In this document: piece by piece, positions 1 to 61,086 of the stretch | How the letters are laid out: every line of letters begins with the position of its first letter | How positions within the stretch are numbered: the stretch's first letter is position 1 | From: a virus | Lineage: Duplodnaviria > Caudoviricetes | Length of the DNA stretch: 61,086 nucleotides | Direction: 5' to 3' (one strand) | Virus record (IMG/VR): IMGVR_UViG_3300028837_001401 | Location: 1 to 61,086 of that record | Notes under the pieces: generated by a model | What the model saw: the letters and a program-made list of their open reading frames with translations, nothing else | Databases searched by the model: none | Told to the model about the DNA's origin: nothing | Translations under genes and position numbers: made by a program

Positions 1-8
1 GGGGTTTT

Positions 9-29
9 CTTACTTACTTAGTAAGCAAG
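9..29. promoter_or_regulatory. 21-bp imperfect palindrome CTTACTTA-N5-TAAGCAAG, copy 1 of 4
   Basis: CTTACTTA CTTAG TAAGCAAG upstream of ORF 68..274; motif recurs at 10435, 22399 and 44532. Confidence 0.75.
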
Positions 30-67
30 CATTGAGGGATACGGTGGCTGTATTGGAGATAGAACGA

Positions 68-274
68 ATGCCTGCAACTCACTTCAGATGTCCCGATGGT
101 GGCACGATAGAGATTGACAAATGCCTTGAGGAGAACGGGTGTCGTCTCAAGTTCAGATGCGCTACCCGAAGCTATCTCAGGTTGGTCTCCCGACAGAGAC
201 CCATTACCTGGAAATGCCCTGCCTGTGGTTTTACTATTCAAACGCAAACAATTGAAGGAGAGCAAGATGCCTGA
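68..274 (+). CDS. probable N-terminal piece of a split Cas4-like/PD-(D/E)XK nuclease (Cys-rich)
   Basis: GGAG RBS then ATG at 68; MPATHFRCPDG...C...CR...RC resembles the N-terminus of phage Cas4-like exonucleases; ends with a WKCPACG knuckle. Confidence 0.55.
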   Translation: MPATHFRCPDGGTIEIDKCLEENGCRLKFRCATRSYLRLVSRQRPITWKCPACGFTIQTQTIEGEQDA

Positions 275-803
275 GATCGGAGAGATAAGAGGTTCAAAGG
301 AATTGCGCAAAAAACACAGAGGGCATTATATCTACCTCGCCTGCCCCTGGTGCGGTGATTGCCGGTGGATCAGGACGGATGAATACAAACGGAAAGGGAT
401 TTTTCCATGTGCCAAATGCCGTGCCCGGTTCGTTGCAGAGATGAATAAAGGCAAGAAAAGAAGTGAGGCGGTGAGGCGCATACTCGGTGATCAGAAACGC
501 GGTGACAAGAATCCTGGATGGAAAGGAGGGCGATTCAAGGTTGCTGGAGGATATATAGAAACACACCTTTACAAAACAGACCCTTTCTATCGTATGGCAC
601 ACACAAATGGGCGAGTTAAAGAACATCGTTTGATTATGGCAAGGTCTCTGGGAAGACCGCTTACAGAAGATGAGACAGTGCACCATATAAATGGGCAAGT
701 TGATGATAATAGGATAGAAAATCTGCATCTGTTTTCTTCGCACGGAGAGCATTCTAGCTACCACAACAATTTGAGGTATGGGAATGAAGTGCCCGAACTG
801 TAA
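267..803 (+). CDS. HNH homing endonuclease with Zn-finger and NUMOD3-like motif
   Basis: AAGGAG RBS before ATG 267; CPWC/CAKC, NPGWKGG, EHRLIM...VHHING...DNRIENL HNH motif. Confidence 0.85.
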   Translation: MPEIGEIRGSKELRKKHRGHYIYLACPWCGDCRWIRTDEYKRKGIFPCAKCRARFVAEMNKGKKRSEAVRRILGDQKRGDKNPGWKGGRFKVAGGYIETHLYKTDPFYRMAHTNGRVKEHRLIMARSLGRPLTEDETVHHINGQVDDNRIENLHLFSSHGEHSSYHNNLRYGNEVPEL

Positions 804-2751
804 CATAAACATGAGACCCGTTTTCAGTACTACCCAATTATTGAACGGCACAATGTACTCCTACCTGAAAATCACCAAAAATTATCCCATATCGCCCGAC
901 GCACGGGCGTTCATGATACACGGCACGAAGGGGCACAATCTACTCGAAGTATTTGAGGATGAGTATTCTCTGGTAGAGGAGAAACTGGAGCACCAAGGTG
1001 TCACGGGGATCATGGATGTTCTGGAAGTCGAGGGCGGCAAGAACACACTGGTGGACACGAAGACCTCCGGGTCGTATGTGGTAGCCAAGGCGCTGGGGAT
1101 CTATTACGACAGGGAAGAGACAGGCGAGGTCTACAAGTCGGGGAAGAAAAAGGGCCAGCCCAAGACACGGAAGATCATGAGACAGAGTGGCGAGAGGATC
1201 GACAAGTGGTCTTGGGAGATGCAGTTAAACAAATACAGGATGGGGCTAGAGGAGACAGGCTTTCGGATAGATGAAATGCGGATCATGTGTGTGGTGAGGG
1301 ACGGCGGCACTCATATTGCCAAAAGCCGCGGGATATTCAGGAACATATACTATATTCCCATCGAGCGGCTTGATGACGATGTTGTGAACGTGTACTACAA
1401 GCAAAAGGCAGAGGATTTGGCGAAAGCTCTGGAGCAGGGATACTGGGATATTCCCTGCACAAACAGAGAGAACTGGGACGGGGTCAGGTGCACACGCTTC
1501 TGTGAAGTGGCACACCACTGTCCCATCGGCAAATATCTCATGGAAAAGAAACAGGAGGACATAAAGATGCCGATCAAAGGTTTGACAGAGACGGTGCAGT
1601 TACCCATTCTGGGTAATGTGAGGCTGGGCGAGAAACAAACAAATGAGGAGGGAAAAGAATACCCTGTTGAGCTTGATTATTTCAAGTTAGACCCCGCGAC
1701 GCCAATAGAGGAGGAACGGGATCGACTGATTGCACAGTTTACCGAAGAATACGGGCCGGAGCCGAAGAGGATCGATATTCTGCTCCTGTCAGACGAAGAT
1801 GAGATCACCTTCCCGCAGCATTATATGAGGTTTCTGAAACGTGCGCTGCGGTGTAAAGGTGACGGAGAAGCAGCCGAGTGTCCCTCGAAAGGCGATGCGA
1901 AGGGTCTGGAAATCATCGAAGAGGATGGGTCAGGGTTCAAGGTCAAATGTTTGGGTGATGGCAGTCAGAATGCGGATAGGAAACAGTGTCCTTATTATCA
2001 GAAAAACAAGTGCTCGAAGATAGCGACTCTGAGTTTCGTTATCAGGGGCATTGAGGAGGCTGGCATCTGGAGGATGACTACAACATCGGTGAGCAGCATC
2101 AGAAAGATCAATTCCGGGATGCTGCTCACTCGAATGCACGGCGGTCGGGTCAACATGATACCTCTCTATTTGGAAAGACGACCGCAGCAGATGGTGCACG
2201 ATGGGGTGACACGGACACACTATATTGTCCACCTGATGCCTGCTGTGTCACCCCACAAGATTCAATATTATGGAAGTCTCGAAGCAAACCAGGTGCTTCT
2301 GCAACTTCCTGGGGTGTCAGAAGACAGGGAGGTGCCCGTCTTTCAGGAGACGCCTGACCTGAATGCTGGTGTGATAGACGCTGAATTTGAGGGGGTGGAT
2401 TCGGAAAAAGAGGAAAAGACGGAAACAGAGAAAACGGATGGTGGGAAAGAGCCTGAATCAGCGGAGGAGACTCCGCCACCCGAAAAGGGAGAGACAAGCG
2501 GAGGTGAAAAAGGAAATGCGGTGACTGTGGAGAAGCTTGCCGATGAACTCGCAGGGAAGATTATGGGGTCAAAAGTCGTGAAGGAGAGCGATATGAAAAT
2601 AGTCTCTCTCTCCAGTGCTGATGTGATTGAGTTCGGCAAGTCGATGTATAAGCACGAGGCAATGATGTTGTATAACTTCAAAAAAGCGAACGAGAGTGAC
2701 AAAGGATTCAAAGAGTTGCTTAATGCTTTTTTGACATTTATGAATGACTGA
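784..2751 (+). CDS. Cas4-like PD-(D/E)XK nuclease fused in frame to a Gp3-like/recombination-directionality-factor-type domain
   Basis: HGTKGH, GIMD...LVDTKTS, QLNKY and C-terminal CTRFCEVAHHC; from ATG 1567 (own GGAGG RBS) MPIKGL...LGNVRLGEK...YPVELDYF. Confidence 0.7.
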   Translation: MKCPNCNINMRPVFSTTQLLNGTMYSYLKITKNYPISPDARAFMIHGTKGHNLLEVFEDEYSLVEEKLEHQGVTGIMDVLEVEGGKNTLVDTKTSGSYVVAKALGIYYDREETGEVYKSGKKKGQPKTRKIMRQSGERIDKWSWEMQLNKYRMGLEETGFRIDEMRIMCVVRDGGTHIAKSRGIFRNIYYIPIERLDDDVVNVYYKQKAEDLAKALEQGYWDIPCTNRENWDGVRCTRFCEVAHHCPIGKYLMEKKQEDIKMPIKGLTETVQLPILGNVRLGEKQTNEEGKEYPVELDYFKLDPATPIEEERDRLIAQFTEEYGPEPKRIDILLLSDEDEITFPQHYMRFLKRALRCKGDGEAAECPSKGDAKGLEIIEEDGSGFKVKCLGDGSQNADRKQCPYYQKNKCSKIATLSFVIRGIEEAGIWRMTTTSVSSIRKINSGMLLTRMHGGRVNMIPLYLERRPQQMVHDGVTRTHYIVHLMPAVSPHKIQYYGSLEANQVLLQLPGVSEDREVPVFQETPDLNAGVIDAEFEGVDSEKEEKTETEKTDGGKEPESAEETPPPEKGETSGGEKGNAVTVEKLADELAGKIMGSKVVKESDMKIVSLSSADVIEFGKSMYKHEAMMLYNFKKANESDKGFKELLNAFLTFMND

Positions 2752-2993
2752 AAGACAGGTTTTTCCTCTTTGTGGGTGGTTAGGGATCTTCCACCCACGC
2801 CTCCTGTGGGGTGGTGATGGAGTCTTGACGTGGCTGTCTGGACAGCAGCGTGAGTCGAAAGGATACAGGAGAGCCTGTGATCCTTAGTCATGAATGAGAA
2901 TATTATATTATTTCAATCTTTATTTGGGTTGGCCGCTCCGCGAAGGGGCGGACAACCTCAGACATGAGCCCAAAACAAGGGGTGGTGTTAGAA

Positions 2994-3128
2994 ATGTTTG
3001 ACGAGAAACTTGATGATATTCTGGAATGTCTGATGTCAGAAGACGACATTCTTGTGCTAGAAGTAGCGACAAAGAGAATCAGATTCACGAATTGCTGCAC
3101 ATACAACTATGCCTGTTATGGTGGATGA
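2994..3128 (+). CDS. small hypothetical protein (44 aa; acidic N-terminus, Cys/Tyr-rich C-terminus)
   Basis: own translation MFDEKLDDILECLMSEDDILVLEVATKRIRFTNCCTYNYACYGG; purine-rich RBS. Confidence 0.4.
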   Translation: MFDEKLDDILECLMSEDDILVLEVATKRIRFTNCCTYNYACYGG

Positions 3129-3215
3129 GCCATAGCAGAGTAGAGTTATTACAGCAAGGGTGAGTTTCAAAATGCTGTCTCCTGTTGACGCAGGAGACAG
3201 CATAAAAGAGATCAG

Positions 3216-3674
3216 ATGGAAGTTTTCTCAGTGGTGTTGAAAAGAAAAGGGAAGCCCTGGAAGCGTAAGGAGCAAGCAAAGGCAGGGCACTGGTATATGC
3301 CGAATGATCTCCGGAGATACTATGAGGAGATATACACGGAGTTACTGATGGCTGACATTCCTGTCTTGCCGGGGGATCACGAGTTCCAGATACACCTCAC
3401 GTTTACATTCACCGACTACAGGTGGAGGGATACAGACAATCTTTTGAAGGGCACCCTGGATGCAGGACAGCCAAGGAAATGGTCAAAGTGGTCAAAAGAT
3501 AAGAACTTCCGACTGATGCCAAATTTGTGGGATGACAAAGTATTCAACGGTGTGCAAGCACTCAGGATAAGGGGTGCGGATGAAGATAAGATAAGGATGA
3601 ACATTCACACCTCTGAGGATGTGGGAAAATTGAGGATGGCAAGGGAACTGATAGGAGTTCAACGATGGACATAA
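3216..3674 (+). CDS. RusA-like Holliday junction resolvase
   Basis: RDTDNLLKGTLDA and WDDK acidic motifs typical of RusA. Confidence 0.75.
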   Translation: MEVFSVVLKRKGKPWKRKEQAKAGHWYMPNDLRRYYEEIYTELLMADIPVLPGDHEFQIHLTFTFTDYRWRDTDNLLKGTLDAGQPRKWSKWSKDKNFRLMPNLWDDKVFNGVQALRIRGADEDKIRMNIHTSEDVGKLRMARELIGVQRWT

Positions 3675-4756
3675 TATTCGATAGAGATGAATTGAGCAAG
3701 GGTGTTCAAACAATAGCGGCAGCGGCAGCAAAGAGCAACACGCTACCAATACTTTCACACATCAGAATAAAAGCAGATGAGGAAAAGGGAATAGAGTTCG
3801 CCGCCACGGATCTTGAAGTGGGAATGCGGATGAATGTGGAGGGTGAAGTCAAGTCTTCTGGTGTGAGGACACTACCTGCTAAGAAGTTTGCCGACATAGT
3901 AAGGGCACTCTCAGGGGAAACTGTGGAACTGAAAAGTGGAGAGAGTGGCGAGCAGGTGAATATTGTATCAGGAAAAGCCAAATTTCGGTTACACAGTCTT
4001 GATGGTGATGAGTTTCCTAACCTGCCTGCTCCTGGAGGTAAGTCTGCCAGCATATCTGTGGAAGGTCTCAAGGATATGTTCAGGAAGACGGCCTTCGCTG
4101 TATCAGACGATGGGACAAGGCACTTCATCTCTGGTGTGTATTTTAGCGCAAAGGGAGCGAACTCGATGGCCGCCACTGACGGGAAACGATTGGCTCTTGT
4201 ATATTCAGGCATGGTGATTGAGAATGAGTTCGATGCCATCATTCCCACCCGGGCTATTGAGGTATTCAGCAAGACGTTTTCTGATGGTGATGTCACAGTG
4301 TCAGAGAAAGACAATCAGATGATCTTTGCTTCTGACACAGTTGTATTGACAACCAGACTGATCGAGGGGGAGTATCCTGACTATGAGGCGGTGATCAAGC
4401 CGGCAAGAGATAACGACATCGAGATGACAGTCGAGAGGGATGATCTGATGAAAGCTCTCAGAAGGGTGTCGCTGGTTGCGAATCCGAAAGCGGGGATGAG
4501 ACTGGAACTGAAGGAGGGTGAGCTTAAGGTGTCTGCATCGACCATTGATGTTGGGGAGGCGCAGGATACGGTGGAGGTGGAGTTCCAGGGTGAGCCGTTC
4601 GAGATAACGCTCAGTTATTGGTTCATAACGGACTTCCTGGGGGTTGTGGAGACAGGAAAGCTGGTTTTCAAGTTCAAGGATGCACTATCTCCAGTATGGG
4701 TGCAGCCCGAAGGGGAGACGTGCTATGAATATGTGATGATGCCCATGAGGTTGTAA
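3665..4756 (+). CDS. dnaN: DNA polymerase III beta sliding clamp
   Basis: 363 aa; LPILSHI, ATDLEV, ATDGKRLA, RLIEGEYPDY, C-terminal VMMPMRL. Confidence 0.95.
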   Translation: MDIIFDRDELSKGVQTIAAAAAKSNTLPILSHIRIKADEEKGIEFAATDLEVGMRMNVEGEVKSSGVRTLPAKKFADIVRALSGETVELKSGESGEQVNIVSGKAKFRLHSLDGDEFPNLPAPGGKSASISVEGLKDMFRKTAFAVSDDGTRHFISGVYFSAKGANSMAATDGKRLALVYSGMVIENEFDAIIPTRAIEVFSKTFSDGDVTVSEKDNQMIFASDTVVLTTRLIEGEYPDYEAVIKPARDNDIEMTVERDDLMKALRRVSLVANPKAGMRLELKEGELKVSASTIDVGEAQDTVEVEFQGEPFEITLSYWFITDFLGVVETGKLVFKFKDALSPVWVQPEGETCYEYVMMPMRL

Positions 4757-4758
4757 AG

Positions 4759-5025
4759 ATGGAAAAATTCAACAACCCTGAATCGAGAATAAGCATTGAA
4801 TACATAAGACACACACTGCCCGGGAAAGACTTCCCCGATCCGGGTGATCCTGTTGATGTGGAGGTGTATCTTGATCTGAGGAAAGAGGATGTGCATATTA
4901 GAAGGCTCAGGGAATACGATGAGCTTGAGATCCAAGCAGGAGGGGTCTGGAATATTCGCATCAGTAAGGAACTTGCATCGCTGATCGAGAGGATAGAAAC
5001 ACTAGGAGCGGATGAGGTGTACTGA
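4759..5025 (+). CDS. hypothetical protein
   Basis: ORF tightly packed between dnaN and the initiator gene. Confidence 0.6.
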   Translation: MEKFNNPESRISIEYIRHTLPGKDFPDPGDPVDVEVYLDLRKEDVHIRRLREYDELEIQAGGVWNIRISKELASLIERIETLGADEVY

Positions 5026-5996
5026 TGCTAGACCCAGGAAAAAAGTCTGATATTCAAATAGAGGATGGAAACTGGTTTAAGCTGCACTCAGAGATCAAAG
5101 AGGCGCTTTCGATGTTCAAGTTTACAGCGTCGGAGCATAGACTCCTGGGTCTAGTTTTACGGCTCTCGTATGGATTCAGAAAGAAGTCAGCCAGCTTCGG
5201 AACGTGGGCTCTTGCCTATAAGGCAACGGGTATCAAACGACAGAACTTCATCAAGACACTTGTGGGTCTCGTGTGCAAAAGAGTTCTGGTGGTGAGATGG
5301 CAGGAGAAAGTCGTAGCGTTCAATAAGAAATACGAGCAATGGAGGGTTGAGTTCGTGGGCGACACAGAATCTCTCAGGGCACTGATCGGAAAGAATGCTG
5401 TGGAGAATGTTGAAATGTCAGAAGAACTGGAAAAACTGAGGTCAGCCCAGACAGATCAGGATGTGGAAAAACTACTCCCGGAGGGCCATGATTTGAGCAA
5501 CTGTGATGTCATCTCTATATTACACAAATGTAATGCACAGATGACAGATTGTAATGCACAGATGTCACGGTTGTCATATACAGATGACACAGTTGTCATA
5601 CCCACATTACATGAAAACGGTGCAAACACTGATGAACAAAGGGCTGAGGTATCGCCTACAGATAATACAGATAATACAGAATTATATAATACAGATCAGG
5701 AAAAATCTGACGATTTTTCTGATGATTTTTCTCCTGTTTCGACTCCACAAAATCACATTCTCTTGATGGGAGAAGTCGAGACGAGATGGAACGGAAAGAT
5801 CAAAATATCCCAGCAGCAGGCAATGAATCTTCTCAGAGGCCGTCAAGCGCAGGACATCGAGTTCTGGTGTCATGTAATCCGGAACATGCCTGAATACGAG
5901 AAGCTGGCAATCAAAAGCGCAAATGCGATAAACGGATATGGGCAACGGATGTGGAAGCAATACAAGAAAGATTATAACATACAAGAATTTTTCTAG
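5025..5996 (+). CDS. phage replication initiator, lambda O-like N-terminal domain
   Basis: RLLGLVLRLSYGFRKK...ATGIKRQN...FNKKYEQW; internal direct repeats. Confidence 0.75.
   Translation: MLDPGKKSDIQIEDGNWFKLHSEIKEALSMFKFTASEHRLLGLVLRLSYGFRKKSASFGTWALAYKATGIKRQNFIKTLVGLVCKRVLVVRWQEKVVAFNKKYEQWRVEFVGDTESLRALIGKNAVENVEMSEELEKLRSAQTDQDVEKLLPEGHDLSNCDVISILHKCNAQMTDCNAQMSRLSYTDDTVVIPTLHENGANTDEQRAEVSPTDNTDNTELYNTDQEKSDDFSDDFSPVSTPQNHILLMGEVETRWNGKIKISQQQAMNLLRGRQAQDIEFWCHVIRNMPEYEKLAIKSANAINGYGQRMWKQYKKDYNIQEFF
5529..5731. repeat. iteron-like direct repeats inside the initiator gene (probable replication origin)
   Basis: TGTAATGCACAGATG at 5529 and 5550; TACAGATAA tandem at 5657-5697; TCTGAYGATTTT x2 from 5706; shared ACAGAT core. 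Confidence 0.65.
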
Positions 5997-6024
5997 CAGG
6001 CTATGGGAGAAGAAAAGGACAGTT

Positions 6025-6399
6025 ATGAATAAGGACAACGAAGAACTGGAGTCGATGATTGAGATACAGACGAAAAAAGCCATGCCTTACTTAGAGAAAG
6101 CCTTTGGGATTCTGAATGATTTGCTGATGAAGGAAACGACGTGCACGTTTCTTCTTTTCTGGGGTTGCGTAACAGCAAAGCACGAGTCGATGTATTATAA
6201 GCTGCGTGACGCTATGGTTGAGTCTGGTGGTGTGTCTCCCACGGACTTCGACCTATTGAAAGAATTCTTCTTTTCGGTGGCACAGGGGATCACGGATAAA
6301 AATGGTAAAGGAGAGTGGCAGAAGAAGACAATTGAGCCACCCATCGAACTGGATGAATTACTGAGGCGGATGAGTGACGATGACATGGAGGAGATATAA
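6025..6399 (+). CDS. hypothetical protein
   Basis: AAGGA RBS; stop overlaps the primase-helicase start. Confidence 0.6.
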   Translation: MNKDNEELESMIEIQTKKAMPYLEKAFGILNDLLMKETTCTFLLFWGCVTAKHESMYYKLRDAMVESGGVSPTDFDLLKEFFFSVAQGITDKNGKGEWQKKTIEPPIELDELLRRMSDDDMEEI

Positions 6400-8249
6400 T
6401 GTTATTCCCGGACTTTTTGTATGTAGAGATCGTAACCGACTCGATCCAGAACCGAAACAAAGTTGTGAAGTTGAGTGATGTGAATGCAGCAGTAAGCGGC
6501 TCATCAGGGAGTGAGTGCTACAGGAGTTTCTATCGTTTCAAAAAAGATTTCCCTGCCTATGTGAGAGAGAAAAAGAGTGTGTCGGGATATAGTGGCGAGG
6601 CATACACCGACTACGTATGGTTTGACATAGATCGTGCGGATCTGAACGAGGCGCTGGAAGCTGCCCGGCATTTCGTGAATAGAGTGGTGATGGAGTATGA
6701 TGTCGATCCAGATAGTCTCCGTCTGTATTTCTCAGGGGCGAAGGGCTTCCATGTAGGTGTCAATGCACAGCTCTTCGGACTCACCCCATCGAGGGATCTT
6801 CCGACGCGGTGTAAGGCTATCGCCAAGTTGATGGCTGGCGATATGGAGATCGACCTGGCGGTGTACGACAAGACGAGGATCTTCAGGCTGAGCGGGACGG
6901 TGAATGCAAAGACAGGATTATACAAGATACCCCTCACGTTTGAGGAGCTGATGACCCTGGGAATGAATGATATAAAGATAATGGCAGGGTCTCCCAGGGA
7001 GGTCGAGTATGTGGACAGCAGTGAGGACATAGAGACAGGGCGACTGGCGTTTCTGGACAAAGAGAAGGAAAAGCCGCCGAAGCCCCAGAGGATCGAGAAT
7101 GAGCCACAGATCAGGAAGCAGGCACTCCACGGGACAAAGATATGCCTGCACAGGATAATGAGCGGGGTCGATGAGGGACTGAGGGATGAATGTGCCATCA
7201 GGTTGGCCGCCGACTATCATAAGAAGGGAACTCCCCCAGAGGTTGCAACAGTGATGCTCCGGGCGTGGAATGAACTGAACCGCCCCCCGCTCGATGATTC
7301 AGTGATAATGACAAAGATTCTCAGTGCGTATGGCTCGACGGTGTATGATTTCGGTTGTAATGATTCTATACTCCAGAAGTTCTGCCATGAGGACTGTTTT
7401 TTATTCGAGAAGCAGGGAGAACATGATAGCATTAAAGTCTACACACCTGCCGACCTGATCCAAATATACAAAGAATACGTGAGGCATATATCAACACGCA
7501 AGATCGAATTGACAATGATGCCGAACATTGCCAAAAAGGTCAGGGGTCTCCGTCCGGGTGAGGTGGCGGTGATAATGGCACGCCCGGCGGTGGGCAAGTC
7601 TCTTGTGGCACAGAGCATTATTCACGATATATGCCACAAGCAAAAGATATGGACGATTTTCTTCTCTCTGGAGATGCCAAAAGAGCAGGTCTATGAGCGC
7701 GGTGCATCAATTGAGATGGGTGAATCCACAGAAACTATCGAGAAGTTATACCTTGAGGACAAAACCGGTCGGGTTGACAGCAAAATGGAGGATCTGAAAG
7801 GTCTGTATATTGTTGAGAAATCCAACCTATCGCTGGGCGAGATACAGTCGATAGTTTCGACAGTCGGTGAGGTGGGGTTCATAGTCATCGACTATATGAG
7901 TCTCGTGCGAGCGCCCGGGGGCAACCTCTATGAAAGAACGTCTTATGTGGCACGACACCTGAAGGAGCTGGCGAAGGAGACAGGAGCAGCGGTTCTGATG
8001 ATCTCTCAGGTGTCGAGAGAAGGTGGAGACGGCACGGAGGAGATCACCTTGAGCATGGGTCGTGACTCTGGTGGTATTGAGGAGGGAGCGGACGTCCAGA
8101 TCGGCATGTGGCGTGATCCGGAGGATCTGAAAGTCATCGTTTGCCGTCTCCTGAAAGGTCGCAGGGGCGGTGCGGGAACGACGGACTGGATGACTTTTGC
8201 GGGTGAGTCGGTGAAGATCGTTCCGGCGGAGACCCGTTTGGAGGAATAG
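6399..8249 (+). CDS. primase-polymerase (AEP) / PriCT / DnaB-like helicase fusion
   Basis: WFDID, YFSGAKGFH, RIFRL primase motifs; Walker A ARPAVGKS, FFSLEM, IVIDY, SQVSR, SGGIEEGAD. Confidence 0.9.
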   Translation: MLFPDFLYVEIVTDSIQNRNKVVKLSDVNAAVSGSSGSECYRSFYRFKKDFPAYVREKKSVSGYSGEAYTDYVWFDIDRADLNEALEAARHFVNRVVMEYDVDPDSLRLYFSGAKGFHVGVNAQLFGLTPSRDLPTRCKAIAKLMAGDMEIDLAVYDKTRIFRLSGTVNAKTGLYKIPLTFEELMTLGMNDIKIMAGSPREVEYVDSSEDIETGRLAFLDKEKEKPPKPQRIENEPQIRKQALHGTKICLHRIMSGVDEGLRDECAIRLAADYHKKGTPPEVATVMLRAWNELNRPPLDDSVIMTKILSAYGSTVYDFGCNDSILQKFCHEDCFLFEKQGEHDSIKVYTPADLIQIYKEYVRHISTRKIELTMMPNIAKKVRGLRPGEVAVIMARPAVGKSLVAQSIIHDICHKQKIWTIFFSLEMPKEQVYERGASIEMGESTETIEKLYLEDKTGRVDSKMEDLKGLYIVEKSNLSLGEIQSIVSTVGEVGFIVIDYMSLVRAPGGNLYERTSYVARHLKELAKETGAAVLMISQVSREGGDGTEEITLSMGRDSGGIEEGADVQIGMWRDPEDLKVIVCRLLKGRRGGAGTTDWMTFAGESVKIVPAETRLEE

Positions 8250-8250
8250 A

Positions 8251-9633
8251 ATGAATTATCAAATAATGCCCGAATTGAGCGAAGAGGAATACCAGGCTTT
8301 GAAGGAGAATATCAGACAAAATGGCGTAGAGGTCGCTCTGATATATGATGAGGCGGGCAATTTGCTTGACGGTTATCATCGACTGAGAGCGTGTCAGGAG
8401 CTTGGTATTGAGGATTTCCCAAAGGAAATAAAGGAGGGATTGAAAACAGATAATGATAGACATGCCTTTGCACGTCGGATCAATATGCTTCGGAGGCATC
8501 TGAACCAGGCGCAAAAACGAGAGCTTATAAAGGAACAGTTGAAAGAAACGCCGGAGATAAGCGACAACCAGATAGCCGGGATGTTGGGGGTATCTCAGCC
8601 CACTGTTGGTGCTGTAAGAAAGGAAATGGAGGGGGCTGGTGAACTTATAAAATTTATAAGTTCAATTGGTGCAGATGGAAAAGTTCGTAAACGCAGGAAG
8701 TCAAAGCCAAAGGAGAAGGCAAAAGAGCAAGAAGTTGAATCTGCTATAGAATCAAAAGAGGACGGAGGAGATGATATTGGGGAAGAGGAAAAAGATGAGC
8801 CGGAACTATATAGGAATCTTCCTCCCGAAAAGCCAAAGATTTCTGGAAAAGCGACATTTAATGCCACAACAGACAAAATCGAATGGGCAAAATGGACATG
8901 GAATCCTGTGACTGGGTGTCTGCATGGATGTGAATATTGCTATGCACGGGACATTGCAAACAGATTCTATGATGAGGGATTCAAACCGACCTGGCATCCT
9001 GATAGATTGGTTGCTCCGCATAACACGAAGATCCCAGAGGCAAGGAAAAACGAATCCGGGATAAAGAATGTGTTTGTGTGTTCTATGGCGGATCTGTTTG
9101 GTGACTGGGTGAAACAGGAGCATATAGAGAGGATTCTGGAAGTCGTGAGGGATACACCGAATTGGAATTATATTTTCCTTACCAAGAATCCCTCACGACT
9201 GATAGATTTTGACTGGCCCGTAAACACGTGGGTGGGTGCAACGGTGGATATAAAGGAGCGTTTAGAGCCGACTTTGACAGTGTTCCGCGATATGGAATAT
9301 AAGGAAATAGCGACCGAATGGAGGAAACCCACGACGTTTATTTCGTTTGAACCGCTATTAGAGTCGATGGATTTCGCGGTGTTGAATAAGGAATTGAGCA
9401 GCTATGATTATCATGGCGGATCTGAGGAGTTGGCATTCTTATCATGGGTCGATTGGGTGATAATAGGAGGTAGGAGTAGAAGTTCACAATGCTCAGCTTT
9501 TCAACCCGAATGGCTGTGGGTGGAAGAGATATTATGGGAGGCGAGAAAGGCCAAAGCGCGTATTTATTTTAAGCCAAATTTGACAGTAGTTCCAAAAGAA
9601 TATCCAGACATTGGAGGTAATATTGATGAGTAA
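8251..9633 (+). CDS. ParB-like N-terminal domain fused to DUF5131 (Gp37/Gp68-like, three-Cys motif) domain
   Basis: LLDGYHRLRAC, RRHLN; IEWAKWTWNPVTGCLHGCEYCYA, VFVCSMADLF, LTKNP, SFEPLL. Confidence 0.88.
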   Translation: MNYQIMPELSEEEYQALKENIRQNGVEVALIYDEAGNLLDGYHRLRACQELGIEDFPKEIKEGLKTDNDRHAFARRINMLRRHLNQAQKRELIKEQLKETPEISDNQIAGMLGVSQPTVGAVRKEMEGAGELIKFISSIGADGKVRKRRKSKPKEKAKEQEVESAIESKEDGGDDIGEEEKDEPELYRNLPPEKPKISGKATFNATTDKIEWAKWTWNPVTGCLHGCEYCYARDIANRFYDEGFKPTWHPDRLVAPHNTKIPEARKNESGIKNVFVCSMADLFGDWVKQEHIERILEVVRDTPNWNYIFLTKNPSRLIDFDWPVNTWVGATVDIKERLEPTLTVFRDMEYKEIATEWRKPTTFISFEPLLESMDFAVLNKELSSYDYHGGSEELAFLSWVDWVIIGGRSRSSQCSAFQPEWLWVEEILWEARKAKARIYFKPNLTVVPKEYPDIGGNIDE

Positions 9634-10426
9634 GCAAAACGGAGTAGGCATATCGAAGTACACGCAGGAAAAACAGCGGGTTTTTAGCAGTGTTCTTGGT
9701 ATGCACCTCAAGATCGCAAAGTCGATAATGAGCCGAGAGGGGTGGGTGGGGAAAAAGTATATATATGTGGATATGCACGCAGGGCCGGGCAAATACAACG
9801 GCGACAATCGTTTGCCAATTATTGGTAGCCCATTAAGATTTCTGCGAGAGGTGGGTAATTGTGTAATACCACACCATGCCTATTTTATTGAGAAAAGACA
9901 GGAGAATATTAACAGATTAAAGATATATTCACAGGAATACGGAGCAGACGGAAATATAGAAATATTCATGGGCGATAGTGCGGAGATATTGCCAAAAATA
10001 TCATTAAGCGAAAAACTGAGGGATTTTGGTCTTGTCTATTGTGATCCGACCGGAAGCCCCCCGCCCCTTGATGCGCTTGTTGAAATAAGCAAGAGAAAGC
10101 AATGGGAGCGCATAGATTTTCTAATATTCATAGCCCCGGCGATATACAAACGGGTTCTGAAACATAGCAAAACGCATCTTGATAAACCGATTCATAGTTA
10201 TCTAAGGGCGATAAATAAAAGGACATGGATTGTGCGAGAACCCATGGGCCCGCAGCAATTTACTTTTTTGTTGGGCAGTAATTGGCGGGGATTCCCTGTG
10301 TGGGAGGCGGGGGGATTCCATGACATAACGAGTGGAACAGGAAGAGATATATTGAGGACAATTAGCTTAACTAAAGAGGAGAAAAAATTGTTTGATGGAA
10401 TTGATTTAATTACAAGATTACAATAA
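9626..10426 (+). CDS. three-Cys-motif partner (TcmP-like) SAM-dependent methyltransferase-fold protein
   Basis: YIYVDMHAGPG, GSPL, YCDP motifs; directly follows the DUF5131 gene. Confidence 0.75.
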   Translation: MSKQNGVGISKYTQEKQRVFSSVLGMHLKIAKSIMSREGWVGKKYIYVDMHAGPGKYNGDNRLPIIGSPLRFLREVGNCVIPHHAYFIEKRQENINRLKIYSQEYGADGNIEIFMGDSAEILPKISLSEKLRDFGLVYCDPTGSPPPLDALVEISKRKQWERIDFLIFIAPAIYKRVLKHSKTHLDKPIHSYLRAINKRTWIVREPMGPQQFTFLLGSNWRGFPVWEAGGFHDITSGTGRDILRTISLTKEEKKLFDGIDLITRLQ

Positions 10427-10434
10427 AGATTGTG

Positions 10435-10455
10435 CTTACTTATATAATAAGCAAG
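10435..10455. promoter_or_regulatory. 21-bp palindrome copy 2, containing a TATAAT -10-like box
   Basis: CTTACTTA TATAA TAAGCAAG immediately before the AGGAGG RBS of ORF 10470. Confidence 0.75.
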
Positions 10456-10469
10456 CAGGAGGAATAAAG

Positions 10470-10652
10470 ATGAGAGAAATATGGGATGTGGTTATATGCT
10501 GTGTTTGTGGAAAATATTTTGACAAGGAGACAAGAGAATGTGTGGAAAAGCCGAAGGATGGGACAGTGATGTCACACACATACTGTGATAAGTGTGCTGA
10601 GGATCTTAGGGCACAGATAAGGGAGATGGAGGTGGCGAAAGCATGTATATAA
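10470..10652 (+). CDS. small Zn-finger protein
   Basis: CCVC ... SHTYCDKC; strong RBS. Confidence 0.65.
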   Translation: MREIWDVVICCVCGKYFDKETRECVEKPKDGTVMSHTYCDKCAEDLRAQIREMEVAKACI

Positions 10653-11200
10653 TGATCGATCCTGGACATGGTGGAAAAGACCCGGGTGCGGTCTTTTGCA
10701 ATATGGTTGAGAGCGACATCAATCTCCGGGCGGCGTATTTTCTGATGGGGAATTTATTTTACCGTGCGGGCGATGCAATAAACTTATATTTAACAAGGGT
10801 TATTTTGGGGAAGACGGAGAAAACGCCGCTCAAGCAGCGCGCAGGGATGGCGGATGGAATGGATCTTTTCGTTTCGCTTCATTGTAATAGTTGCGAGAAA
10901 GAGAACTCCGCAAGCGGTCTGGAGATATATGTTTATAGAAAATCATCAATAGCGGGGAAGGTCGCGGAGGCGATATTGAACACAACAACACTTGCTGGTA
11001 TTAACACACATGGAGAAGGAATAATCGAGTCAAGAAACTTATATGTGTTGAAGCACACAACATGCCCGGCGCTGCTGATCGAGATGGGATATATAAACAA
11101 CAAATATGATCAAAAAATACTGGGGTCTGTAACAGGCCTTGCCGCTCTCATGGACTATGTGGCGGTCGGGATATTGAAGGGAGTGTGCATGAATGTGTGA
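10643..11200 (+). CDS. N-acetylmuramoyl-L-alanine amidase (Amidase_3)
   Basis: IDPGHGGKDPGA, FVSLHCN, LYVLKHT.CPALLIEMGYINN. Confidence 0.92.
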   Translation: MYIMIDPGHGGKDPGAVFCNMVESDINLRAAYFLMGNLFYRAGDAINLYLTRVILGKTEKTPLKQRAGMADGMDLFVSLHCNSCEKENSASGLEIYVYRKSSIAGKVAEAILNTTTLAGINTHGEGIIESRNLYVLKHTTCPALLIEMGYINNKYDQKILGSVTGLAALMDYVAVGILKGVCMNV

Positions 11201-11474
11201 GCAAGAAGACAAGTATTTTGACTTTGGCGAGATACCTCTAAAGGATGCGGATGGGTCGAATCTCCCTGTGAATTGTTACCTTTTTGAGCCAGATAATGAT
11301 ATATACTGGCACTGGACGGCATCGAACTATATGCCGAGGAGGGGTGTGGTTTCGGGGTTGGCATACGAGATCAGGGCAGTCTCCAAAAAGGATATACTGA
11401 ACGCTGTGAGAAAATACGTTGTGCCGTTATACGAGAAAATTGTCGAGTCGTTGAAAGAAGATGGAGAGACATAG
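11193..11474 (+). CDS. hypothetical protein
   Basis: packed ORF in operon. Confidence 0.55.
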   Translation: MCEQEDKYFDFGEIPLKDADGSNLPVNCYLFEPDNDIYWHWTASNYMPRRGVVSGLAYEIRAVSKKDILNAVRKYVVPLYEKIVESLKEDGET

Positions 11475-11795
11475 ATGAATAGGGCAGAGAAAATGATAAT
11501 TGAGGGAATGTCTCCAATGGTGGCGGGTGTCCACCCGGCTTACGGGAAAATCGCTGTGGGGCATTTGGAGATCAGAAGAAATTCTGCGAGCTGGTGGGCG
11601 TGTTATTACTGGGAACGACGTGGTGATACAACAACCACACTGGCTTATGGTGATGGAAATACGCTGTGTGAGACGCTCAAAAACTTGAAGAAAAGTGTTG
11701 AGAGCAAGCCATATCTGAGATTCTGTGGAGGGATTGCAGACGCATTGAAGGAAGTGTCAGCGTTGCAGGAAAAGAGAGAGGGCGGACTGTTTTAA
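11475..11795 (+). CDS. hypothetical protein
   Basis: packed ORF with GGAG RBS. Confidence 0.6.
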   Translation: MNRAEKMIIEGMSPMVAGVHPAYGKIAVGHLEIRRNSASWWACYYWERRGDTTTTLAYGDGNTLCETLKNLKKSVESKPYLRFCGGIADALKEVSALQEKREGGLF

Positions 11796-11857
11796 TGTCA
11801 GGATGATTGTGATAAAGGATGGGCAGTTGACGATGTTCTAACCGAGGAGGTGAGTGT

Positions 11858-12298
11858 GTGAGTGAGGAAAAGAGAGCGTATAAACTTATGAGAAGGGATC
11901 GGGGTGGATATTACTCCTGCAATCTGCCTATTGGCGAGCGGCAGAGATACAGGGTCAACATTCCCACAAAAAGGCGCGAGGGGTGGGGATCTCTCTGCCT
12001 GTTCCGTGATCTAGTGAGTCTGAGTCGTTTTGTGTTTTTATGTGTGGGTATGGGTAAATGGGAGGGTAGTGACTTGGTTGTGTTCCTTGCGGATTACGTC
12101 CCTTCCGATGAGGGATTTGTATACAAGCCATGGTTGCGATCTTTCTGGGATGGAGGGAAGAGGTTGACGGTAAAGCCCGATTTTATACCTCCTGGGACGG
12201 TTTATGCCAATGAGGTTACTATCAGGGACAGAGTTGGGCAGAAGAGGATTAGAGAGGCTGAGCTTTATATCGCAGCGGAAGGAGAAAAGAGACAATGA
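11858..12298 (+). CDS. hypothetical protein, paralog family A (1 of 3)
   Basis: YK...GGYYS.L..G.RQRYR...TKRR.GWG.LCLF...GTVYANEVT shared with 14016 and 14408. Confidence 0.75.
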   Translation: MSEEKRAYKLMRRDRGGYYSCNLPIGERQRYRVNIPTKRREGWGSLCLFRDLVSLSRFVFLCVGMGKWEGSDLVVFLADYVPSDEGFVYKPWLRSFWDGGKRLTVKPDFIPPGTVYANEVTIRDRVGQKRIREAELYIAAEGEKRQ

Positions 12299-14016
12299 GA
12301 AAATATTTGACGGTTTCTGTATTGTTGGCAATTCTTATGGTTTTTGTGAGTTCGTGCTCTGTGTTCACGAAAGAGCAGCCGGCGGGGAGGATCGCTGAGG
12401 CAGCTTCTCTGGGAATGATGGCAGAGGAGACAGGCACGGTTTCAGGAGAGATCACAGTCAAGATTGTCGGGACTGGTGAGAAGGGTGAGAAAGGCGACCC
12501 TGGGCCTCCCGGCCCGAAAGGAGACAAAGGTGACCCCGTGACTGGTGGAGGAGCGTCGGTTGACGGTGTTCATAACGTGAAAGATTACGGGGCGGTAGGC
12601 GATGCCGTCACGGATGACACACCCGCTATTAAAGCAGCCATCGCTGCCGCCAAGTCACGAGATGTGATCTTGTTTCCCAGAGGGACGTATGTTGTCACAG
12701 AAACGCTGATCAATGCAAAGAATCTGATTTTTCAGGGTATTAGCCCCGCAGCTTCCAGGATCTATCAAAAGGCAAACGCTGCGCTTTTCGACACAACGGG
12801 TGCCGGCTATTGTCGGTTTGAGCGTCTCCATCTTGCCAGCAATGCGACGAGGCATACGGTGGAGAAAGATGGTAAGGAGGTTGTAATTGAGCCTGCCTTG
12901 ATCAGATTCACCGCCAATGCTTCTCACTGTACCGTCTCCGATGTGTTTGTTACAGGTTCATGGTATTCTATCCACCTCCGGGGTGCATTATTTACCGATC
13001 TGATCAGGATAATGAACGCCCATAGATTGACTCGAATACAGGGCGATAAGGCGACTCTGCCGACGAATTATGCCGAGGTGCACATCTTCGGCGAGCGGTA
13101 CGGCAGCAGGGCGATGAACGACATTGACATCGTTTCATGTAAGTTCCAGGGTGGAGCACGAATCGGGGTCTGGATCAAATCGACAAACTCTGAGGGCGGA
13201 GTCACTATCCGTGACTCGCTTGTGGAGGCCCACCCTGTCTGTGGAATCCGGTTGTCAGGGATGACACTGGGTTCGGTGATCGACCGGGTGCATCTGGAAG
13301 GTCAGCAGTCGAATATTGAGTTGCTGGGCTGCTCGAATACGACAGTCACAAGCAACTTTGCAGGGGGATCGAAAGGGCTGATCATGAGAGGATGTCGGAA
13401 CATCATTGTCGAAGGAAACTACCTCTGGGACATATATGCCGATGAGCAGTCAAAAGGTCTCAAGGTGTGCAACAATGATTTCCAGAACGCCAGTGGAATC
13501 GAAGGATGCCAGTTGAAACAGTCGGACAATTTCTGCACTCGAAACAGGTCTTGTGGTCTCTGTGGAAAGTGGGTCAGCCCTCTTGGTCAGAACTTGGTTG
13601 AGGGCGATCTGGAGGAATGGTCAGGAGGCTTCCCGAAGGGATTCACGGGCTATGGTGTGGCACAGGAGTCGGAGATAAAGAAGGAAGGTTCATACTCTGC
13701 TAAAGTGACGGGTGTGGGTGGTGCGTTTGGGCTCAGGTTCAATATGGTGCCAAAGAAATTCAGAGGTCGCCGTGTTACTGTTCGCTTCTCTGTGTATAAG
13801 CCAGCGGAGGACGGTGTGAATGTCAGGGTCTTGGTCTATTACAATAACTGGGGCGGATCGACTGCAACGTTCACACAAAACATCCCTGTGGGTGAATGGG
13901 TCGAGTTGACTTATGTGGTGAACCTCCCTGAGTTTGGGAACGCCTTCATCCTGATAGGAAATATCGGGAAGGGGCACGCATTCATCGACTGTGTGGAGAT
14001 CGTTCTGGAGGGCTAG
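12295..14016 (+). CDS. putative lipoprotein with collagen-like repeat, pectate-lyase-like beta-helix and C-terminal CBM-like domain
   Basis: hydrophobic signal ending FVSSC; GEKGEKGDPGPPGPKGDKGDP; NVKDYGAVGDAVTDDTPAIKAAI...FPRGTY. Confidence 0.8.
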   Translation: MRKYLTVSVLLAILMVFVSSCSVFTKEQPAGRIAEAASLGMMAEETGTVSGEITVKIVGTGEKGEKGDPGPPGPKGDKGDPVTGGGASVDGVHNVKDYGAVGDAVTDDTPAIKAAIAAAKSRDVILFPRGTYVVTETLINAKNLIFQGISPAASRIYQKANAALFDTTGAGYCRFERLHLASNATRHTVEKDGKEVVIEPALIRFTANASHCTVSDVFVTGSWYSIHLRGALFTDLIRIMNAHRLTRIQGDKATLPTNYAEVHIFGERYGSRAMNDIDIVSCKFQGGARIGVWIKSTNSEGGVTIRDSLVEAHPVCGIRLSGMTLGSVIDRVHLEGQQSNIELLGCSNTTVTSNFAGGSKGLIMRGCRNIIVEGNYLWDIYADEQSKGLKVCNNDFQNASGIEGCQLKQSDNFCTRNRSCGLCGKWVSPLGQNLVEGDLEEWSGGFPKGFTGYGVAQESEIKKEGSYSAKVTGVGGAFGLRFNMVPKKFRGRRVTVRFSVYKPAEDGVNVRVLVYYNNWGGSTATFTQNIPVGEWVELTYVVNLPEFGNAFILIGNIGKGHAFIDCVEIVLEG

Positions 14017-14438
14017 TGATGGTTGGTTATAAAATGGTGACGGTGGACAAGGGGAAATACTATTCAGGCTCTTTGCCGCCGGGTTTGCGCCAGTTGTATA
14101 GATTAAACAAGGTGACAAAAAGGCGGCAGGGATGGGGTGCTCTGATGTTATATAAGTCGCTTGGTGATATGCCGTTTGTGCTAGGCGATATGCTGGATCA
14201 GACCAAGGTGTTGCGGTGTGAATATGAGCCATTGAGTGATGAGAGTGCCTATATACCAAATACACGACTCAGGGGTTACGATAAGTGGGTTTATGACATG
14301 ATAGAATTTGGAGTGTCTGTAAGTTTGAATAAGGAATTACTCATGGTGCATCGGTGTAGTGGTTTCATCTACGCGGATGAAATAACCCCACTGGAGGTGA
14401 TCAAGGGATGGTACAGAAGACAGGTTTCAAGGTTGTGA
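14016..14438 (+). CDS. hypothetical protein, paralog family A (2 of 3)
   Basis: GYKMV...YYSGSLPPGLRQLYRL..VTKRRQGWG...IYADEITP. Confidence 0.75.
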   Translation: MMVGYKMVTVDKGKYYSGSLPPGLRQLYRLNKVTKRRQGWGALMLYKSLGDMPFVLGDMLDQTKVLRCEYEPLSDESAYIPNTRLRGYDKWVYDMIEFGVSVSLNKELLMVHRCSGFIYADEITPLEVIKGWYRRQVSRL

Positions 14439-14806
14439 TACGGGGCAGGGGAGGATACTACTCCTGCACCCTGGGTATTGGTAAGCGGCAGCGATACCGA
14501 GAGAATGTGCCCACGAAGCGGAGGAAGGGATGGGGGCCTTTGTGCCTGTTCGAAGATAAGGAATCCGCCATAAGGTTTACAAAATGTGTGGTGAGGAGGT
14601 TTCTTGTCTTTATATTCGAGGCTGAATATGTCGAGTCGGCGGGTGGAATTGGCTACATGCCCGATTACAGTTCAGGGAGGAAGCTAGTACCTGAACTGAG
14701 GTATCAAGAGCGTATCCCACACGGCACGGTATTTGCCGATGAGGTGACTCCCAGAAGGTTGATCAAACCCAGGGAGTATCTCCCTGGGTTGGAGGATGAG
14801 GGATGA
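14408..14806 (+). CDS. hypothetical protein, paralog family A (3 of 3)
   Basis: GFKVV...GGYYSCTL...RQRYRE..PTKRRKGWGPLCLF...GTVFADEVTP. Confidence 0.75.
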   Translation: MVQKTGFKVVIRGRGGYYSCTLGIGKRQRYRENVPTKRRKGWGPLCLFEDKESAIRFTKCVVRRFLVFIFEAEYVESAGGIGYMPDYSSGRKLVPELRYQERIPHGTVFADEVTPRRLIKPREYLPGLEDEG

Positions 14807-15321
14807 AACTCTTATACACTATCGGATACGGGAACGATAAGCCAGAGCAGGTAATCTGGAGGTTGAAGCATTATGAGATCGACTATGTGATAGGCATCCG
14901 ACGGGCGGGGTCGAGGTCGTGGTATGGGTTATACAGCCCTGGAAACATCGGGAAATTTCTGATTGAGCGGGCGGGTATAGTCACATTGGAGTTTTACGAA
15001 TTGGGTAACACCTTCCCGACTTTGGAGGAGTATTCCGATTGGTTAGAAACAAAGGACGGAGAGTTCCATGTGACATATATGGCAGCTCAGATCCTAATGC
15101 AAGGGGAGAAAAAGGGTTGTCTCTTGTGTTCCGAGTTCCGCCCGGTGACTGAGAAGGGGATCAGGTGTCACAGGGTTCATGTCGCAAATGCTGTGGTGAA
15201 GAAACTAAACGAATCGGACGCCGCAATGAGGAAATGGGTTGTCTTCCATATTCTGAATCCGTGTCCATACTGTCAGGAAAGGGAGATCAAAAAGCGATAT
15301 GGAAAAGGGAAGCAAGCTTGA
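14803..15321 (+). CDS. DUF488-family protein
   Basis: LYTIGY, IRR, ELGN, CLLCSE...CHR motifs. Confidence 0.75.
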   Translation: MKLLYTIGYGNDKPEQVIWRLKHYEIDYVIGIRRAGSRSWYGLYSPGNIGKFLIERAGIVTLEFYELGNTFPTLEEYSDWLETKDGEFHVTYMAAQILMQGEKKGCLLCSEFRPVTEKGIRCHRVHVANAVVKKLNESDAAMRKWVVFHILNPCPYCQEREIKKRYGKGKQA

Positions 15322-15524
15322 TGGGTTAAGAAAACGAGATGTGTCTATAATGGCGGACAGTCTCATCGCTGCCACCAGAATGCAGAACTATTTTGTCAAG
15401 CCTTTCACAGATTTCAAAAAGCCCAGGAAGCGGTTCACCAGACGTGAGGTCTTCGAGATGGGGCTGGCTATATTTCATAATAGGATGCAGATAGAGATAA
15501 ACAAAGCGATAAAGGAGGATGAGG

Positions 15525-17003
15525 ATGAACCGACCGATGATATACACTGTGTCGAGGGATAGCTTGATGGCAGAGCAGGCGCGCGGAGTTGCCGTTCTGG
15601 ATCACGGTATCAACGCCAGAGCGTTCCGGTCGGCTAAAGAAGCACAGGAATATAGAGACAGGACAGGAGAGGATGTCACGGAGATTCAGGTCTTCGGGCC
15701 TCTGTCAATGGTAGAGGAGGCGGTGGGGCTGTTCCCTGGCGTCTCTGTAAGACAGGGGGCAAGTGATGGGCGGGTGCCCAAGAAACAGCCTGAGAATTTC
15801 CTATATAAACTACTGGAAAGGGTGCAGTTTTATCTGAGTAATTACGGATTAAGGCAATTTTGGGTGTTTATGACACACATGCTCATGAGAGGCTTTCATG
15901 GGTTCATGAAGTGTTTCGGAGTGGATGTGGTATACTTCCGGTGGTATGTGGGGCGAATAGGGCATCTGGCGTATAACACTCAGACGTTCATGAATAGCAT
16001 GAGCAAATACAGGAGGAAGCTCCTGATCGGTCTGCGTGACGACGGAGCGGCGAATCTGACTCTCCAGAAGATGTGGGGTCGGTTATTTACAAAGGTGATG
16101 TCAGGAGACCGCTGGAGGCGGGTATTTGATCACGTAGGTCTCAGGCGGTTGAAATACTACAGAGCGACAGCGTGGTATGGCGATGCTCACGTTCCTGCAC
16201 AAACACAGGACTGGAGGAGGCATGTGTATTTCACTGATGAGGAGATCGCCATGGGCGAGGCGAGTCTCAGGAGGATGGGAGTTCCCGAAGGGGCGGAGTT
16301 TGTATGTGTCCATGCCCGAGATCCAGCATATCTGGATACTATTGCTCCTGGGGCGGATTGGTCGTACCACGACTTCAGGGATTGCAATATCGACAATTTC
16401 AGACTTGCCGCCGAATATCTCACCACCAAGGGTCTTTACGTGATCCGTCTCTCACAGGTTGCCGAAAAGCCGTTTGTAGTGGAAGGAAACGAGAAGGTTA
16501 TTGACTATGCTAGCCTCTACAGGACGGATTTCATGGACATCTATCTGATGGCAAAATGCCTCTTTTTGTTGGGTTCGTGCTCAGGTGTCGCTCAGGTTTC
16601 GACTATATTTGGCCGACCTGTTGCGATGACAAACTGGGTTCACTGCGAACTGATGACATGTTTCAGGGAGGGCGATCTACTGATACCGAAACGGCATGTG
16701 CGGTATGGAGAGGAGATGTCTCTCCGGGAAATACTTGACACAGGTGCGGGGAGATTGATCAAGGGCGAACGCTATGTCGAGCACGGGATCGAACTGATAG
16801 AGAATAACCCAGCAGAGATCCTTGGTCTCGCTGTGGAGATGTTGGAAAGAGTGAGAGGGAGATGGGAGTGGAGCATACAAGAGCGGGAAATGGTGGGAAA
16901 GTTTCGGAGTATTATCGACAGGGGAGGGCTTCTGTGTCACGGCTCTCCTGTGATGATCGGGTGGCACTATGCAAAGAAAAATGCGGGGTGGCTGGAAGGA
17001 TGA
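15525..17003 (+). CDS. TIGR04372-like putative glycosyltransferase (1 of 2)
   Basis: RIGHLA, FVCVHARDPAYL, HDFRDCNI, IDYA...DFMDIYL..KCLFLLGSCSG, ENNPAEI. Confidence 0.8.
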   Translation: MNRPMIYTVSRDSLMAEQARGVAVLDHGINARAFRSAKEAQEYRDRTGEDVTEIQVFGPLSMVEEAVGLFPGVSVRQGASDGRVPKKQPENFLYKLLERVQFYLSNYGLRQFWVFMTHMLMRGFHGFMKCFGVDVVYFRWYVGRIGHLAYNTQTFMNSMSKYRRKLLIGLRDDGAANLTLQKMWGRLFTKVMSGDRWRRVFDHVGLRRLKYYRATAWYGDAHVPAQTQDWRRHVYFTDEEIAMGEASLRRMGVPEGAEFVCVHARDPAYLDTIAPGADWSYHDFRDCNIDNFRLAAEYLTTKGLYVIRLSQVAEKPFVVEGNEKVIDYASLYRTDFMDIYLMAKCLFLLGSCSGVAQVSTIFGRPVAMTNWVHCELMTCFREGDLLIPKRHVRYGEEMSLREILDTGAGRLIKGERYVEHGIELIENNPAEILGLAVEMLERVRGRWEWSIQEREMVGKFRSIIDRGGLLCHGSPVMIGWHYAKKNAGWLEG

Positions 17004-17058
17004 TAACTATGAGAGAGAATATAGAGGTATTGAAACGTATGATTGACGAGGGCGATCG

Positions 17059-17295
17059 ATGAAAGTTATGTTGACAGCGTTCGGTGAGAGGCTGAAGAGT
17101 AAGATCATGGAGTTTCCGGAGGAGACGCCGCCGAAGATTCACCTAAACTTGCCGTTTGAGAATATACGGCTCTATGGTGGTGATGAGCCAGCGAGCGGCA
17201 AGCAAGCTCGTGGTGAGTTTGTGTTCACGAGGCAGTATTTGATAAAGGGCGATGAGCCTGTTGCGATATACGCACTCACGAGGCTGGAGGTTTGA
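17059..17295 (+). CDS. hypothetical protein
   Basis: ORF with RBS, packed in operon. Confidence 0.55.
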   Translation: MKVMLTAFGERLKSKIMEFPEETPPKIHLNLPFENIRLYGGDEPASGKQARGEFVFTRQYLIKGDEPVAIYALTRLEV

Positions 17296-17296
17296 T

Positions 17297-17524
17297 GTGT
17301 TCTATCAGTTGATAACAATACTGGGGGCACTCCTGACGGGGGTGGGGTACTATTTCAACATCCGGAAGAAACGGATCTGCTTCTGGATCTGGATCGTCGG
17401 CAACTTGGTGTGGTTGTCGAGTTGTCTGATAATAACGAATTGGGGTCTGATATTGACAAACACAACGTTTATTGGGGTGAATTTTGTGGGATGGCGCAAA
17501 TGGAGGAAAGAAGATGAGCGATAA
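17297..17524 (+). CDS. small membrane protein (PnuC-like)
   Basis: GGAGG RBS before GTG; three hydrophobic segments, CFWIWIVGN, GWRKW. Confidence 0.6.
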   Translation: MFYQLITILGALLTGVGYYFNIRKKRICFWIWIVGNLVWLSSCLIITNWGLILTNTTFIGVNFVGWRKWRKEDER

Positions 17525-19091
17525 AATAGTGAAGATGGGAGATATTCAGTTATTACAGGAGAAACTAGCGGTGTTGAAACAGGAGGGCAAGAGGATTGCT
17601 CTTGCTCATGGGTGTTTCGACTGTCTGCACATCGGGCACATTTTCTACTTGAAAGAGGCGAAGGCGGATGCGGATGTGCTGATCGTGAGTGTGACACCTG
17701 ACATATATGTCAAAGGGCAGAAAGGAGCGATGAGGCCGTATTACTCAGAGGAGATACGCATGGGGGGGTTAGCTGCACTTGGATGTGTGGATTACGTCGT
17801 CTTGAATAATGATGACTGGGCAGTTCCTGTGATCGATGCGATCCAGCCTCACATATACGCAAAGGGTGTGGAATATAAGGACGTCCCGAACTCCATGCTG
17901 GAAGCCGAGAGGACAGCCGTGGAGAGCCATGGGGGTGAGCTAGTTTTCATAGACGCCCCTGTCAAGAGTTCGGCATCGTTTGTTCTGAACCGCTGGGAAG
18001 GGCAGAAGATGTATGGGGAGGAGCTGGACGCCTTTCTACATCGGTTCAGGAGTGAGCATCCTGTTGATACTCTCCTCACGGCATTGGATAAGATAAAGGA
18101 GAGCAAGGTTCTGGTTATCGGCGAGACGATAATTGATGAGTACATATACACAAGCCAGCTAGGCGTCGCTCCCAAAAGTTCGGTTATCGCTCGACACTAC
18201 GAGTCGAGTGAGACGATGTATGGTGGGGCGTTTTTTGCTGCCCTAAACGCTGCCCAGTTAGCAGGTCAGGTGACTCTCCTGACGATGTTGGGGTCTGATG
18301 GAATGGGTTGGTGGAACGGTATGGAACAGAAGATGCCCAAGAATATGCGTGCTCATGTGATTTATGCCAATGATCGGCAGACTCCCAGGAAGAGCCGTTT
18401 GATTGATGGGAGGGAACACGAAGATCAGAGGAACATGTCGGAGCTATGCTACGGGACAAAATATGCGCCAATGATGAGTCAGGTATCGAGAAGTATAATC
18501 ACAGCAATAGACGATCTGGTTGCGCAGCATGACATGATCATGGTTGCCGACTTTGGACATGGAATGATAGACAATATCATCGGTGCTCATATCTCGAAAC
18601 AGCGTGGCTATCGGGGCAGGACTGGGAGGAGGTTCGTCTCGGTGATGACACAGACAAATGAGAGCAATACTCCGTTCAACACGCTCGGAAAGTACGGGAA
18701 TTTGGACTGTGTTATTCTTGACGACGATGAGGTAAAGGTGAATCTCAGAAGCCCCAGAGAGCCTGACGTAAACAGCCTTGATCATATTGCCCACATAAAC
18801 AGCTCCGACACTGTTGTGATGACAGTGGGGAGGAGAGGGGCATATATACGAAAGTATGGCGACCGACCGGAGCACGTTCCCGCCTTTCTGGTGCAAAACA
18901 CCGTGGATCGTATCGGAGCGGGCGATGCGTTCTATGCCGTCGCTTCGCAGGTAGCGAGGGCGGGTTACGGGTCGGATGTTATTGGTGTTCTGGGATGTCT
19001 GGCGGGTGCGATATGTTGCAAGTCGGTGGGCACGAGTCAGCCTGTTACGAGAGACGAGTTGATCCATACAATCAAGGTGGTGATGGCATAA
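17514..19091 (+). CDS. bifunctional cytidylyltransferase-like / PfkB-family sugar kinase (HldE/RfaE-like, reversed domain order)
   Basis: HGCFDCLHIGH nucleotidyltransferase motif; VLVIGETIIDEY, DFGHG, VDRIGAGDAF PfkB signature. Confidence 0.88.
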   Translation: MSDKIVKMGDIQLLQEKLAVLKQEGKRIALAHGCFDCLHIGHIFYLKEAKADADVLIVSVTPDIYVKGQKGAMRPYYSEEIRMGGLAALGCVDYVVLNNDDWAVPVIDAIQPHIYAKGVEYKDVPNSMLEAERTAVESHGGELVFIDAPVKSSASFVLNRWEGQKMYGEELDAFLHRFRSEHPVDTLLTALDKIKESKVLVIGETIIDEYIYTSQLGVAPKSSVIARHYESSETMYGGAFFAALNAAQLAGQVTLLTMLGSDGMGWWNGMEQKMPKNMRAHVIYANDRQTPRKSRLIDGREHEDQRNMSELCYGTKYAPMMSQVSRSIITAIDDLVAQHDMIMVADFGHGMIDNIIGAHISKQRGYRGRTGRRFVSVMTQTNESNTPFNTLGKYGNLDCVILDDDEVKVNLRSPREPDVNSLDHIAHINSSDTVVMTVGRRGAYIRKYGDRPEHVPAFLVQNTVDRIGAGDAFYAVASQVARAGYGSDVIGVLGCLAGAICCKSVGTSQPVTRDELIHTIKVVMA

Positions 19092-19396
19092 TGGCAGCGG
19101 TGAGGTTGGGGCATGAGACGTGGATGAAGATCCGGGTCAATAACATTGTCCGACATGGAAGTCATGGGATAACAAAAGATGTGCCGTATGGGGCTGTGGT
19201 AAATTTAGCGGAAGATGGTTTCTTTGAGTTAGCGAAACATGGAACGCAAGAGCAGCACGGAATCATCTGGAAGAGTCTTGACGATGAGGGGTATGTGGTG
19301 ATCGCCCTAAAGCCTGTGTATCTGATCATGGGAGAGGAAGGGCTTCAGGTGGTCTCGTTTGAGCAGGCGTGGAAGATGTACTATGAGGAGGATTGA
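19091..19396 (+). CDS. hypothetical protein
   Basis: TAATG coupling with the upstream gene. Confidence 0.55.
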   Translation: MAAVRLGHETWMKIRVNNIVRHGSHGITKDVPYGAVVNLAEDGFFELAKHGTQEQHGIIWKSLDDEGYVVIALKPVYLIMGEEGLQVVSFEQAWKMYYEED

Positions 19397-19397
19397 A

Positions 19398-20516
19398 ATG
19401 AATGTGAGGATGGACACACACAAGCTGATGTGGCATAGGGATGTGATGGAGAGAGTCGTCAGGGATGACAGAAGGGGTGGGAATGTTGTACCCATAACTA
19501 TTGAAGTGTCGCCTGTAAACTTCTGTAACCACTCGTGCATTTTCTGCGGGCTGGATGGGGCAAAGGGTCATGAGAAACTGGACGTTGATCGGTTGAGACA
19601 GGTTCAGTTTTTCAGGAAAATGGCGATGAGAGGCCTCAAAGGGGTTACTATCTCAGGGGAGGGCGAGCCATGTTTGCATCCAGAATTGTCATGTCTGATC
19701 AATGATATGGTGAGCAAAGGGCTTGATGTGGGGCTTGCTACAAATGGGAGTGTCAATCCGGAATGGGATGAAATCCTTTCGGTGTTGACATGGTTGCGTT
19801 TCAGTGTTGATGCAGCGGATGGTCTTACTTACAAGAAAGTACACCGCCCGCCGTATGGAATAACACTGGATGGTGTTCTGGACAATATCCGCCAATGTTT
19901 GGAGATCAGGCGGCAAAGGGAACTTGATGTGACTATTGGTATGCAGTATGTGATTGTGCCCGGGTACAACGATAAGGGACTCCCTGAGTTTCTGGCAATG
20001 ATCTACAACAGTAATGTATTATCGAGTCTGGACTATATCACTTTCAAGCCATACAGCCCGAATCCGGGTATGGACACAGGGCTTTTGCCAAGTGAGCCGC
20101 CTGAATGGTCTCAGGTGGAGAGTTATCTCAGACTGATCGAGGTTCTGGCAGAGGAGTATAGCGGCCGTGGGGTGAGGTTTCCGGAAGTCAAAACCCGCAG
20201 GAACGCTTTCGAGGCGATGTATAGAGAGACATCGTTTGAACATTGTTATGCCCTGCCTCTGGGTGGATACATGGACGCCAAAGGAGACTTTTATTCATGT
20301 ATTGTGGGGCCTCGTGAGGATATGCTGGCAGGAAGTGTGTATGATGGTTACCTCGATGTGCTCCTGGACGGTATGGAACGGAGTGAGCATATCCGATGGG
20401 CACGGAACGGTCTGGACTGTCAGACGGAGTGCCGAAAGAACTGCCGCTTTGCGAGACATAACGAGTTCCTGACGGAGATCATCGAGAATCCACCGGGGCA
20501 CATAAACTTTATCTGA
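19398..20516 (+). CDS. radical SAM enzyme with SPASM/twitch-like C-terminus
   Basis: CNHSCIFC, SGEGEP, TNG; C-terminal C...YSC...CQTECRKNCR. Confidence 0.9.
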   Translation: MNVRMDTHKLMWHRDVMERVVRDDRRGGNVVPITIEVSPVNFCNHSCIFCGLDGAKGHEKLDVDRLRQVQFFRKMAMRGLKGVTISGEGEPCLHPELSCLINDMVSKGLDVGLATNGSVNPEWDEILSVLTWLRFSVDAADGLTYKKVHRPPYGITLDGVLDNIRQCLEIRRQRELDVTIGMQYVIVPGYNDKGLPEFLAMIYNSNVLSSLDYITFKPYSPNPGMDTGLLPSEPPEWSQVESYLRLIEVLAEEYSGRGVRFPEVKTRRNAFEAMYRETSFEHCYALPLGGYMDAKGDFYSCIVGPREDMLAGSVYDGYLDVLLDGMERSEHIRWARNGLDCQTECRKNCRFARHNEFLTEIIENPPGHINFI

Positions 20517-20534
20517 GGTTTGGGGGTGGAGTGT

Positions 20535-20852
20535 ATGGCAGACAGTATATGGGTAAGGCTGGGAGACGATCAGGAATTTGGAGAGATCGTGAGAGAGCTT
20601 CGGATCAAGACACACCGAACAGGTGCATCGGCGGAAATAGAGGAGGGAACGATCATCGAGTATCATCTGAACCAGGGGGAGAGCAAGCGTCTCAGGGCGA
20701 AGATGTTTACTCTCCGGGCGGCGAGGAATTTGAGAGACACGATCCTGACTATGGATGCTGTGACAAATCGAGAGTTTACTCTGTTGAAACTGCTCGTGAA
20801 GATGGAGCATATTGACTTTGATGGACTATTTCAAGAGGAGGTGAGTGACTAA
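20535..20852 (+). CDS. hypothetical protein
   Basis: packed ORF with RBS. Confidence 0.55.
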   Translation: MADSIWVRLGDDQEFGEIVRELRIKTHRTGASAEIEEGTIIEYHLNQGESKRLRAKMFTLRAARNLRDTILTMDAVTNREFTLLKLLVKMEHIDFDGLFQEEVSD

Positions 20853-21058
20853 TGATCCGAGAGGAAGAGATTATATGTGCTATAGAAAAAGCGAAGGTGG
20901 CTCTGATGAGGACGGGCATGATCCGTGGACAGGACTACGCAGGCAGTACCGTTTTTCGAGAAGGTGGAGAGAAAGGCCTGATCGTGCAGCTAGCCACGGG
21001 AATACTACAGGCGAATGTGCTGGATGAGACACGTCGCAAGTTGGGGAGGGCGCCATAG

Positions 21059-21511
21059 ATGAAGTTAAACAAGAGACTATTGGATGAAGCCCCAGAATCG
21101 TTCAAGGAAGCCTGTGAGGAGTTGTATTCCAGGGTGCTGGAATACATGCAACTGGCAGAAGTTGGTGAGGTTGCCTACATAGATGAGACAGGTGAGGAAA
21201 TCTATCTGAGGGCACTGGAGCGAGACAGATTCCAGGTGTATTCCGCGGATCGGCTTGTGATATGGAGAGCGGATCGGCTTGTGATATGGAGATATGTCAG
21301 GAGGTGGTTTCGAAAAGAGGTCGATATTCTGCTTCTGTATCGCCAGAAGGCGGAGTGTTTCACTGACTGTGATGATTTTGTGTTTGATAAAATTGACATG
21401 TGGCTTCACGTGGTTGGCGGGATGATAATAGAGGAGAAGGAAAAGCAGGAGAACGAGCGTCTCTGTGTGTGGGGCAAATGGGAAACGATAAACGAAAAGG
21501 AGAGCAAATGA
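21059..21511 (+). CDS. hypothetical protein with an internal 8-aa duplication
   Basis: ADRLVIWR twice. Confidence 0.55.
   Translation: MKLNKRLLDEAPESFKEACEELYSRVLEYMQLAEVGEVAYIDETGEEIYLRALERDRFQVYSADRLVIWRADRLVIWRYVRRWFRKEVDILLLYRQKAECFTDCDDFVFDKIDMWLHVVGGMIIEEKEKQENERLCVWGKWETINEKESK
21245..21292. repeat. perfect 24-bp tandem duplication
   Basis: GCGGATCGGCTTGTGATATGGAGA x2. Confidence 0.95.
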
Positions 21512-22383
21512 CTGAGATGATTGAGAGAATGAAGAACAAGGCGTTATATATCAGACGAAAGACGGTGGAGATGTGTCACCATGCACGCATGGGGCACATT
21601 GCTCCTGTCTTCTCGTGTGCCGAGATACTGGCGGCGCTATACTATGGAGATGTTATGGTCTACCGCCCAGGAGAGCCTGACTGGGAAGGGAGGGACATCT
21701 TTGTGATGAGCAAGGGTCAGGCGTGTGCGGGTTTATATGCCATACTGGGAGACATCGGACATATACCGATGGAGGAGCTTGACGAGTATGGAGACGACGG
21801 ATCACGTCTCGGAGGACATGCCGATTCAGGCGTCCCTGGTGTGGATTTCTACACAGGATCTCTGGGGCACGGTCTGGGAGTTGCCGCAGGTATGGCACAG
21901 GCGATGAAGATAAAGGGTGACAAAAAAGTGTCAACAGAGAATCGCAGGAGAGTCTTCTGCCTCCTGGGCGATGGTGAGTGCCAGGAGGGGTCTGTGTGGG
22001 AGGCAGCGTGGTATGCCGCCGCTCATAAGTTAGACAACTTAGTCGCTATCGTTGACGCAAACAGACAGCAGGCGACAGACTATGCCCCTGATGTGGTGTC
22101 GGAAGACGTATATTTCAAAGACAAACAGAGGTGGGAAAGTTCCGGATGGGCTGTGATTTCTGTGCCGGACGGGCACGATGTTGTATCGGTGAAGGGGGCG
22201 CTTGACTCTGCCAAACGGTATTATAAAGGCCGCCCAAAGGTTATCATCGCCAATACGATCAAAGGGAAAGGCGTTCCTGAGATCGAGCGGGTGATAATAT
22301 GGCACTATCGTGTGCCGACAACAGCGGAGGAGTGCTCCTGGTTCAACAGGGCACTGGATTTGAACTTACAACCAACGGCATAA
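21508..22383 (+). CDS. transketolase-like, N-terminal TPP-binding subunit
   Basis: GHIA..FS, RDIFVMSKG, TGSLGHGL, GDGECQEGSVWEA, DGHD, TIKGKG. Confidence 0.93.
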   Translation: MTEMIERMKNKALYIRRKTVEMCHHARMGHIAPVFSCAEILAALYYGDVMVYRPGEPDWEGRDIFVMSKGQACAGLYAILGDIGHIPMEELDEYGDDGSRLGGHADSGVPGVDFYTGSLGHGLGVAAGMAQAMKIKGDKKVSTENRRRVFCLLGDGECQEGSVWEAAWYAAAHKLDNLVAIVDANRQQATDYAPDVVSEDVYFKDKQRWESSGWAVISVPDGHDVVSVKGALDSAKRYYKGRPKVIIANTIKGKGVPEIERVIIWHYRVPTTAEECSWFNRALDLNLQPTA

Positions 22384-22398
22384 GTTTTGCCCGTTTCA

Positions 22399-22419
22399 CT
22401 TACTTACATGATAAGGAAG
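22399..22419. promoter_or_regulatory. 21-bp palindrome copy 3
   Basis: CTTACTTA CATGA TAAGGAAG, preceded by TTGCCC at 22387. Confidence 0.7.
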
Positions 22420-22428
22420 GGATAGAGG

Positions 22429-22797
22429 ATGGGTATTTTCAGGATCGTGAGAGGAAGTCGAGCAAGGGAAAGAGAATATGAGAAGATGAGAATGATGCGC
22501 TTTCCGCTCCAGAACCAGAGTCTCGTTGCCTGGTGTGTTCGATACTGTATGGGGTCAGTGGAAATGGCTGAAAAGGCGATGACACAAGCCTGCCGTATGA
22601 TGAAGATCAATGCGGGTGATAGGAGTCTGAAGGCACTCAACAGTGAAGTGAGGATCATTGTCTCCGATGAAGACAGGGAGCGGTTGAAGCATCTGAATCC
22701 CTTGTGTCAGATAATACACGCCGAGATAGACTGTGGCGATGACGATGTGTGGGAGATTCTGCATGAGATGTGGGATAACCCGGGAGGATATTACTGA
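22429..22797 (+). CDS. hypothetical protein between the two transketolase genes
   Basis: ORF follows palindrome 3; TGATG coupling to the next gene. Confidence 0.6.
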   Translation: MGIFRIVRGSRAREREYEKMRMMRFPLQNQSLVAWCVRYCMGSVEMAEKAMTQACRMMKINAGDRSLKALNSEVRIIVSDEDRERLKHLNPLCQIIHAEIDCGDDDVWEILHEMWDNPGGYY

Positions 22798-23978
22798 TGA
22801 GAGAATACTTTTGGAAGGTTATACATGAGTTGATGAAAGAGGATGAGCGGATCGTTATCCTTATGTCAGACACAGGGTTCAAGGTTCTGGATGACATCCG
22901 TGAGGAGTTCGGTGACAGGCGATGCTTCGATGTGGGAATAGCGGAGCAGAACATGATCTCCGTGGCAGCAGGCATGGCGTCTGAAGGTCTCCGACCGATA
23001 TGCTATGCTATTGTCCCGTTTGTCACGAACAGGTGTCTTGAGCAGATCCGTGATGATATATGCACGAAGAGCCTGGATGTGAAGCTGGTGGGCATCGGAG
23101 CGGGATTCGATTATCACATGCTGGGATCAACACACCACTCTGAGGGCGATATTGCCACGATGCGGGCGCTGCCCAACATGATGATCTATCAGCCATCAGA
23201 TAAGGAATCCACAAAGATCCTTGCGGAGAGAATGATGGGGTCAGCGAGGCCTTGTTATTTCAGGCTCTCACGATACGGTCAGGAGTCGTTGTACCGCAAG
23301 AGGAGGGAGTTCTGTGGCTTCCAGCTTGTGCCCGGAAGTGGAGGAAATCCTGTTATTATCTCCTCTGGAGTCGTGCTAGAGGAGGTTCTGAAGGCGGTGG
23401 AGATTGTCCGCAAAAACACCGACCCGAAAATGAGCTGTTCGGTGCTCGACGTGGGGTGTCTGAAGGGTTACGATCTGGACACAGTTGCCCTTCTGGGTGC
23501 CGTATCGGGTAGTGATAGGGTATTCACGGTTGAGGAGCACACGCACGTGGGCGGATTGGCGGATCTGGTGAATTCCGTGATTGAGGAACGGCCGCCGCTT
23601 GAGCGCCCGATGGTGACACGCATTGGTATACCTGACACGTTTCTGCCAAAATACGGGTCGAGGGAATATCTGCTCAGGGAGTCGGGTCTCCATGCCGAGT
23701 CGATTGCCGAGCGGATACTGGAGAAGTATCCCAACAGAAGGCGCAAACACGGGATCGAGGTCTATGGGCGCACAAACCAGTCACGGTCGAGAGAGGATCA
23801 CGTCGTTATCGGGAGGACTGAACCAGACTATATTGAGAAGTGCGGACTGGGTTACTTGTATATTGTGCAGGGCGGCAAACTAAACGGGGTCAGGTTCAAC
23901 TCAGTTGACGGGGTTAGACATGTGATCGGGGAATTGGAGTTGATGGTTGAAAATGCCGAGAAAGTCGAGAATCCGTAG
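22797..23978 (+). CDS. transketolase-like, C-terminal subunit with an extra ~80-aa tail
   Basis: DVGIAEQNMI..AAGMA, EQIRDD, GSTHH, LPNM, YFRL, TVEEH...GGL. Confidence 0.93.
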   Translation: MREYFWKVIHELMKEDERIVILMSDTGFKVLDDIREEFGDRRCFDVGIAEQNMISVAAGMASEGLRPICYAIVPFVTNRCLEQIRDDICTKSLDVKLVGIGAGFDYHMLGSTHHSEGDIATMRALPNMMIYQPSDKESTKILAERMMGSARPCYFRLSRYGQESLYRKRREFCGFQLVPGSGGNPVIISSGVVLEEVLKAVEIVRKNTDPKMSCSVLDVGCLKGYDLDTVALLGAVSGSDRVFTVEEHTHVGGLADLVNSVIEERPPLERPMVTRIGIPDTFLPKYGSREYLLRESGLHAESIAERILEKYPNRRRKHGIEVYGRTNQSRSREDHVVIGRTEPDYIEKCGLGYLYIVQGGKLNGVRFNSVDGVRHVIGELELMVENAEKVENP

Positions 23979-24080
23979 AAACTGCCCGAAGTGTGGAAGT
24001 CTATATGAGAAGGATCATTTCTGCCTCGCTACAGAGAAGATGAAACGGGTGCTTCTCGAAAAGGAGAACGGACTGAAAAT

Positions 24081-24599
24081 ATGGGTCGAATTTGGTCTAA
24101 AGCCCGGAGAGAAGTTCCGGTAATCCTCACCCTGTTGGTGCTGGTGGGATGTGTGAATGTACCCACTGGGGTGGAGAGGGAATGGATACCTGGTGCGAGT
24201 ATAAAGTCTGCGGTGGTGGATGCTGCCGCAGGCAACATTGTTATGTTCGACGTGAAGAACATTGTGCCGTGGGATGGTGCGTATTTCTCATATACTGTGG
24301 AGGAACTCCGGGACTGGTTGGAGCAAGGGCAATGGATCGCCGATAGACCGTATAAACCCAACACGAATGACTGTGACGACTTTGCCATCTCTTTCATGGT
24401 CTATGTGAGGCAGGGTGGGGCTTTTCCTGGAGCACCCTTCGGGCTGATACGATTACGGGAGGATGACAGAATCACGGCACACATGGCAAACATATTCATT
24501 GATGCGGATCTGACGGTGTGGTTAGTTGACTGGAGACTGACGGATGAGTTCGTGAAGCTCAAAGGGTCGGGATTCATTATATTCGATGTCGAGGTGTAG
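24081..24599 (+). CDS. putative lipoprotein with papain/transglutaminase-like DCDDFA domain
   Basis: LLVLVGC lipobox-like segment; DCDDFA and H.AN.F motifs. Confidence 0.6.
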   Translation: MGRIWSKARREVPVILTLLVLVGCVNVPTGVEREWIPGASIKSAVVDAAAGNIVMFDVKNIVPWDGAYFSYTVEELRDWLEQGQWIADRPYKPNTNDCDDFAISFMVYVRQGGAFPGAPFGLIRLREDDRITAHMANIFIDADLTVWLVDWRLTDEFVKLKGSGFIIFDVEV

Positions 24600-25251
24600 A
24601 GGTGTGATATGAGTAAAGAGAATAGAGAAGTGCTTAGAGAAACTGAAGAAAAGATGCAGGCGTTTGAGGAGGCGAAAGAGGAAGCGGTTGTCTGGTTTCT
24701 ATCGGAGGAACTAAAGAAGCGGGCAGATAGGTTGTCGGAGCAGATGGCTCTGTGTGGGTTTCCACACGACACACCCCTGGAGGAAAGAGACGATCCGGAG
24801 GCGATAAGGCTTAGAGCGTTGAGAGAAAGGCTCTTAGCTACAGCGCCGTTTTAAGAGGAGAGATCATGTGTAGAGATAGCAGCCAAATATGGAAAGAATA
24901 CAAACTCCTGGATGCCGCCTCCCGGTGTGACGATGACTTCCCATCACTGAGGGGAATGACAATACAGGAGAGGATCGAAAAGAAAGAGAAGCTCCTTGAT
25001 GAATACAGGGCGGCGAGGGGGAGGGAACAGGATCAGAAGGAGCAAAGGTGTCGGGTCGAGAAGCAAAAGAGGAGGTGATGACTGTGAAAGGTTACAAAGT
25101 TGTCAGGAAATGCCCCATCTGTGGTAACTGGGAGTCGCTCTATGATGTGGGACAATTGAATCTTTACAGGTGCTCCACGGGCAGGAAAATGAAAATACAA
25201 TGTGGGTGAGTGGACAGAGCGACGGAGAGACATTAGACTGGGAGGAGCAAC

Positions 25252-26754
25252 ATGCCTAAAAGAGTTCTATTCTTATACAAGCGGTCGAGTTTCATAGCTC
25301 CGTTGACTATATGCCAGTTGAGTGCAGCAGCCAAGTCACACGGGCATGAAACATACTTGTGTGACATGAATAATGAGGACGTGATAGAAAAGGTTAGGGC
25401 ATACGGCATTGATGTTGTAGCCATATCAACAATGACTGGGGAGTCGAAGCATTATATCAAGGCAGCGCAGGACATCAAAGATCATGATCCGTATGTCACA
25501 ATCATTGCTGGTGGAATACACCCCACGTATTACCCGCAGGTGGTGAACGAAGCGCCGTTTGATTTTATTTGCATAGGGGAAGGGGATCACGCCCTCCCCA
25601 AATTCCTGGATATTATACCCTGCGCACGGGATGGGGGGTCTTGCTCTATTAGCATGGTTCGGGTAAGGAACATTCTTCGGAAACTACCTGGACGTGGACA
25701 GAGGCACGACGATCCGATTGAGCAGGCAAATGTGCGCCCGCTGGTTGCGGATCTGGACACTCTCCCGCATCCTGACTGGGGGTTGGTCTACGATAACACA
25801 AAGATGGGTCAGATACCCATGAAAATCTACATGACAGGTCGAGGATGCCCCTTTAGTTGCAGCTATTGTTGGAATAGAAACCTAAAGGAGTTATACAAAG
25901 GGAAGGGTAAATTTGTGCGTAAAAATTCCGTGGACTACGTGATCGAGGGTCTGAAGCAGATCAGGGATCGGTGGCCGGTGAGCACGTTCAAGTTCTATGA
26001 TGACATGCTGATCTGGAAGGCGGATGACTGGGCGGTGGAGTTTTCCGAGAGATACAGGAGAGAGATCGGCCTCCCGTTTTTTGCCTTTTGTCGTGCGGAG
26101 TTAGCCACGGAGGATGTGATCCGTCTCCTGGCGGAGGCAGGGTGTCGGACGTTGAGCATGAGCATCGAAGCGGGGAATCCACGGGTGAGAGAGGATCTGC
26201 TCAACAGGAGGATGACAAACGATCAGATCATCGATGCTCATCTGATAGCGAGGAAATACGGTCTGAAGACATTCACAAATGTGATCCTGGGTATTCCCGA
26301 CACGAAAACAGAGCACGATCTGGAGTCGATGGATCTGGCGATCAGGTCGAAAGTTGACTGGGGAGAGTATCTGATTTATGAGCCGTTTCCTGGGACGTGG
26401 TTGGGTGATTACTCTGTGAGGCGGGGATATTACAAACCGAGTTATGATCACATGCACTCAGGGTATCATTACAAGTCGCCGCTGACGTGTTTCACAGAAA
26501 TGGAGAAGCGGATACAGTTGAACATGACAACTATCGGTGTGGTGGGTACGGTTCTGCCGATGTTCCGGAATCTGATTGTGAAGCATCTGCTCAGGACGAA
26601 GCCCAACAAACTGTTTTTGCTCTGTTACTATGTGGTCAAGATGTATGTGATCAGACGGAAGCTGTACCCCACGAAGACAACTCTGAGAAATTCTCTCAGG
26701 ATATACTGGCAGAGCTTCAAGCAGGAAGTGATGAAGCACACGGAGGAGGTGTGA
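25252..26754 (+). CDS. B12-binding radical SAM enzyme (class B methyltransferase-like)
   Basis: GGIHPT, GEGD, GRGCPFSCSYC, FYDD, SIEAGN. Confidence 0.92.
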   Translation: MPKRVLFLYKRSSFIAPLTICQLSAAAKSHGHETYLCDMNNEDVIEKVRAYGIDVVAISTMTGESKHYIKAAQDIKDHDPYVTIIAGGIHPTYYPQVVNEAPFDFICIGEGDHALPKFLDIIPCARDGGSCSISMVRVRNILRKLPGRGQRHDDPIEQANVRPLVADLDTLPHPDWGLVYDNTKMGQIPMKIYMTGRGCPFSCSYCWNRNLKELYKGKGKFVRKNSVDYVIEGLKQIRDRWPVSTFKFYDDMLIWKADDWAVEFSERYRREIGLPFFAFCRAELATEDVIRLLAEAGCRTLSMSIEAGNPRVREDLLNRRMTNDQIIDAHLIARKYGLKTFTNVILGIPDTKTEHDLESMDLAIRSKVDWGEYLIYEPFPGTWLGDYSVRRGYYKPSYDHMHSGYHYKSPLTCFTEMEKRIQLNMTTIGVVGTVLPMFRNLIVKHLLRTKPNKLFLLCYYVVKMYVIRRKLYPTKTTLRNSLRIYWQSFKQEVMKHTEEV

Positions 26755-26755
26755 G

Positions 26756-27151
26756 ATGTCAAAACGGAGAGTAGTTATGTGTCAGGACTTGTGCGAGCTT
26801 ATGGGTGACTTCCGTTCTGTATTACGAAAAGCGTTAAGCAGGACGTTAACCCATCAGCAGATTATCAGAGGGCGAAGCTATAAACTGTTTTGGCGCTGGC
26901 CTAGTTATAACATAATCCTGAAAACGAGAAGGCAATACTGGGGATGGAAGAGGATATTGATATACTACAGGGTGGATTCTGCCACATGGTGGTTAGATAG
27001 GATAGACAGGGCAAAATACAGGGACGAGGATCTCCCTTTATTCAGAGTTGCACTAGCTGAGTTGAGGGAGGTGGTGACAGAAGAGCGGGGGGCAGAAGAG
27101 GCAAGAAAGAAGGCTGATGAGGAAATGACTAAGGCGTTGCTAGGACTATAA
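26756..27151 (+). CDS. hypothetical protein
   Basis: strong RBS, packed ORF. Confidence 0.55.
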   Translation: MSKRRVVMCQDLCELMGDFRSVLRKALSRTLTHQQIIRGRSYKLFWRWPSYNIILKTRRQYWGWKRILIYYRVDSATWWLDRIDRAKYRDEDLPLFRVALAELREVVTEERGAEEARKKADEEMTKALLGL

Positions 27152-27164
27152 TGGAGGAGTAGTA

Positions 27165-27503
27165 ATGGACATCAAAGTTGAGGATAGCAAGGGGCTTTTA
27201 GACTCGTTTTTCGAGAAGATGGCAACTCGTATTCAGGATAAACAGTTGGTAAATGACAGTGTTGCCCGAGCTCTGGAACGGTTCAAAGAATTCAATGATA
27301 TATTGACAGAAATAGCGGAGAAAGAGCCAGAGATAATGGCTACGTTTGTATACTTTGTCCTGAGAAACACGATCATGCTGGTGAATGCTACGAAGGCGAC
27401 AGCGGAAGAGATTACAGGAAACAAAGGTCTGTGGGCGTTCATAAACAGTCTGCCTTTTGACTACGAGAAAGTAAAGATGGCGATGAGGGCGGAGTGGAAC
27501 TGA
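27165..27503 (+). CDS. hypothetical protein
   Basis: GGAGGAG RBS. Confidence 0.6.
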   Translation: MDIKVEDSKGLLDSFFEKMATRIQDKQLVNDSVARALERFKEFNDILTEIAEKEPEIMATFVYFVLRNTIMLVNATKATAEEITGNKGLWAFINSLPFDYEKVKMAMRAEWN

Positions 27504-27901
27504 GGGGTGATGGTATGAGCAAAACGATAGTGCTACAGATGATCATAGCGATAGTGCTTACGAGTCTTTTTCTTGCTTGTCACGAGATGAACGATCCGAC
27601 AGGAACGATCACTGTGGCAGGTGTCACTCTCAGGGGTATGTCGGTTAATAATGCGAGACTGATCAACGGGAACGACTTTGACGTCAGGATCAGGAAAGTG
27701 TATCAGAGCTATGGTGACACTACTGAGTGGATCAGGGAGTGCGGAGCAGGGGAGAGTATAGCAGCGGGGTACGCATCAGAAAAGACGGGTTACTATATCG
27801 CCACGCCGGATGGTGTGGAGATAGGATTCATCAATGTGGGGGCATGGTGGGTTCATAGACAGAATGGACGTCCGAAGTCGGAGGAATTCTCGTGGAAATA
27901 A
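27494..27901 (+). CDS. putative lipoprotein
   Basis: MSKTIVLQMIIAIVLTSLFLAC signal and lipobox; true start probably the internal ATG. Confidence 0.55.
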   Translation: MELRGDGMSKTIVLQMIIAIVLTSLFLACHEMNDPTGTITVAGVTLRGMSVNNARLINGNDFDVRIRKVYQSYGDTTEWIRECGAGESIAAGYASEKTGYYIATPDGVEIGFINVGAWWVHRQNGRPKSEEFSWK

Positions 27902-28176
27902 AATGGATGTGCTTAGCGGCAGCAACCTGTATGCCGAGATGGTATCTTAAAGAGATAGAGCGACAGCAGAAATATCATGAGTATTGTCTGAAGATGCAGG
28001 CGATACTGGGAAAGAGTCGGGAGGAGATCCTGAAGTCGTTCCAGAGCACGCCATGGAGTTTCGAGACGTTCTACCTGGTAGTGATGAGGGAGGGGGAATT
28101 GCCTAGTGAGGACAGGGTGAGACGCACTCTGGGTTATGAGGAACTGTTACAGAAAATGATAGAGGAGGAATGAGGG

Positions 28177-28905
28177 GTGGAAATAGTAGAGTCAATAGGC
28201 AGAAGGCAAGTTCTGTTGAGGGCGTGGGATACAGACAAAGAAGAGATGGTGTATGATGTAGGGGCATACTGCAACGACATCACAACTTTCTGGTTTTCTG
28301 TTTGGGAGCAGTGGTATATCAACACAAAGTACGCAGAGGATAATAGATTCATTGTCATGTATTCGGTCGGCACAAAGGACATGAATGGTAAAGATGTTTT
28401 CGAGGGCGATATTATAAAATACAGGGGGTATAACTACTTTTTCCAAGGTGTTGTGGTCTGGGATCAAACCTACAACACCATCCAGGGCAAGGAAGACTGG
28501 CACACCAAGAACTATAAGTCACGCACAATGCAGATGACGCCGGTCCTGGAGGCAACGCTGCATGATGTGTGGCGCTCGGATTCTCGGTGTGAGTATGTTT
28601 TCCACAACAATGGGAAGCGCAGGTCATACATAGACGGGACGCTCCGAAGCGTGTGCAAACGGGCTGGGCTTGTGGGAGTGACGCTCCATACTCTCAGACA
28701 TACCTTCGCCAGTCATTTAGTCCTTGCGGGAGTGACGCTCAGGGAGGTTCAGGAGCTAATGGGACACCAGAGCTTTGAGACGACGCTGCTCTATGCCCAT
28801 CTGTCTGAAGGGCATGTAAAGAAGCAGGTAATGAGATTGCCGTTTGCTGGGGAGAAAGAACTCAAGCCTGTAAGGGTTCTGAAAGCGGTCGGGAAGGAGG
28901 GATAG
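28177..28905 (+). pseudogene. chimeric ORF: YopX-family N-terminus fused to the C-terminal half of a tyrosine recombinase
   Basis: LRAWD...GTKDMNGKDVFEGDII (YopX); then HTLRHTFASHL...LMGH...TTLLYAH (integrase box II) without the first catalytic Arg region. Confidence 0.8.
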
Positions 28906-29189
28906 TATGAGGTTTGATGTAGACAGGGATATTGTTTTCGTGCCGTTTGAGTTAAAGTCGAAAACTCAGGCCTGGGAGGTCATGAATAAGCTGGCCGGTG
29001 ATTCGATTGGTGTTGTCAAGTGGTATCCTGCTTGGAGGCATTACTGCTTTTTCCCGGACCATGAGACGGTTTTCAGTGATCGTTGTATGCTGAAAATAGG
29101 TCAGTTTGTGGAAGCGCAGAATAGAGCGCACCGAGGCAGTTGAGGATTGTGAGGAGAAAGGTGTTGTGGTCTGGGATCAAACCTACAAC
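28445..29189. mobile_element. 681-bp insert flanked by perfect 32-bp direct repeats (28445-28476 and 29158-29189)
   Basis: AAGGTGTTGTGGTCTGGGATCAAACCTACAAC twice; removing 713 bp restores the YopX frame. Confidence 0.8.
28907..29143 (+). CDS. hypothetical phage protein carried on the insert
   Basis: AAGGAGG RBS; GVVKWYPAWRHYCFFP. Confidence 0.7.
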   Translation: MRFDVDRDIVFVPFELKSKTQAWEVMNKLAGDSIGVVKWYPAWRHYCFFPDHETVFSDRCMLKIGQFVEAQNRAHRGS

Positions 29190-29348
29190 CTCGGTAAATG
29201 GGCGATTCGGTGCAGACCCCAGGATGTCGATGGGCCTATCGGCATATTCAGTGGATACTCCTATGGTTCGGATAGTGACGCATTCCTCACATCTTGGTCG
29301 AACGATGGTAATGTTGAGGTTGTGGGTAATGTTTTTGAAAACAGGTAA
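29158..29348 (+). pseudogene. YopX-family C-terminal fragment
   Basis: GVVVWDQTYN...VEVVGNVFEN, typical YopX ending. Confidence 0.75.
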
Positions 29349-29377
29349 GAAATGTTATAAAGCATGGAGGCCTATTG

Positions 29378-30937
29378 ATGAGTAAGACGCTGATAATATG
29401 TAAAGACGGTGGTTATGGGCGAGGGATGGCGGCACAGATGAGTTTACAGCCGACGGAGGCAGGGACTCTGGGTGATGTGGAGATGGTCAGGGATCTGGAG
29501 GAGGCGAGGAAATTCATCGGGGAGGAGTTGGGGGCTGTTTATGTTGAGCAGAATGATCCATTGACAGCACAGCAGGTGTCGGAAATATTCTCGTGTCCCA
29601 TAAAGAGCTATACCCTACCGATGAGAGGTGAGATAAAGGACAGCAGGTGGGGTCGGTTATCGTTCCGGGTCGCCCGGGCGATAGAGCGAGGGCACAGGTA
29701 TTGGATAGAGTATCAGTTCAAGATATTCCTGACGTTTCCGCTCCATTGTCTGATAGCGGTTTTTTTGTTTCTACTCAATAAGCTAATGCCCATCAGGGTG
29801 GTGGATTTTCTTTCCTACAGAGTGGGGCATCAAGCGTATAACACGCACATCCATTTCCTGAAGATGCAGCAGGAGGAGAAAAAGCCTCACGTTATTGCCC
29901 TCACCCCACAGCCGGCGAATACGGGTCTCCACAAACTCCAGAAGCGGCATTGGATGTGTGCGATCAAGAGCCCGAAGTTGCGGCCATTGTTTGAGAACGC
30001 TGTTATCCGCCGACGTGGGTTCTGGGAGTCAGTGCATTTCTATCGTGATATTGATGAGCCGATCAACAAATACGATGAGGATGCTGTGTTTCTGGAGTTC
30101 ACAGCGAAAGAGCACAAGAGGGGTCAGGAGATATTAGCCAGTATGGGGATCACTCCTGGCAGGTGGTTTATATGTTTGCATCAGAGAGATCCTGCCTATC
30201 TGGAGAAGGTGGCTCCGAGCGTGGACTGGAAATACCACGATTACCGCGATTGTAGTATTCTGAACTACATCCCCGCTGCCGAGTGGGTTGTGAGCAATGG
30301 TGGTCTCGTGGTGAGGATGGGTGCGGAGGTGAGGGAGAAACTGGTGGTGCGGGATCAGGATGTCGAGTCACCCCTACCAATAGAGTCAGGGATCATTGAC
30401 TATCCTGTGCAGATACGCCCGAAGTTGGGAAAAGATGGAGCTTTTGCCGACATCTATCTTGCCGCTCATTGCTCATTCTTTCTGGGGTGTTCCAGTGGCA
30501 TCTCACAGGTGGCGTCACTGTTCGACGTTCCCAGAGCCGATGCGAACTATCCTATGCAGGAGTATATAACGAATCTGTCACACAGGGACATCTATATTCC
30601 CAAGCGGATACTGAACAAAAACACAGGAAAATACTTGTCATTATACGAGGTGCTCGCCAGTGGCATCGGTAGGTTTGACAGGACGGAGAAGTTCGAGCAA
30701 CATGCGCTGGAGATACACGAGAACACAGCGGAGGAGATCCTGTTACTGTGCAAAGAGATGCTCCTCAAACTCACAGGCAACTGGAAGCATGAGCCTGGTG
30801 ATGGGGAGTTACTAGGTCGCTATTTTTCAATGGTGAATGACAAGCGGTTCAGGAGTGCTGGTGTCAAGGCAGAGATAGCGACATCGTTCCTGAGACTGCA
30901 TCCTGAGTATGTTGCAGAGAGAGGGGAGGGGGAATAA
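29378..30937 (+). CDS. TIGR04372-like putative glycosyltransferase (2 of 2)
   Basis: RVGHQAYN, FICLHQRDPAYL, HDYRDCSI, DIYL..HCSFFLGCSSG, ENTAEEI; paralog of 15525. Confidence 0.8.
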   Translation: MSKTLIICKDGGYGRGMAAQMSLQPTEAGTLGDVEMVRDLEEARKFIGEELGAVYVEQNDPLTAQQVSEIFSCPIKSYTLPMRGEIKDSRWGRLSFRVARAIERGHRYWIEYQFKIFLTFPLHCLIAVFLFLLNKLMPIRVVDFLSYRVGHQAYNTHIHFLKMQQEEKKPHVIALTPQPANTGLHKLQKRHWMCAIKSPKLRPLFENAVIRRRGFWESVHFYRDIDEPINKYDEDAVFLEFTAKEHKRGQEILASMGITPGRWFICLHQRDPAYLEKVAPSVDWKYHDYRDCSILNYIPAAEWVVSNGGLVVRMGAEVREKLVVRDQDVESPLPIESGIIDYPVQIRPKLGKDGAFADIYLAAHCSFFLGCSSGISQVASLFDVPRADANYPMQEYITNLSHRDIYIPKRILNKNTGKYLSLYEVLASGIGRFDRTEKFEQHALEIHENTAEEILLLCKEMLLKLTGNWKHEPGDGELLGRYFSMVNDKRFRSAGVKAEIATSFLRLHPEYVAERGEGE

Positions 30938-31210
30938 ATGTCAGACGTTATTGATGAGGTGCTGGATGAAACCGAGAGGCGTATCAACAAAGAGATCGGC
31001 AAGTGCGAGCGGATAGAAGCGGAATGCTGTAAACCCTTCCCTCCTCATGATGATTTTGCTGTATATGCCCGGTATGTTCTGGACAGGCAAAAGGGTGGCA
31101 AATATGGTTCAGGGGTAATGTCTGAGGCAATGGACAGGAAATTCAAGCTTCAGGAGCAACTGAGGGGTCTGGCGCATTTGCGGTCGGAGCTTGATCGGTG
31201 CAGGAGATGA
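30938..31210 (+). CDS. hypothetical protein
   Basis: RBS, packed ORF. Confidence 0.55.
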   Translation: MSDVIDEVLDETERRINKEIGKCERIEAECCKPFPPHDDFAVYARYVLDRQKGGKYGSGVMSEAMDRKFKLQEQLRGLAHLRSELDRCRR

Positions 31211-31582
31211 AAGTGGTGACGGAGTACCTCACGGACGTTATCAGGCAGAAGATGAGCAGGGAGCGGGGGTGAGGTTTTATGCCGTGGGGGTGCAAAAACG
31301 GTGGATAAGGAGCCGACTCATGCCATGTGTGACTCGAAAACGGGAAATAAATGGCATGGGAGCGGCACGAAAAAAGGAGGTGAAGTATAGAGCGGGTTCG
31401 GGGAGGCGATTGGTCTGCATAGGAGGCATTATAGGGCGTTAACGTATGTGTAGTATAAGGAGGTTGAGGAAAAGGGATGAAGGACTGGCTCAAGGAATAT
31501 TGGGCGGTGATAGCAATTCCTATTGTTTTCGTTATCCTAACACTTATCAAAGGGTACTTCCAGTACCGATAGGAGGAGATAC

Positions 31583-32284
31583 ATGGTAGCAGGAATAGAC
31601 GGAGCGAACACGAAAAAGGCGATGGAGACGATGGAATTCAAGAAAGCTGTTTTCCATCGTGGGCTCAATTACACTGTCAGGAAGGGAGACAAGTGGGCGT
31701 GCAGGTTACTTCCTGGCGATACAATACACTTGAAGGAGACTGATGGTGAGGTGAAGGGCACTGCGGTGATTGCGAGTGTGGTGGTGAAGCACATGGGCAA
31801 CCTCCCTGATCTGGTGTATAGATATGAGCATGACACTGACTGTAAGGGATGGACGGCTCTCTGCGATGCGATGATCGAAGCGTACCCTGAACTGGGTGAC
31901 AAAGTGAGTTTGTACCAGGAGCTGGTGACGGTGGTGGGTTTCGTACCGATGATCGACCGACCGGCTGAGAGGGAGAAAGTGTATGAACTGATCGACGGTG
32001 AGATCGAGTTCTGCGAGAAGTGGGAGAGAGGCCATCCGACGTGTAAGCTGCCCAATAAGGACAGACCTATGGAGGTCTGGCTAGCGTGGGCACAGGCGAA
32101 CTTGACGGACGCATTTGAGCAAGCGTGTGGATCATCTGACAAGAGACTGGCGCTTGATGCCGTTCGGGTAATGGCGGGAATACTGGTGCAGTGCATGACA
32201 TATAATGAGACTCCTCCACGGAGAAAGCGAGTGGATAGACCCCATAGAGAGTGGGTTATCCGTGAATTCAACTGGATGAGTTGA
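31583..32284 (+). CDS. ASCH/PUA-like domain fused to an all-alpha (MazG-like) domain
   Basis: GLNYTVRKGDKW...GDTI.L; second half resembles ORF 38918. Confidence 0.45.
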   Translation: MVAGIDGANTKKAMETMEFKKAVFHRGLNYTVRKGDKWACRLLPGDTIHLKETDGEVKGTAVIASVVVKHMGNLPDLVYRYEHDTDCKGWTALCDAMIEAYPELGDKVSLYQELVTVVGFVPMIDRPAEREKVYELIDGEIEFCEKWERGHPTCKLPNKDRPMEVWLAWAQANLTDAFEQACGSSDKRLALDAVRVMAGILVQCMTYNETPPRRKRVDRPHREWVIREFNWMS

Positions 32285-32285
32285 G

Positions 32286-32966
32286 GTGGAGTCGATGGTT
32301 TATCGTGTTCGAGTAGAGGGAATGGCTGGGAGTCGGGTGACGGTGTATGTCGGTATACCTGACGATTCTCCAGACATAGAGTCGGCTTGCAGAGAAGCTG
32401 TCCGGGAAAGGAATGAACGGTTACGGAAGCGGGGATTTTACCACGAGTGGGTGTTCGTGAAGATTATCAGACGTGACAGAGCAAAGGGTATTGATGGCTA
32501 TGGGAAGTATTATGACTTCACAGGACACGAAGAAAAGCACAGGTGCTTCTGGTGTGGGGAGGAGATCAAGCGGGGTCGATATTGTTGCGAGGAGCACAAG
32601 AGACAGTATAATGAGCACTTTCATTGGGTGGATGCCCGCTTTGCTTGCATCAGAAGGAGCACGGTTGGGGAAGTGGGATGGCAGCGGAGGGTCAGGTGCC
32701 AAGACTGTGGAGACGTCGAGATCTTCTGCACTGAGATACACCACGTGCACCACATCACGCCGATGGATGGTGAGCAGAGAGGATGGCACTGGCTGAACCG
32801 ACCGGAGAACCTCGTGTTACTATGTTCCGTGTGTCATAAGATCAGGCATGTAGAGCTGAACTATCTTATGAAGAAAGCAAGGACTCTGGAGACGGAGATA
32901 AAGAAGGAAAGGGAGCAAACGGTGAACAAACAGCAATTGAGTTTATTTCGAGAGGGTGTGATATGA
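32286..32966 (+). CDS. HNH endonuclease domain protein
   Basis: CQDCG...HVHHITP...NRPENLVLLCSVCHKIRH. Confidence 0.8.
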   Translation: MESMVYRVRVEGMAGSRVTVYVGIPDDSPDIESACREAVRERNERLRKRGFYHEWVFVKIIRRDRAKGIDGYGKYYDFTGHEEKHRCFWCGEEIKRGRYCCEEHKRQYNEHFHWVDARFACIRRSTVGEVGWQRRVRCQDCGDVEIFCTEIHHVHHITPMDGEQRGWHWLNRPENLVLLCSVCHKIRHVELNYLMKKARTLETEIKKEREQTVNKQQLSLFREGVI

Positions 32967-33221
32967 GCTTAAAGAAGGCGAGGGAAATAATACAAGATGG
33001 TGGATATTTCTATGATCAGTTTGACGAGAAGGTAAAGGCTCACATAGAGTCGCTCAGGGGGAAGCAATACAAAGATCCAAAGAAGGTGGGGAAGCGGACG
33101 GCGCGGCTGAAGGAGCTGGAGGAACTGAGAAGGGAGAGTCAGAAGCGAAAAAAGTAACATAAGTATGATTGTGACATCGTTGTCGATGTAAGTCTCTGAG
33201 AGACGAGTCTCGTGGTTGATC

Positions 33222-33260
33222 GGGGCTATTGGTGCTAAGGCACTGGTAGCCCCTTTTTTT
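33222..33260 (+). terminator. rho-independent terminator
   Basis: GGGGCTATTGGTGC-TAAG-GCACTGGTAGCCCC then T7. Confidence 0.85.
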
Positions 33261-33285
33261 ATTTTGATAAAAGGGTGGTGGTGGA

Positions 33286-33669
33286 ATGACAGAAGCTGAA
33301 GCCGAAAGGATCACAAACTGGAATGCTGGACATCTGGACTCCCGTGAGGTTATCGAGTCAATGCCGTGGTATCGACTGGAGACAGAGTTCCGGGACGGGA
33401 AGTTCAACAGTGGATTCTGCCGCATGGTGGGTCGGAAGTGGTTCGATGGGGGGTATGTGGTTACTGAGTGGGAGCATCTGGACATGGTGATGGATTTCGA
33501 GTGGGCGATGGAGGCTCTTTCGGATAGCGATAAAAGGCTGCTGCTGTTGTACTTTGCGGGATATACTCAGGAGTATATCGGCGGGCTATTCGGAGGTATG
33601 TCACAGCGTATGGTCTCGTATAATTTGAGGCGGATCAGGGAGCTACTGAGGAAAAAAATGACAACGTAA
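33286..33669 (+). CDS. sigma-70 region-4-like HTH protein
   Basis: AMEALSDSDKRLLLLYFAGYTQEYIG...MSQRMVSYNLRRIRELL. Confidence 0.75.
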   Translation: MTEAEAERITNWNAGHLDSREVIESMPWYRLETEFRDGKFNSGFCRMVGRKWFDGGYVVTEWEHLDMVMDFEWAMEALSDSDKRLLLLYFAGYTQEYIGGLFGGMSQRMVSYNLRRIRELLRKKMTT

Positions 33670-34088
33670 TGTATAATTTGGGTCAAAAAAAACGGTATAA
33701 GTATATGAGGAGATTTTTTTCTATGGAAGCGCAAACACAAATGAAAGAGTCGGTACGAGCTATGATGGAGGCACACGATGACTATGAAGCTCCGTTAAAG
33801 GAATTCGAGGGTGTTATCAAACAGATCGCAAGAAAGACGGTACCTAATGATCCGGAGGATTTGGAGCAGGAATTGAGGATCGTTCTGTGGCAATTGCCTC
33901 CCGATCAGACACGAGGCTGGTATATTGAGCGGCTAAAGAGCCGTGCGGTTGACTACGTGAGAAAAAAGGGTGCCCTCTGGGGAGAGGATGACAGGGAACT
34001 GAACGTATCGTTCGATGTCCTGGAGGACATGGGATTCCAGTTTGATACGAACAGGAAAGTGTATGCTCCTGTAAAGGAAATGGGATGA
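33669..34088 (+). CDS. sigma-70/ECF region-2-like protein (start may be ATG 33723)
   Basis: FEGVIKQIARK...PEDLEQELRIVLW...WY...KSRAVDYVRK. Confidence 0.7.
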   Translation: MYNLGQKKRYKYMRRFFSMEAQTQMKESVRAMMEAHDDYEAPLKEFEGVIKQIARKTVPNDPEDLEQELRIVLWQLPPDQTRGWYIERLKSRAVDYVRKKGALWGEDDRELNVSFDVLEDMGFQFDTNRKVYAPVKEMG

Positions 34089-34241
34089 TTTGACTCGGAT
34101 CAGCGAGGTGGTTTGTTGGCTGATGCAGATATGGGTGGAAGGTGGGACGATCCGAGTTTGAGTAGTAGAGATATGGTTTTGGTGCAGGGTCTTTTCTGCC
34201 TTAAAAATGTCCTGCTTTGTGTTTTCCCCAAGACCCCGAAC

Positions 34242-34283
34242 GGCGAGGTGAGTGGTTAAGAATCGCTCATCTCGTCTTTTTTT
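34242..34283 (+). terminator. rho-independent terminator
   Basis: GGCGAGGTGAGTGGTT-AAG-AATCGCTCATCTCGTC then T7. Confidence 0.8.
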
Positions 34284-34300
34284 ATCTCTGGAGACCGGGA

Positions 34301-34822
34301 GTGAGTAAGAAAAAACCGCATGTGTCATACAATTCAGGAAACACCGAGTGGTATACCCCGCCTGAGATCATCGAAGCGGCGAGGAGGGTTCTGGGTGAGA
34401 TCGATCTAGATCCTGCCTCCTCAGAAGCTGCCAATGTGGTGGTGAAGGCGAAGCGGATCTATACCCAGGAGGATAGCGGCTTACTTCATCCCTGGACAGG
34501 GAGGGTCTGGCTTAACCCCCCATACTCAGCAGGACTGGTGAGAGAGTTCGTGGGGAAACTGGGGCGGGAATACGACAGCGGCAATGTGCGAGCGGCGATT
34601 GTCCTGGTGAACAACGCCACTGAAACGCAGTGGTTCCGGATGCTGGTAGAGATAGCGTCGGCGATCTGTTTTCCGACGGGTAGAATAAAATACTGGCGGA
34701 TGGAGGGGAGTATGCTCACGCCACTACAGGGGCAGGCTCTTCTGTATATTGGTGACGATGTTGAGAAGTTCAGGAAAGTATTCGGGGGGTTTGGATGGGT
34801 AACGAAGATAGATGGGCGATAG
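34301..34822 (+). CDS. phage DNA N6-adenine methyltransferase (Dam-type phage family)
   Basis: EWYTPP, IDLDPAS, VWLNPPYS, NNATETQWF; GTG start after the terminator. Confidence 0.88.
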   Translation: MSKKKPHVSYNSGNTEWYTPPEIIEAARRVLGEIDLDPASSEAANVVVKAKRIYTQEDSGLLHPWTGRVWLNPPYSAGLVREFVGKLGREYDSGNVRAAIVLVNNATETQWFRMLVEIASAICFPTGRIKYWRMEGSMLTPLQGQALLYIGDDVEKFRKVFGGFGWVTKIDGR

Positions 34823-34840
34823 ATTTTCTGAGGATGTGAA

Positions 34841-36127
34841 ATGAATAATTCCCTGACAATTGATAAAGAGTTTAGCCAACTGATACCTCCCTTGCGTGCG
34901 GAAGAGTATCAGGATTTAGAGGCAAGCATCCTGGAAGAAGGGTGTAGAGATGCGCTGGTTGTCTGGCCTACGACTGCTTATACAAATTGCAAGAATTGTC
35001 ATGATTCTGCAAGCATATTAGAACCCGCTATAGTTGACGGAGATTGGTATTGTGTATGCAATTTGTGCGGTCACGGACATTTCGCAGACGGAACATTGAT
35101 TGATGGCCATAATAGGTACAAGATATGCCAGAAGCATAGTATAGAGTTCGAGACAACCATTAAGGAATTTGCGGATAGAGAAGAAGCAAAGATCTGGATC
35201 CTGAACAACCAATTAGCAAGGCGGAATCTGACTGTTTATCAGCGGGGCGAATTGAGTCTCCGAAAGGCCGATATACTGAGGCTTAGGGCTAAGGAAAACC
35301 AACTATCTGGATTAAAACAATATCAAGAAGATACCGTTTGTATGAATTCATACAAACGGGAGAAGGCTGTTCCTGTGGATATTAAATCGGACTTGGGAAA
35401 AGAACTAGGAATAGGTTCTGAAACCATGAGCCGTATAATTAAAATTGATAAAGTTGCTCCCAATGAAACCAAAGAAAAGCTCCGATCGGGTGAGGTATCT
35501 ATTAATAGGGTTTATACAGACATCAAGCGAAAAGAGAAAGAGCAGGAGCGGCAAGAGCGCAGGCAGCAGAATCTTGAAATGGTAAAGAAGTCGCCTGATA
35601 TTGAGTCTCTAACAGGGAAATTCTCAACCATCATGATTGATCCACCCTGGGATTGGGGCGATGAGGGCGATGTTGACCAGTTTGGTAGAGCAAAACCGAC
35701 ATATCAAACTATGTCTATGACAGAGTTGCTTGAGTTACCTGCTGGGAATTTTGCAGATGTTGACTGTCACCTATATCTCTGGATAACTAACAGGTCGTTG
35801 CCAAAAGGCTTCCAGCTTATAGAGCGATGGGGATTCAGATATATTACCTGCCTTACGTGGTGTAAGCCTTCGATTGGCATGGGCAATTACTTCCGGGGGT
35901 CATCTGAGCATATCCTTTTCGCCGTTAAGGGATCTCAGGGGTTGAAAAGGCATGATATGGGAACATGGTTTCAAGCTCCGCGTGGCAAAGATGGGCATAG
36001 CAGCAAGCCCCAGGAGATATATGACATCATAGAATCATGCAGCCCAGGCCCTTATCTTGAGGTTTTTGCGCGGGCTGAAAGAGAAGGCTGGTTTTCGTGG
36101 GGAGCAGAAGTTGGCAATACAATATGA
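34841..36127 (+). CDS. ParB-like domain fused to MT-A70-family methyltransferase
   Basis: LIDGHNRY, NQLARRNL; IDPPW, HLYLWITN, WGFRY, HSSKP, LEVFAR. Confidence 0.9.
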   Translation: MNNSLTIDKEFSQLIPPLRAEEYQDLEASILEEGCRDALVVWPTTAYTNCKNCHDSASILEPAIVDGDWYCVCNLCGHGHFADGTLIDGHNRYKICQKHSIEFETTIKEFADREEAKIWILNNQLARRNLTVYQRGELSLRKADILRLRAKENQLSGLKQYQEDTVCMNSYKREKAVPVDIKSDLGKELGIGSETMSRIIKIDKVAPNETKEKLRSGEVSINRVYTDIKRKEKEQERQERRQQNLEMVKKSPDIESLTGKFSTIMIDPPWDWGDEGDVDQFGRAKPTYQTMSMTELLELPAGNFADVDCHLYLWITNRSLPKGFQLIERWGFRYITCLTWCKPSIGMGNYFRGSSEHILFAVKGSQGLKRHDMGTWFQAPRGKDGHSSKPQEIYDIIESCSPGPYLEVFARAEREGWFSWGAEVGNTI

Positions 36128-36641
36128 TTTTTCAGAACGCCTTCAATTCAGCGAGGGGATAAGTAATAAAAAGGACATCAAAGAGATATTGCTGACGAAC
36201 ATTTCGGGAGCAGTTTCTATATCTAAAGCCAGCTTGGTTGATGACAGGAACGGGACTGACTATTATGTCACTATTGAATCGGGTAAAAAATTAAGCATTG
36301 ATGTGAAGGTTAGAGAGAAAGACTTCTCCCAGATTAAAGCAATATGGGATGACCTGGCGCTGGAAACATGGTCAGTTGTCGAAGACAAGGTAGTAGGCTG
36401 GACAAGGAACAGTAATAAACAAACGGATTATGTTCTCTGGTTTTGGCAGGATACGGGAAGATGGTGTTTAGTGCCGTTTTTGATGCTCTGCACAGTATAT
36501 AAAGAATATTGGAAAATATGGAAAAAAAGGTACAAAACGGAATTGCAGAAAACAACTTTGCATGGTCGAATGTATCATAGCGAATGCACTTTTGTCCCTC
36601 GTCATTTGGTGTGGAAGAAAATATACGAGAGATATAGTTAG
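36111..36641 (+). CDS. putative PD-(D/E)XK restriction-endonuclease-like protein
   Basis: DDRNGTDY...SIDVKVR...DLALET; TTG start overlapping the MT-A70 stop. Confidence 0.5.
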   Translation: MAIQYDFSERLQFSEGISNKKDIKEILLTNISGAVSISKASLVDDRNGTDYYVTIESGKKLSIDVKVREKDFSQIKAIWDDLALETWSVVEDKVVGWTRNSNKQTDYVLWFWQDTGRWCLVPFLMLCTVYKEYWKIWKKRYKTELQKTTLHGRMYHSECTFVPRHLVWKKIYERYS

Positions 36642-36655
36642 GGCTGCATAGGACG

Positions 36656-37138
36656 ATGGCTAAATTCAATTCAAGACAGGAAAAATTCATACAGAACTAC
36701 CTCAAAGGCATGACTGAGACCGATGCATATATGGCTGCCGGGTATAAATGCAAAAACGCTTTTGTAGCCAGAAATGCTGCATCCAGATTGTTGGCAAATG
36801 TTGGCATCTCCGAAGAAATAGAGAAACGCAAAAAGCAGCGCAGAGAGAGTTTTGAAAGGAAGCTGGATGATATAGCGAAGGAGGCTCTTGAAAAGCTCCC
36901 GAAGCTGGTAAATTCAGGCACGAGGGATGATTCGGTAAAGATACAAGCTATTAACACAGCCTTGAAATATGCCGGCTTAGAGCCGCCGAAGAAAACAGAA
37001 CATAGTGGGAAGATAGAGACAGAGCAGAAGATGAAGTGGGTAATCGGTTCGGACGAGGAATATGATGATCTTGTTAGACGACTTGCAAGAGACAATGGAA
37101 AAGGAGAGGAAGCGGGCGCAGAGGCAGGCGCTTCTTGA
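36656..37138 (+). CDS. terS: terminase small subunit
   Basis: RQEKFIQNYL...TDAYMAAGY...AASRLL; directly upstream of TerL. Confidence 0.88.
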   Translation: MAKFNSRQEKFIQNYLKGMTETDAYMAAGYKCKNAFVARNAASRLLANVGISEEIEKRKKQRRESFERKLDDIAKEALEKLPKLVNSGTRDDSVKIQAINTALKYAGLEPPKKTEHSGKIETEQKMKWVIGSDEEYDDLVRRLARDNGKGEEAGAEAGAS

Positions 37139-38482
37139 GCAACGCGAGCCTACCGAGAGCACATTAGTTTTCTGGATAAAGAGTGTTTTAGGCATTTGGA
37201 TACCTGTTTTCCCCGTATGTTCCGAGCACTGTTCGCCTTATGAATATTTTCACGATAGGTACTTTGACAAATATAACAAAACGATAGCGTGGGCAGCGAG
37301 ATCAGGCGGAAAATCCTACATGACCGGGCTTGAGTGCTGGCTAAAGGCACGATTCAGACCGAAGTGGGAAGCGATGATAACTGGCGGATCGAAGCAGCAG
37401 AGCCGGATGTCGTATAAAGCCACAAGTGATTTTTGGGATATAACAGACGATATAGATGGCAGAAGCGTTCTGGTAAAAGAGCCGTTAATGGACAGGACGC
37501 TATTCAAAAACGGCTCTTCCTATAGCATATCCGCCGCAGGGGAAAAGTCAGTAAGGGGCGAGCACCCGAATCAGAATTTTCTCGATGAAATAGATGAGAT
37601 GGAATTCGTGGTCTATGACGCTGTGGTAAAACAGCCACAATCAAAGCACGGCCACAGGGCAAACTGGGCTTTAACATCCACCATGCACAAAGCTGGCGGC
37701 ATCATGGAGAATACAATTGATAACGCCGCCGTGCAGGGCTATCAAGTATATACATGGTGCATCCTGGAGGTAATGGAAGGATGTTATGATTACTCGTGTT
37801 CCAGATGCCCGTTGTCGGAATGGTGTCAAGGTCAGATGAAAGAAGCCATGAAGCGGGCAGAGAAATTTGAGCGTGGCAACAGTAAAGAAAAGATAAAAAA
37901 GGGCCAGCCCGCAAAAATGGGCTTTAACCCCGTTCAGGACGTTATTGACAAGGTGCAACTGGGTGAGATGGAGGATGAGTCGGGTGAGATTGAGCCGATA
38001 GATATTGAGGCGGACTTATTCTGCCGCCGTCCGAGCAGATCGGGTCGTGTGTATCCTGACTTTGACGAGTTGACTCATGTGGTGGAGAATTTCGAGATAC
38101 CACCAACATGGAGACGGTATAGGGCCATCGATTTTGGATATGAGAATCCTTATGCCGTTCTATACATAGCCGTCGATCCGAGTGATCGGATATTCATATA
38201 CAGGGAGTTATACGAGCGGCACAAGACGAATCCACAGATGGCTGCTCTCATGACTGACGGGTTCGATCAGAGCAATTTCGAGTGGAGTATTGCCGACCGA
38301 GCGAATCCGAGTGACATCAGGGAGCTGAACGACTACGGGATCGCTACAGGAGCGGCGGAGTCATCTCTGAAAGACCGGAAACGCCTGAGAAGAAACACGA
38401 TCATGCCTGTGATGCCTTCCGATACTGGATAGTAGCATGGCGACGTGGAGGAGTGAGAATCTCGAAAGGAAAGTATAGGTGA
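37062..38482 (+). CDS. terL: terminase large subunit; main frame ends at 38432 but the true C-terminus is in the -1 frame (about 38360-38482)
   Basis: AARSGGKS Walker A, FLDEID Walker B, AIDFGYENP; -1 frame reads ...PEKKHDHACDAFRYW...KYR*. Confidence 0.85.
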
Positions 38483-38907
38483 AATACCCTGTGGAAATGA
38501 GCACATACGGCGACCCGAAGGATTACGACTGGGGGAGTATGAAACGGACGCCAGATATGGTCAAGAGGAAAGTTCAATCTGTCCTGATGCTTGCGACGAG
38601 ACAAGACCCACCGCATTTGATAGACATGGCTGTCTTGAATGATCAAATGGTGGAGATATGGTTCACTATTGAGCCGTATGCGGAGGATAATGCCGATGTG
38701 GTTGCTGAGAAGGGCATACAGGGGTGGGACATCAAGTTCAAACTGTTCAGGACTTTTCCGTGGACTAGGATCTCAGACGCTAAGGTAAACTCGGTGAATT
38801 ATAACCGTGTGACGCATGATGTGTGGAAATGGCGGATGCACAAGACGAATCTGGAGAGTATGGAGGAAATGTATACCCGTCAGAGTAAGGGTATATACTG
38901 GCGATAG
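38479..38907 (+). CDS. hypothetical protein
   Basis: GTGA overlap with the stop of the terminase -1 frame. Confidence 0.6.
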   Translation: MKYPVEMSTYGDPKDYDWGSMKRTPDMVKRKVQSVLMLATRQDPPHLIDMAVLNDQMVEIWFTIEPYAEDNADVVAEKGIQGWDIKFKLFRTFPWTRISDAKVNSVNYNRVTHDVWKWRMHKTNLESMEEMYTRQSKGIYWR

Positions 38908-38917
38908 GAGATGAATT

Positions 38918-39223
38918 ATGGATCTATCTATTCTGGAGGAAATTAGGAGAGAACGAATACGGCAGAAAGACATGTGGTCTGGTGAGTTCGACCGGGAGAA
39001 CACGATCAACGACTGGTTGACATATATGGTGGTGTACCTTGCCAGGGGAGCACAGTGGCATCCTGACTGTCCCGACTTTGATGAGGCAAAGGAGAAGTTC
39101 AGGGAGAACTTGGTGAAAGTTGCCACTCTTGCGGTTGCTGCCATAGAGTGTCTGGATAAAGACGAGACAGCCCCACGGCATTATGATGAGGGTTTCCTGG
39201 AGGTCTCTGTGGAGCTGGAGTGA
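38918..39223 (+). CDS. MazG-like all-alpha NTP pyrophosphohydrolase-fold protein
   Basis: EIRRERIRQ..W...ENLVKVATLAVAAIE. Confidence 0.55.
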   Translation: MDLSILEEIRRERIRQKDMWSGEFDRENTINDWLTYMVVYLARGAQWHPDCPDFDEAKEKFRENLVKVATLAVAAIECLDKDETAPRHYDEGFLEVSVELE

Positions 39224-39228
39224 TATGA

Positions 39229-39304
39229 GCCGGTGTGGCTCAACTGGCAGAGTAGCTGATTTGTAATCAGACTGTTGGAGGTTCGATTCCTCCCACCGGC
39301 TCCA
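39229..39304 (+). tRNA. tRNA-Thr(UGU)
   Basis: GCCGGTG/CACCGGC acceptor stem, anticodon loop TTTGTAA, GGTTCGATTCC, encoded CCA. Confidence 0.93.
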
Positions 39305-39685
39305 GATAAGGAAACAAGGGTAATGGGAAAACTTCATAAAATACGAAAGGCATTCAACCGCCTCCCGGACAGAGAGAAACATAAACTCGCAGGATACAGT
39401 TCAGGAGTGTGGTTCTGGCCTAACGGTGAGGTGCGTCTGTGGGTCTTTACTGAGTCGTATCGTGGGTATGTGAGGAAACTAGCACAGGCCTGGCTTGACG
39501 AGCAGGGTCGTTCCGAATGGGAGTAGTATGGTGATGCGGGTGTGTTGCATATATGCGATCATTGTAAGAACGTGGCGATGCGCCCGAAGATGATCCTTGA
39601 AGACGGTCGGCAGTGGTACGACTGCCCTGAGTGTGGAAGGATATGGATCAGAGAGGACACGAGACGGATATACAGAGTGAGTATT

Positions 39686-39797
39686 TCGGGGGTGTAGCGC
39701 CATGCGATTCCGCCTGTGCCAAACTCCGAGTAGGGAGAGGGCGGTTCAAGCAGGGGTTGGCAATCCTGCAATAAAGCGGTTACTCCGTCACCCCCGA
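39686..39797 (+). ncRNA. putative structured, tRNA-like RNA
   Basis: 9-bp closing stem TCGGGGGTG/CACCCCCGA; internal stems CCGCC/GGCGG, GCAGG/CCTGC and GCGG-TTACT-CCGT. Confidence 0.4.
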
Positions 39798-40060
39798 TGT
39801 GCCCACTCTTGGTAAAGCTGCGATGGAGGTAAGGTATGTTTAGTTGGCAAATAAACAGAATGGCACGGTATAGGGATCGAATGAAGAGGATAAATGATCG
39901 CAGATACGGGGAGGATGCCAGTGTTAGTCCGGACGGGGAATATATGGGCCATTTTGGTAGTCGTGGAAGTAAGTCGCCTACAAACAAGACTGATCCGTTG
40001 AGTAAGATTTTCCGCGTTTTGGGGTGTAAAGAATAACGCCCCAGGATGCGTGTATTCTGG

Positions 40061-40138
40061 GGGTCAGTAGCTTAATTGGATCAGAGCAGCGGTCTCCAAA
40101 ACCGTGGGGTGTGGGTTCGACTCCCACCTGACTCGCCA
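40061..40138 (+). tRNA. tRNA-Trp(CCA)
   Basis: GGGTCAG/CTGACTC acceptor stem, loop CTCCAAA, GGTTCGACTCC, encoded CCA. Confidence 0.93.
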
Positions 40139-40150
40139 GAAGACAAGTAT

Positions 40151-40226
40151 TGCGGGGTGGGGCAGTTGGTAGCCCGCTGGATTCATACTCCAGAGGTCGG
40201 AGGTTCAAATCCTCCCCCCGCTACCA
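40151..40226 (+). tRNA. tRNA-Met(CAU), initiator-like 1:72 mismatch
   Basis: TGCGGGG/CCCCGCT acceptor stem, loop TTCATAC, GGTTCAAATCC, encoded CCA. Confidence 0.9.
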
Positions 40227-40262
40227 TTATCTGTGTGCGAAAGGACAGAAAAGGGATGTTGA

Positions 40263-41855
40263 ATGTCTGAGATATTGACTGACGAGCAGTTTGGCGAGTT
40301 CATAGAGGCGGAACTTGCCTCTGCTCGGTTGACTGACTACGATGATTATAACAATATGTATTTTGGGAATTTCGATGCTCTGGATCTGCCGGCACATATC
40401 GAAGACTGCTTAAAGGTGGATCTGGCGACAAAATACAATATGTGTAAACCTGTGGTTGACACGAAGGTGCAGTATATTTGTGGTGCGCCTTTGTCAATCG
40501 AGGTCAAGACGGAGAGCAATGAGGAATTTGAGCAGACGGGAACACTTCCAGGTCAGGATGAGCGAAGTCGTGTGGAGGAGTTCCTGTATGGTGTATATAG
40601 AAACAACGGTCTCCTGTATCGAAACATGATCAAAGCCATCCGTGTGATGGCAAAGAAGGGTGACGTATTTGTCCGGGTTTGGTTTGATGAAGCGCCAAAG
40701 AACGTGATGCAGCGACTCTTTCAGAAGTTTAGCAATATGTTCAGGAGTGCTGATGCCCAGCAGCGTGAGTTTACTGACAAGTTCCAGATCCGTGTATTGA
40801 AGCCCGATGACTGCTTCCCGCGATACGAGTCTGACGACTACGAGTCATTGCAGTTCTGCGCTTTCGTATATACCGACTTCGATGAGCTGGAAGGCGAGAC
40901 ACGATTCGCTCAGGTGTGGTATCCTGAGCTGTTCCAGCTATTTGTCGAGAGGACGAAAATAGGGGGAAAGGAAACAGCGGAGCAGACAGAGGATGACAAA
41001 TACTGGGAGAAGCTAGAGGAGGATGAGAATCCCTACGGTTTCATCCCAATTATTCATATCAAAAATGGGATAGATGACACGGAGTTTGGCACAAGCGACC
41101 TCCATGTGATGCAGGATCTTCAGTACCTACTCGTGAAGACCGCCACCGATATGTGGCTCACGATGGACTATACTGCCTTCCAGAGAGTATTCATAACAGG
41201 AGCGATGACAAAGAGTGGGACAAAGTATGATGTCTCTCCTGGAACGGTTGTCGAGTTACCTGACAAGGATGCGAAGGTGATCATGGTGGAGGGCGGAAGT
41301 GTCGAGGGCTTCCTTGCCGCCATAAAGGAGCTCAAGTCTGCCATCTGCGAGGTGACACAGACCCCGCAGATCGCATTAGGAACGATTGAGAGTGGTGTAC
41401 CGTCCGGGTACGCTCTGAAAATACACTATCAGCCACTCGAAAATAAATGTAATGAGACGAAGGCGCTCCTGCAGGACGCCTTCCAGAGGGTGAATTGGAT
41501 GTTGTTTGCCATTGCTGCCGAGAATGGTGCTCCTGAGATCGGATTCTGGGACACGGAGATCCGGTTCCAGTCAGGTATACCTACTGATGATAAGATGTTG
41601 ACCGAAACTCTGGAAAAGCAGATCAACATGGAGATCAAGTCGAGAACGACAGCGATGCAGGAGATCGGGATCGAAGACATCGCCGCCGAGAAGCGACTGA
41701 TCGAGGCGGATTCGGAAGACATCTATGGTGGTGTGGAAGGTGACAGGGTGTTGGCAGAAGCTGAGGCACTCACGAGACAATTAGAGGAAGGCGGTATGCT
41801 GGAGGGTCTGATCGGCACGCCGAGACCAGAGGAAGTGGAGACGGAGACTGAGTAG
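40263..41855 (+). CDS. portal protein (SPP1 gp6-like)
   Basis: NMCKPVVD, ENPYGFIPIIH, SGYALK; position after terminase. Confidence 0.88.
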   Translation: MSEILTDEQFGEFIEAELASARLTDYDDYNNMYFGNFDALDLPAHIEDCLKVDLATKYNMCKPVVDTKVQYICGAPLSIEVKTESNEEFEQTGTLPGQDERSRVEEFLYGVYRNNGLLYRNMIKAIRVMAKKGDVFVRVWFDEAPKNVMQRLFQKFSNMFRSADAQQREFTDKFQIRVLKPDDCFPRYESDDYESLQFCAFVYTDFDELEGETRFAQVWYPELFQLFVERTKIGGKETAEQTEDDKYWEKLEEDENPYGFIPIIHIKNGIDDTEFGTSDLHVMQDLQYLLVKTATDMWLTMDYTAFQRVFITGAMTKSGTKYDVSPGTVVELPDKDAKVIMVEGGSVEGFLAAIKELKSAICEVTQTPQIALGTIESGVPSGYALKIHYQPLENKCNETKALLQDAFQRVNWMLFAIAAENGAPEIGFWDTEIRFQSGIPTDDKMLTETLEKQINMEIKSRTTAMQEIGIEDIAAEKRLIEADSEDIYGGVEGDRVLAEAEALTRQLEEGGMLEGLIGTPRPEEVETETE

Positions 41856-43579
41856 TGAAGATATACCGACAGTGGGATCAGCATACTCTGTGGCACGGAT
41901 ACTGTCACAACACAATGTCAGAGATGGCAGATGACAGTAATGACTTGATTGTCACAGACCCGCCTTACGGGATCGGCTTCATGGGTAAGGACTGGGATAA
42001 GGCTCTCCCGCCGGTGGATGACTGGAGGGAATGTTTCCGTGTTCTGAAGCCCGGATCTTTCATGTTTGTGATGTGTATTCCACGGATGGACTGTCAAGCT
42101 CGGATGGTGATGAATCTGTCAGCGGCGGGATTCGATGTCTCCTTTACGCCAATATACTGGACTTTTGCGACGGGCTTCCCGAAGGCGATGAATGTGTCGA
42201 AGAAGCTGGATGAAAGGCTTGGCATGGAGAGGGAAGTTATTGAGGAACGATACAAAGGAAAGCATGAAGGTGGGTCATCATATCAATGGTCACAGATGGA
42301 TAATGAAAGTGGATATGCGCCAATCACCCTCCCAGTCTCCCCAGAAGCCCAGTCCCTCGATGGCGCTTACTCAGGCTTCCAGCCGAAGCCTGCTGTTGAA
42401 GTTATCCTGGTGTGTCAGAAGCCGTTCACGGTGAGGCACAGGCGGTCGGATGTATACAGGATACTGGAGGGAAAGTATGATTACTGGTATACGCAGAGGA
42501 AAAGTGTAATCGAGCCGAAGGAAGGCAGACAGGGGAATATAGACAAACTGAGCGAGAAGTGGGCGAAGGAACTGGAGCAGGTGGGTTATTCCCTGAAGGA
42601 TGGCGATGTTATCGAACGGAGGCTGGCACTCAGGGAGGGTCTCCAGGATGAGGTGATCGTCAACAGGTCGCAGGTTCTGTGGTCTCGACCATATAAGGAT
42701 ACAGACATCACGAGTTCGGTTACTCATGCTCTGGATACGGGACGCGGGGTGACGTGGCTTGAGGATTGCAAAATTCCCGCTAATGGAGAAAAGACAGGTG
42801 GCGATGGGTATTGGGGGATGTCACAAGCGAAAGGCTGGAATGCCAACAACGTGCCTTATAAAAGAGATGATATGGTACAGAGAACTAACAACGGCCGCTT
42901 TCCCGCCAACCTCCTGGTTTCAGACGATGTGCTTAATGATGGGGTGGAGAGGCAATCTGGGGGAAGAAGTGGTTTAATTAAAAGTCAATGGTTAGCCCAA
43001 TGTCGGGCAGGTGAGGAAGTTCCAATACTAAATCCATCAGCAGCAAGTTCAGGATCATTCTCTCGCTATTTCTCTCTTGACAAATGGGCACAGGAGCACC
43101 TCCCCGATTCAGTTTTGAGGACGTTCCCATTCCTGATCGTTCCGAAGCCGAGCAAGCGTGAGAAAAATGCCGGGCTGGACGGTCTGGAAGATAAGCAGAT
43201 GTATAACTGTGACGGATCGTGGGGGTCGTTAGAGATATTCGGCACGACTGATGGTGGAAGGAAGCCAAGAAAGAATAACCATCCGACGTGTAAGCCAGTG
43301 ACTTTGATGAGTTATCTGATAGAGATGGGTAGCAGGCCTGGTGACGTGGTATATGATCCATATATGGGTTCCGGGTCAACGGGAGTTGCGTGTGTCCACA
43401 CAGGTCGGTCGTTTCGTGGGTCGGATATAGATGAGGAATACTGTGAAATAAGTGCTCTCAGGATGATGCACGCCATGGGCGAGATGACAGACGAAGAGGC
43501 GGTCTCCAAACTGACGAGAGCCATGGTGGGTGCGTTTATTGAGACTCAGGAGCAACTGGAATTGAGCTATAATGAATAA
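41855..43579 (+). CDS. DNA methyltransferase (N4/N6 family, beta arrangement)
   Basis: IVTDPPYG, GFPKA, GRFPANL, HPTCKP, VYDPYMGSGSTG. Confidence 0.92.
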   Translation: MKIYRQWDQHTLWHGYCHNTMSEMADDSNDLIVTDPPYGIGFMGKDWDKALPPVDDWRECFRVLKPGSFMFVMCIPRMDCQARMVMNLSAAGFDVSFTPIYWTFATGFPKAMNVSKKLDERLGMEREVIEERYKGKHEGGSSYQWSQMDNESGYAPITLPVSPEAQSLDGAYSGFQPKPAVEVILVCQKPFTVRHRRSDVYRILEGKYDYWYTQRKSVIEPKEGRQGNIDKLSEKWAKELEQVGYSLKDGDVIERRLALREGLQDEVIVNRSQVLWSRPYKDTDITSSVTHALDTGRGVTWLEDCKIPANGEKTGGDGYWGMSQAKGWNANNVPYKRDDMVQRTNNGRFPANLLVSDDVLNDGVERQSGGRSGLIKSQWLAQCRAGEEVPILNPSAASSGSFSRYFSLDKWAQEHLPDSVLRTFPFLIVPKPSKREKNAGLDGLEDKQMYNCDGSWGSLEIFGTTDGGRKPRKNNHPTCKPVTLMSYLIEMGSRPGDVVYDPYMGSGSTGVACVHTGRSFRGSDIDEEYCEISALRMMHAMGEMTDEEAVSKLTRAMVGAFIETQEQLELSYNE

Positions 43580-44504
43580 ATATGTCGTATACTTACTAGC
43601 CGCCCGGGTGAGGGAATTGACCTTGCTCCAGAGTCAACAGGTGGTGATGGATCAGCTTCTCCTGGAGGCACATGAAGAGATCAGCCTGTATTTATCGAGA
43701 GCGGCACACGATATGGATTCACACATCAGGGTTGCGAAGATGATAGAGGTTCAGGCGCAGATCGAGGGAATGATGGATGGTGTGATCAATCAGATCCGTG
43801 ACGATATGATGAAGAACCTGACAATCTCCGCCAAGTATGCTGCTGATGGACGGGTTCTGGCAGGTCGAGCGTTCCTGAACGACGTAATGCCAGAGATGAG
43901 CGATATGGCGATGAGGATCTTTGCGACAGTGCCCGCCGATGCGGTCAGGGCAGCGGTGTCACGTTTAGTGCAGGCGAAGACGTTATCAGACAGGATATGG
44001 GATCTGAGGAAGTTCACACAGGACGCCATAGCGAAGACTGTGGCAAAGGGAATAATACAGGGAAAGTCAGCATACAGGCTCTCTAAGGAACTGGAGGGCT
44101 TTCTGAAGTTACGAGGTAAGGCATACAAAACATTCGATCAGAGGATGTCCAGTCTGTATAGCCCCTCATGGAAACAAGCGTGGAGAAAGAAAGGGAGTCT
44201 CTCATATAACGCCTATAGGCTAGCGAGGACAGAGATCAACCATGCGTTCCGAGAGGCTTCCATACTATCAGCAGAGCGGGCGCCGTGGGTAGATGGTGTG
44301 AAGTGGAATCTTAGCGCATCGCACCCGAAGCCCGATATTTGTGATGACTGGGCGACACAAGACATTGACGGTCTGGGGTCGGGGTGCTACTTACCGAGAA
44401 ACGCTCCTGTAGATCACCCGAATGGATTATGTTTTTTAACAGATGTGTTAGCCCCTCCGGAGGTAGCGCATCAGAGGATAATGGAATATGCGATGGCCGC
44501 CTGA
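43572..44504 (+). CDS. minor head / head morphogenesis protein
   Basis: LSDRIW, RLARTEIN, WNLS.SH...DICD, HPNGLC. Confidence 0.82.
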   Translation: MNKYVVYLLAARVRELTLLQSQQVVMDQLLLEAHEEISLYLSRAAHDMDSHIRVAKMIEVQAQIEGMMDGVINQIRDDMMKNLTISAKYAADGRVLAGRAFLNDVMPEMSDMAMRIFATVPADAVRAAVSRLVQAKTLSDRIWDLRKFTQDAIAKTVAKGIIQGKSAYRLSKELEGFLKLRGKAYKTFDQRMSSLYSPSWKQAWRKKGSLSYNAYRLARTEINHAFREASILSAERAPWVDGVKWNLSASHPKPDICDDWATQDIDGLGSGCYLPRNAPVDHPNGLCFLTDVLAPPEVAHQRIMEYAMAA

Positions 44505-44519
44505 TGGTGGTTATTTTAT

Positions 44520-44552
44520 TTGACATATATGCTTACTTACAGACTAAGTAAA
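44520..44552 (+). promoter_or_regulatory. TTGACA followed by 21-bp palindrome copy 4, upstream of the scaffold/capsid genes
   Basis: TTGACA 44520-44525; CTTACTTA CAGAC TAAGTAAA 44532-44552; AAGGAG RBS follows. Confidence 0.75.
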
Positions 44553-44563
44553 AGGAGATAAAG

Positions 44564-45517
44564 ATGGCAAAGCCTGAAGGCGACACGCCAGTGACAAAGA
44601 TACTTAAAAGAGTGGTCAAGAGAGATGGGGGTCAGGATGATCCTGCCCCTGTGGAGACGGAAACTGAGGATGTGCCTGAGACGGATGAACCTGATCAGGA
44701 TGTTGATGAGACAGAAGACGCCGAGCCTGATGTGGAAACAGAGGATGTCTCTGATGAGGACTCCGAAGATGACCCAGCCGGTGAGGCGATAGATGCCGAG
44801 GTGGATAAGCCTGACGATGAGGATGAGAGTGAGGGTGACGCTGACGAAACGCAGACACAAACCTACTCTCCGGAATACGTGAAGAAGTTGCGGGAGGAGG
44901 CCAAGAGACGCCGTCTGGAGGCGACGAAGGCAAAAGACAAACTCGCTGAGCTTGAGTCGAAGCAAAAAGAGGCGAGGAAAAAAGCCGAACGGGCGAAGAT
45001 GGATGAGGTCTCTCGGTTACAGGCAGAACTCAAGGAAAAGGATGAGCAACTGGAGGTTCTGGAACTGGGCATCACACAGGTGGCGAAAGAGAATGCTGTC
45101 ATCACTAAAGCAACACAGATGGGGTTCAGGAACGCCAAAGATGCCGTGATTCTGTTGAGCAATGTAATGGACGATCTGGAACTGTCAGAGGACGGTGAGG
45201 TTGATCCGATAGAGCTTGAGGAAGCATTATCGAACTTAGCCGTGGAGCGCCCATACCTCATCGAAGACAAACCTAAGGCGGTCGTGAGTAAGAAAGTGGT
45301 AGTTTCGGCTGATCGAAAAGGGGAGGACTCCAAACGGAAGGCCTCAAGTTCGAGAAAGTCGAAAGATAAGGAAATTGACGATCAACTTACAAAGGAAATA
45401 ATTGAGGCTAATGCCAAAGGAGACGGACACACTGCGTTTGCGAAAACGTGGGAGCGCCGGCTCCGGAGGGCGGGGAAGTTCGGAAACCCCATCTGGCAAG
45501 GCCGCAAGATAACATAA
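44564..45517 (+). CDS. capsid scaffolding protein
   Basis: acidic N-terminus, YVKKLREEA coiled coil, RPYL; precedes major capsid gene. Confidence 0.82.
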   Translation: MAKPEGDTPVTKILKRVVKRDGGQDDPAPVETETEDVPETDEPDQDVDETEDAEPDVETEDVSDEDSEDDPAGEAIDAEVDKPDDEDESEGDADETQTQTYSPEYVKKLREEAKRRRLEATKAKDKLAELESKQKEARKKAERAKMDEVSRLQAELKEKDEQLEVLELGITQVAKENAVITKATQMGFRNAKDAVILLSNVMDDLELSEDGEVDPIELEEALSNLAVERPYLIEDKPKAVVSKKVVVSADRKGEDSKRKASSSRKSKDKEIDDQLTKEIIEANAKGDGHTAFAKTWERRLRRAGKFGNPIWQGRKIT

Positions 45518-45534
45518 ATGGAGTGAGAGTATAA

Positions 45535-46656
45535 ATGGCGATTGCAGGTCTGGCACGCACGTATGATCAAAGTACAGCGGCAAGGGAGGATCTCGAAGAC
45601 ACAATAGCGATGATCAGCCCGACTGATACACCGTTGTTCGCTCTGATGAACCGTGCGCCAGTAAGTAATATCAAACACGAATGGCTCGAAGACGCTCTGC
45701 GTGGTATGAACGACACACTGTCTGCCGCTATGGCGAGCGATGGCGGTAGTGTTACGATGTTTGTCAACAACGGAGCTGCCCGGTGGCCGATTGCATCGAA
45801 CTTCCCGATCCTTCTAAGGATCGATGAGGAGATAATGCTGGCTACAGCGAGAACGGGTAGCAATGTCACAGTTACGAGAGACTATAACAGCACAGGAACA
45901 GCGGCTCACTCAAGTTCTGCCCGGGTTGAGATTATATCCGACAAAGGACTTGAAGGAGCAGACGCCCGGTCGGCGTTTGCACAGACCCGCACACGACCGT
46001 ATAACGCAAGTGAAATATTCGATGCGACAATACAGGTCTCCGGGTCGGAGCAGGCGACGATCCTGGCGGGTATATCTGGAACTGAGGCGGACTACCAAGC
46101 CGAGCAGCGTCTCAAAGAGATGAAGATTCAGCTTGAGAAAGCCATCATTACAGGAACGCTTGTCGATGGAACAACAACCACCTACAGGTCGATGGGTGGA
46201 TTGTGGCATTTCATCAGCACGAACAAAGCTAACGCCGTTGGGGCAGCCATAACTGGTGACGATATCGAAGCGGATGCCAGGGCATGTTTTGACGCCGGCG
46301 GAAATCCGTCGGTGATAATGTGCAACAGTTACCTTGCCGAGCGGATAACGCACATCTATAACGACAGGATCAGGTCTGAGCCCGAGACGATTCTCGGCGG
46401 TGCCCAGATTCAGCGTATCCGACTGCCTGTGGCAGGCATGGGTGAATTGGCGATAATTGTCAATAGATGGTGTCCGCCTTATGAATATTATATCCTGTCA
46501 ATGGATAAGATATTCCTGGGTCGGTTCAGACCGTTTTTCTTCCAGGATCTTGCGCTGACTGGTGACGCTGTGAAGTCACAGATCATCGGTGAGTATACGC
46601 TGATCGTGAAAAACGAGAAGGCACATGCCCGCAGGTACGGACTAGCGCTTAGCTAA
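45535..46656 (+). CDS. major capsid protein (DUF5309/SU10-like)
   Basis: REDLED.IAMISPTDTP, HEWLED, RSMGGL, LALTGD...IGEYTL. Confidence 0.88.
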   Translation: MAIAGLARTYDQSTAAREDLEDTIAMISPTDTPLFALMNRAPVSNIKHEWLEDALRGMNDTLSAAMASDGGSVTMFVNNGAARWPIASNFPILLRIDEEIMLATARTGSNVTVTRDYNSTGTAAHSSSARVEIISDKGLEGADARSAFAQTRTRPYNASEIFDATIQVSGSEQATILAGISGTEADYQAEQRLKEMKIQLEKAIITGTLVDGTTTTYRSMGGLWHFISTNKANAVGAAITGDDIEADARACFDAGGNPSVIMCNSYLAERITHIYNDRIRSEPETILGGAQIQRIRLPVAGMGELAIIVNRWCPPYEYYILSMDKIFLGRFRPFFFQDLALTGDAVKSQIIGEYTLIVKNEKAHARRYGLALS

Positions 46657-46672
46657 ACGTAAACTCTAAACT

Positions 46673-46700
46673 GGGGTAGCGTTTAGCTGCCCCTCCTTTC
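46673..46700 (+). terminator. hairpin after the capsid gene (weak terminator or stabiliser)
   Basis: GGGGTAGC-GTTTA-GCTGCCCC then TCCTTTC. Confidence 0.5.
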
Positions 46701-46716
46701 AGGAGGGTGATATTGA

Positions 46717-47109
46717 ATGGGTAATTACGGATCGAGTTTCTGCCCCAGGTTGAATAGGCTCGGTGTGACGAGTCAGCTTATAGTGACTGGGGTAATTGGC
46801 ACACGACATCTGGCGGCTGGTGCTGTCACTAATGCAAAAGTTCCCGACGGTGGGCTTACCCTGGGTACTGCAAAATCAGGGTCAACGTGTGGTAAGTTGG
46901 ATGCGGCGTATGTGGAATTCAGCACAGCCGCCAGCAATACACAGGTTACTGTGGCTCATGGACTCGGTAGAGCCCCCGTGGGTATGGAAGTTGTGATGCA
47001 GGACAAACCGGGTGTGCTCTATAGAGGTACAGCGGCCGCTTTCACAGCGACAAATATGTGGGTAAAGACAAACATGGGAACGGTTGTCTTTACACTCAGA
47101 GTATTCTAA
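46717..47109 (+). CDS. probable capsid decoration / head fibre protein
   Basis: Gly/Thr/Ala-rich, LAAGAVTNAK, VAHGLGRAP; follows the capsid gene. Confidence 0.55.
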   Translation: MGNYGSSFCPRLNRLGVTSQLIVTGVIGTRHLAAGAVTNAKVPDGGLTLGTAKSGSTCGKLDAAYVEFSTAASNTQVTVAHGLGRAPVGMEVVMQDKPGVLYRGTAAAFTATNMWVKTNMGTVVFTLRVF

Positions 47110-47135
47110 TAATCCACCCACAAGGTGGATGATAA

Positions 47136-47180
47136 GGCCGCCTCTTTCCCGAACATGGAGAGAGGCGGTCGCTTTATTTC
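47136..47180 (+). terminator. terminator-like hairpin between the head gene and maf
   Basis: GGCCGCCTCTTTCC-CGAACAT-GGAGAGAGGCGGTC then GCTTTATTTC. Confidence 0.6.
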
Positions 47181-47193
47181 AGGGAGACGATGT

Positions 47194-48636
47194 ATGAATG
47201 CAGACAACGAGCAAATGATGCAAATGATTTCCAGAAACACTGTCCGAGCGAGAATTATGGACTGGATAGACAACTTCAAGGCAAACTTACCGAGGGTGCA
47301 TGGGGGTTACGGGATCGCCTCGATGCTTGCCTGTTTTGGAGGCAAAGTACCCTGCATAATAGTTGGGAGCGGCCCGACTCTGGACTGGAACATAAAGGAT
47401 CTCAAGGATGTAGGCAACAGGGCGTGCATCCTGTGTTGTGACAGTGCTACCAAGGCGCTTCTGAAGGAAGGCATCCGCCCGCATATAGTTGTAACAACGG
47501 ACTCAAAAGGGCGTGTAGCGGACTTCATTGACGGGTGTGATGGTCTCAATTTCGTGGTTGACACGTTTGTTCATCCACGGACTATCGAAGCGATAGAGAA
47601 GAACGAGAACAGCAGGGTCTACTTCTACAACACGATGGATGTGGAGATGTGTCCATTCACATCGCATTTGAATGACAAGACGGGCTTTATCGGCAATCTA
47701 GGGACAGGTGGGTGTGTGGCAACGACCGCATGGTTCTTAGCGGTCGCTTTCTTAACAGCGGAGCCTGACATCCTTGTGGGTCTTCCGGAGAGTTTCTACG
47801 ATCCTGGGAGGATGTATGCCACTGTTGTGGAGAACACTGTCAGCACAGAGCCATACCAGACTATTCCAGACATGGTGGAGGACATCCACGGCAGGACGTG
47901 TTACACGTATCCTGCACTGTTATCCTTCGCTCACTGGTTTCATGACTCTTTCAAGAGAATTCCGACAGTGCATATCAACGCATCGGAGGGCGGCATACTG
48001 AAAGATCATATACTCAACATGCCACTCCGGCATGTTGTTGACAAGTATTTGACAAAAGAATATGACATCGAGGGGATGCTCTTTGCGAAGGAAATACAAG
48101 CGCAGGGGATCATTGACAGGGTTCTAGCAAGTCAGCCTGCGGGTGTGGATCTGCCTTTCGATATTCAAGCCGAAAAGCCACTGATGACAATTTTACTGGA
48201 CGGGCCGTCACTGATGAACCTCGCTCTCCGGATGGGATCTGAGGTAAATGAGGTCAAGAATCGGGTAGAGCGACTGCGTGGTCTGGGTTTGAATATAGAT
48301 GAAGGTGTTACTCAGCAAGGGACTGAGGATGGGGTAGTAAACGTACCGACGTTCCAGCTTATTGGGTTACAGGGTGATATTGAGCAGCCCAATGAGCGAG
48401 AGGTCATCGAGGTAACACTTCCGTCAGCACAGGTCGGTCAGGTTGGTCAGGAGACGACTCAACTGGTGGGAGCGAAGCCAGTAGATCAGGAGACTGAGGT
48501 AGCTGAACCAGATGACAATCGGGTTCAGATCAACACAGTGCTTAGGGAAGTCATAGGAGCGAGAAATAATGTCGAAGAGGAGAAAAGCTCTTGCAGTGAT
48601 ATGTGCGAGGGCGGGCAGCAAGGGTCTGAAGGATAA
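47194..48636 (+). CDS. Maf (MAF_flag10/DUF115) family putative nonulosonic-acid transferase
   Basis: CIIVGSGPTLDWNI..L, CCDSA..ALL..GIRPHIVVTTD, GGCVAT, ILVG, INASEGG. Confidence 0.8.
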   Translation: MNADNEQMMQMISRNTVRARIMDWIDNFKANLPRVHGGYGIASMLACFGGKVPCIIVGSGPTLDWNIKDLKDVGNRACILCCDSATKALLKEGIRPHIVVTTDSKGRVADFIDGCDGLNFVVDTFVHPRTIEAIEKNENSRVYFYNTMDVEMCPFTSHLNDKTGFIGNLGTGGCVATTAWFLAVAFLTAEPDILVGLPESFYDPGRMYATVVENTVSTEPYQTIPDMVEDIHGRTCYTYPALLSFAHWFHDSFKRIPTVHINASEGGILKDHILNMPLRHVVDKYLTKEYDIEGMLFAKEIQAQGIIDRVLASQPAGVDLPFDIQAEKPLMTILLDGPSLMNLALRMGSEVNEVKNRVERLRGLGLNIDEGVTQQGTEDGVVNVPTFQLIGLQGDIEQPNEREVIEVTLPSAQVGQVGQETTQLVGAKPVDQETEVAEPDDNRVQINTVLREVIGARNNVEEEKSSCSDMCEGGQQGSEG

Positions 48637-49282
48637 GAACTTTGCGAAGGTGCAGGACAAGCCACTGATCTGGTATTCATGCAACGCCGCTCTATCGGCG
48701 AAAAGTCTCTCCAGGACACTGGTGTCGAGTGACAGTGATGTCATACTGTCACTCGCCGCCGAGTATGGTGTGGAAACCCTGAAGCGACCCGATCAGTATG
48801 CGACTGACACGTCTCGTATCGAGGAGGCGATGATCCATGCTCTCGAATTCGCTGAGAGCGATGGTGAGCGATATGACTTGGTTGCCTTACTACAGAACTC
48901 CAGTCCAATGAGGATCGGGCAGGACATTGATGGTGCGGTGGCTCAGATGGGTGCGTGTTGGGATGAAGCCGACTCGGTAATGTCTGTGAACACGGTGATC
49001 GGCAGTCACCCTCTGAAGATGAAGAAAATCACTGATGGGGGTCTCCTGGTGCCGTTCATTGACAACCATGGTCTTTACAGGCGACAGGACTACCCGCCTG
49101 TGTTTGAAGAAAATGGTTGTGTGTATGTGGTCAAGAGATCATATCTGTTGGAACACCACAGGGTAATCGCTGAGAGATGTGTACCGTATTTCATCGACCC
49201 TGTCAGGTCGTTTGATGTGCATGACGATAACGACTTGATTGTTGTAGAGGCACTCATGAAAAAAAGGGGTGTGGGATTATAG
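48569..49282 (+). CDS. neuA: CMP-nonulosonic acid synthetase (acylneuraminate cytidylyltransferase)
   Basis: ICARAGSKGLKDKN, VSSD, LQNSSPMR, RRQD, ENGCVY, SFDVHD. Confidence 0.92.
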   Translation: MSKRRKALAVICARAGSKGLKDKNFAKVQDKPLIWYSCNAALSAKSLSRTLVSSDSDVILSLAAEYGVETLKRPDQYATDTSRIEEAMIHALEFAESDGERYDLVALLQNSSPMRIGQDIDGAVAQMGACWDEADSVMSVNTVIGSHPLKMKKITDGGLLVPFIDNHGLYRRQDYPPVFEENGCVYVVKRSYLLEHHRVIAERCVPYFIDPVRSFDVHDDNDLIVVEALMKKRGVGL

Positions 49283-49519
49283 TAACAAATTACACACGGA
49301 GGAAAACAAATGATGTCGGATCTTGGGTTGACTAAAGTGAGGCAGCAAAGAGGGTTCAGGCTCTCCCCTGACGAGGTTATGCCGTTGATCAATGCAATAA
49401 CCGGCCTGATGATAGATCCTGAACTGGATTCGAGTGTCCATTTTGGCGCAAAGGGTGAGGCTATCAAAGTTACACGTAAGGGTGAATATTTCGAGTTACT
49501 CCGGAGAGGTGAGTAAAAA

Positions 49520-49756
49520 ATGGGTTTACTGCTTTATATCATTGTGGGTGGCGTATTTGCCATTCTGGGGTATTTGACAAAGATAGTGAAGGACGCGAGA
49601 AAGAAGTTGAAAAAAGAGGATGAAATACCTGAGAAATACCAAACAGGTCGCTGGGAGACGGATCTGGGTAATGGTAGGAAAAGGATCACAAGGCGGATAA
49701 ACATAAATGACTTGGTGGATAACCCTGAACTGGCAAAAACTCTATTTGAGGACTAA
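49520..49756 (+). CDS. small membrane-anchored hypothetical protein
   Basis: N-terminal hydrophobic helix. Confidence 0.55.
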   Translation: MGLLLYIIVGGVFAILGYLTKIVKDARKKLKKEDEIPEKYQTGRWETDLGNGRKRITRRININDLVDNPELAKTLFED

Positions 49757-49919
49757 TAATGATTGACTTTTATTTCTATTCAACACACGCACTGTTTGCC
49801 CGTGTGAATACAGGACATTTATTTCCTTATGCAGATCCAGCGGATCTGCGCGAACAGGTGGATTCACCTGTATTGGATGCCGAAGGAAGGAAAGAGCTTT
49901 TTCTGTCTGGAGGAGAAAG

Positions 49920-51269
49920 ATGGCTAATGTCTTACTCGTGAATATGGTGATCCGAGAATTTGCCCCGCCGAATAACGTTCCATTGGGGCCTTGCTACATC
50001 GCCTCGTATCTGGAGAGTCATGGGCACAGGGTGGATATATGCGACCTGAACGGGTTGAGATGGATCGACCAGAGACGTGAGAAATGGCTCAGCGAGACGG
50101 TGAAGGGCAAGAAATATGACTTTGTGGGTCTTTCGGGTCTCATAGTGACAGCGAAGGAGCACAGGCGTGTTCTGGACTTCCTATATGAGATCAAGAGAGA
50201 ACTCGGAGATCCTTTCTTTGTAGCAGGTGGGGGTCTTGCGACGAGTGTACCTCAGTTTGTGTTCCAGTACCTCCCTGAGATCGACATAGTGGCTATCGGC
50301 GAGGGTGAGGAGACCATGCTGGACATCGCTGATGGGATGGACTGGGAGGACATACCAGGTATTTGGTGGAAACACCCCCCTGATGAGGTGTATGTCAAGA
50401 ACTCTCCACGGCCTTTCATTGGGGATCTGGACAGCCTCCCGTTTCCAGCATGGGACAAAGTTCCCGTCGATAAGGTGTATGTGGGACACCCGATCTGGGG
50501 TGGTATTGTGAAGAACTCCAGCGGGATCAACTACAAAGCAAAGAAGTCGATGAACACAGTGGTCAGCCGTGGATGCCCGTATGAATGCGGATTCTGTGCT
50601 CATGGTGTCATCTGGGGGAAGCGATACAGAATGCGGTCGCCTGGGAATGTTATCGCCGAGATGCGGGAGTTAAAGCGGCGGTATGGGATCGACTTTGTGG
50701 GCTTCGTTGACGATAACACAACGGCGATCAGGCGATGGACTATGGAGTTCTGTGATCAGCTAATCGACTCTGGGCTGGACATCAAGTGGGGGTGTTCTGC
50801 CCGTGTGAATGCCGTCGATCCTGAGATGCTCAAGTTGATGAAACAGGCGGGTTGTGAATGGATAGGATACGGTGTTGAGTCGGCGTGTCAGAAGACGCTG
50901 GATGCAATGAATAAGCAGACGACTCCTGAGATGGCAGCGAGAGCGATCAGGTGGACACGAGAAGCGGGGATGTGGGCGAATACTACATATATAATAGGAT
51001 ACGAGGGAGAGACTGAGGAAGACTTCAAACAGACAGCGGATTTCATGATAGATAATAAAGCCGTCAACTCGGTATTCTACGCCACGGCGTATCCGGGCAC
51101 ACCATTCTACGAGCGAAACAAAGAGAAGATCCTAGAGGTCTATGGGAGTGAGAAGGAATACATATTGAGTCTGGGCGATGCGACGGAGTTCACTGTCAAT
51201 TTCTCTGAGATGTCCACGGAACGGATGAAGGAACTCCGTGCAAAAGCGATGGCGGGAGAGAGAATATGA
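49920..51269 (+). CDS. B12-binding radical SAM enzyme
   Basis: PLG..YIASYL, AGGG, GEGEET, SRGCPYECGFC, FVDDN, YGVES. Confidence 0.92.
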   Translation: MANVLLVNMVIREFAPPNNVPLGPCYIASYLESHGHRVDICDLNGLRWIDQRREKWLSETVKGKKYDFVGLSGLIVTAKEHRRVLDFLYEIKRELGDPFFVAGGGLATSVPQFVFQYLPEIDIVAIGEGEETMLDIADGMDWEDIPGIWWKHPPDEVYVKNSPRPFIGDLDSLPFPAWDKVPVDKVYVGHPIWGGIVKNSSGINYKAKKSMNTVVSRGCPYECGFCAHGVIWGKRYRMRSPGNVIAEMRELKRRYGIDFVGFVDDNTTAIRRWTMEFCDQLIDSGLDIKWGCSARVNAVDPEMLKLMKQAGCEWIGYGVESACQKTLDAMNKQTTPEMAARAIRWTREAGMWANTTYIIGYEGETEEDFKQTADFMIDNKAVNSVFYATAYPGTPFYERNKEKILEVYGSEKEYILSLGDATEFTVNFSEMSTERMKELRAKAMAGERI

Positions 51270-51772
51270 GACTAGAGAACTGGTGGGCTGTGTATCAAGC
51301 GGGGTGGTTTTTCATCAGGATAGAGGTGGAGCCGAATCCCATACAACACGGGGCAACTGTCAGGATGGACACCAAGGTAAAAACATGGATCGACAGAAAA
51401 CTGTATATCAAATACCTCATTCTTGGCAAAATCATGAGGTTTTTGGGTTTTTCGTTTGTTCTGCAGCCGAGGCAGATTGACGGGTCAAGCTACCGATGGA
51501 GTGAGGAGTCGGTGGGAGAGCTATACTATGATCTTTGATATGAGCAGGGACATCCGACATACTGGTGAGCATGAGGGTCTCTGGACAGGAAACGAGAGGG
51601 GGCATTCTCTATGCGATCATCCCGCGATGGAGGATCTCAGGGAACTGAGAGAGCTGAGGGGCAGGATGGAGAAGATCCGTGAGGCGGTGTCGAGTCTCTG
51701 GCAGATCAGCAAGAAGATAGATGATAAAGAGGTTCAGCATCAAGTGCAGTCAATTCTTTCGAGGATCGGGAA

Positions 51773-52273
51773 ATGAATGAGATTCGAGCGATATGTTCAG
51801 ATGTTGATGGAGTGCTCACTGATGGTGGGTACATATACATGCCTGTCAAGAGCCGTGGTTTCGATGGGCAGGTTGCCATAGGCAAGAAATTCAACTCCCG
51901 TGATGCTGCCGCAGCCAAGGTCTGGAGAGATGTGGGTAATGAGTTATTCATAGTGACAGCGGGTGATGATAATGTCACAAGGCAGAGGATGACACGATAC
52001 ACCCCGTATTGCTACTGGGGTCAGGTAGACAAAGCGGCAACGGTGTTAGAAATCAGCGAGACGTTTGACATCCCTGTCTCTCAGATGGCTTTCATCGGTG
52101 ACGATCATCTGGACATACCAGCCATGGTGGTCAAGGATCTGGGTCTCAAGGCATGTCCAGCGGATGCAGCAGCACGGGTGATGCGACTGGCGGATTATGT
52201 CTGTATGCGACCAGGTGGGAATGGTGCGCTGGCGGAATTGATAGAGCACCTTTTGTATCTTGATATGGGGTAA
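51773..52273 (+). CDS. KdsC/YrbI-family HAD phosphatase (KDO-8-P / nonulosonate-9-P phosphatase)
   Basis: DVDGVLTDG, KFNSRD, FIGDD..DI, CPADA, GGNGA. Confidence 0.9.
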   Translation: MNEIRAICSDVDGVLTDGGYIYMPVKSRGFDGQVAIGKKFNSRDAAAAKVWRDVGNELFIVTAGDDNVTRQRMTRYTPYCYWGQVDKAATVLEISETFDIPVSQMAFIGDDHLDIPAMVVKDLGLKACPADAAARVMRLADYVCMRPGGNGALAELIEHLLYLDMG

Positions 52274-52287
52274 TAAATAGGAGACGG

Positions 52288-53007
52288 ATGCCTAGAAAGA
52301 AAGACCCCAAGAAAAAATATACAACGCAATGCTTAAATTGTGGGACAGATATTGAAGGCTGGGTTTGCCGCCCACGAAAATTCTGCTCTTTATCATGCAG
52401 CACTGCATATCGAAATAGGGGATCGGTATGTAGCGAAGAAACCAAAAGAAAAATCGGAGAGGCTAATAAAGGGCGTTTAATAGGGAAACAAAATCCTTCC
52501 CAACGACCCGAAGTCAGGAAAAAAATAAGCCTGGCGCTTAAAGGACGAGAAACGCCGTGGAATTATAAGCAGAGAGGGGTTAAGCGTCCACAGACTTCGC
52601 GGGCTTTGGTCAAAGCCTATAAGGACGGCAGAGCAAGAATTGACAAGTCTGCTTGGGGAGCGGGGGGTTATAGAGAAGATTTGGGTCAATATTTTAGAAG
52701 TAGGTGGGAAGCGAATTTTGCAAGGATATTGTCTCTTTGGGGGTTAAGTTGGCAATACGAACCTGCTATTTTCTTGCTAGATATTTCGGGTGTGGAGTAT
52801 ACATATCGCCCTGATTTTTATTTACCCAACGAAGGGCATTACTATGAAGTCAAGGGTTACTGGACAAATATTGCAAAGAAGAAGTTTGAAGCATTTAGCA
52901 AGAAACACGATGTAACATTGATTGATCAAGAAAAATATACAGAATTGGCATCTTTGTTTAGAAGCAAAATACCCAATTGGGAGAATAGCGATGGACACCC
53001 TTATTGA
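52288..53007 (+). CDS. free-standing homing-type endonuclease (Zn-finger, NUMOD3, PD-(D/E)XK)
   Basis: CLNC...FCSLSC, SEETKRKIGEANKG, FRSRWEANFA, YRPDF...EVKGY; visibly AT-richer. Confidence 0.8.
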   Translation: MPRKKDPKKKYTTQCLNCGTDIEGWVCRPRKFCSLSCSTAYRNRGSVCSEETKRKIGEANKGRLIGKQNPSQRPEVRKKISLALKGRETPWNYKQRGVKRPQTSRALVKAYKDGRARIDKSAWGAGGYREDLGQYFRSRWEANFARILSLWGLSWQYEPAIFLLDISGVEYTYRPDFYLPNEGHYYEVKGYWTNIAKKKFEAFSKKHDVTLIDQEKYTELASLFRSKIPNWENSDGHPY

Positions 53008-53857
53008 AAGAGATCTTATTATGGTGGCTGAAGCAGGAATAAATCATGGAGGAAAACTGGAGACGGCACTGGAACTGATCAGCCTGGCGAAGTGGGCAGG
53101 GTTCGATTACGTGAAGTTCCAGAAACGTGATCCGTTATTGTATCCTGAGAAGCCGTATAACTCCCCGCTCTTGGGGCAGACGACTTACAGGAAGCACAAG
53201 CAGTTTTTGGAGTTGAGTTATCAGGATTATGAGGCAATCGACGTCTACTGTAAGGAGATCGGGATCGAATGGTTCGCATCTGTGTTTGACAAGCCCTCCG
53301 TGGACTTTATGAAGGTGTTCAACCCACCGTTCTGGAAACTGCCCTCACCGGCGATATTTAACAAAGATCTGGTGAGGTATGTTGCAGAGCAGGGTGGGAA
53401 AGTGATCATGAGCACAGGTATGTCCGAACTTCCCGAAGTTATCCGTGCGGTGAACATTCTCAGGGCGTATGGGAAGCATGAGGGAGACTGGTTGTATATT
53501 CTCCACTGTTGTTCCGAATACAAGACGCCGAAAGAGCATGTGAACTTGAATTATATCCCCACGTTGGTGAAGCTGTTTCCTTATGCAAGGGTCGGATACT
53601 CCAGCCACGATGCGGGTGTGCCCTTCTCGGTGGGTGCGGTAGCGAAGGGTGCGGAAATGATCGAGGTGCATGTAACACTTGACAGGACAATGAAGGGATC
53701 GGATCACAAGGCTTCACTTGAGCGGGAGGAGATAGAACGGGTAGTGAGGCATTGTCAAGACACGTATATTGCCCTTGGTGATGGTGATGTGAAGCACTTC
53801 TACCCAGAGGAGAAGCGGATCAGGGAAAAAGTGATGCAAACAGCGGGGAGCAAGTAA
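52991..53857 (+). CDS. neuB: nonulosonic acid (N-acetylneuraminate-type) synthase lacking the C-terminal AFP/SAF domain
   Basis: AEAGINHGG, VKFQKR, WFASVFD, IMSTGM, LHC.S.Y, GYSSHD, IEVHVTLDR...GSDH.ASL. Confidence 0.93.
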   Translation: MDTLIERDLIMVAEAGINHGGKLETALELISLAKWAGFDYVKFQKRDPLLYPEKPYNSPLLGQTTYRKHKQFLELSYQDYEAIDVYCKEIGIEWFASVFDKPSVDFMKVFNPPFWKLPSPAIFNKDLVRYVAEQGGKVIMSTGMSELPEVIRAVNILRAYGKHEGDWLYILHCCSEYKTPKEHVNLNYIPTLVKLFPYARVGYSSHDAGVPFSVGAVAKGAEMIEVHVTLDRTMKGSDHKASLEREEIERVVRHCQDTYIALGDGDVKHFYPEEKRIREKVMQTAGSK

Positions 53858-54237
53858 TGGCGAAGACTACACAAACACAGTTTAAGTATTTCCAGAAGTG
53901 TTGTGACGAATATATTGAGTTTTTCGGTCTGAAGAACTGGACGATATATTACCAATTATACGATTTCGAGGATCGTAGCCTTGCCGAGGTGCACTGGAAA
54001 ATCCCCGGCAATGTCGCGACGATATATTTAGCCGCACAGGATGATAGCGACGTCGCCCCCTTTACAATGGAGCAGTTAAGAGCGACGGCACTACACGAGA
54101 TTGTCCACCTTGTCTTAACACCGCTATATGATTGTGCGACAAACAGATACACTTCAGAGACAGAAGTAGATACCGCTTGTGAGCAAGCGGTTAGAAATAT
54201 TTGCAATGTAATCACGTTTCCGAGGGCAAAGAAATGA
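53857..54237 (+). CDS. putative zincin-like metallopeptidase
   Basis: ALHEIVH (HExxH) with downstream E. Confidence 0.55.
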   Translation: MAKTTQTQFKYFQKCCDEYIEFFGLKNWTIYYQLYDFEDRSLAEVHWKIPGNVATIYLAAQDDSDVAPFTMEQLRATALHEIVHLVLTPLYDCATNRYTSETEVDTACEQAVRNICNVITFPRAKK

Positions 54238-54692
54238 TCATAGCAGTTGACTTTGACGGGACGTTTATAGAGAAACCAATCAGGTACACGGATCTAATCA
54301 CACAGTTGAGGCGGGCCGGGAATGTGGTGGGCATCCTTACGGGCCGCACGATGTGGACACAAGGAAGCGATGAGGAGATCCTTGCCCATTACAGGTGTCG
54401 GGTAGATTTCTTCTGGAACACGGGTCTCTTGAACAGGTACGAGCTGGAGATCTGTGACTGGATAAGCGACGAGAAAATAAGCATGGAGAGGGATCTGGTT
54501 ATCTCTATGTTTAAGGCGCGGATATGTAAAGAGCGGAGGGTTGCGATCCTTATAGACGATGCAGCCGACAAGATCAGGATGTTCGACTGTGGGGAGACTA
54601 TCGTTTTGAAGAGCCCGACGGAGTTCAACAAGGTTGTGCCGAGGTGGGAAAACCACCTCTTGACATACAACGAAGAGGGTCAGGAACTATGA
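54234..54692 (+). CDS. HAD-superfamily phosphatase
   Basis: IAVDFDGT, LTGR, K, LIDD. Confidence 0.82.
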   Translation: MIIAVDFDGTFIEKPIRYTDLITQLRRAGNVVGILTGRTMWTQGSDEEILAHYRCRVDFFWNTGLLNRYELEICDWISDEKISMERDLVISMFKARICKERRVAILIDDAADKIRMFDCGETIVLKSPTEFNKVVPRWENHLLTYNEEGQEL

Positions 54693-55372
54693 GAGCACTT
54701 CCAGAAAAGGGTTTGATTGTATCGTGCTATTTGGAGAGCATGAGATACTGCGAGAGGGACTTCATTTCAGCCGTGGCGCACGTTCCCGGTGTGGTGGGTC
54801 TCCGGGTGGAGGGCCTGGAAAACATCGAGTTTGCCCGTAGGATCGCTCCTGAAAAGTTCATTATCGGACTGGTGAAGGTAAAGCAGGGAGCGAATGGGAC
54901 TGCCATCACTCCGAGTCTTGAAGATGGGTATAATGTGCATCATGCAGGGGCGGACATGATAGCCACAAGCCATCTCCTGGAGTGGACACACCCGCTGGGT
55001 GGTGAAATATGCACCCCGCACGGTTTCGCCGTGCCGTTCAGGATAATGGCGGACATGAGTGGGGAGACGTTCAGGGAACTCTGTGAGCGGAGTGAATTGC
55101 TCCTGGCATCTTTCCGGAGGGAGATAGACGAGAGAAATCTGGTGTTTGCGACAACGTTTGAAGACTATGGGATCGGGTTGTTACAGAACATCAAAAAGGC
55201 GTTTCCCTGTGCTCTGGTGAATCTGGAGGGCGGGGTCTGGAATCCTGAGATGCTAGTGGACGCCTTCCGCCATGGTGCGGATTATGTGACAATCGGGAAG
55301 GCGATCAATGATCCGAGGTTCATCACGGAGATGCTTGTGAGCGAATGTAACAGGATGATAGCGGGTGAATAG
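54689..55372 (+). CDS. nanE: N-acetylmannosamine-6-phosphate 2-epimerase-like protein
   Basis: GLIVSC, GLRVEG..NI, IIGLVK, ITPS, AGADMIA, IMAD, EGG, V.IGKAI. Confidence 0.8.
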   Translation: MRALPEKGLIVSCYLESMRYCERDFISAVAHVPGVVGLRVEGLENIEFARRIAPEKFIIGLVKVKQGANGTAITPSLEDGYNVHHAGADMIATSHLLEWTHPLGGEICTPHGFAVPFRIMADMSGETFRELCERSELLLASFRREIDERNLVFATTFEDYGIGLLQNIKKAFPCALVNLEGGVWNPEMLVDAFRHGADYVTIGKAINDPRFITEMLVSECNRMIAGE

Positions 55373-55821
55373 GATGAGATCATACAGCAGCATGGAGAAA
55401 ATTGAAAAAGATTTTTTCCCTTCCCTGTTTCGGGAAAGGGAATTGAGGCTCATGAGAGAGAATCCAGGAGAATGGGGCCGCCGACTGGCGCGGAAGCATT
55501 TGGAGGCGCTCAGAGAGGCGTTCAGAGAGGCGGGGTGAGGTGACACAATGTCCCGAATAGAACACACCTGTGGAGGCACACCACATATTGCCTACTTTGA
55601 CCGGCAGATGTTGGGTTTCAAGCACTTTGAGATGATTCGAGATTTTGGCGACATTCTGCCGAAGATACGGATCAGAACAAAGAGGGGCAGAGGGCTAACC
55701 TTTTGGGGTCGCACGGTCGCAAAGCAATATAATATTGAGACCCAGAAGCGAGAAGATAGATTAGTCGAGGTAGTGATCTGTTTACCGGGGTTTTTGATTA
55801 CTTACCAAGTGAGGTGATAGT

Positions 55822-56172
55822 ATGGCGAAAAGACGTTTCAAGTTAGGGACAGCAGGCGGACATGGTGGAGTTGGGTGGATAGGAAAGAAGTATTATGATG
55901 AGTCATGTGTGGTGGAATTGGATGAGGACGTTCCCGAAGAGATGGAGCAGATCAGGCTACTGGAGCGAGCGGGCTCCGTGGTTTCGGAGATAGATGCGTC
56001 CGAGGGTGTTGCTCCTCCGGAGGAGGAAATTCCACTGCCTGAGTTGGATGACATGAGCATCAATGAGCTTCGGAAGTTTGGCAGGTCGAATGCTCTCCCT
56101 GTGACAAATTCCATGAAAAAGGATGAGCTGATCGAGTTGATCCGTGGGGGTCTAACACAAGAGGGAAGTTAA
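55822..56172 (+). CDS. head-region protein with C-terminal Rho-N/HeH-like domain
   Basis: LDDMSINELRKF......MKKDELIELI. Confidence 0.7.
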   Translation: MAKRRFKLGTAGGHGGVGWIGKKYYDESCVVELDEDVPEEMEQIRLLERAGSVVSEIDASEGVAPPEEEIPLPELDDMSINELRKFGRSNALPVTNSMKKDELIELIRGGLTQEGS

Positions 56173-57203
56173 TGAAAGTTCTGGGAGTAGGGCACTGGGG
56201 AGCGATAGGTGATCAGGTTTATGCCATCCCCGCATTAGCGGAATTGAGGAAGCATTATGTTTTCCTTGTTGGCTATTTGAAATGGAACAAAGGGATCACT
56301 GAGGAGATATTCAGGAACTCCGGGCTGTTTGACAAATACATCTGGCGCTACCCTGAGATGGATACATGGACGGTTGATCAGGAAAAAGCATACTTGCTTG
56401 AGGAGTTGATGGACGTGGATATGCACGATGAGGGATCGACGTTCATAAACTTCCGGAAGGTCGTTCCTGGTGTGTATATTCACCATGCGCGGTGGCCTTC
56501 TAAAGAAGACCCGGATCCGGGGTTCTGGTGGTCATACGAGAAAAAGCGGAACATGGCTTTTGACGTGAACTTTTTCGAGGTGTTTATGGAGTTTGCGGGT
56601 TTGAAGCCCCGGAAGGGTGCGAGACCGTTTTTTGTTACTGACTATGGGGAACGGGAGTGGCTGGACGGATTCAAGCACCGATACGGTATTCCCAGAGATG
56701 CCTTTCTGTTGATGTGGCAATGGGAGGGTAGTTCTATGATCAAGCAGTATCCGCACGTCCAGGACGCCCTCCTGCCAGTGATGGAGGCGCACGATGACAT
56801 ATATCTGATTGGTCTGGGAGACAAGAGAACACAAAACGTCTCCTGGAGAGGTGCGGGTGCGAGGTTCATCAACTTTGCAGGGCGTTTGAAGTGGCGACAG
56901 AGTATGTTACTGACGAGCATTGCCGACTGTTATGTGGGGCCTGAGACGGGCATCACTGTTGCGGCACAGGCGTTCCCACGGACGCCGAAGATATTACTTG
57001 CGACGCACACCTATGGGCATCACATCACCTGTGGGTCTGACACGGTTGTCATACAGTCAGAGGCGAAGTGCTCCCCCTGTTTCAACATTGTCGATGATTG
57101 CATCAGGGAGGGTGAGCATCCGTGGGCGATGTGTGTGGGAAAGATACCTCCTGAAAGGATAGCGGAGGAAATAGAGAAGGTCTACGAAAGGAGACGGGAT
57201 TAA
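56172..57203 (+). CDS. glycosyltransferase family 9 (heptosyltransferase-like)
   Basis: GAIGD....PAL..LRK, K.YP, ADCYVGPETG, CSPCF...C...C...IPPERI. Confidence 0.85.
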   Translation: MKVLGVGHWGAIGDQVYAIPALAELRKHYVFLVGYLKWNKGITEEIFRNSGLFDKYIWRYPEMDTWTVDQEKAYLLEELMDVDMHDEGSTFINFRKVVPGVYIHHARWPSKEDPDPGFWWSYEKKRNMAFDVNFFEVFMEFAGLKPRKGARPFFVTDYGEREWLDGFKHRYGIPRDAFLLMWQWEGSSMIKQYPHVQDALLPVMEAHDDIYLIGLGDKRTQNVSWRGAGARFINFAGRLKWRQSMLLTSIADCYVGPETGITVAAQAFPRTPKILLATHTYGHHITCGSDTVVIQSEAKCSPCFNIVDDCIREGEHPWAMCVGKIPPERIAEEIEKVYERRRD

Positions 57204-57207
57204 AAAA

Positions 57208-57498
57208 ATGGATCGGGAAGTTCAACAGATGACCACGATCATGGTTTCGTGTGCAGCGGCAAGCACGCAATACACCAAGCTCTTGCCGACGGGTGTAAAG
57301 ACACTGAGGATGCAGGCGAGAGACAAGGCGGACGAGATCTGGTTTGGGTTTTCTTCGACGCCTGTGACGGGGAATGTGAGACACACCCTCCGAGCGAGTG
57401 AAGTGATCGAATTGGATAACTTGTATTTCGACAAAGCGACATTATTTTACGCATCTCCAGCGACTCATGCGATACTGGAGATACTAGCGGGGAGATAA
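57208..57498 (+). CDS. hypothetical protein, possibly virion-associated
   Basis: position in the morphogenesis module; Thr-rich beta-type sequence. Confidence 0.5.
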   Translation: MDREVQQMTTIMVSCAAASTQYTKLLPTGVKTLRMQARDKADEIWFGFSSTPVTGNVRHTLRASEVIELDNLYFDKATLFYASPATHAILEILAGR

Positions 57499-57500
57499 GA

Positions 57501-57725
57501 GTGGATATAAACAGGGATATAAACAGGGATATAAACAGGGAAAAGTTGATACTGATTCCGGGTAAAGGTCAGCAGAAGGTTGGCGACGTGGAAGACAGGG
57601 TGAACAAAGCACAAAGGGAGATTGACGCAATACTGAAGAAATACGATGTCAGTCTTCACGGGGTGATCCAGTTCATCACCCCTAACGTTCATGTCGTTCC
57701 AGAAGTGGAAGAGCAAAAGCTATAA
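57501..57725 (+). CDS. hypothetical protein with DINR x3
   Basis: 12-bp unit GGATATAAACAG x3 at 57503-57538. Confidence 0.55.
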   Translation: MDINRDINRDINREKLILIPGKGQQKVGDVEDRVNKAQREIDAILKKYDVSLHGVIQFITPNVHVVPEVEEQKL

Positions 57726-57739
57726 GGATAGGGATATAA

Positions 57740-58546
57740 ATGGCAAGGTCAGAGATGGCATGGCTCATAGCGGACGTCAGGAATAAGGTTCGTGACTCGG
57801 AGGCGGAGGAGTTCGACCCCGGAGTGTATTATCCTGGTGACACGATCCGACTGGAGCAGCAGTTCAGGAATTTGGGATCGGTCGCCGCTGTGGTGAGTAA
57901 TGCGGTGGCAAAAATATGGTCTCCTGGTGGTGTGGTGAAGGTTACAGCAGCGACGTGTGTAGCAAGCACAGCCACAGGGATGGTATATTATGACTTTGTG
58001 TCTTCGCAGGGCATGTCAAACGGTGTGTGGCGTGTGCAGCATACGGGTTCTGTGAGCACGACAGTCAGGAGATACTCCACGGACTTCGAGATTCTGAAGC
58101 GGCAGCGGATATTTACAGACGATGAGATCCAGATCGCTCTTGACAGGAATTGTGTCTATGTAGGTCTGGAGGACAGGGAACTCCTGAAACATAATCCTGG
58201 ATACACCAAGTACATTTCGGAGTTTGGTGACTTCGAGTGGGTGACGATATACGACGGCACATCCAGCACATCGGGTGAAGTGACACCCACGACATCTGAT
58301 CTGATCAAGGGAGTATTCACCTTTTCTAGCAGGCAGGCAGGAAACCTGTTCCTGGAGGGCGAGTCGTATAATCCGTATGTTGCCGCTGCTGAGTTACTGG
58401 AGGAACTTGCCGCTGATCCGAATCGGTCGTGGAACTGGCACCGGGGTACAATAGGGCACCAGGCGATAGATCCATTGGAGCTTGCGAGGCGGTTAAGAAG
58501 TACGCATCAGAACGCCAAGAGTGTCCAGTTAGTGAGGACGTATTAA
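57740..58546 (+). CDS. probable head-tail adaptor with an inserted Ig-like domain
   Basis: LIADVRNKVRD ... IFTDDEIQIALD ... YVAAAELLEELAA flank a beta-rich GDTIRL domain. Confidence 0.65.
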   Translation: MARSEMAWLIADVRNKVRDSEAEEFDPGVYYPGDTIRLEQQFRNLGSVAAVVSNAVAKIWSPGGVVKVTAATCVASTATGMVYYDFVSSQGMSNGVWRVQHTGSVSTTVRRYSTDFEILKRQRIFTDDEIQIALDRNCVYVGLEDRELLKHNPGYTKYISEFGDFEWVTIYDGTSSTSGEVTPTTSDLIKGVFTFSSRQAGNLFLEGESYNPYVAAAELLEELAADPNRSWNWHRGTIGHQAIDPLELARRLRSTHQNAKSVQLVRTY

Positions 58547-58612
58547 GTGGCTGTGTCCGAGTTGACCAAAGGAAGCGGGCTGTAAACCCGTACCAAATAG
58601 AGGGGAACGCCA

Positions 58613-58996
58613 ATGGGCCTGAAACGACACAAATACAGATTCCCAAAGATGAAACTGCGGGTGAATTATGAATACGTGCTGATCGAGAGAAAGAGTCTCG
58701 GTGCTCCCGATGATTTTGGTAACAGAGATGTTACATGGATCACTGTGTCCAGCAACACGAGGGCAGACATTACCCCAGTAACAATGATGTCGGGACAGCA
58801 ACTACGTTTATTTGAGATTGGTCTTGTGAAGTTAAGCTCTCATCACATGATTGTGGAGCCTGGCACAGACATAAAAGTTCGGGACAGAGTAACAGACGCT
58901 GAGGACAATGTCTGGAACGTCAATGAGGTGATGAATATTCAGGGGAGTCACAAAGAGGCATTACTTGTGACTTGGGAGGACAATCAGAGTGCGTAA
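58613..58996 (+). CDS. head-closure (SPP1 gp16-like) protein
   Basis: DDFGN...W, DIKVRDRV, WNVNEV...H.E; position. Confidence 0.72.
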   Translation: MGLKRHKYRFPKMKLRVNYEYVLIERKSLGAPDDFGNRDVTWITVSSNTRADITPVTMMSGQQLRLFEIGLVKLSSHHMIVEPGTDIKVRDRVTDAEDNVWNVNEVMNIQGSHKEALLVTWEDNQSA

Positions 58997-59892
58997 AATT
59001 CTTTTTTTCAATCAGCATGACAGTGTGCTCCACGGTCGGTGTTATGATTCATTTATAAATGCTTACTGTTTAAGCCGACTGGGGTACACGGTGATCTATG
59101 TCTCGGACAGGAGGCAGGATTTCATCCAGGGCTTTTACGAAGGGCCTTTGTATTCCTACGAGGATCTGTTTGACGATAGTATTGAGAAGCGAGAGAGTAA
59201 ATTACAGCCGTCGCTTCACGTCTATATGTCCCGACTGAAGGCTGATAGCATAAAGGACATAGTTGACAAGCACGGTGGAACAATAGATCAAGTGTGGGTC
59301 AGTGGCGACGCTGACTGGGCGGGATTTGCGAATCAGGTCTCGGTCTGGTATAACGCCCCATTGATACATGGTGACAGAGGAGATTTATCTCCCTGTGTGA
59401 ATCAGATTCAACTGGGACATGTATTGAGCACAACAGACCGGAAGAAACGAGTAATCTCTTGTGCTGATGGCTACACAAGGCGAGAATGCCTGGACTTGAT
59501 CCATGTGGTAAAGACACTACGGGATCGGGGCATCAGGGATCTCGGTCTGTACCTTGTAGGGCGGAGGGTGCAAAATATGGCGGAAATGCTGGATGAGTTC
59601 AGTGACTTCCATATAGTGCACCATACTACCGACAGGGGAAGGATGAGAGCCATCCGAGAAAGTATGGTATATGTGCAGGGGGTCGGGAGTATTCGGCAAT
59701 GCCCTGATGTGTGAGTGTTTTGGCGATATTCCACCAGATACGCATCAAATTTCTCGTATATTATGCGATGTAAGTGTCTGGCAGAAAATGAGCAAAGGAG
59801 CAAGTGCTGAGGGGAAGAAATATGGTTTTGCCCGGCGGATGCTGGATTTATATATTTCCTTCTCTGGTGCTCTGGAGGAGTTAGAAGCATAA
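58989..59892 (+). CDS. GT-B (GT4-like) glycosyltransferase-like gene, apparently broken by a frameshift at G5 run 59678-59682
   Basis: KILFFN...LSRLGYTV.YV, LYLVG; the +1 frame continues GSGVFGNALMCEC and couples (TAATG) to the next gene. Confidence 0.45.
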
Positions 59893-60305
59893 TGGAAAAA
59901 ACCCAGTGCGTATATCAAGCACTCAGACGGAGATTGACAAACAGTGCGACTCTGGCGGGTATGGTGGTTACAACAGCCATGACTGTGGAGGGCAAGAATG
60001 CCCGCTCCACCTATCCTGCCATAACGTTTCGGGTCATTTCTGGCACAGGGAAATCGTTCAAGAACCTCACGGCCGGCGATATATACATTTCTGTGTGGTC
60101 AAGATCTGATAACTATGCCAGACAGCTTGCGTCGATTTATGGTGTTGTGTATGACAACCTCCACGAATGTGAGGCAAGTCTGAGCACAACTAACCTTGGT
60201 GTGGGGCTGATGGCTGAAGAAACAGTCAATTACCCCTTGTATGAACAGGATATAGACACACACTATTTAGCTTCCCGATGGAGGATCGTTGCGCAAAAGC
60301 GATAA
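59892..60305 (+). CDS. tail terminator-like protein
   Basis: YQALRRRL....LA, YPAITF, ISVWS; precedes the tail tube gene. Confidence 0.7.
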   Translation: MEKTQCVYQALRRRLTNSATLAGMVVTTAMTVEGKNARSTYPAITFRVISGTGKSFKNLTAGDIYISVWSRSDNYARQLASIYGVVYDNLHECEASLSTTNLGVGLMAEETVNYPLYEQDIDTHYLASRWRIVAQKR

Positions 60306-60336
60306 ACACGGGAAGGCTGAGGAGATGATTTTATAA

Positions 60337-60867
60337 ATGGCTGGATTCGTTCAGCAGGACGGCAAGATATATGTCGGCACAACAGGTGTTGCTGCATCTG
60401 GTTTGGTGACGACTGCGAACTTGCTTGCCGAGCTGAAAGGAAATGTATCAATTGAGGCAACTTGGGAGAAAGCCGAGTCGAGGTGGAGGACACGAGCTGT
60501 CAAAGATCGCTATGCTTATGCGGTTGACGCCCAGATCAACGTTGAGGAGTTAGAGTTCAAAGGCTCTAACCTCTCTAAATTGATGACTGGTGCATCAACA
60601 GGATCAGTGGCAATGTTTGGAACAACGGCCACTGGAACTTTCTGGCGACTGACGACGTCCACCGCTCCGAAGCGGTTGCAGTTTGTCTTCCAGTTCACAA
60701 AGACTGATGATAGCAAACGCTTCCAGGTCTATGCTCCTAAAGCGGAAGTGGAAAACTTCCCGGCACCGTTTGCCGTGGATGATTTCACACTTCAGAATCT
60801 CACTTTCCAGCTTATGGCAACTAGCGCAGGAACTCTCATAGAGTTCCGGCAGGAGAATGCGGCATAA
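60337..60867 (+). CDS. major tail tube protein
   Basis: 176 aa, GKIYVG, beta-rich; position; downstream terminator. Confidence 0.68.
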   Translation: MAGFVQQDGKIYVGTTGVAASGLVTTANLLAELKGNVSIEATWEKAESRWRTRAVKDRYAYAVDAQINVEELEFKGSNLSKLMTGASTGSVAMFGTTATGTFWRLTTSTAPKRLQFVFQFTKTDDSKRFQVYAPKAEVENFPAPFAVDDFTLQNLTFQLMATSAGTLIEFRQENAA

Positions 60868-60881
60868 GCTGGATTTTCAAC

Positions 60882-60919
60882 GGTCTGTGTACCTGCTGGC
60901 GCACAGACCACTTTTATTT
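60882..60919 (+). terminator. terminator-like hairpin
   Basis: GGTCTGTG...CACAGACC then ACTTTTATTT. Confidence 0.6.
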
Positions 60920-60934
60920 CAAGGTGGTGAAGGG

Positions 60935-61086
60935 TTGGCGGAACTAATAGTTGAAGGTCTCAAGGAGCTTCTGGGGAAGATAGATAAACTCCCCGATGCC
61001 TACCTGAAGGCTATAGGTGGAGTAATGGATAACGAACTCCGTAAGACCGTGAATCACATTAAAGTGGAGTACTCCCGCCCGAATAC
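60935..61086 (+). CDS. partial tail-completion (HK97 gp10-like) protein, runs off the window
   Basis: own translation from TTG: MAELIVEGLKELLGKIDKLP... Confidence 0.5.
   Translation, partial: MAELIVEGLKELLGKIDKLPDAYLKAIGGVMDNELRKTVNHIKVEYSRPN

What the first reader, a model, noticed from the sequence alone, without database searches (positions are those of the whole stretch)
47194..57203. Sialic-acid-type biosynthesis and transfer pathway embedded in the head module: candidate virion glycosylation system
Seen: between the capsid/decoration genes and the head-tail adaptor lie co-oriented genes for a Maf (DUF115) protein, NeuA, a B12 radical SAM enzyme, a KdsC-like phosphatase, NeuB, a second HAD phosphatase, NanE and a GT9. 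The Rho-N-domain gene (55822), which often sits just after the capsid gene in phages, is displaced about 9 kb by this block. Established: NeuB and NeuA make and CMP-activate nonulosonic acids; Maf proteins are implicated in transferring such sugars to Ser/Thr of flagellins; virion glycosylation by phage glycosyltransferases is known in some actinobacteriophages. Inference: this phage makes its own CMP-nonulosonate late in infection and coats capsid or tail proteins with a possibly methylated sialic-type sugar. I am not aware of a described phage carrying both donor pathway and Maf transferase inside its morphogenesis operon.
Basis: partly seen in the sequence, partly recalled or inferred. Interest (0 to 1): 0.92.

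Follow-up and report, generated by a model that had tools for sequence, protein, structure and literature searches.

The report
Phage sialic-acid pathway beside capsid genes
An uncultured sediment phage and its relatives carry, right after their capsid and fibre genes, a full enzyme set for making an activated sialic-type sugar plus a flagellin-type sugar transferase, which probably coats the virus particle with that sugar.

Summary
Between the major capsid gene (45535-46656) plus a small fibre-like gene (46717-47109) and a Rho_N gene lie co-oriented genes for a Maf-type transferase, a CMP-sialate synthetase (NeuA), a B12 radical SAM enzyme, a KdsC-family phosphatase, a NeuB lacking its SAF domain, a HAD-like protein and NanE. 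The "GT9" has no significant HMM match and rests on predicted-structure neighbours only.

The order MCP, fibre, Maf, NeuA, rSAM, phosphatase, NeuB, NanE recurs in diverged metagenomic contigs (MCP 33-61% identical). None of 32 more distant MCP relatives carries it. A fibre gene sits directly upstream of Maf in 7 of 7 loci that reach far enough. In 3 of 5 lineages a hairpin plus U-tract separates the two.

The gene set implies a 6-phosphate route: GlcNAc-6-P, ManNAc-6-P, Neu5Ac-9-P, Neu5Ac, CMP-Neu5Ac. No NeuC, aminotransferase or flagellin gene was found in the record.

The phage Maf keeps the catalytic core but lacks the parts of a full-length flagellar Maf outside it.

Virion glycosylation, most likely of the fibre, is the best reading (about 0.5) but is not shown. 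I found no published equivalent.

The parts
45535..46656 (+). Major capsid protein, SU10 type
   Evidence: PF17236, E 1.3e-71. Homologues at 33-61% identity lie upstream of the block in L003/L011, L006, L007 and L010.
46717..47109 (+). g130: short member of a virion fibre family. It has an N-terminal FCPxLN motif, one to two Thr-rich repeats and a C-terminal beta-sandwich knob. It is the best candidate acceptor.
   Evidence: A homologue lies directly upstream of Maf in 7 of 7 loci with enough upstream sequence. Relatives are 153-568 aa with many 'AVTTAKI'-type repeats. 305 representative homologues. 16 of 61 family members match PHROG tail-fibre families. AF2 mean pLDDT 81.6. Foldseek likeness to phage fibre tips is weak, with none at E <= 1e-3.
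47136..47170 (+). 14-bp stem-loop followed by a U-rich tract, then the RBS and Maf start. Terminator- or attenuator-like.
   Evidence: MFE -37.4 kcal/mol, z -5.05, 0 of 200 shuffles fold as well. Hairpins of different sequence sit at the same place in L011 (z -5.47) and L006 (z -3.06).
47194..48636 (+). Maf-type (DUF115 / Maf_flag10) putative nonulosonate transferase. Minimal architecture with a disordered acidic tail.
   Evidence: PF01973, 94.7 bits. NCBIfam PseD matched only over positions 197-470 of 640. AF2 pLDDT 85.2. Foldseek top hit is 5MU5 Maf, E 6.8e-8. D103 aligns with 5MU5 residue 324.
48569..49282 (+). CMP-nonulosonate synthetase (NeuA-like)
   Evidence: CTP_transf_3, 56.1 bits. 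Best solved relatives are CMP-Neu5Ac synthetases 6ifd and 1eyr, E about 1e-23.
49310..49941 (+). Three small ORFs (68, 78 and 60 aa) of unknown function, not conserved in relatives
   Evidence: No tblastn match in related loci.
49920..51269 (+). B12-binding radical SAM enzyme, possibly a tailoring enzyme. Among the most conserved proteins of the block.
   Evidence: Radical_SAM 90.6 bits and B12-binding 53.9 bits. All NCBIfam matches are below their cut-offs. Full-length matches are 51-57% identical in L007, L010 and L011; partial matches at the contig ends of L003 and L005 reach 61-74%.
51266..51776 (+). Two small overlapping ORFs of unknown function
   Evidence: No NCBIfam match for the 51266-51538 product; the second ORF was not scanned. 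No tblastn match for either in related loci.
51773..52273 (+). KdsC/YrbI-family HAD phosphatase, inferred nonulosonate-9-phosphate phosphatase
   Evidence: TIGR01670 E 1.8e-24 and NF058599 (KDN-9-P phosphatase) E 3.6e-22, both below their cut-offs. Best PDB chains are 4hgq, 4hgr and 3e81, E about 1e-16.
52288..53007 (+). Homing endonuclease (NUMOD3 plus endonuclease-I-like) inserted between the phosphatase and NeuB
   Evidence: PF07460 E 2.7e-8 and PF05367 E 5.9e-5. No tblastn match for it in any related locus. In L011 the two flanking genes abut; in L007 they are separated only by a 112-aa ORF.
53021..53857 (+). NeuB-family synthase of 278 aa, without the C-terminal SAF domain
   Evidence: PF03102, 214.9 bits. 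TIGR03569 NeuB 225.6 bits against PseI 167.8 bits, both below their cut-offs, with the match ending at 276 of 329. The start was chosen. Relatives are 278-293 aa.
53857..54237 (+). 126-aa ORF of unknown function
   Evidence: No family match. Not found in relatives.
54234..54692 (+). HAD-like protein with a DFDGT motif. Accessory, not found in relatives.
   Evidence: Motif seen. PHROG matches of E 3e-6 to 3e-4. No Pfam or NCBIfam match. No tblastn match in relatives.
54689..55372 (+). Diverged NanE (N-acylmannosamine-6-phosphate 2-epimerase)
   Evidence: PF04131, 41.6 bits. Near full-length match to NanE structures 3igs and 3q58, E 8e-8. 42-46% identical homologues in L007 and L011.
55822..56172 (+). 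Rho_N-domain protein marking the resumption of the ordinary module
   Evidence: PF07498, 24.5 bits against a cut-off of 24.9. A homologue follows NanE in L011.
56172..57203 (+). GT-B protein distantly like GT9 heptosyltransferases. Possible second transferase.
   Evidence: ESM Atlas structure neighbours: viral clusters at TM 0.81-0.84 and heptosyltransferase II at TM 0.75. PF01075 reaches only E 0.24. 34% identical homologue in L010 only.
17484..19091 (+). HldE-like bifunctional heptose-phosphate adenylyltransferase/kinase. Possible donor supply for the GT9-like protein. Lies outside the finding.
   Evidence: NF008454 E 1e-41, TIGR02199 E 9.7e-32 and TIGR02198 E 3.3e-24, all below their cut-offs. 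Pfam PfkB and CTP_transf_like.

Best explanation
The block is a self-contained, phage-encoded system that makes a CMP-activated sialic-type nonulosonic acid and puts it on a protein of the phage's own particle.

Inferred pathway. NanE turns host GlcNAc-6-P into ManNAc-6-P. The SAF-less NeuB condenses it with PEP to give Neu5Ac-9-P, or KDN-9-P if mannose-6-P is used. The KdsC-family phosphatase removes the 9-phosphate. NeuA activates the sugar with CTP. The conserved B12 radical SAM enzyme probably tailors the sugar or its acceptor; its chemistry is unknown.

Inferred transfer. The Maf-type transferase has a flagellin-Maf catalytic core but not the rest of a full-length flagellar Maf. It transfers the sugar to Ser/Thr of a virion protein. 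The most likely acceptor is the Thr-rich fibre encoded immediately upstream, possibly also the capsid protein.

Inferred expression. The enzymes are read through from the capsid/fibre transcript past an attenuating hairpin. Structural proteins are therefore made in bulk and the enzymes in catalytic amounts.

Shown: gene identities, conserved gene order, the hairpins, and the Maf fold and one catalytic residue. Inferred: substrates, timing, acceptor and the existence of the glycan.
For: Gene identities are.

Pathway logic. NanE acts on 6-phosphates, and KdsC-family phosphatases act on ulosonate 8- or 9-phosphates (established knowledge of these families). No NeuC-type epimerase (PF02350) and no DegT aminotransferase, which Pse/Leg routes need, is in the record.

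Maf. The AF2 model has pLDDT 85.2. Its best solved match is the Maf glycosyltransferase 5MU5 (E 6.8e-8, probability 1.00, 406 columns). Next come the archaeal MptE kinases of the same Pfam family, then a human sialyltransferase at E 4.5e-3. The invariant D103 aligns with 5MU5 residue 324, which passages of preprint 10.1101/2020.06.03.131540 name as critical for activity.

Virion link, conserved order. portal, head morphogenesis, scaffold, MCP, fibre, Maf, NeuA, rSAM, phosphatase, NeuB, NanE recurs in L003/L011, L007 and L010, and as far as the contig reaches in L006 (L010 lacks a detectable phosphatase and NanE). MCP identity there is only 33-61%.

Virion link, fibre adjacency. A fibre-family gene is directly upstream of Maf in 7 of 7 loci with enough sequence. 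This is 6 of 6 if L003/L011, which gave identical match coordinates, count once.

Virion link, contig size. The 31 close Maf homologues (40-56% identity) all lie on contigs of 1.5-73.5 kb. The next hit drops to 26% identity.

Virion link, no flagellin. The record has no flagellin gene.

Virion link, trimmed Maf. The phage Maf covers only positions 197-470 of the 640-position PseD model. The abstract of preprint 10.1101/2023.12.03.569772 places flagellin recognition in a C-terminal TPR domain or a separate factor, GlfM.

Fibre family. It has Thr-rich decapeptide repeats. 16 of 61 scanned members match PHROG tail-fibre families and 11 of 61 match a 'virion structural protein' family.

Hairpin. 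A hairpin plus U-tract lies between the fibre gene and Maf in the window, L011 and L006, with z of -5.05, -5.47 and -3.06 and different sequences.
Against: No glycan, transcript or protein was observed.

Maf enzymes are known only from flagellin glycosylation. Phage sugar genes are usually read as host-surface modifiers (passage of 10.1101/655167).

The window's own fibre protein is the shortest of its family, with only one or two repeats, so few of the supposed acceptor sites exist in this phage.

Two of the five lineages examined (L007, L010) have only 13-24 nt between the fibre gene and Maf, too short for such a hairpin.

L010 lacks a detectable phosphatase and NanE. In L006 an MT-A70 gene, not NeuA, follows Maf before the contig ends.

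Ser+Thr richness is shared by all structural proteins of the window and is common in phage structural proteins, so it does not single out an acceptor.

The fibre could be a tail fibre rather than a head fibre.

The NeuB, phosphatase and NeuA scores lie below NCBIfam equivalog cut-offs, so the sugar's identity is not fixed.
Confidence: 0.5

Rival explanations
1. The system acts on the host, not the virion. Maf sialylates host flagellin or another host surface protein during infection or lysogeny, for example to block superinfection by flagellotropic phages or to change motility.
For: Every characterised Maf modifies flagellin (abstracts listed). The record has an integrase-domain ORF at 28177-28905 and an RDF-like domain at 778-2751, so a temperate lifestyle is not excluded. 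Phage sugar genes are commonly interpreted this way.
Against: The phage Maf covers only positions 197-470 of the 640-position PseD model, so it lacks the parts of a full-length flagellar Maf outside the catalytic core. The block keeps its place between the fibre gene and the connector-side genes across phages whose MCPs are only 33-61% identical, which is unusual for a moron. It is on the same strand as the capsid genes. Promoter-like sites in the region are not clearly above chance (24 found against 17.1, sd 4.0, expected).
Confidence: 0.2
2. Only the donor pathway matters. The phage boosts the CMP-sialate pool for host transferases that build LPS, capsule or S-layer glycans, as an auxiliary metabolic gene set. 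Maf has a minor or different role.
For: neuA/neuB/neuC clusters in lake viruses have been read this way. A second sugar block with a TIGR04372 glycosyltransferase and an HldE-like enzyme lies elsewhere in the genome.
Against: Maf is the first gene of the block. It is present by construction in every related locus, because the loci were found with it. NeuA follows it in 8 of 9 loci with downstream sequence. A lytic phage gains little from rebuilding host surface polymers late in infection.
Confidence: 0.12
3. The sugar is attached to phage DNA as a hypermodification rather than to protein.
For: Phage glycosyltransferases that hypermodify DNA with diverse glycans are known (abstract of 10.1101/2023.12.21.572611). 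The genome is rich in DNA methyltransferases.
Against: That preprint's text mentions no nonulosonic, sialic or CMP sugars; its two 'Maf' matches are the program name MAFFT. The Maf fold is known for protein O-glycosylation. I did not search the window for 5-hydroxymethylpyrimidine pathway genes, so their absence is not established.
Confidence: 0.03
4. The PF01973 protein is not a glycosyltransferase. It would be a pyrophosphokinase-like enzyme of the MptE branch, and the block would make a free or lipid-linked sugar.
For: PF01973 also holds archaeal MptE kinases, which are the second-best structural matches (8sd5, E 1.3e-4).
Against: The Maf structure 5MU5 matches better and over 406 columns, against about 210-220 for MptE. 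The catalytic-site acid is conserved. The neighbours are NeuA and NeuB, not folate genes.
Confidence: 0.03

Closest known systems
Maf (motility accessory factor) flagellin nonulosonic-acid O-glycosyltransferases, e.g. Magnetospirillum magneticum Maf (PDB 5MU5) and Clostridium botulinum and Geobacillus kaustophilus Mafs
   Same: Same Pfam domain above the gathering score. 5MU5 is the best structural match. An acidic residue is conserved at the position of 5MU5 residue 324. The gene lies next to CMP-nonulosonate synthesis genes, as in flagellin glycosylation islands. Mafs can use CMP-Neu5Ac (abstracts).
   Different: About 480 aa with only the central part matching (positions 197-470 of a 640-position model). 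No TPR domain was detected by Pfam. It is encoded by a phage beside capsid and fibre genes, with no flagellin in the record. It forms a separate clade: 31 homologues at 40-56% identity, then a drop to 26%.
Phosphorylated sialic-acid / KDN route: animal NANS plus NANP, and the Bacteroides thetaiotaomicron KDN-9-P synthase with the BT1713 phosphatase. The assignment of the PDB chains to BT1713 is recalled, not from a call.
   Same: A NeuB-family synthase is combined with a KdsC-family phosphatase and a CMP synthetase. The phosphatase's best solved relatives are the 3e81/4hgq chains. NCBIfam's KDN-9-P phosphatase model matches at E 3.6e-22.
   Different: NanE is used as the entry enzyme from GlcNAc-6-P (inferred), instead of GNE or mannose-6-P. 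The NeuB lacks the SAF domain. All of it is encoded in a phage structural module together with a B12 radical SAM enzyme.
Virion glycosylation in mycobacteriophages (Freeman et al. 2023, Cell Host Microbe). I saw the paper only as an entry in reference lists and it was not held. Its content is recalled.
   Same: Phage-encoded glycosyltransferases are proposed or shown to decorate capsid and tail proteins of the phage's own particle.
   Different: As I recall, that system uses ordinary GT-family enzymes and host nucleotide sugars, and no nonulosonic acid. Here there is a complete donor pathway and a Maf-type enzyme, placed directly after the capsid and fibre genes.
Virus-encoded sugar pathways for glycosylated fibrils of giant viruses such as Mimivirus (recalled, not from a call)
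   Same: A virus encodes both the nucleotide-sugar synthesis and the transferases that coat fibres on its particle.
   Different: Those are eukaryotic giant viruses with different sugars and enzymes. Here a phage record of 61 kb is proposed to do so with a sialic-type sugar.
neuA/neuB/neuC clusters in uncultured lake phages, read as host-surface auxiliary genes (passage of 10.1101/655167)
   Same: Phage-borne NeuA and NeuB.
   Different: Those clusters use NeuC and Pse/Pgl-type enzymes. The passage I read does not tie them to a Maf or to the capsid module.

Membership tests
Maf / PF01973 (Maf_flag10, DUF115) | Domain match above Pfam's gathering score | tested here: met
   94.7 bits against 34.6, residues 50-220 of the 503-aa reading.
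Maf / PF01973 (Maf_flag10, DUF115) | Fold like the solved Maf glycosyltransferase | tested here: met
   AF2 pLDDT 85.2. Foldseek rank 1 is 5MU5, E 6.8e-8, probability 1.00, 406 columns. TM is only 0.43 by query, as expected if domain arrangement differs.
Maf / PF01973 (Maf_flag10, DUF115) | Catalytic acidic residues equivalent to residues 324 and 415 of M. magneticum Maf | tested here: inconclusive
   The invariant D103 aligns with residue 324 (residues named in passages of 10.1101/2020.06.03.131540). The partner of residue 415 could not be assigned without a residue-level structural alignment.
Flagellar Maf proteins (PseD/PseE, Maf-1/Maf-2 type) | Full-length architecture with flagellin-recognition module, and linkage to flagellin genes | tested here: not met
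   NCBIfam PseD scores 59.7 bits against a cut-off of 670 and covers only positions 197-470 of 640. There is no flagellin in the record. The neighbours are MCP and a fibre gene.
Flagellar Maf proteins (PseD/PseE, Maf-1/Maf-2 type) | Transfer of a CMP-nonulosonate to Ser/Thr of a protein | not testable with these tools
   Needs an enzyme assay or co-expression with mass spectrometry.
NeuB family (PF03102) nonulosonate synthases | NeuB TIM-barrel domain | tested here: met
   214.9 bits against 22.1. Solved relatives include 1vli, 6ncs, 8h2c and 1xuu.
NeuB family (PF03102) nonulosonate synthases | C-terminal SAF (antifreeze-like) domain, and equivalog-level score for Neu5Ac synthase | tested here: not met
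   The protein is 278 aa. The TIGR03569 match ends at 276 of 329, with 225.6 bits against a cut-off of 399.65. Relatives are equally short.
CMP-nonulosonate synthetases (CTP_transf_3) | Domain above cut-off, and nearest solved relatives are CMP-Neu5Ac synthetases | tested here: met
   56.1 bits against 22.6. 6ifd at E 1.1e-23 and 1eyr at E 2.4e-23. The PseF equivalog is below its cut-off (95.5 against 205.7).
KdsC/YrbI C0-type HAD phosphatases | Subfamily model above its curated cut-off | tested here: inconclusive
   TIGR01670 E 1.8e-24, but 86.5 bits against 106.95. There are 16 solved relatives at E <= 1e-3; most are named KdsC/YrbI-type phosphatases, and the top chains are filed as acylneuraminate cytidylyltransferase.
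NanE (PF04131) | Domain above cut-off and full-length likeness to solved NanE | tested here: met
   41.6 bits against 27. 3igs and 3q58 at E 8e-8 over residues 7-207 of 227. The NCBIfam subfamily is below its cut-off (63.8 against 189).
Class B (cobalamin-dependent) radical SAM enzymes | B12-binding domain plus radical SAM domain | tested here: met
   53.9 bits against 32.1 and 90.6 bits against 29.5. No equivalog reached its cut-off, so the reaction is unknown.
GT9 heptosyltransferases (PF01075) | Sequence match to the family | tested here: not met
   E 0.24, 11.1 bits against 22. No PDB sequence match even with a 2-sequence profile.
GT9 heptosyltransferases (PF01075) | GT-B fold like heptosyltransferases | tested here: inconclusive
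   ESM Atlas structure rows: heptosyltransferase II cluster at TM 0.75, which meets the tool's bar for a name, and viral clusters at TM 0.81-0.84 with 13-17% PF01075 carriers. Both sides are predicted models.
Phage virion glycosylation systems | Glycan demonstrated on virion proteins | not testable with these tools
   Needs particles or recombinant co-expression.

The most novel reading that the evidence does not exclude
A clade of sediment and groundwater phages has retargeted the flagellin sialylation machinery to its own particle. A trimmed Maf O-sialylates the Thr-rich shaft of a fibre encoded next to the capsid gene. It would use CMP-sialate made by a phage-encoded four-enzyme shortcut from GlcNAc-6-P, with the sugar further altered by a cobalamin radical SAM enzyme into a nonulosonate not yet described. 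In this phage a GT9-like transferase fed by a phage HldE-like enzyme would add a second, heptose-type decoration. The result would be a virus-made acidic glycan coat on a bacteriophage, the prokaryotic counterpart of giant-virus fibril glycosylation.
Probability: 0.25. Interest if true: 0.92.

Novelty: new variant of a known kind. Interest (0 to 1): 0.78.

Why it matters
Phage particles are usually treated as bare protein. The only phage virion glycosylation I know of (mycobacteriophages, recalled) uses ordinary sugars.

A phage that makes its own activated sialic-type sugar and carries a dedicated protein transferase in its head module would show three things. Virion glycan coats are an evolved, heritable phage trait outside actinobacteriophages. 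Maf enzymes have acceptors other than flagellin. A compact NanE, NeuB, phosphatase, NeuA route can supply CMP-sialate from a central metabolite.

Acidic sugar coats could affect particle stability, adsorption to mineral or mucus surfaces, host recognition and immune recognition.

The system is also a small, portable toolkit for protein O-sialylation. The hypothesis can be tested directly by co-expression in E. coli without culturing the phage.

Tried and rejected
Close relatives in deposited phages. Megablast of 45535-57203 found nothing. tblastn of Maf, the GT9-like protein and the 57740-58546 product also found nothing. NeuB matched only 2 of 50,697 records, both uncultured. MCP matched at 32% identity or less.

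Other collections. IMG/VR scans with Maf alone and with its alignment found no relative. The scan of species genomes gave one weak 52-residue match in a Spirochaetota MAG. The word-based search with g130 found nothing, whereas the exhaustive search found 305.

Binding. Complex prediction of Maf residues 1-395 with g130 returned 'no answer' (score 0.00). This is neither for nor against binding.

Expression. No RNA holder is listed for 45535-55372. Run X6, whose library is labelled metatranscriptomic but which the tool flags as probably DNA, holds one 631-nt contig over 46371-47001 with no differences, plus a 32-base partial match at 44544-44575. I draw nothing from this.

End of the block. The hairpin at the end of the block (55373-55480) is not better than shuffles (z 0.55), so I dropped it as a boundary signal.

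Promoters. Promoter-like sites are not clearly above chance (24 against 17.1, sd 4.0).

RNA families. Rfam found only the three tRNAs.

Ser+Thr richness as an acceptor marker. I rejected it as non-specific. The five richest of 66 ORFs are all structural-region proteins. The repeat count in that call used an ad hoc pattern of my own.

Whole records behind L003-L011. These could not be searched, so I could not test whether the relatives also carry the HldE-like block.

Supplementary files of papers were not consulted; they may list phage Maf or neuB genes that the main texts do not mention. Those aimed at prior descriptions cover open-access texts only, so 'not found' is not 'not published'.

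Full report
WHAT THE WINDOW IS. The window is a whole IMG/VR virus record of 61,086 bases. It is linear and CheckV rates it 84% complete. All long ORFs lie on the + strand, and GC skew is positive throughout. It has no near relative among 50,697 deposited phage records. Its SU10-type major capsid protein is at most 32% identical to any of them. Near-identical DNA occurs in marine sediment metagenomes. Two samples of one study hold 76-100% of the sampled words, and one of them may be the source.

THE OBSERVATION. The structural module reads as follows.
- Putative large terminase, 37062-38432. It has no Pfam match, but homologous stretches lie upstream of the portal in L007, L006 and L010.
- Three tRNA genes.
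- SPP1-type portal, 40263-41855.
- A DNA methyltransferase, 41855-43579.
- Head-morphogenesis protein and scaffold.
- MCP, 45535-46656.
- A 130-aa gene that I call g130, 46717-47109.

Then comes the block.
- Maf, 47194-48636.
- NeuA, 48569-49282.
- Three small ORFs.
- B12 radical SAM enzyme, 49920-51269.
- Two small ORFs.
- KdsC-family phosphatase, 51773-52273.
- A NUMOD3/endonuclease-I-like homing endonuclease, 52288-53007.
- NeuB, 53021-53857.
- A 126-aa ORF.
- A HAD-like ORF, 54234-54692.
- NanE, 54689-55372.

After the block come an 89-aa ORF, a Rho_N protein (55822-56172) and the supposed GT9 (56172-57203).

The second HAD rests on a DFDGT motif and weak PHROG matches. The GT9 has no significant sequence match to any family. 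It is called GT9-like only because ESM Atlas structure neighbours include heptosyltransferase II clusters at TM 0.75-0.77. The longer reading from 47125 would run through a stable hairpin.

CONSERVATION. The Maf protein has 31 close homologues (40-56% identity, E <= 6e-82). All come from metagenomes and lie on contigs of 1.5-73.5 kb. After them similarity falls to 26%. Scanning JGI metagenome contigs with their alignment gave 12 loci. tblastn with the window's proteins gave these results.
- MCP upstream of Maf in 6 of 6 loci that reach far enough (L003, L006, L007, L009, L010, L011).
- A g130-family gene immediately upstream of Maf in 7 of 7 (the same six plus L012).
- NeuA immediately downstream in 8 of 9. 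The exception is L006, where an MT-A70/T5orf172 gene follows and the contig ends.
- The B12 radical SAM enzyme in L003, L005, L007, L010 and L011.
- The phosphatase and NanE in L007 and L011. NeuB in L007, L010 and L011.

L003 and L011 gave identical match coordinates. L004 and L008 gave identical NeuA identities. Each pair probably counts once. MCP identity to the window is 61, 57, 55 and 33% in L007, L011, L006 and L010. Maf identity follows the same order (49, 47, 43, 39%). This fits joint descent, although four points are few.

None of 32 more distant MCP relatives in IMG/VR (33% identity or less) has any block gene within the 1-10 kb of flank that each record allowed. The homing endonuclease, the HAD-like ORF and the small ORFs have no detectable counterpart in relatives. 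The GT9-like gene recurs only in L010. That locus also has two class-I methyltransferases in its block, and L007 has a hexapeptide-transferase-like ORF. The conserved core is therefore Maf, NeuA, rSAM and NeuB, usually with the phosphatase and NanE. Lineage-specific tailoring genes sit around that core.

THE DONOR PATHWAY. NeuB matches the Neu5Ac-synthase model better than the pseudaminate-synthase model (225.6 against 167.8 bits). Both are below their equivalog cut-offs. The protein stops before the SAF domain, as do its relatives. NeuA's nearest solved relatives are CMP-Neu5Ac synthetases.

The phosphatase belongs to the KdsC/YrbI family. Its best solved matches are 4hgq, 4hgr and 3e81, which I recall as the Bacteroides KDN-9-P phosphatase BT1713. 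NCBIfam's KDN-9-P phosphatase model also matches, at E 3.6e-22. NanE aligns over nearly its whole length with solved NanE enzymes.

The record holds no NeuC-type epimerase and no DegT aminotransferase. The UDP-GlcNAc/ManNAc route and the Pse/Leg routes are therefore not phage-encoded.

A KdsC-family phosphatase together with an epimerase of 6-phosphates makes chemical sense only if the synthase works on a sugar 6-phosphate. I therefore infer this route: GlcNAc-6-P, ManNAc-6-P, Neu5Ac-9-P, Neu5Ac, CMP-Neu5Ac. KDN made from mannose-6-P is an alternative product. This is inference from established family chemistry. No substrate was tested.

The B12 radical SAM enzyme is among the most conserved proteins of the block: full-length matches are 51-57% identical in L007, L010 and L011. 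It reaches no equivalog cut-off. A search for nonulosonic plus radical SAM plus cobalamin found no paper.

THE TRANSFERASE. The AF2 model built on 32 homologues is confident for residues 1-395 (pLDDT 85.2 overall), and the tail is disordered. Its best solved match is the Maf glycosyltransferase of Magnetospirillum (5MU5; E 6.8e-8, 406 columns). Next come the archaeal MptE kinases of the same Pfam family, then human sialyltransferase ST8SiaIII (E 4.5e-3).

In the profile alignment the invariant D103 of the phage clade pairs with residue 324 of 5MU5. Passages of preprint 10.1101/2020.06.03.131540 name residues 324 and 415 as critical. I could not place the second residue.

The phage protein matches only the central part of full-length flagellar Mafs (positions 197-470 of 640). 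The abstract of preprint 10.1101/2023.12.03.569772 reports that flagellin recognition lies in a C-terminal TPR domain (Maf-1) or a separate factor, GlfM (Maf-2). A Maf stripped of such parts, sitting in a record without flagellin, is what one would expect of an enzyme with a different acceptor.

THE CANDIDATE ACCEPTOR. g130 and its relatives share an N-terminal FCPxLN motif and a variable run of Thr-rich decapeptide repeats ('AVTTAKI...'). They also share a C-terminal domain of about 85 residues with an HGLGRxP motif. Their lengths are 130, 153, 263, 284, 517 and 568 aa, and L007 carries two copies.

The exhaustive search found 305 representatives. Most are small proteins matching the C-terminal domain. 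Some are proteins of 1,000-4,700 aa matching the repeats many times. Of 61 members scanned, 16 match PHROG tail-fibre family 892 and 11 match a 'virion structural protein' family.

The AF2 model (pLDDT above 90 for the C-terminal beta-sandwich) weakly resembles phage fibre tips. These are AP22 gp53, the cyanophage Pam1 tailspike and the R2 pyocin fibre, with probabilities 0.85-0.97, but no match reaches E <= 1e-3.

The gene is therefore a virion fibre with a knob. Whether it sits on the head or the tail is open. Its constant position directly before Maf makes it my first candidate acceptor. Against this, the window's own copy has almost no repeats. Ser+Thr richness is also shared by all structural proteins here.

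REGULATORY HINT. Between the fibre gene and Maf lies a 14-bp GC-rich stem followed by a U-rich tract and then the ribosome-binding site. It folds far better than shuffles (z -5.05). L011 and L006 have hairpins of unrelated sequence followed by U-rich tracts at the same place (z -5.47 and -3.06). L007 and L010 have only 13-24 nt there. This is the pattern of an attenuator after highly expressed structural genes. It suggests the enzymes are made by read-through of the late capsid transcript. No transcript data support this yet.

RIVALS. The main rival is action on host flagellin or another host protein. All characterised Mafs do this, and an integrase-domain ORF and an RDF-like domain leave a temperate lifestyle open. 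The conserved position inside the morphogenesis module and the missing flanking parts of the Maf speak against it. A pure metabolic role for the donor pathway, DNA glycosylation and a non-transferase role for the PF01973 protein seem unlikely, for the reasons given under each rival.

KNOWN AND NEW. Phage-borne neuA/neuB/neuC have been noted in lake viral genomes and read as host-surface genes (passage). Virion glycosylation is known in mycobacteriophages; I saw that citation only in reference lists and the paper was not held. Maf enzymes can transfer Neu5Ac and Kdo to Ser/Thr of flagellins (abstracts).

I found no text that combines a phage, a Maf or DUF115 protein and virion or capsid glycosylation. 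Open-access coverage is partial, and supplements were not seen.

I file the find as a new variant of known kinds. It uses a known transferase family and a known type of pathway. The setting is new and the probable acceptor class is new. The entry step is unusual, and there is an unexplained cobalamin radical SAM partner.

VERDICT. I put the probability that the virion is the target at about 0.5, and that the fibre is the acceptor at about 0.3. Interest is 0.78.

Noticed in passing
window 12295-27000: A second sugar-related block: a beta-helix/pectate-lyase-like protein with a collagen-like N-terminus (12295-14016), a TIGR04372-family glycosyltransferase (15519-17003, E 8.7e-54, above its cut-off), an HldE-like heptose-phosphate adenylyltransferase/kinase with the domain order reversed (17484-19091), a radical SAM enzyme (19359-20516), a split transketolase (21400-22383 and 22797-23978) and a second B12 radical SAM enzyme (25252-26754). 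It may supply an ADP-heptose-type donor for the GT9-like protein. Its target is unknown.
   Followed up: partly
window 52288-53007: A homing endonuclease (NUMOD3 plus endonuclease-I-like) sits between the phosphatase and NeuB. It has no tblastn match in any relative; in L011 the two flanking genes abut and in L007 only a 112-aa ORF lies between them. The GC content dips to about 0.47 here.
   Followed up: partly
window 39229-40226: Three tRNA genes (Thr-UGU, Trp-CCA, Met-CAU) lie just upstream of the portal gene. The fibre family of this clade is Thr-rich. I did not test for a link.
   Followed up: no
window 46629-46733: In run X3 a variant contig differs at 11 places in 46629-46650. It then diverges after 46733, inside the N-terminus of g130 (loose end). 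This suggests strain-level variation of the fibre gene.
   Followed up: no
window 46371-47001: A run whose library is labelled metatranscriptomic, but which the tool flags as probably DNA, holds one 631-nt contig identical to the end of the MCP gene plus g130, and otherwise only a 32-base partial match at 44544-44575. A DNA run of the same study holds scattered pieces across the region. Too weak to count as expression evidence.
   Followed up: no
window 41855-43579, 34841-36127, 8251-9633: An N6/N4 DNA methyltransferase is wedged between the portal and head-morphogenesis genes. There is also an MT-A70 methyltransferase and a DUF5131 protein. In L006 an MT-A70/T5orf172 fusion follows Maf.
   Followed up: no
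window 28177-28905 and 778-2751: A 242-aa ORF combines a YopX domain with part of a tyrosine-recombinase catalytic domain. A 657-aa protein carries a Gp3-like recombination-directionality domain. Whether the phage is temperate is open.
   Followed up: no
L010 11896-12789 and 15512-16042; L007 17083-17439: Relatives carry other tailoring genes inside the block: two class-I SAM methyltransferases in L010 and a hexapeptide-repeat, acetyltransferase-like ORF in L007. This suggests lineage-specific sugar variants.
   Followed up: partly
window 56172-57203: The GT9-like protein belongs to large, almost purely viral ESM Atlas clusters (549, 134 and 78 members). Some of its structural neighbours are fused to methyltransferase domains. 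It is a widespread and undescribed phage GT-B family.
   Followed up: no
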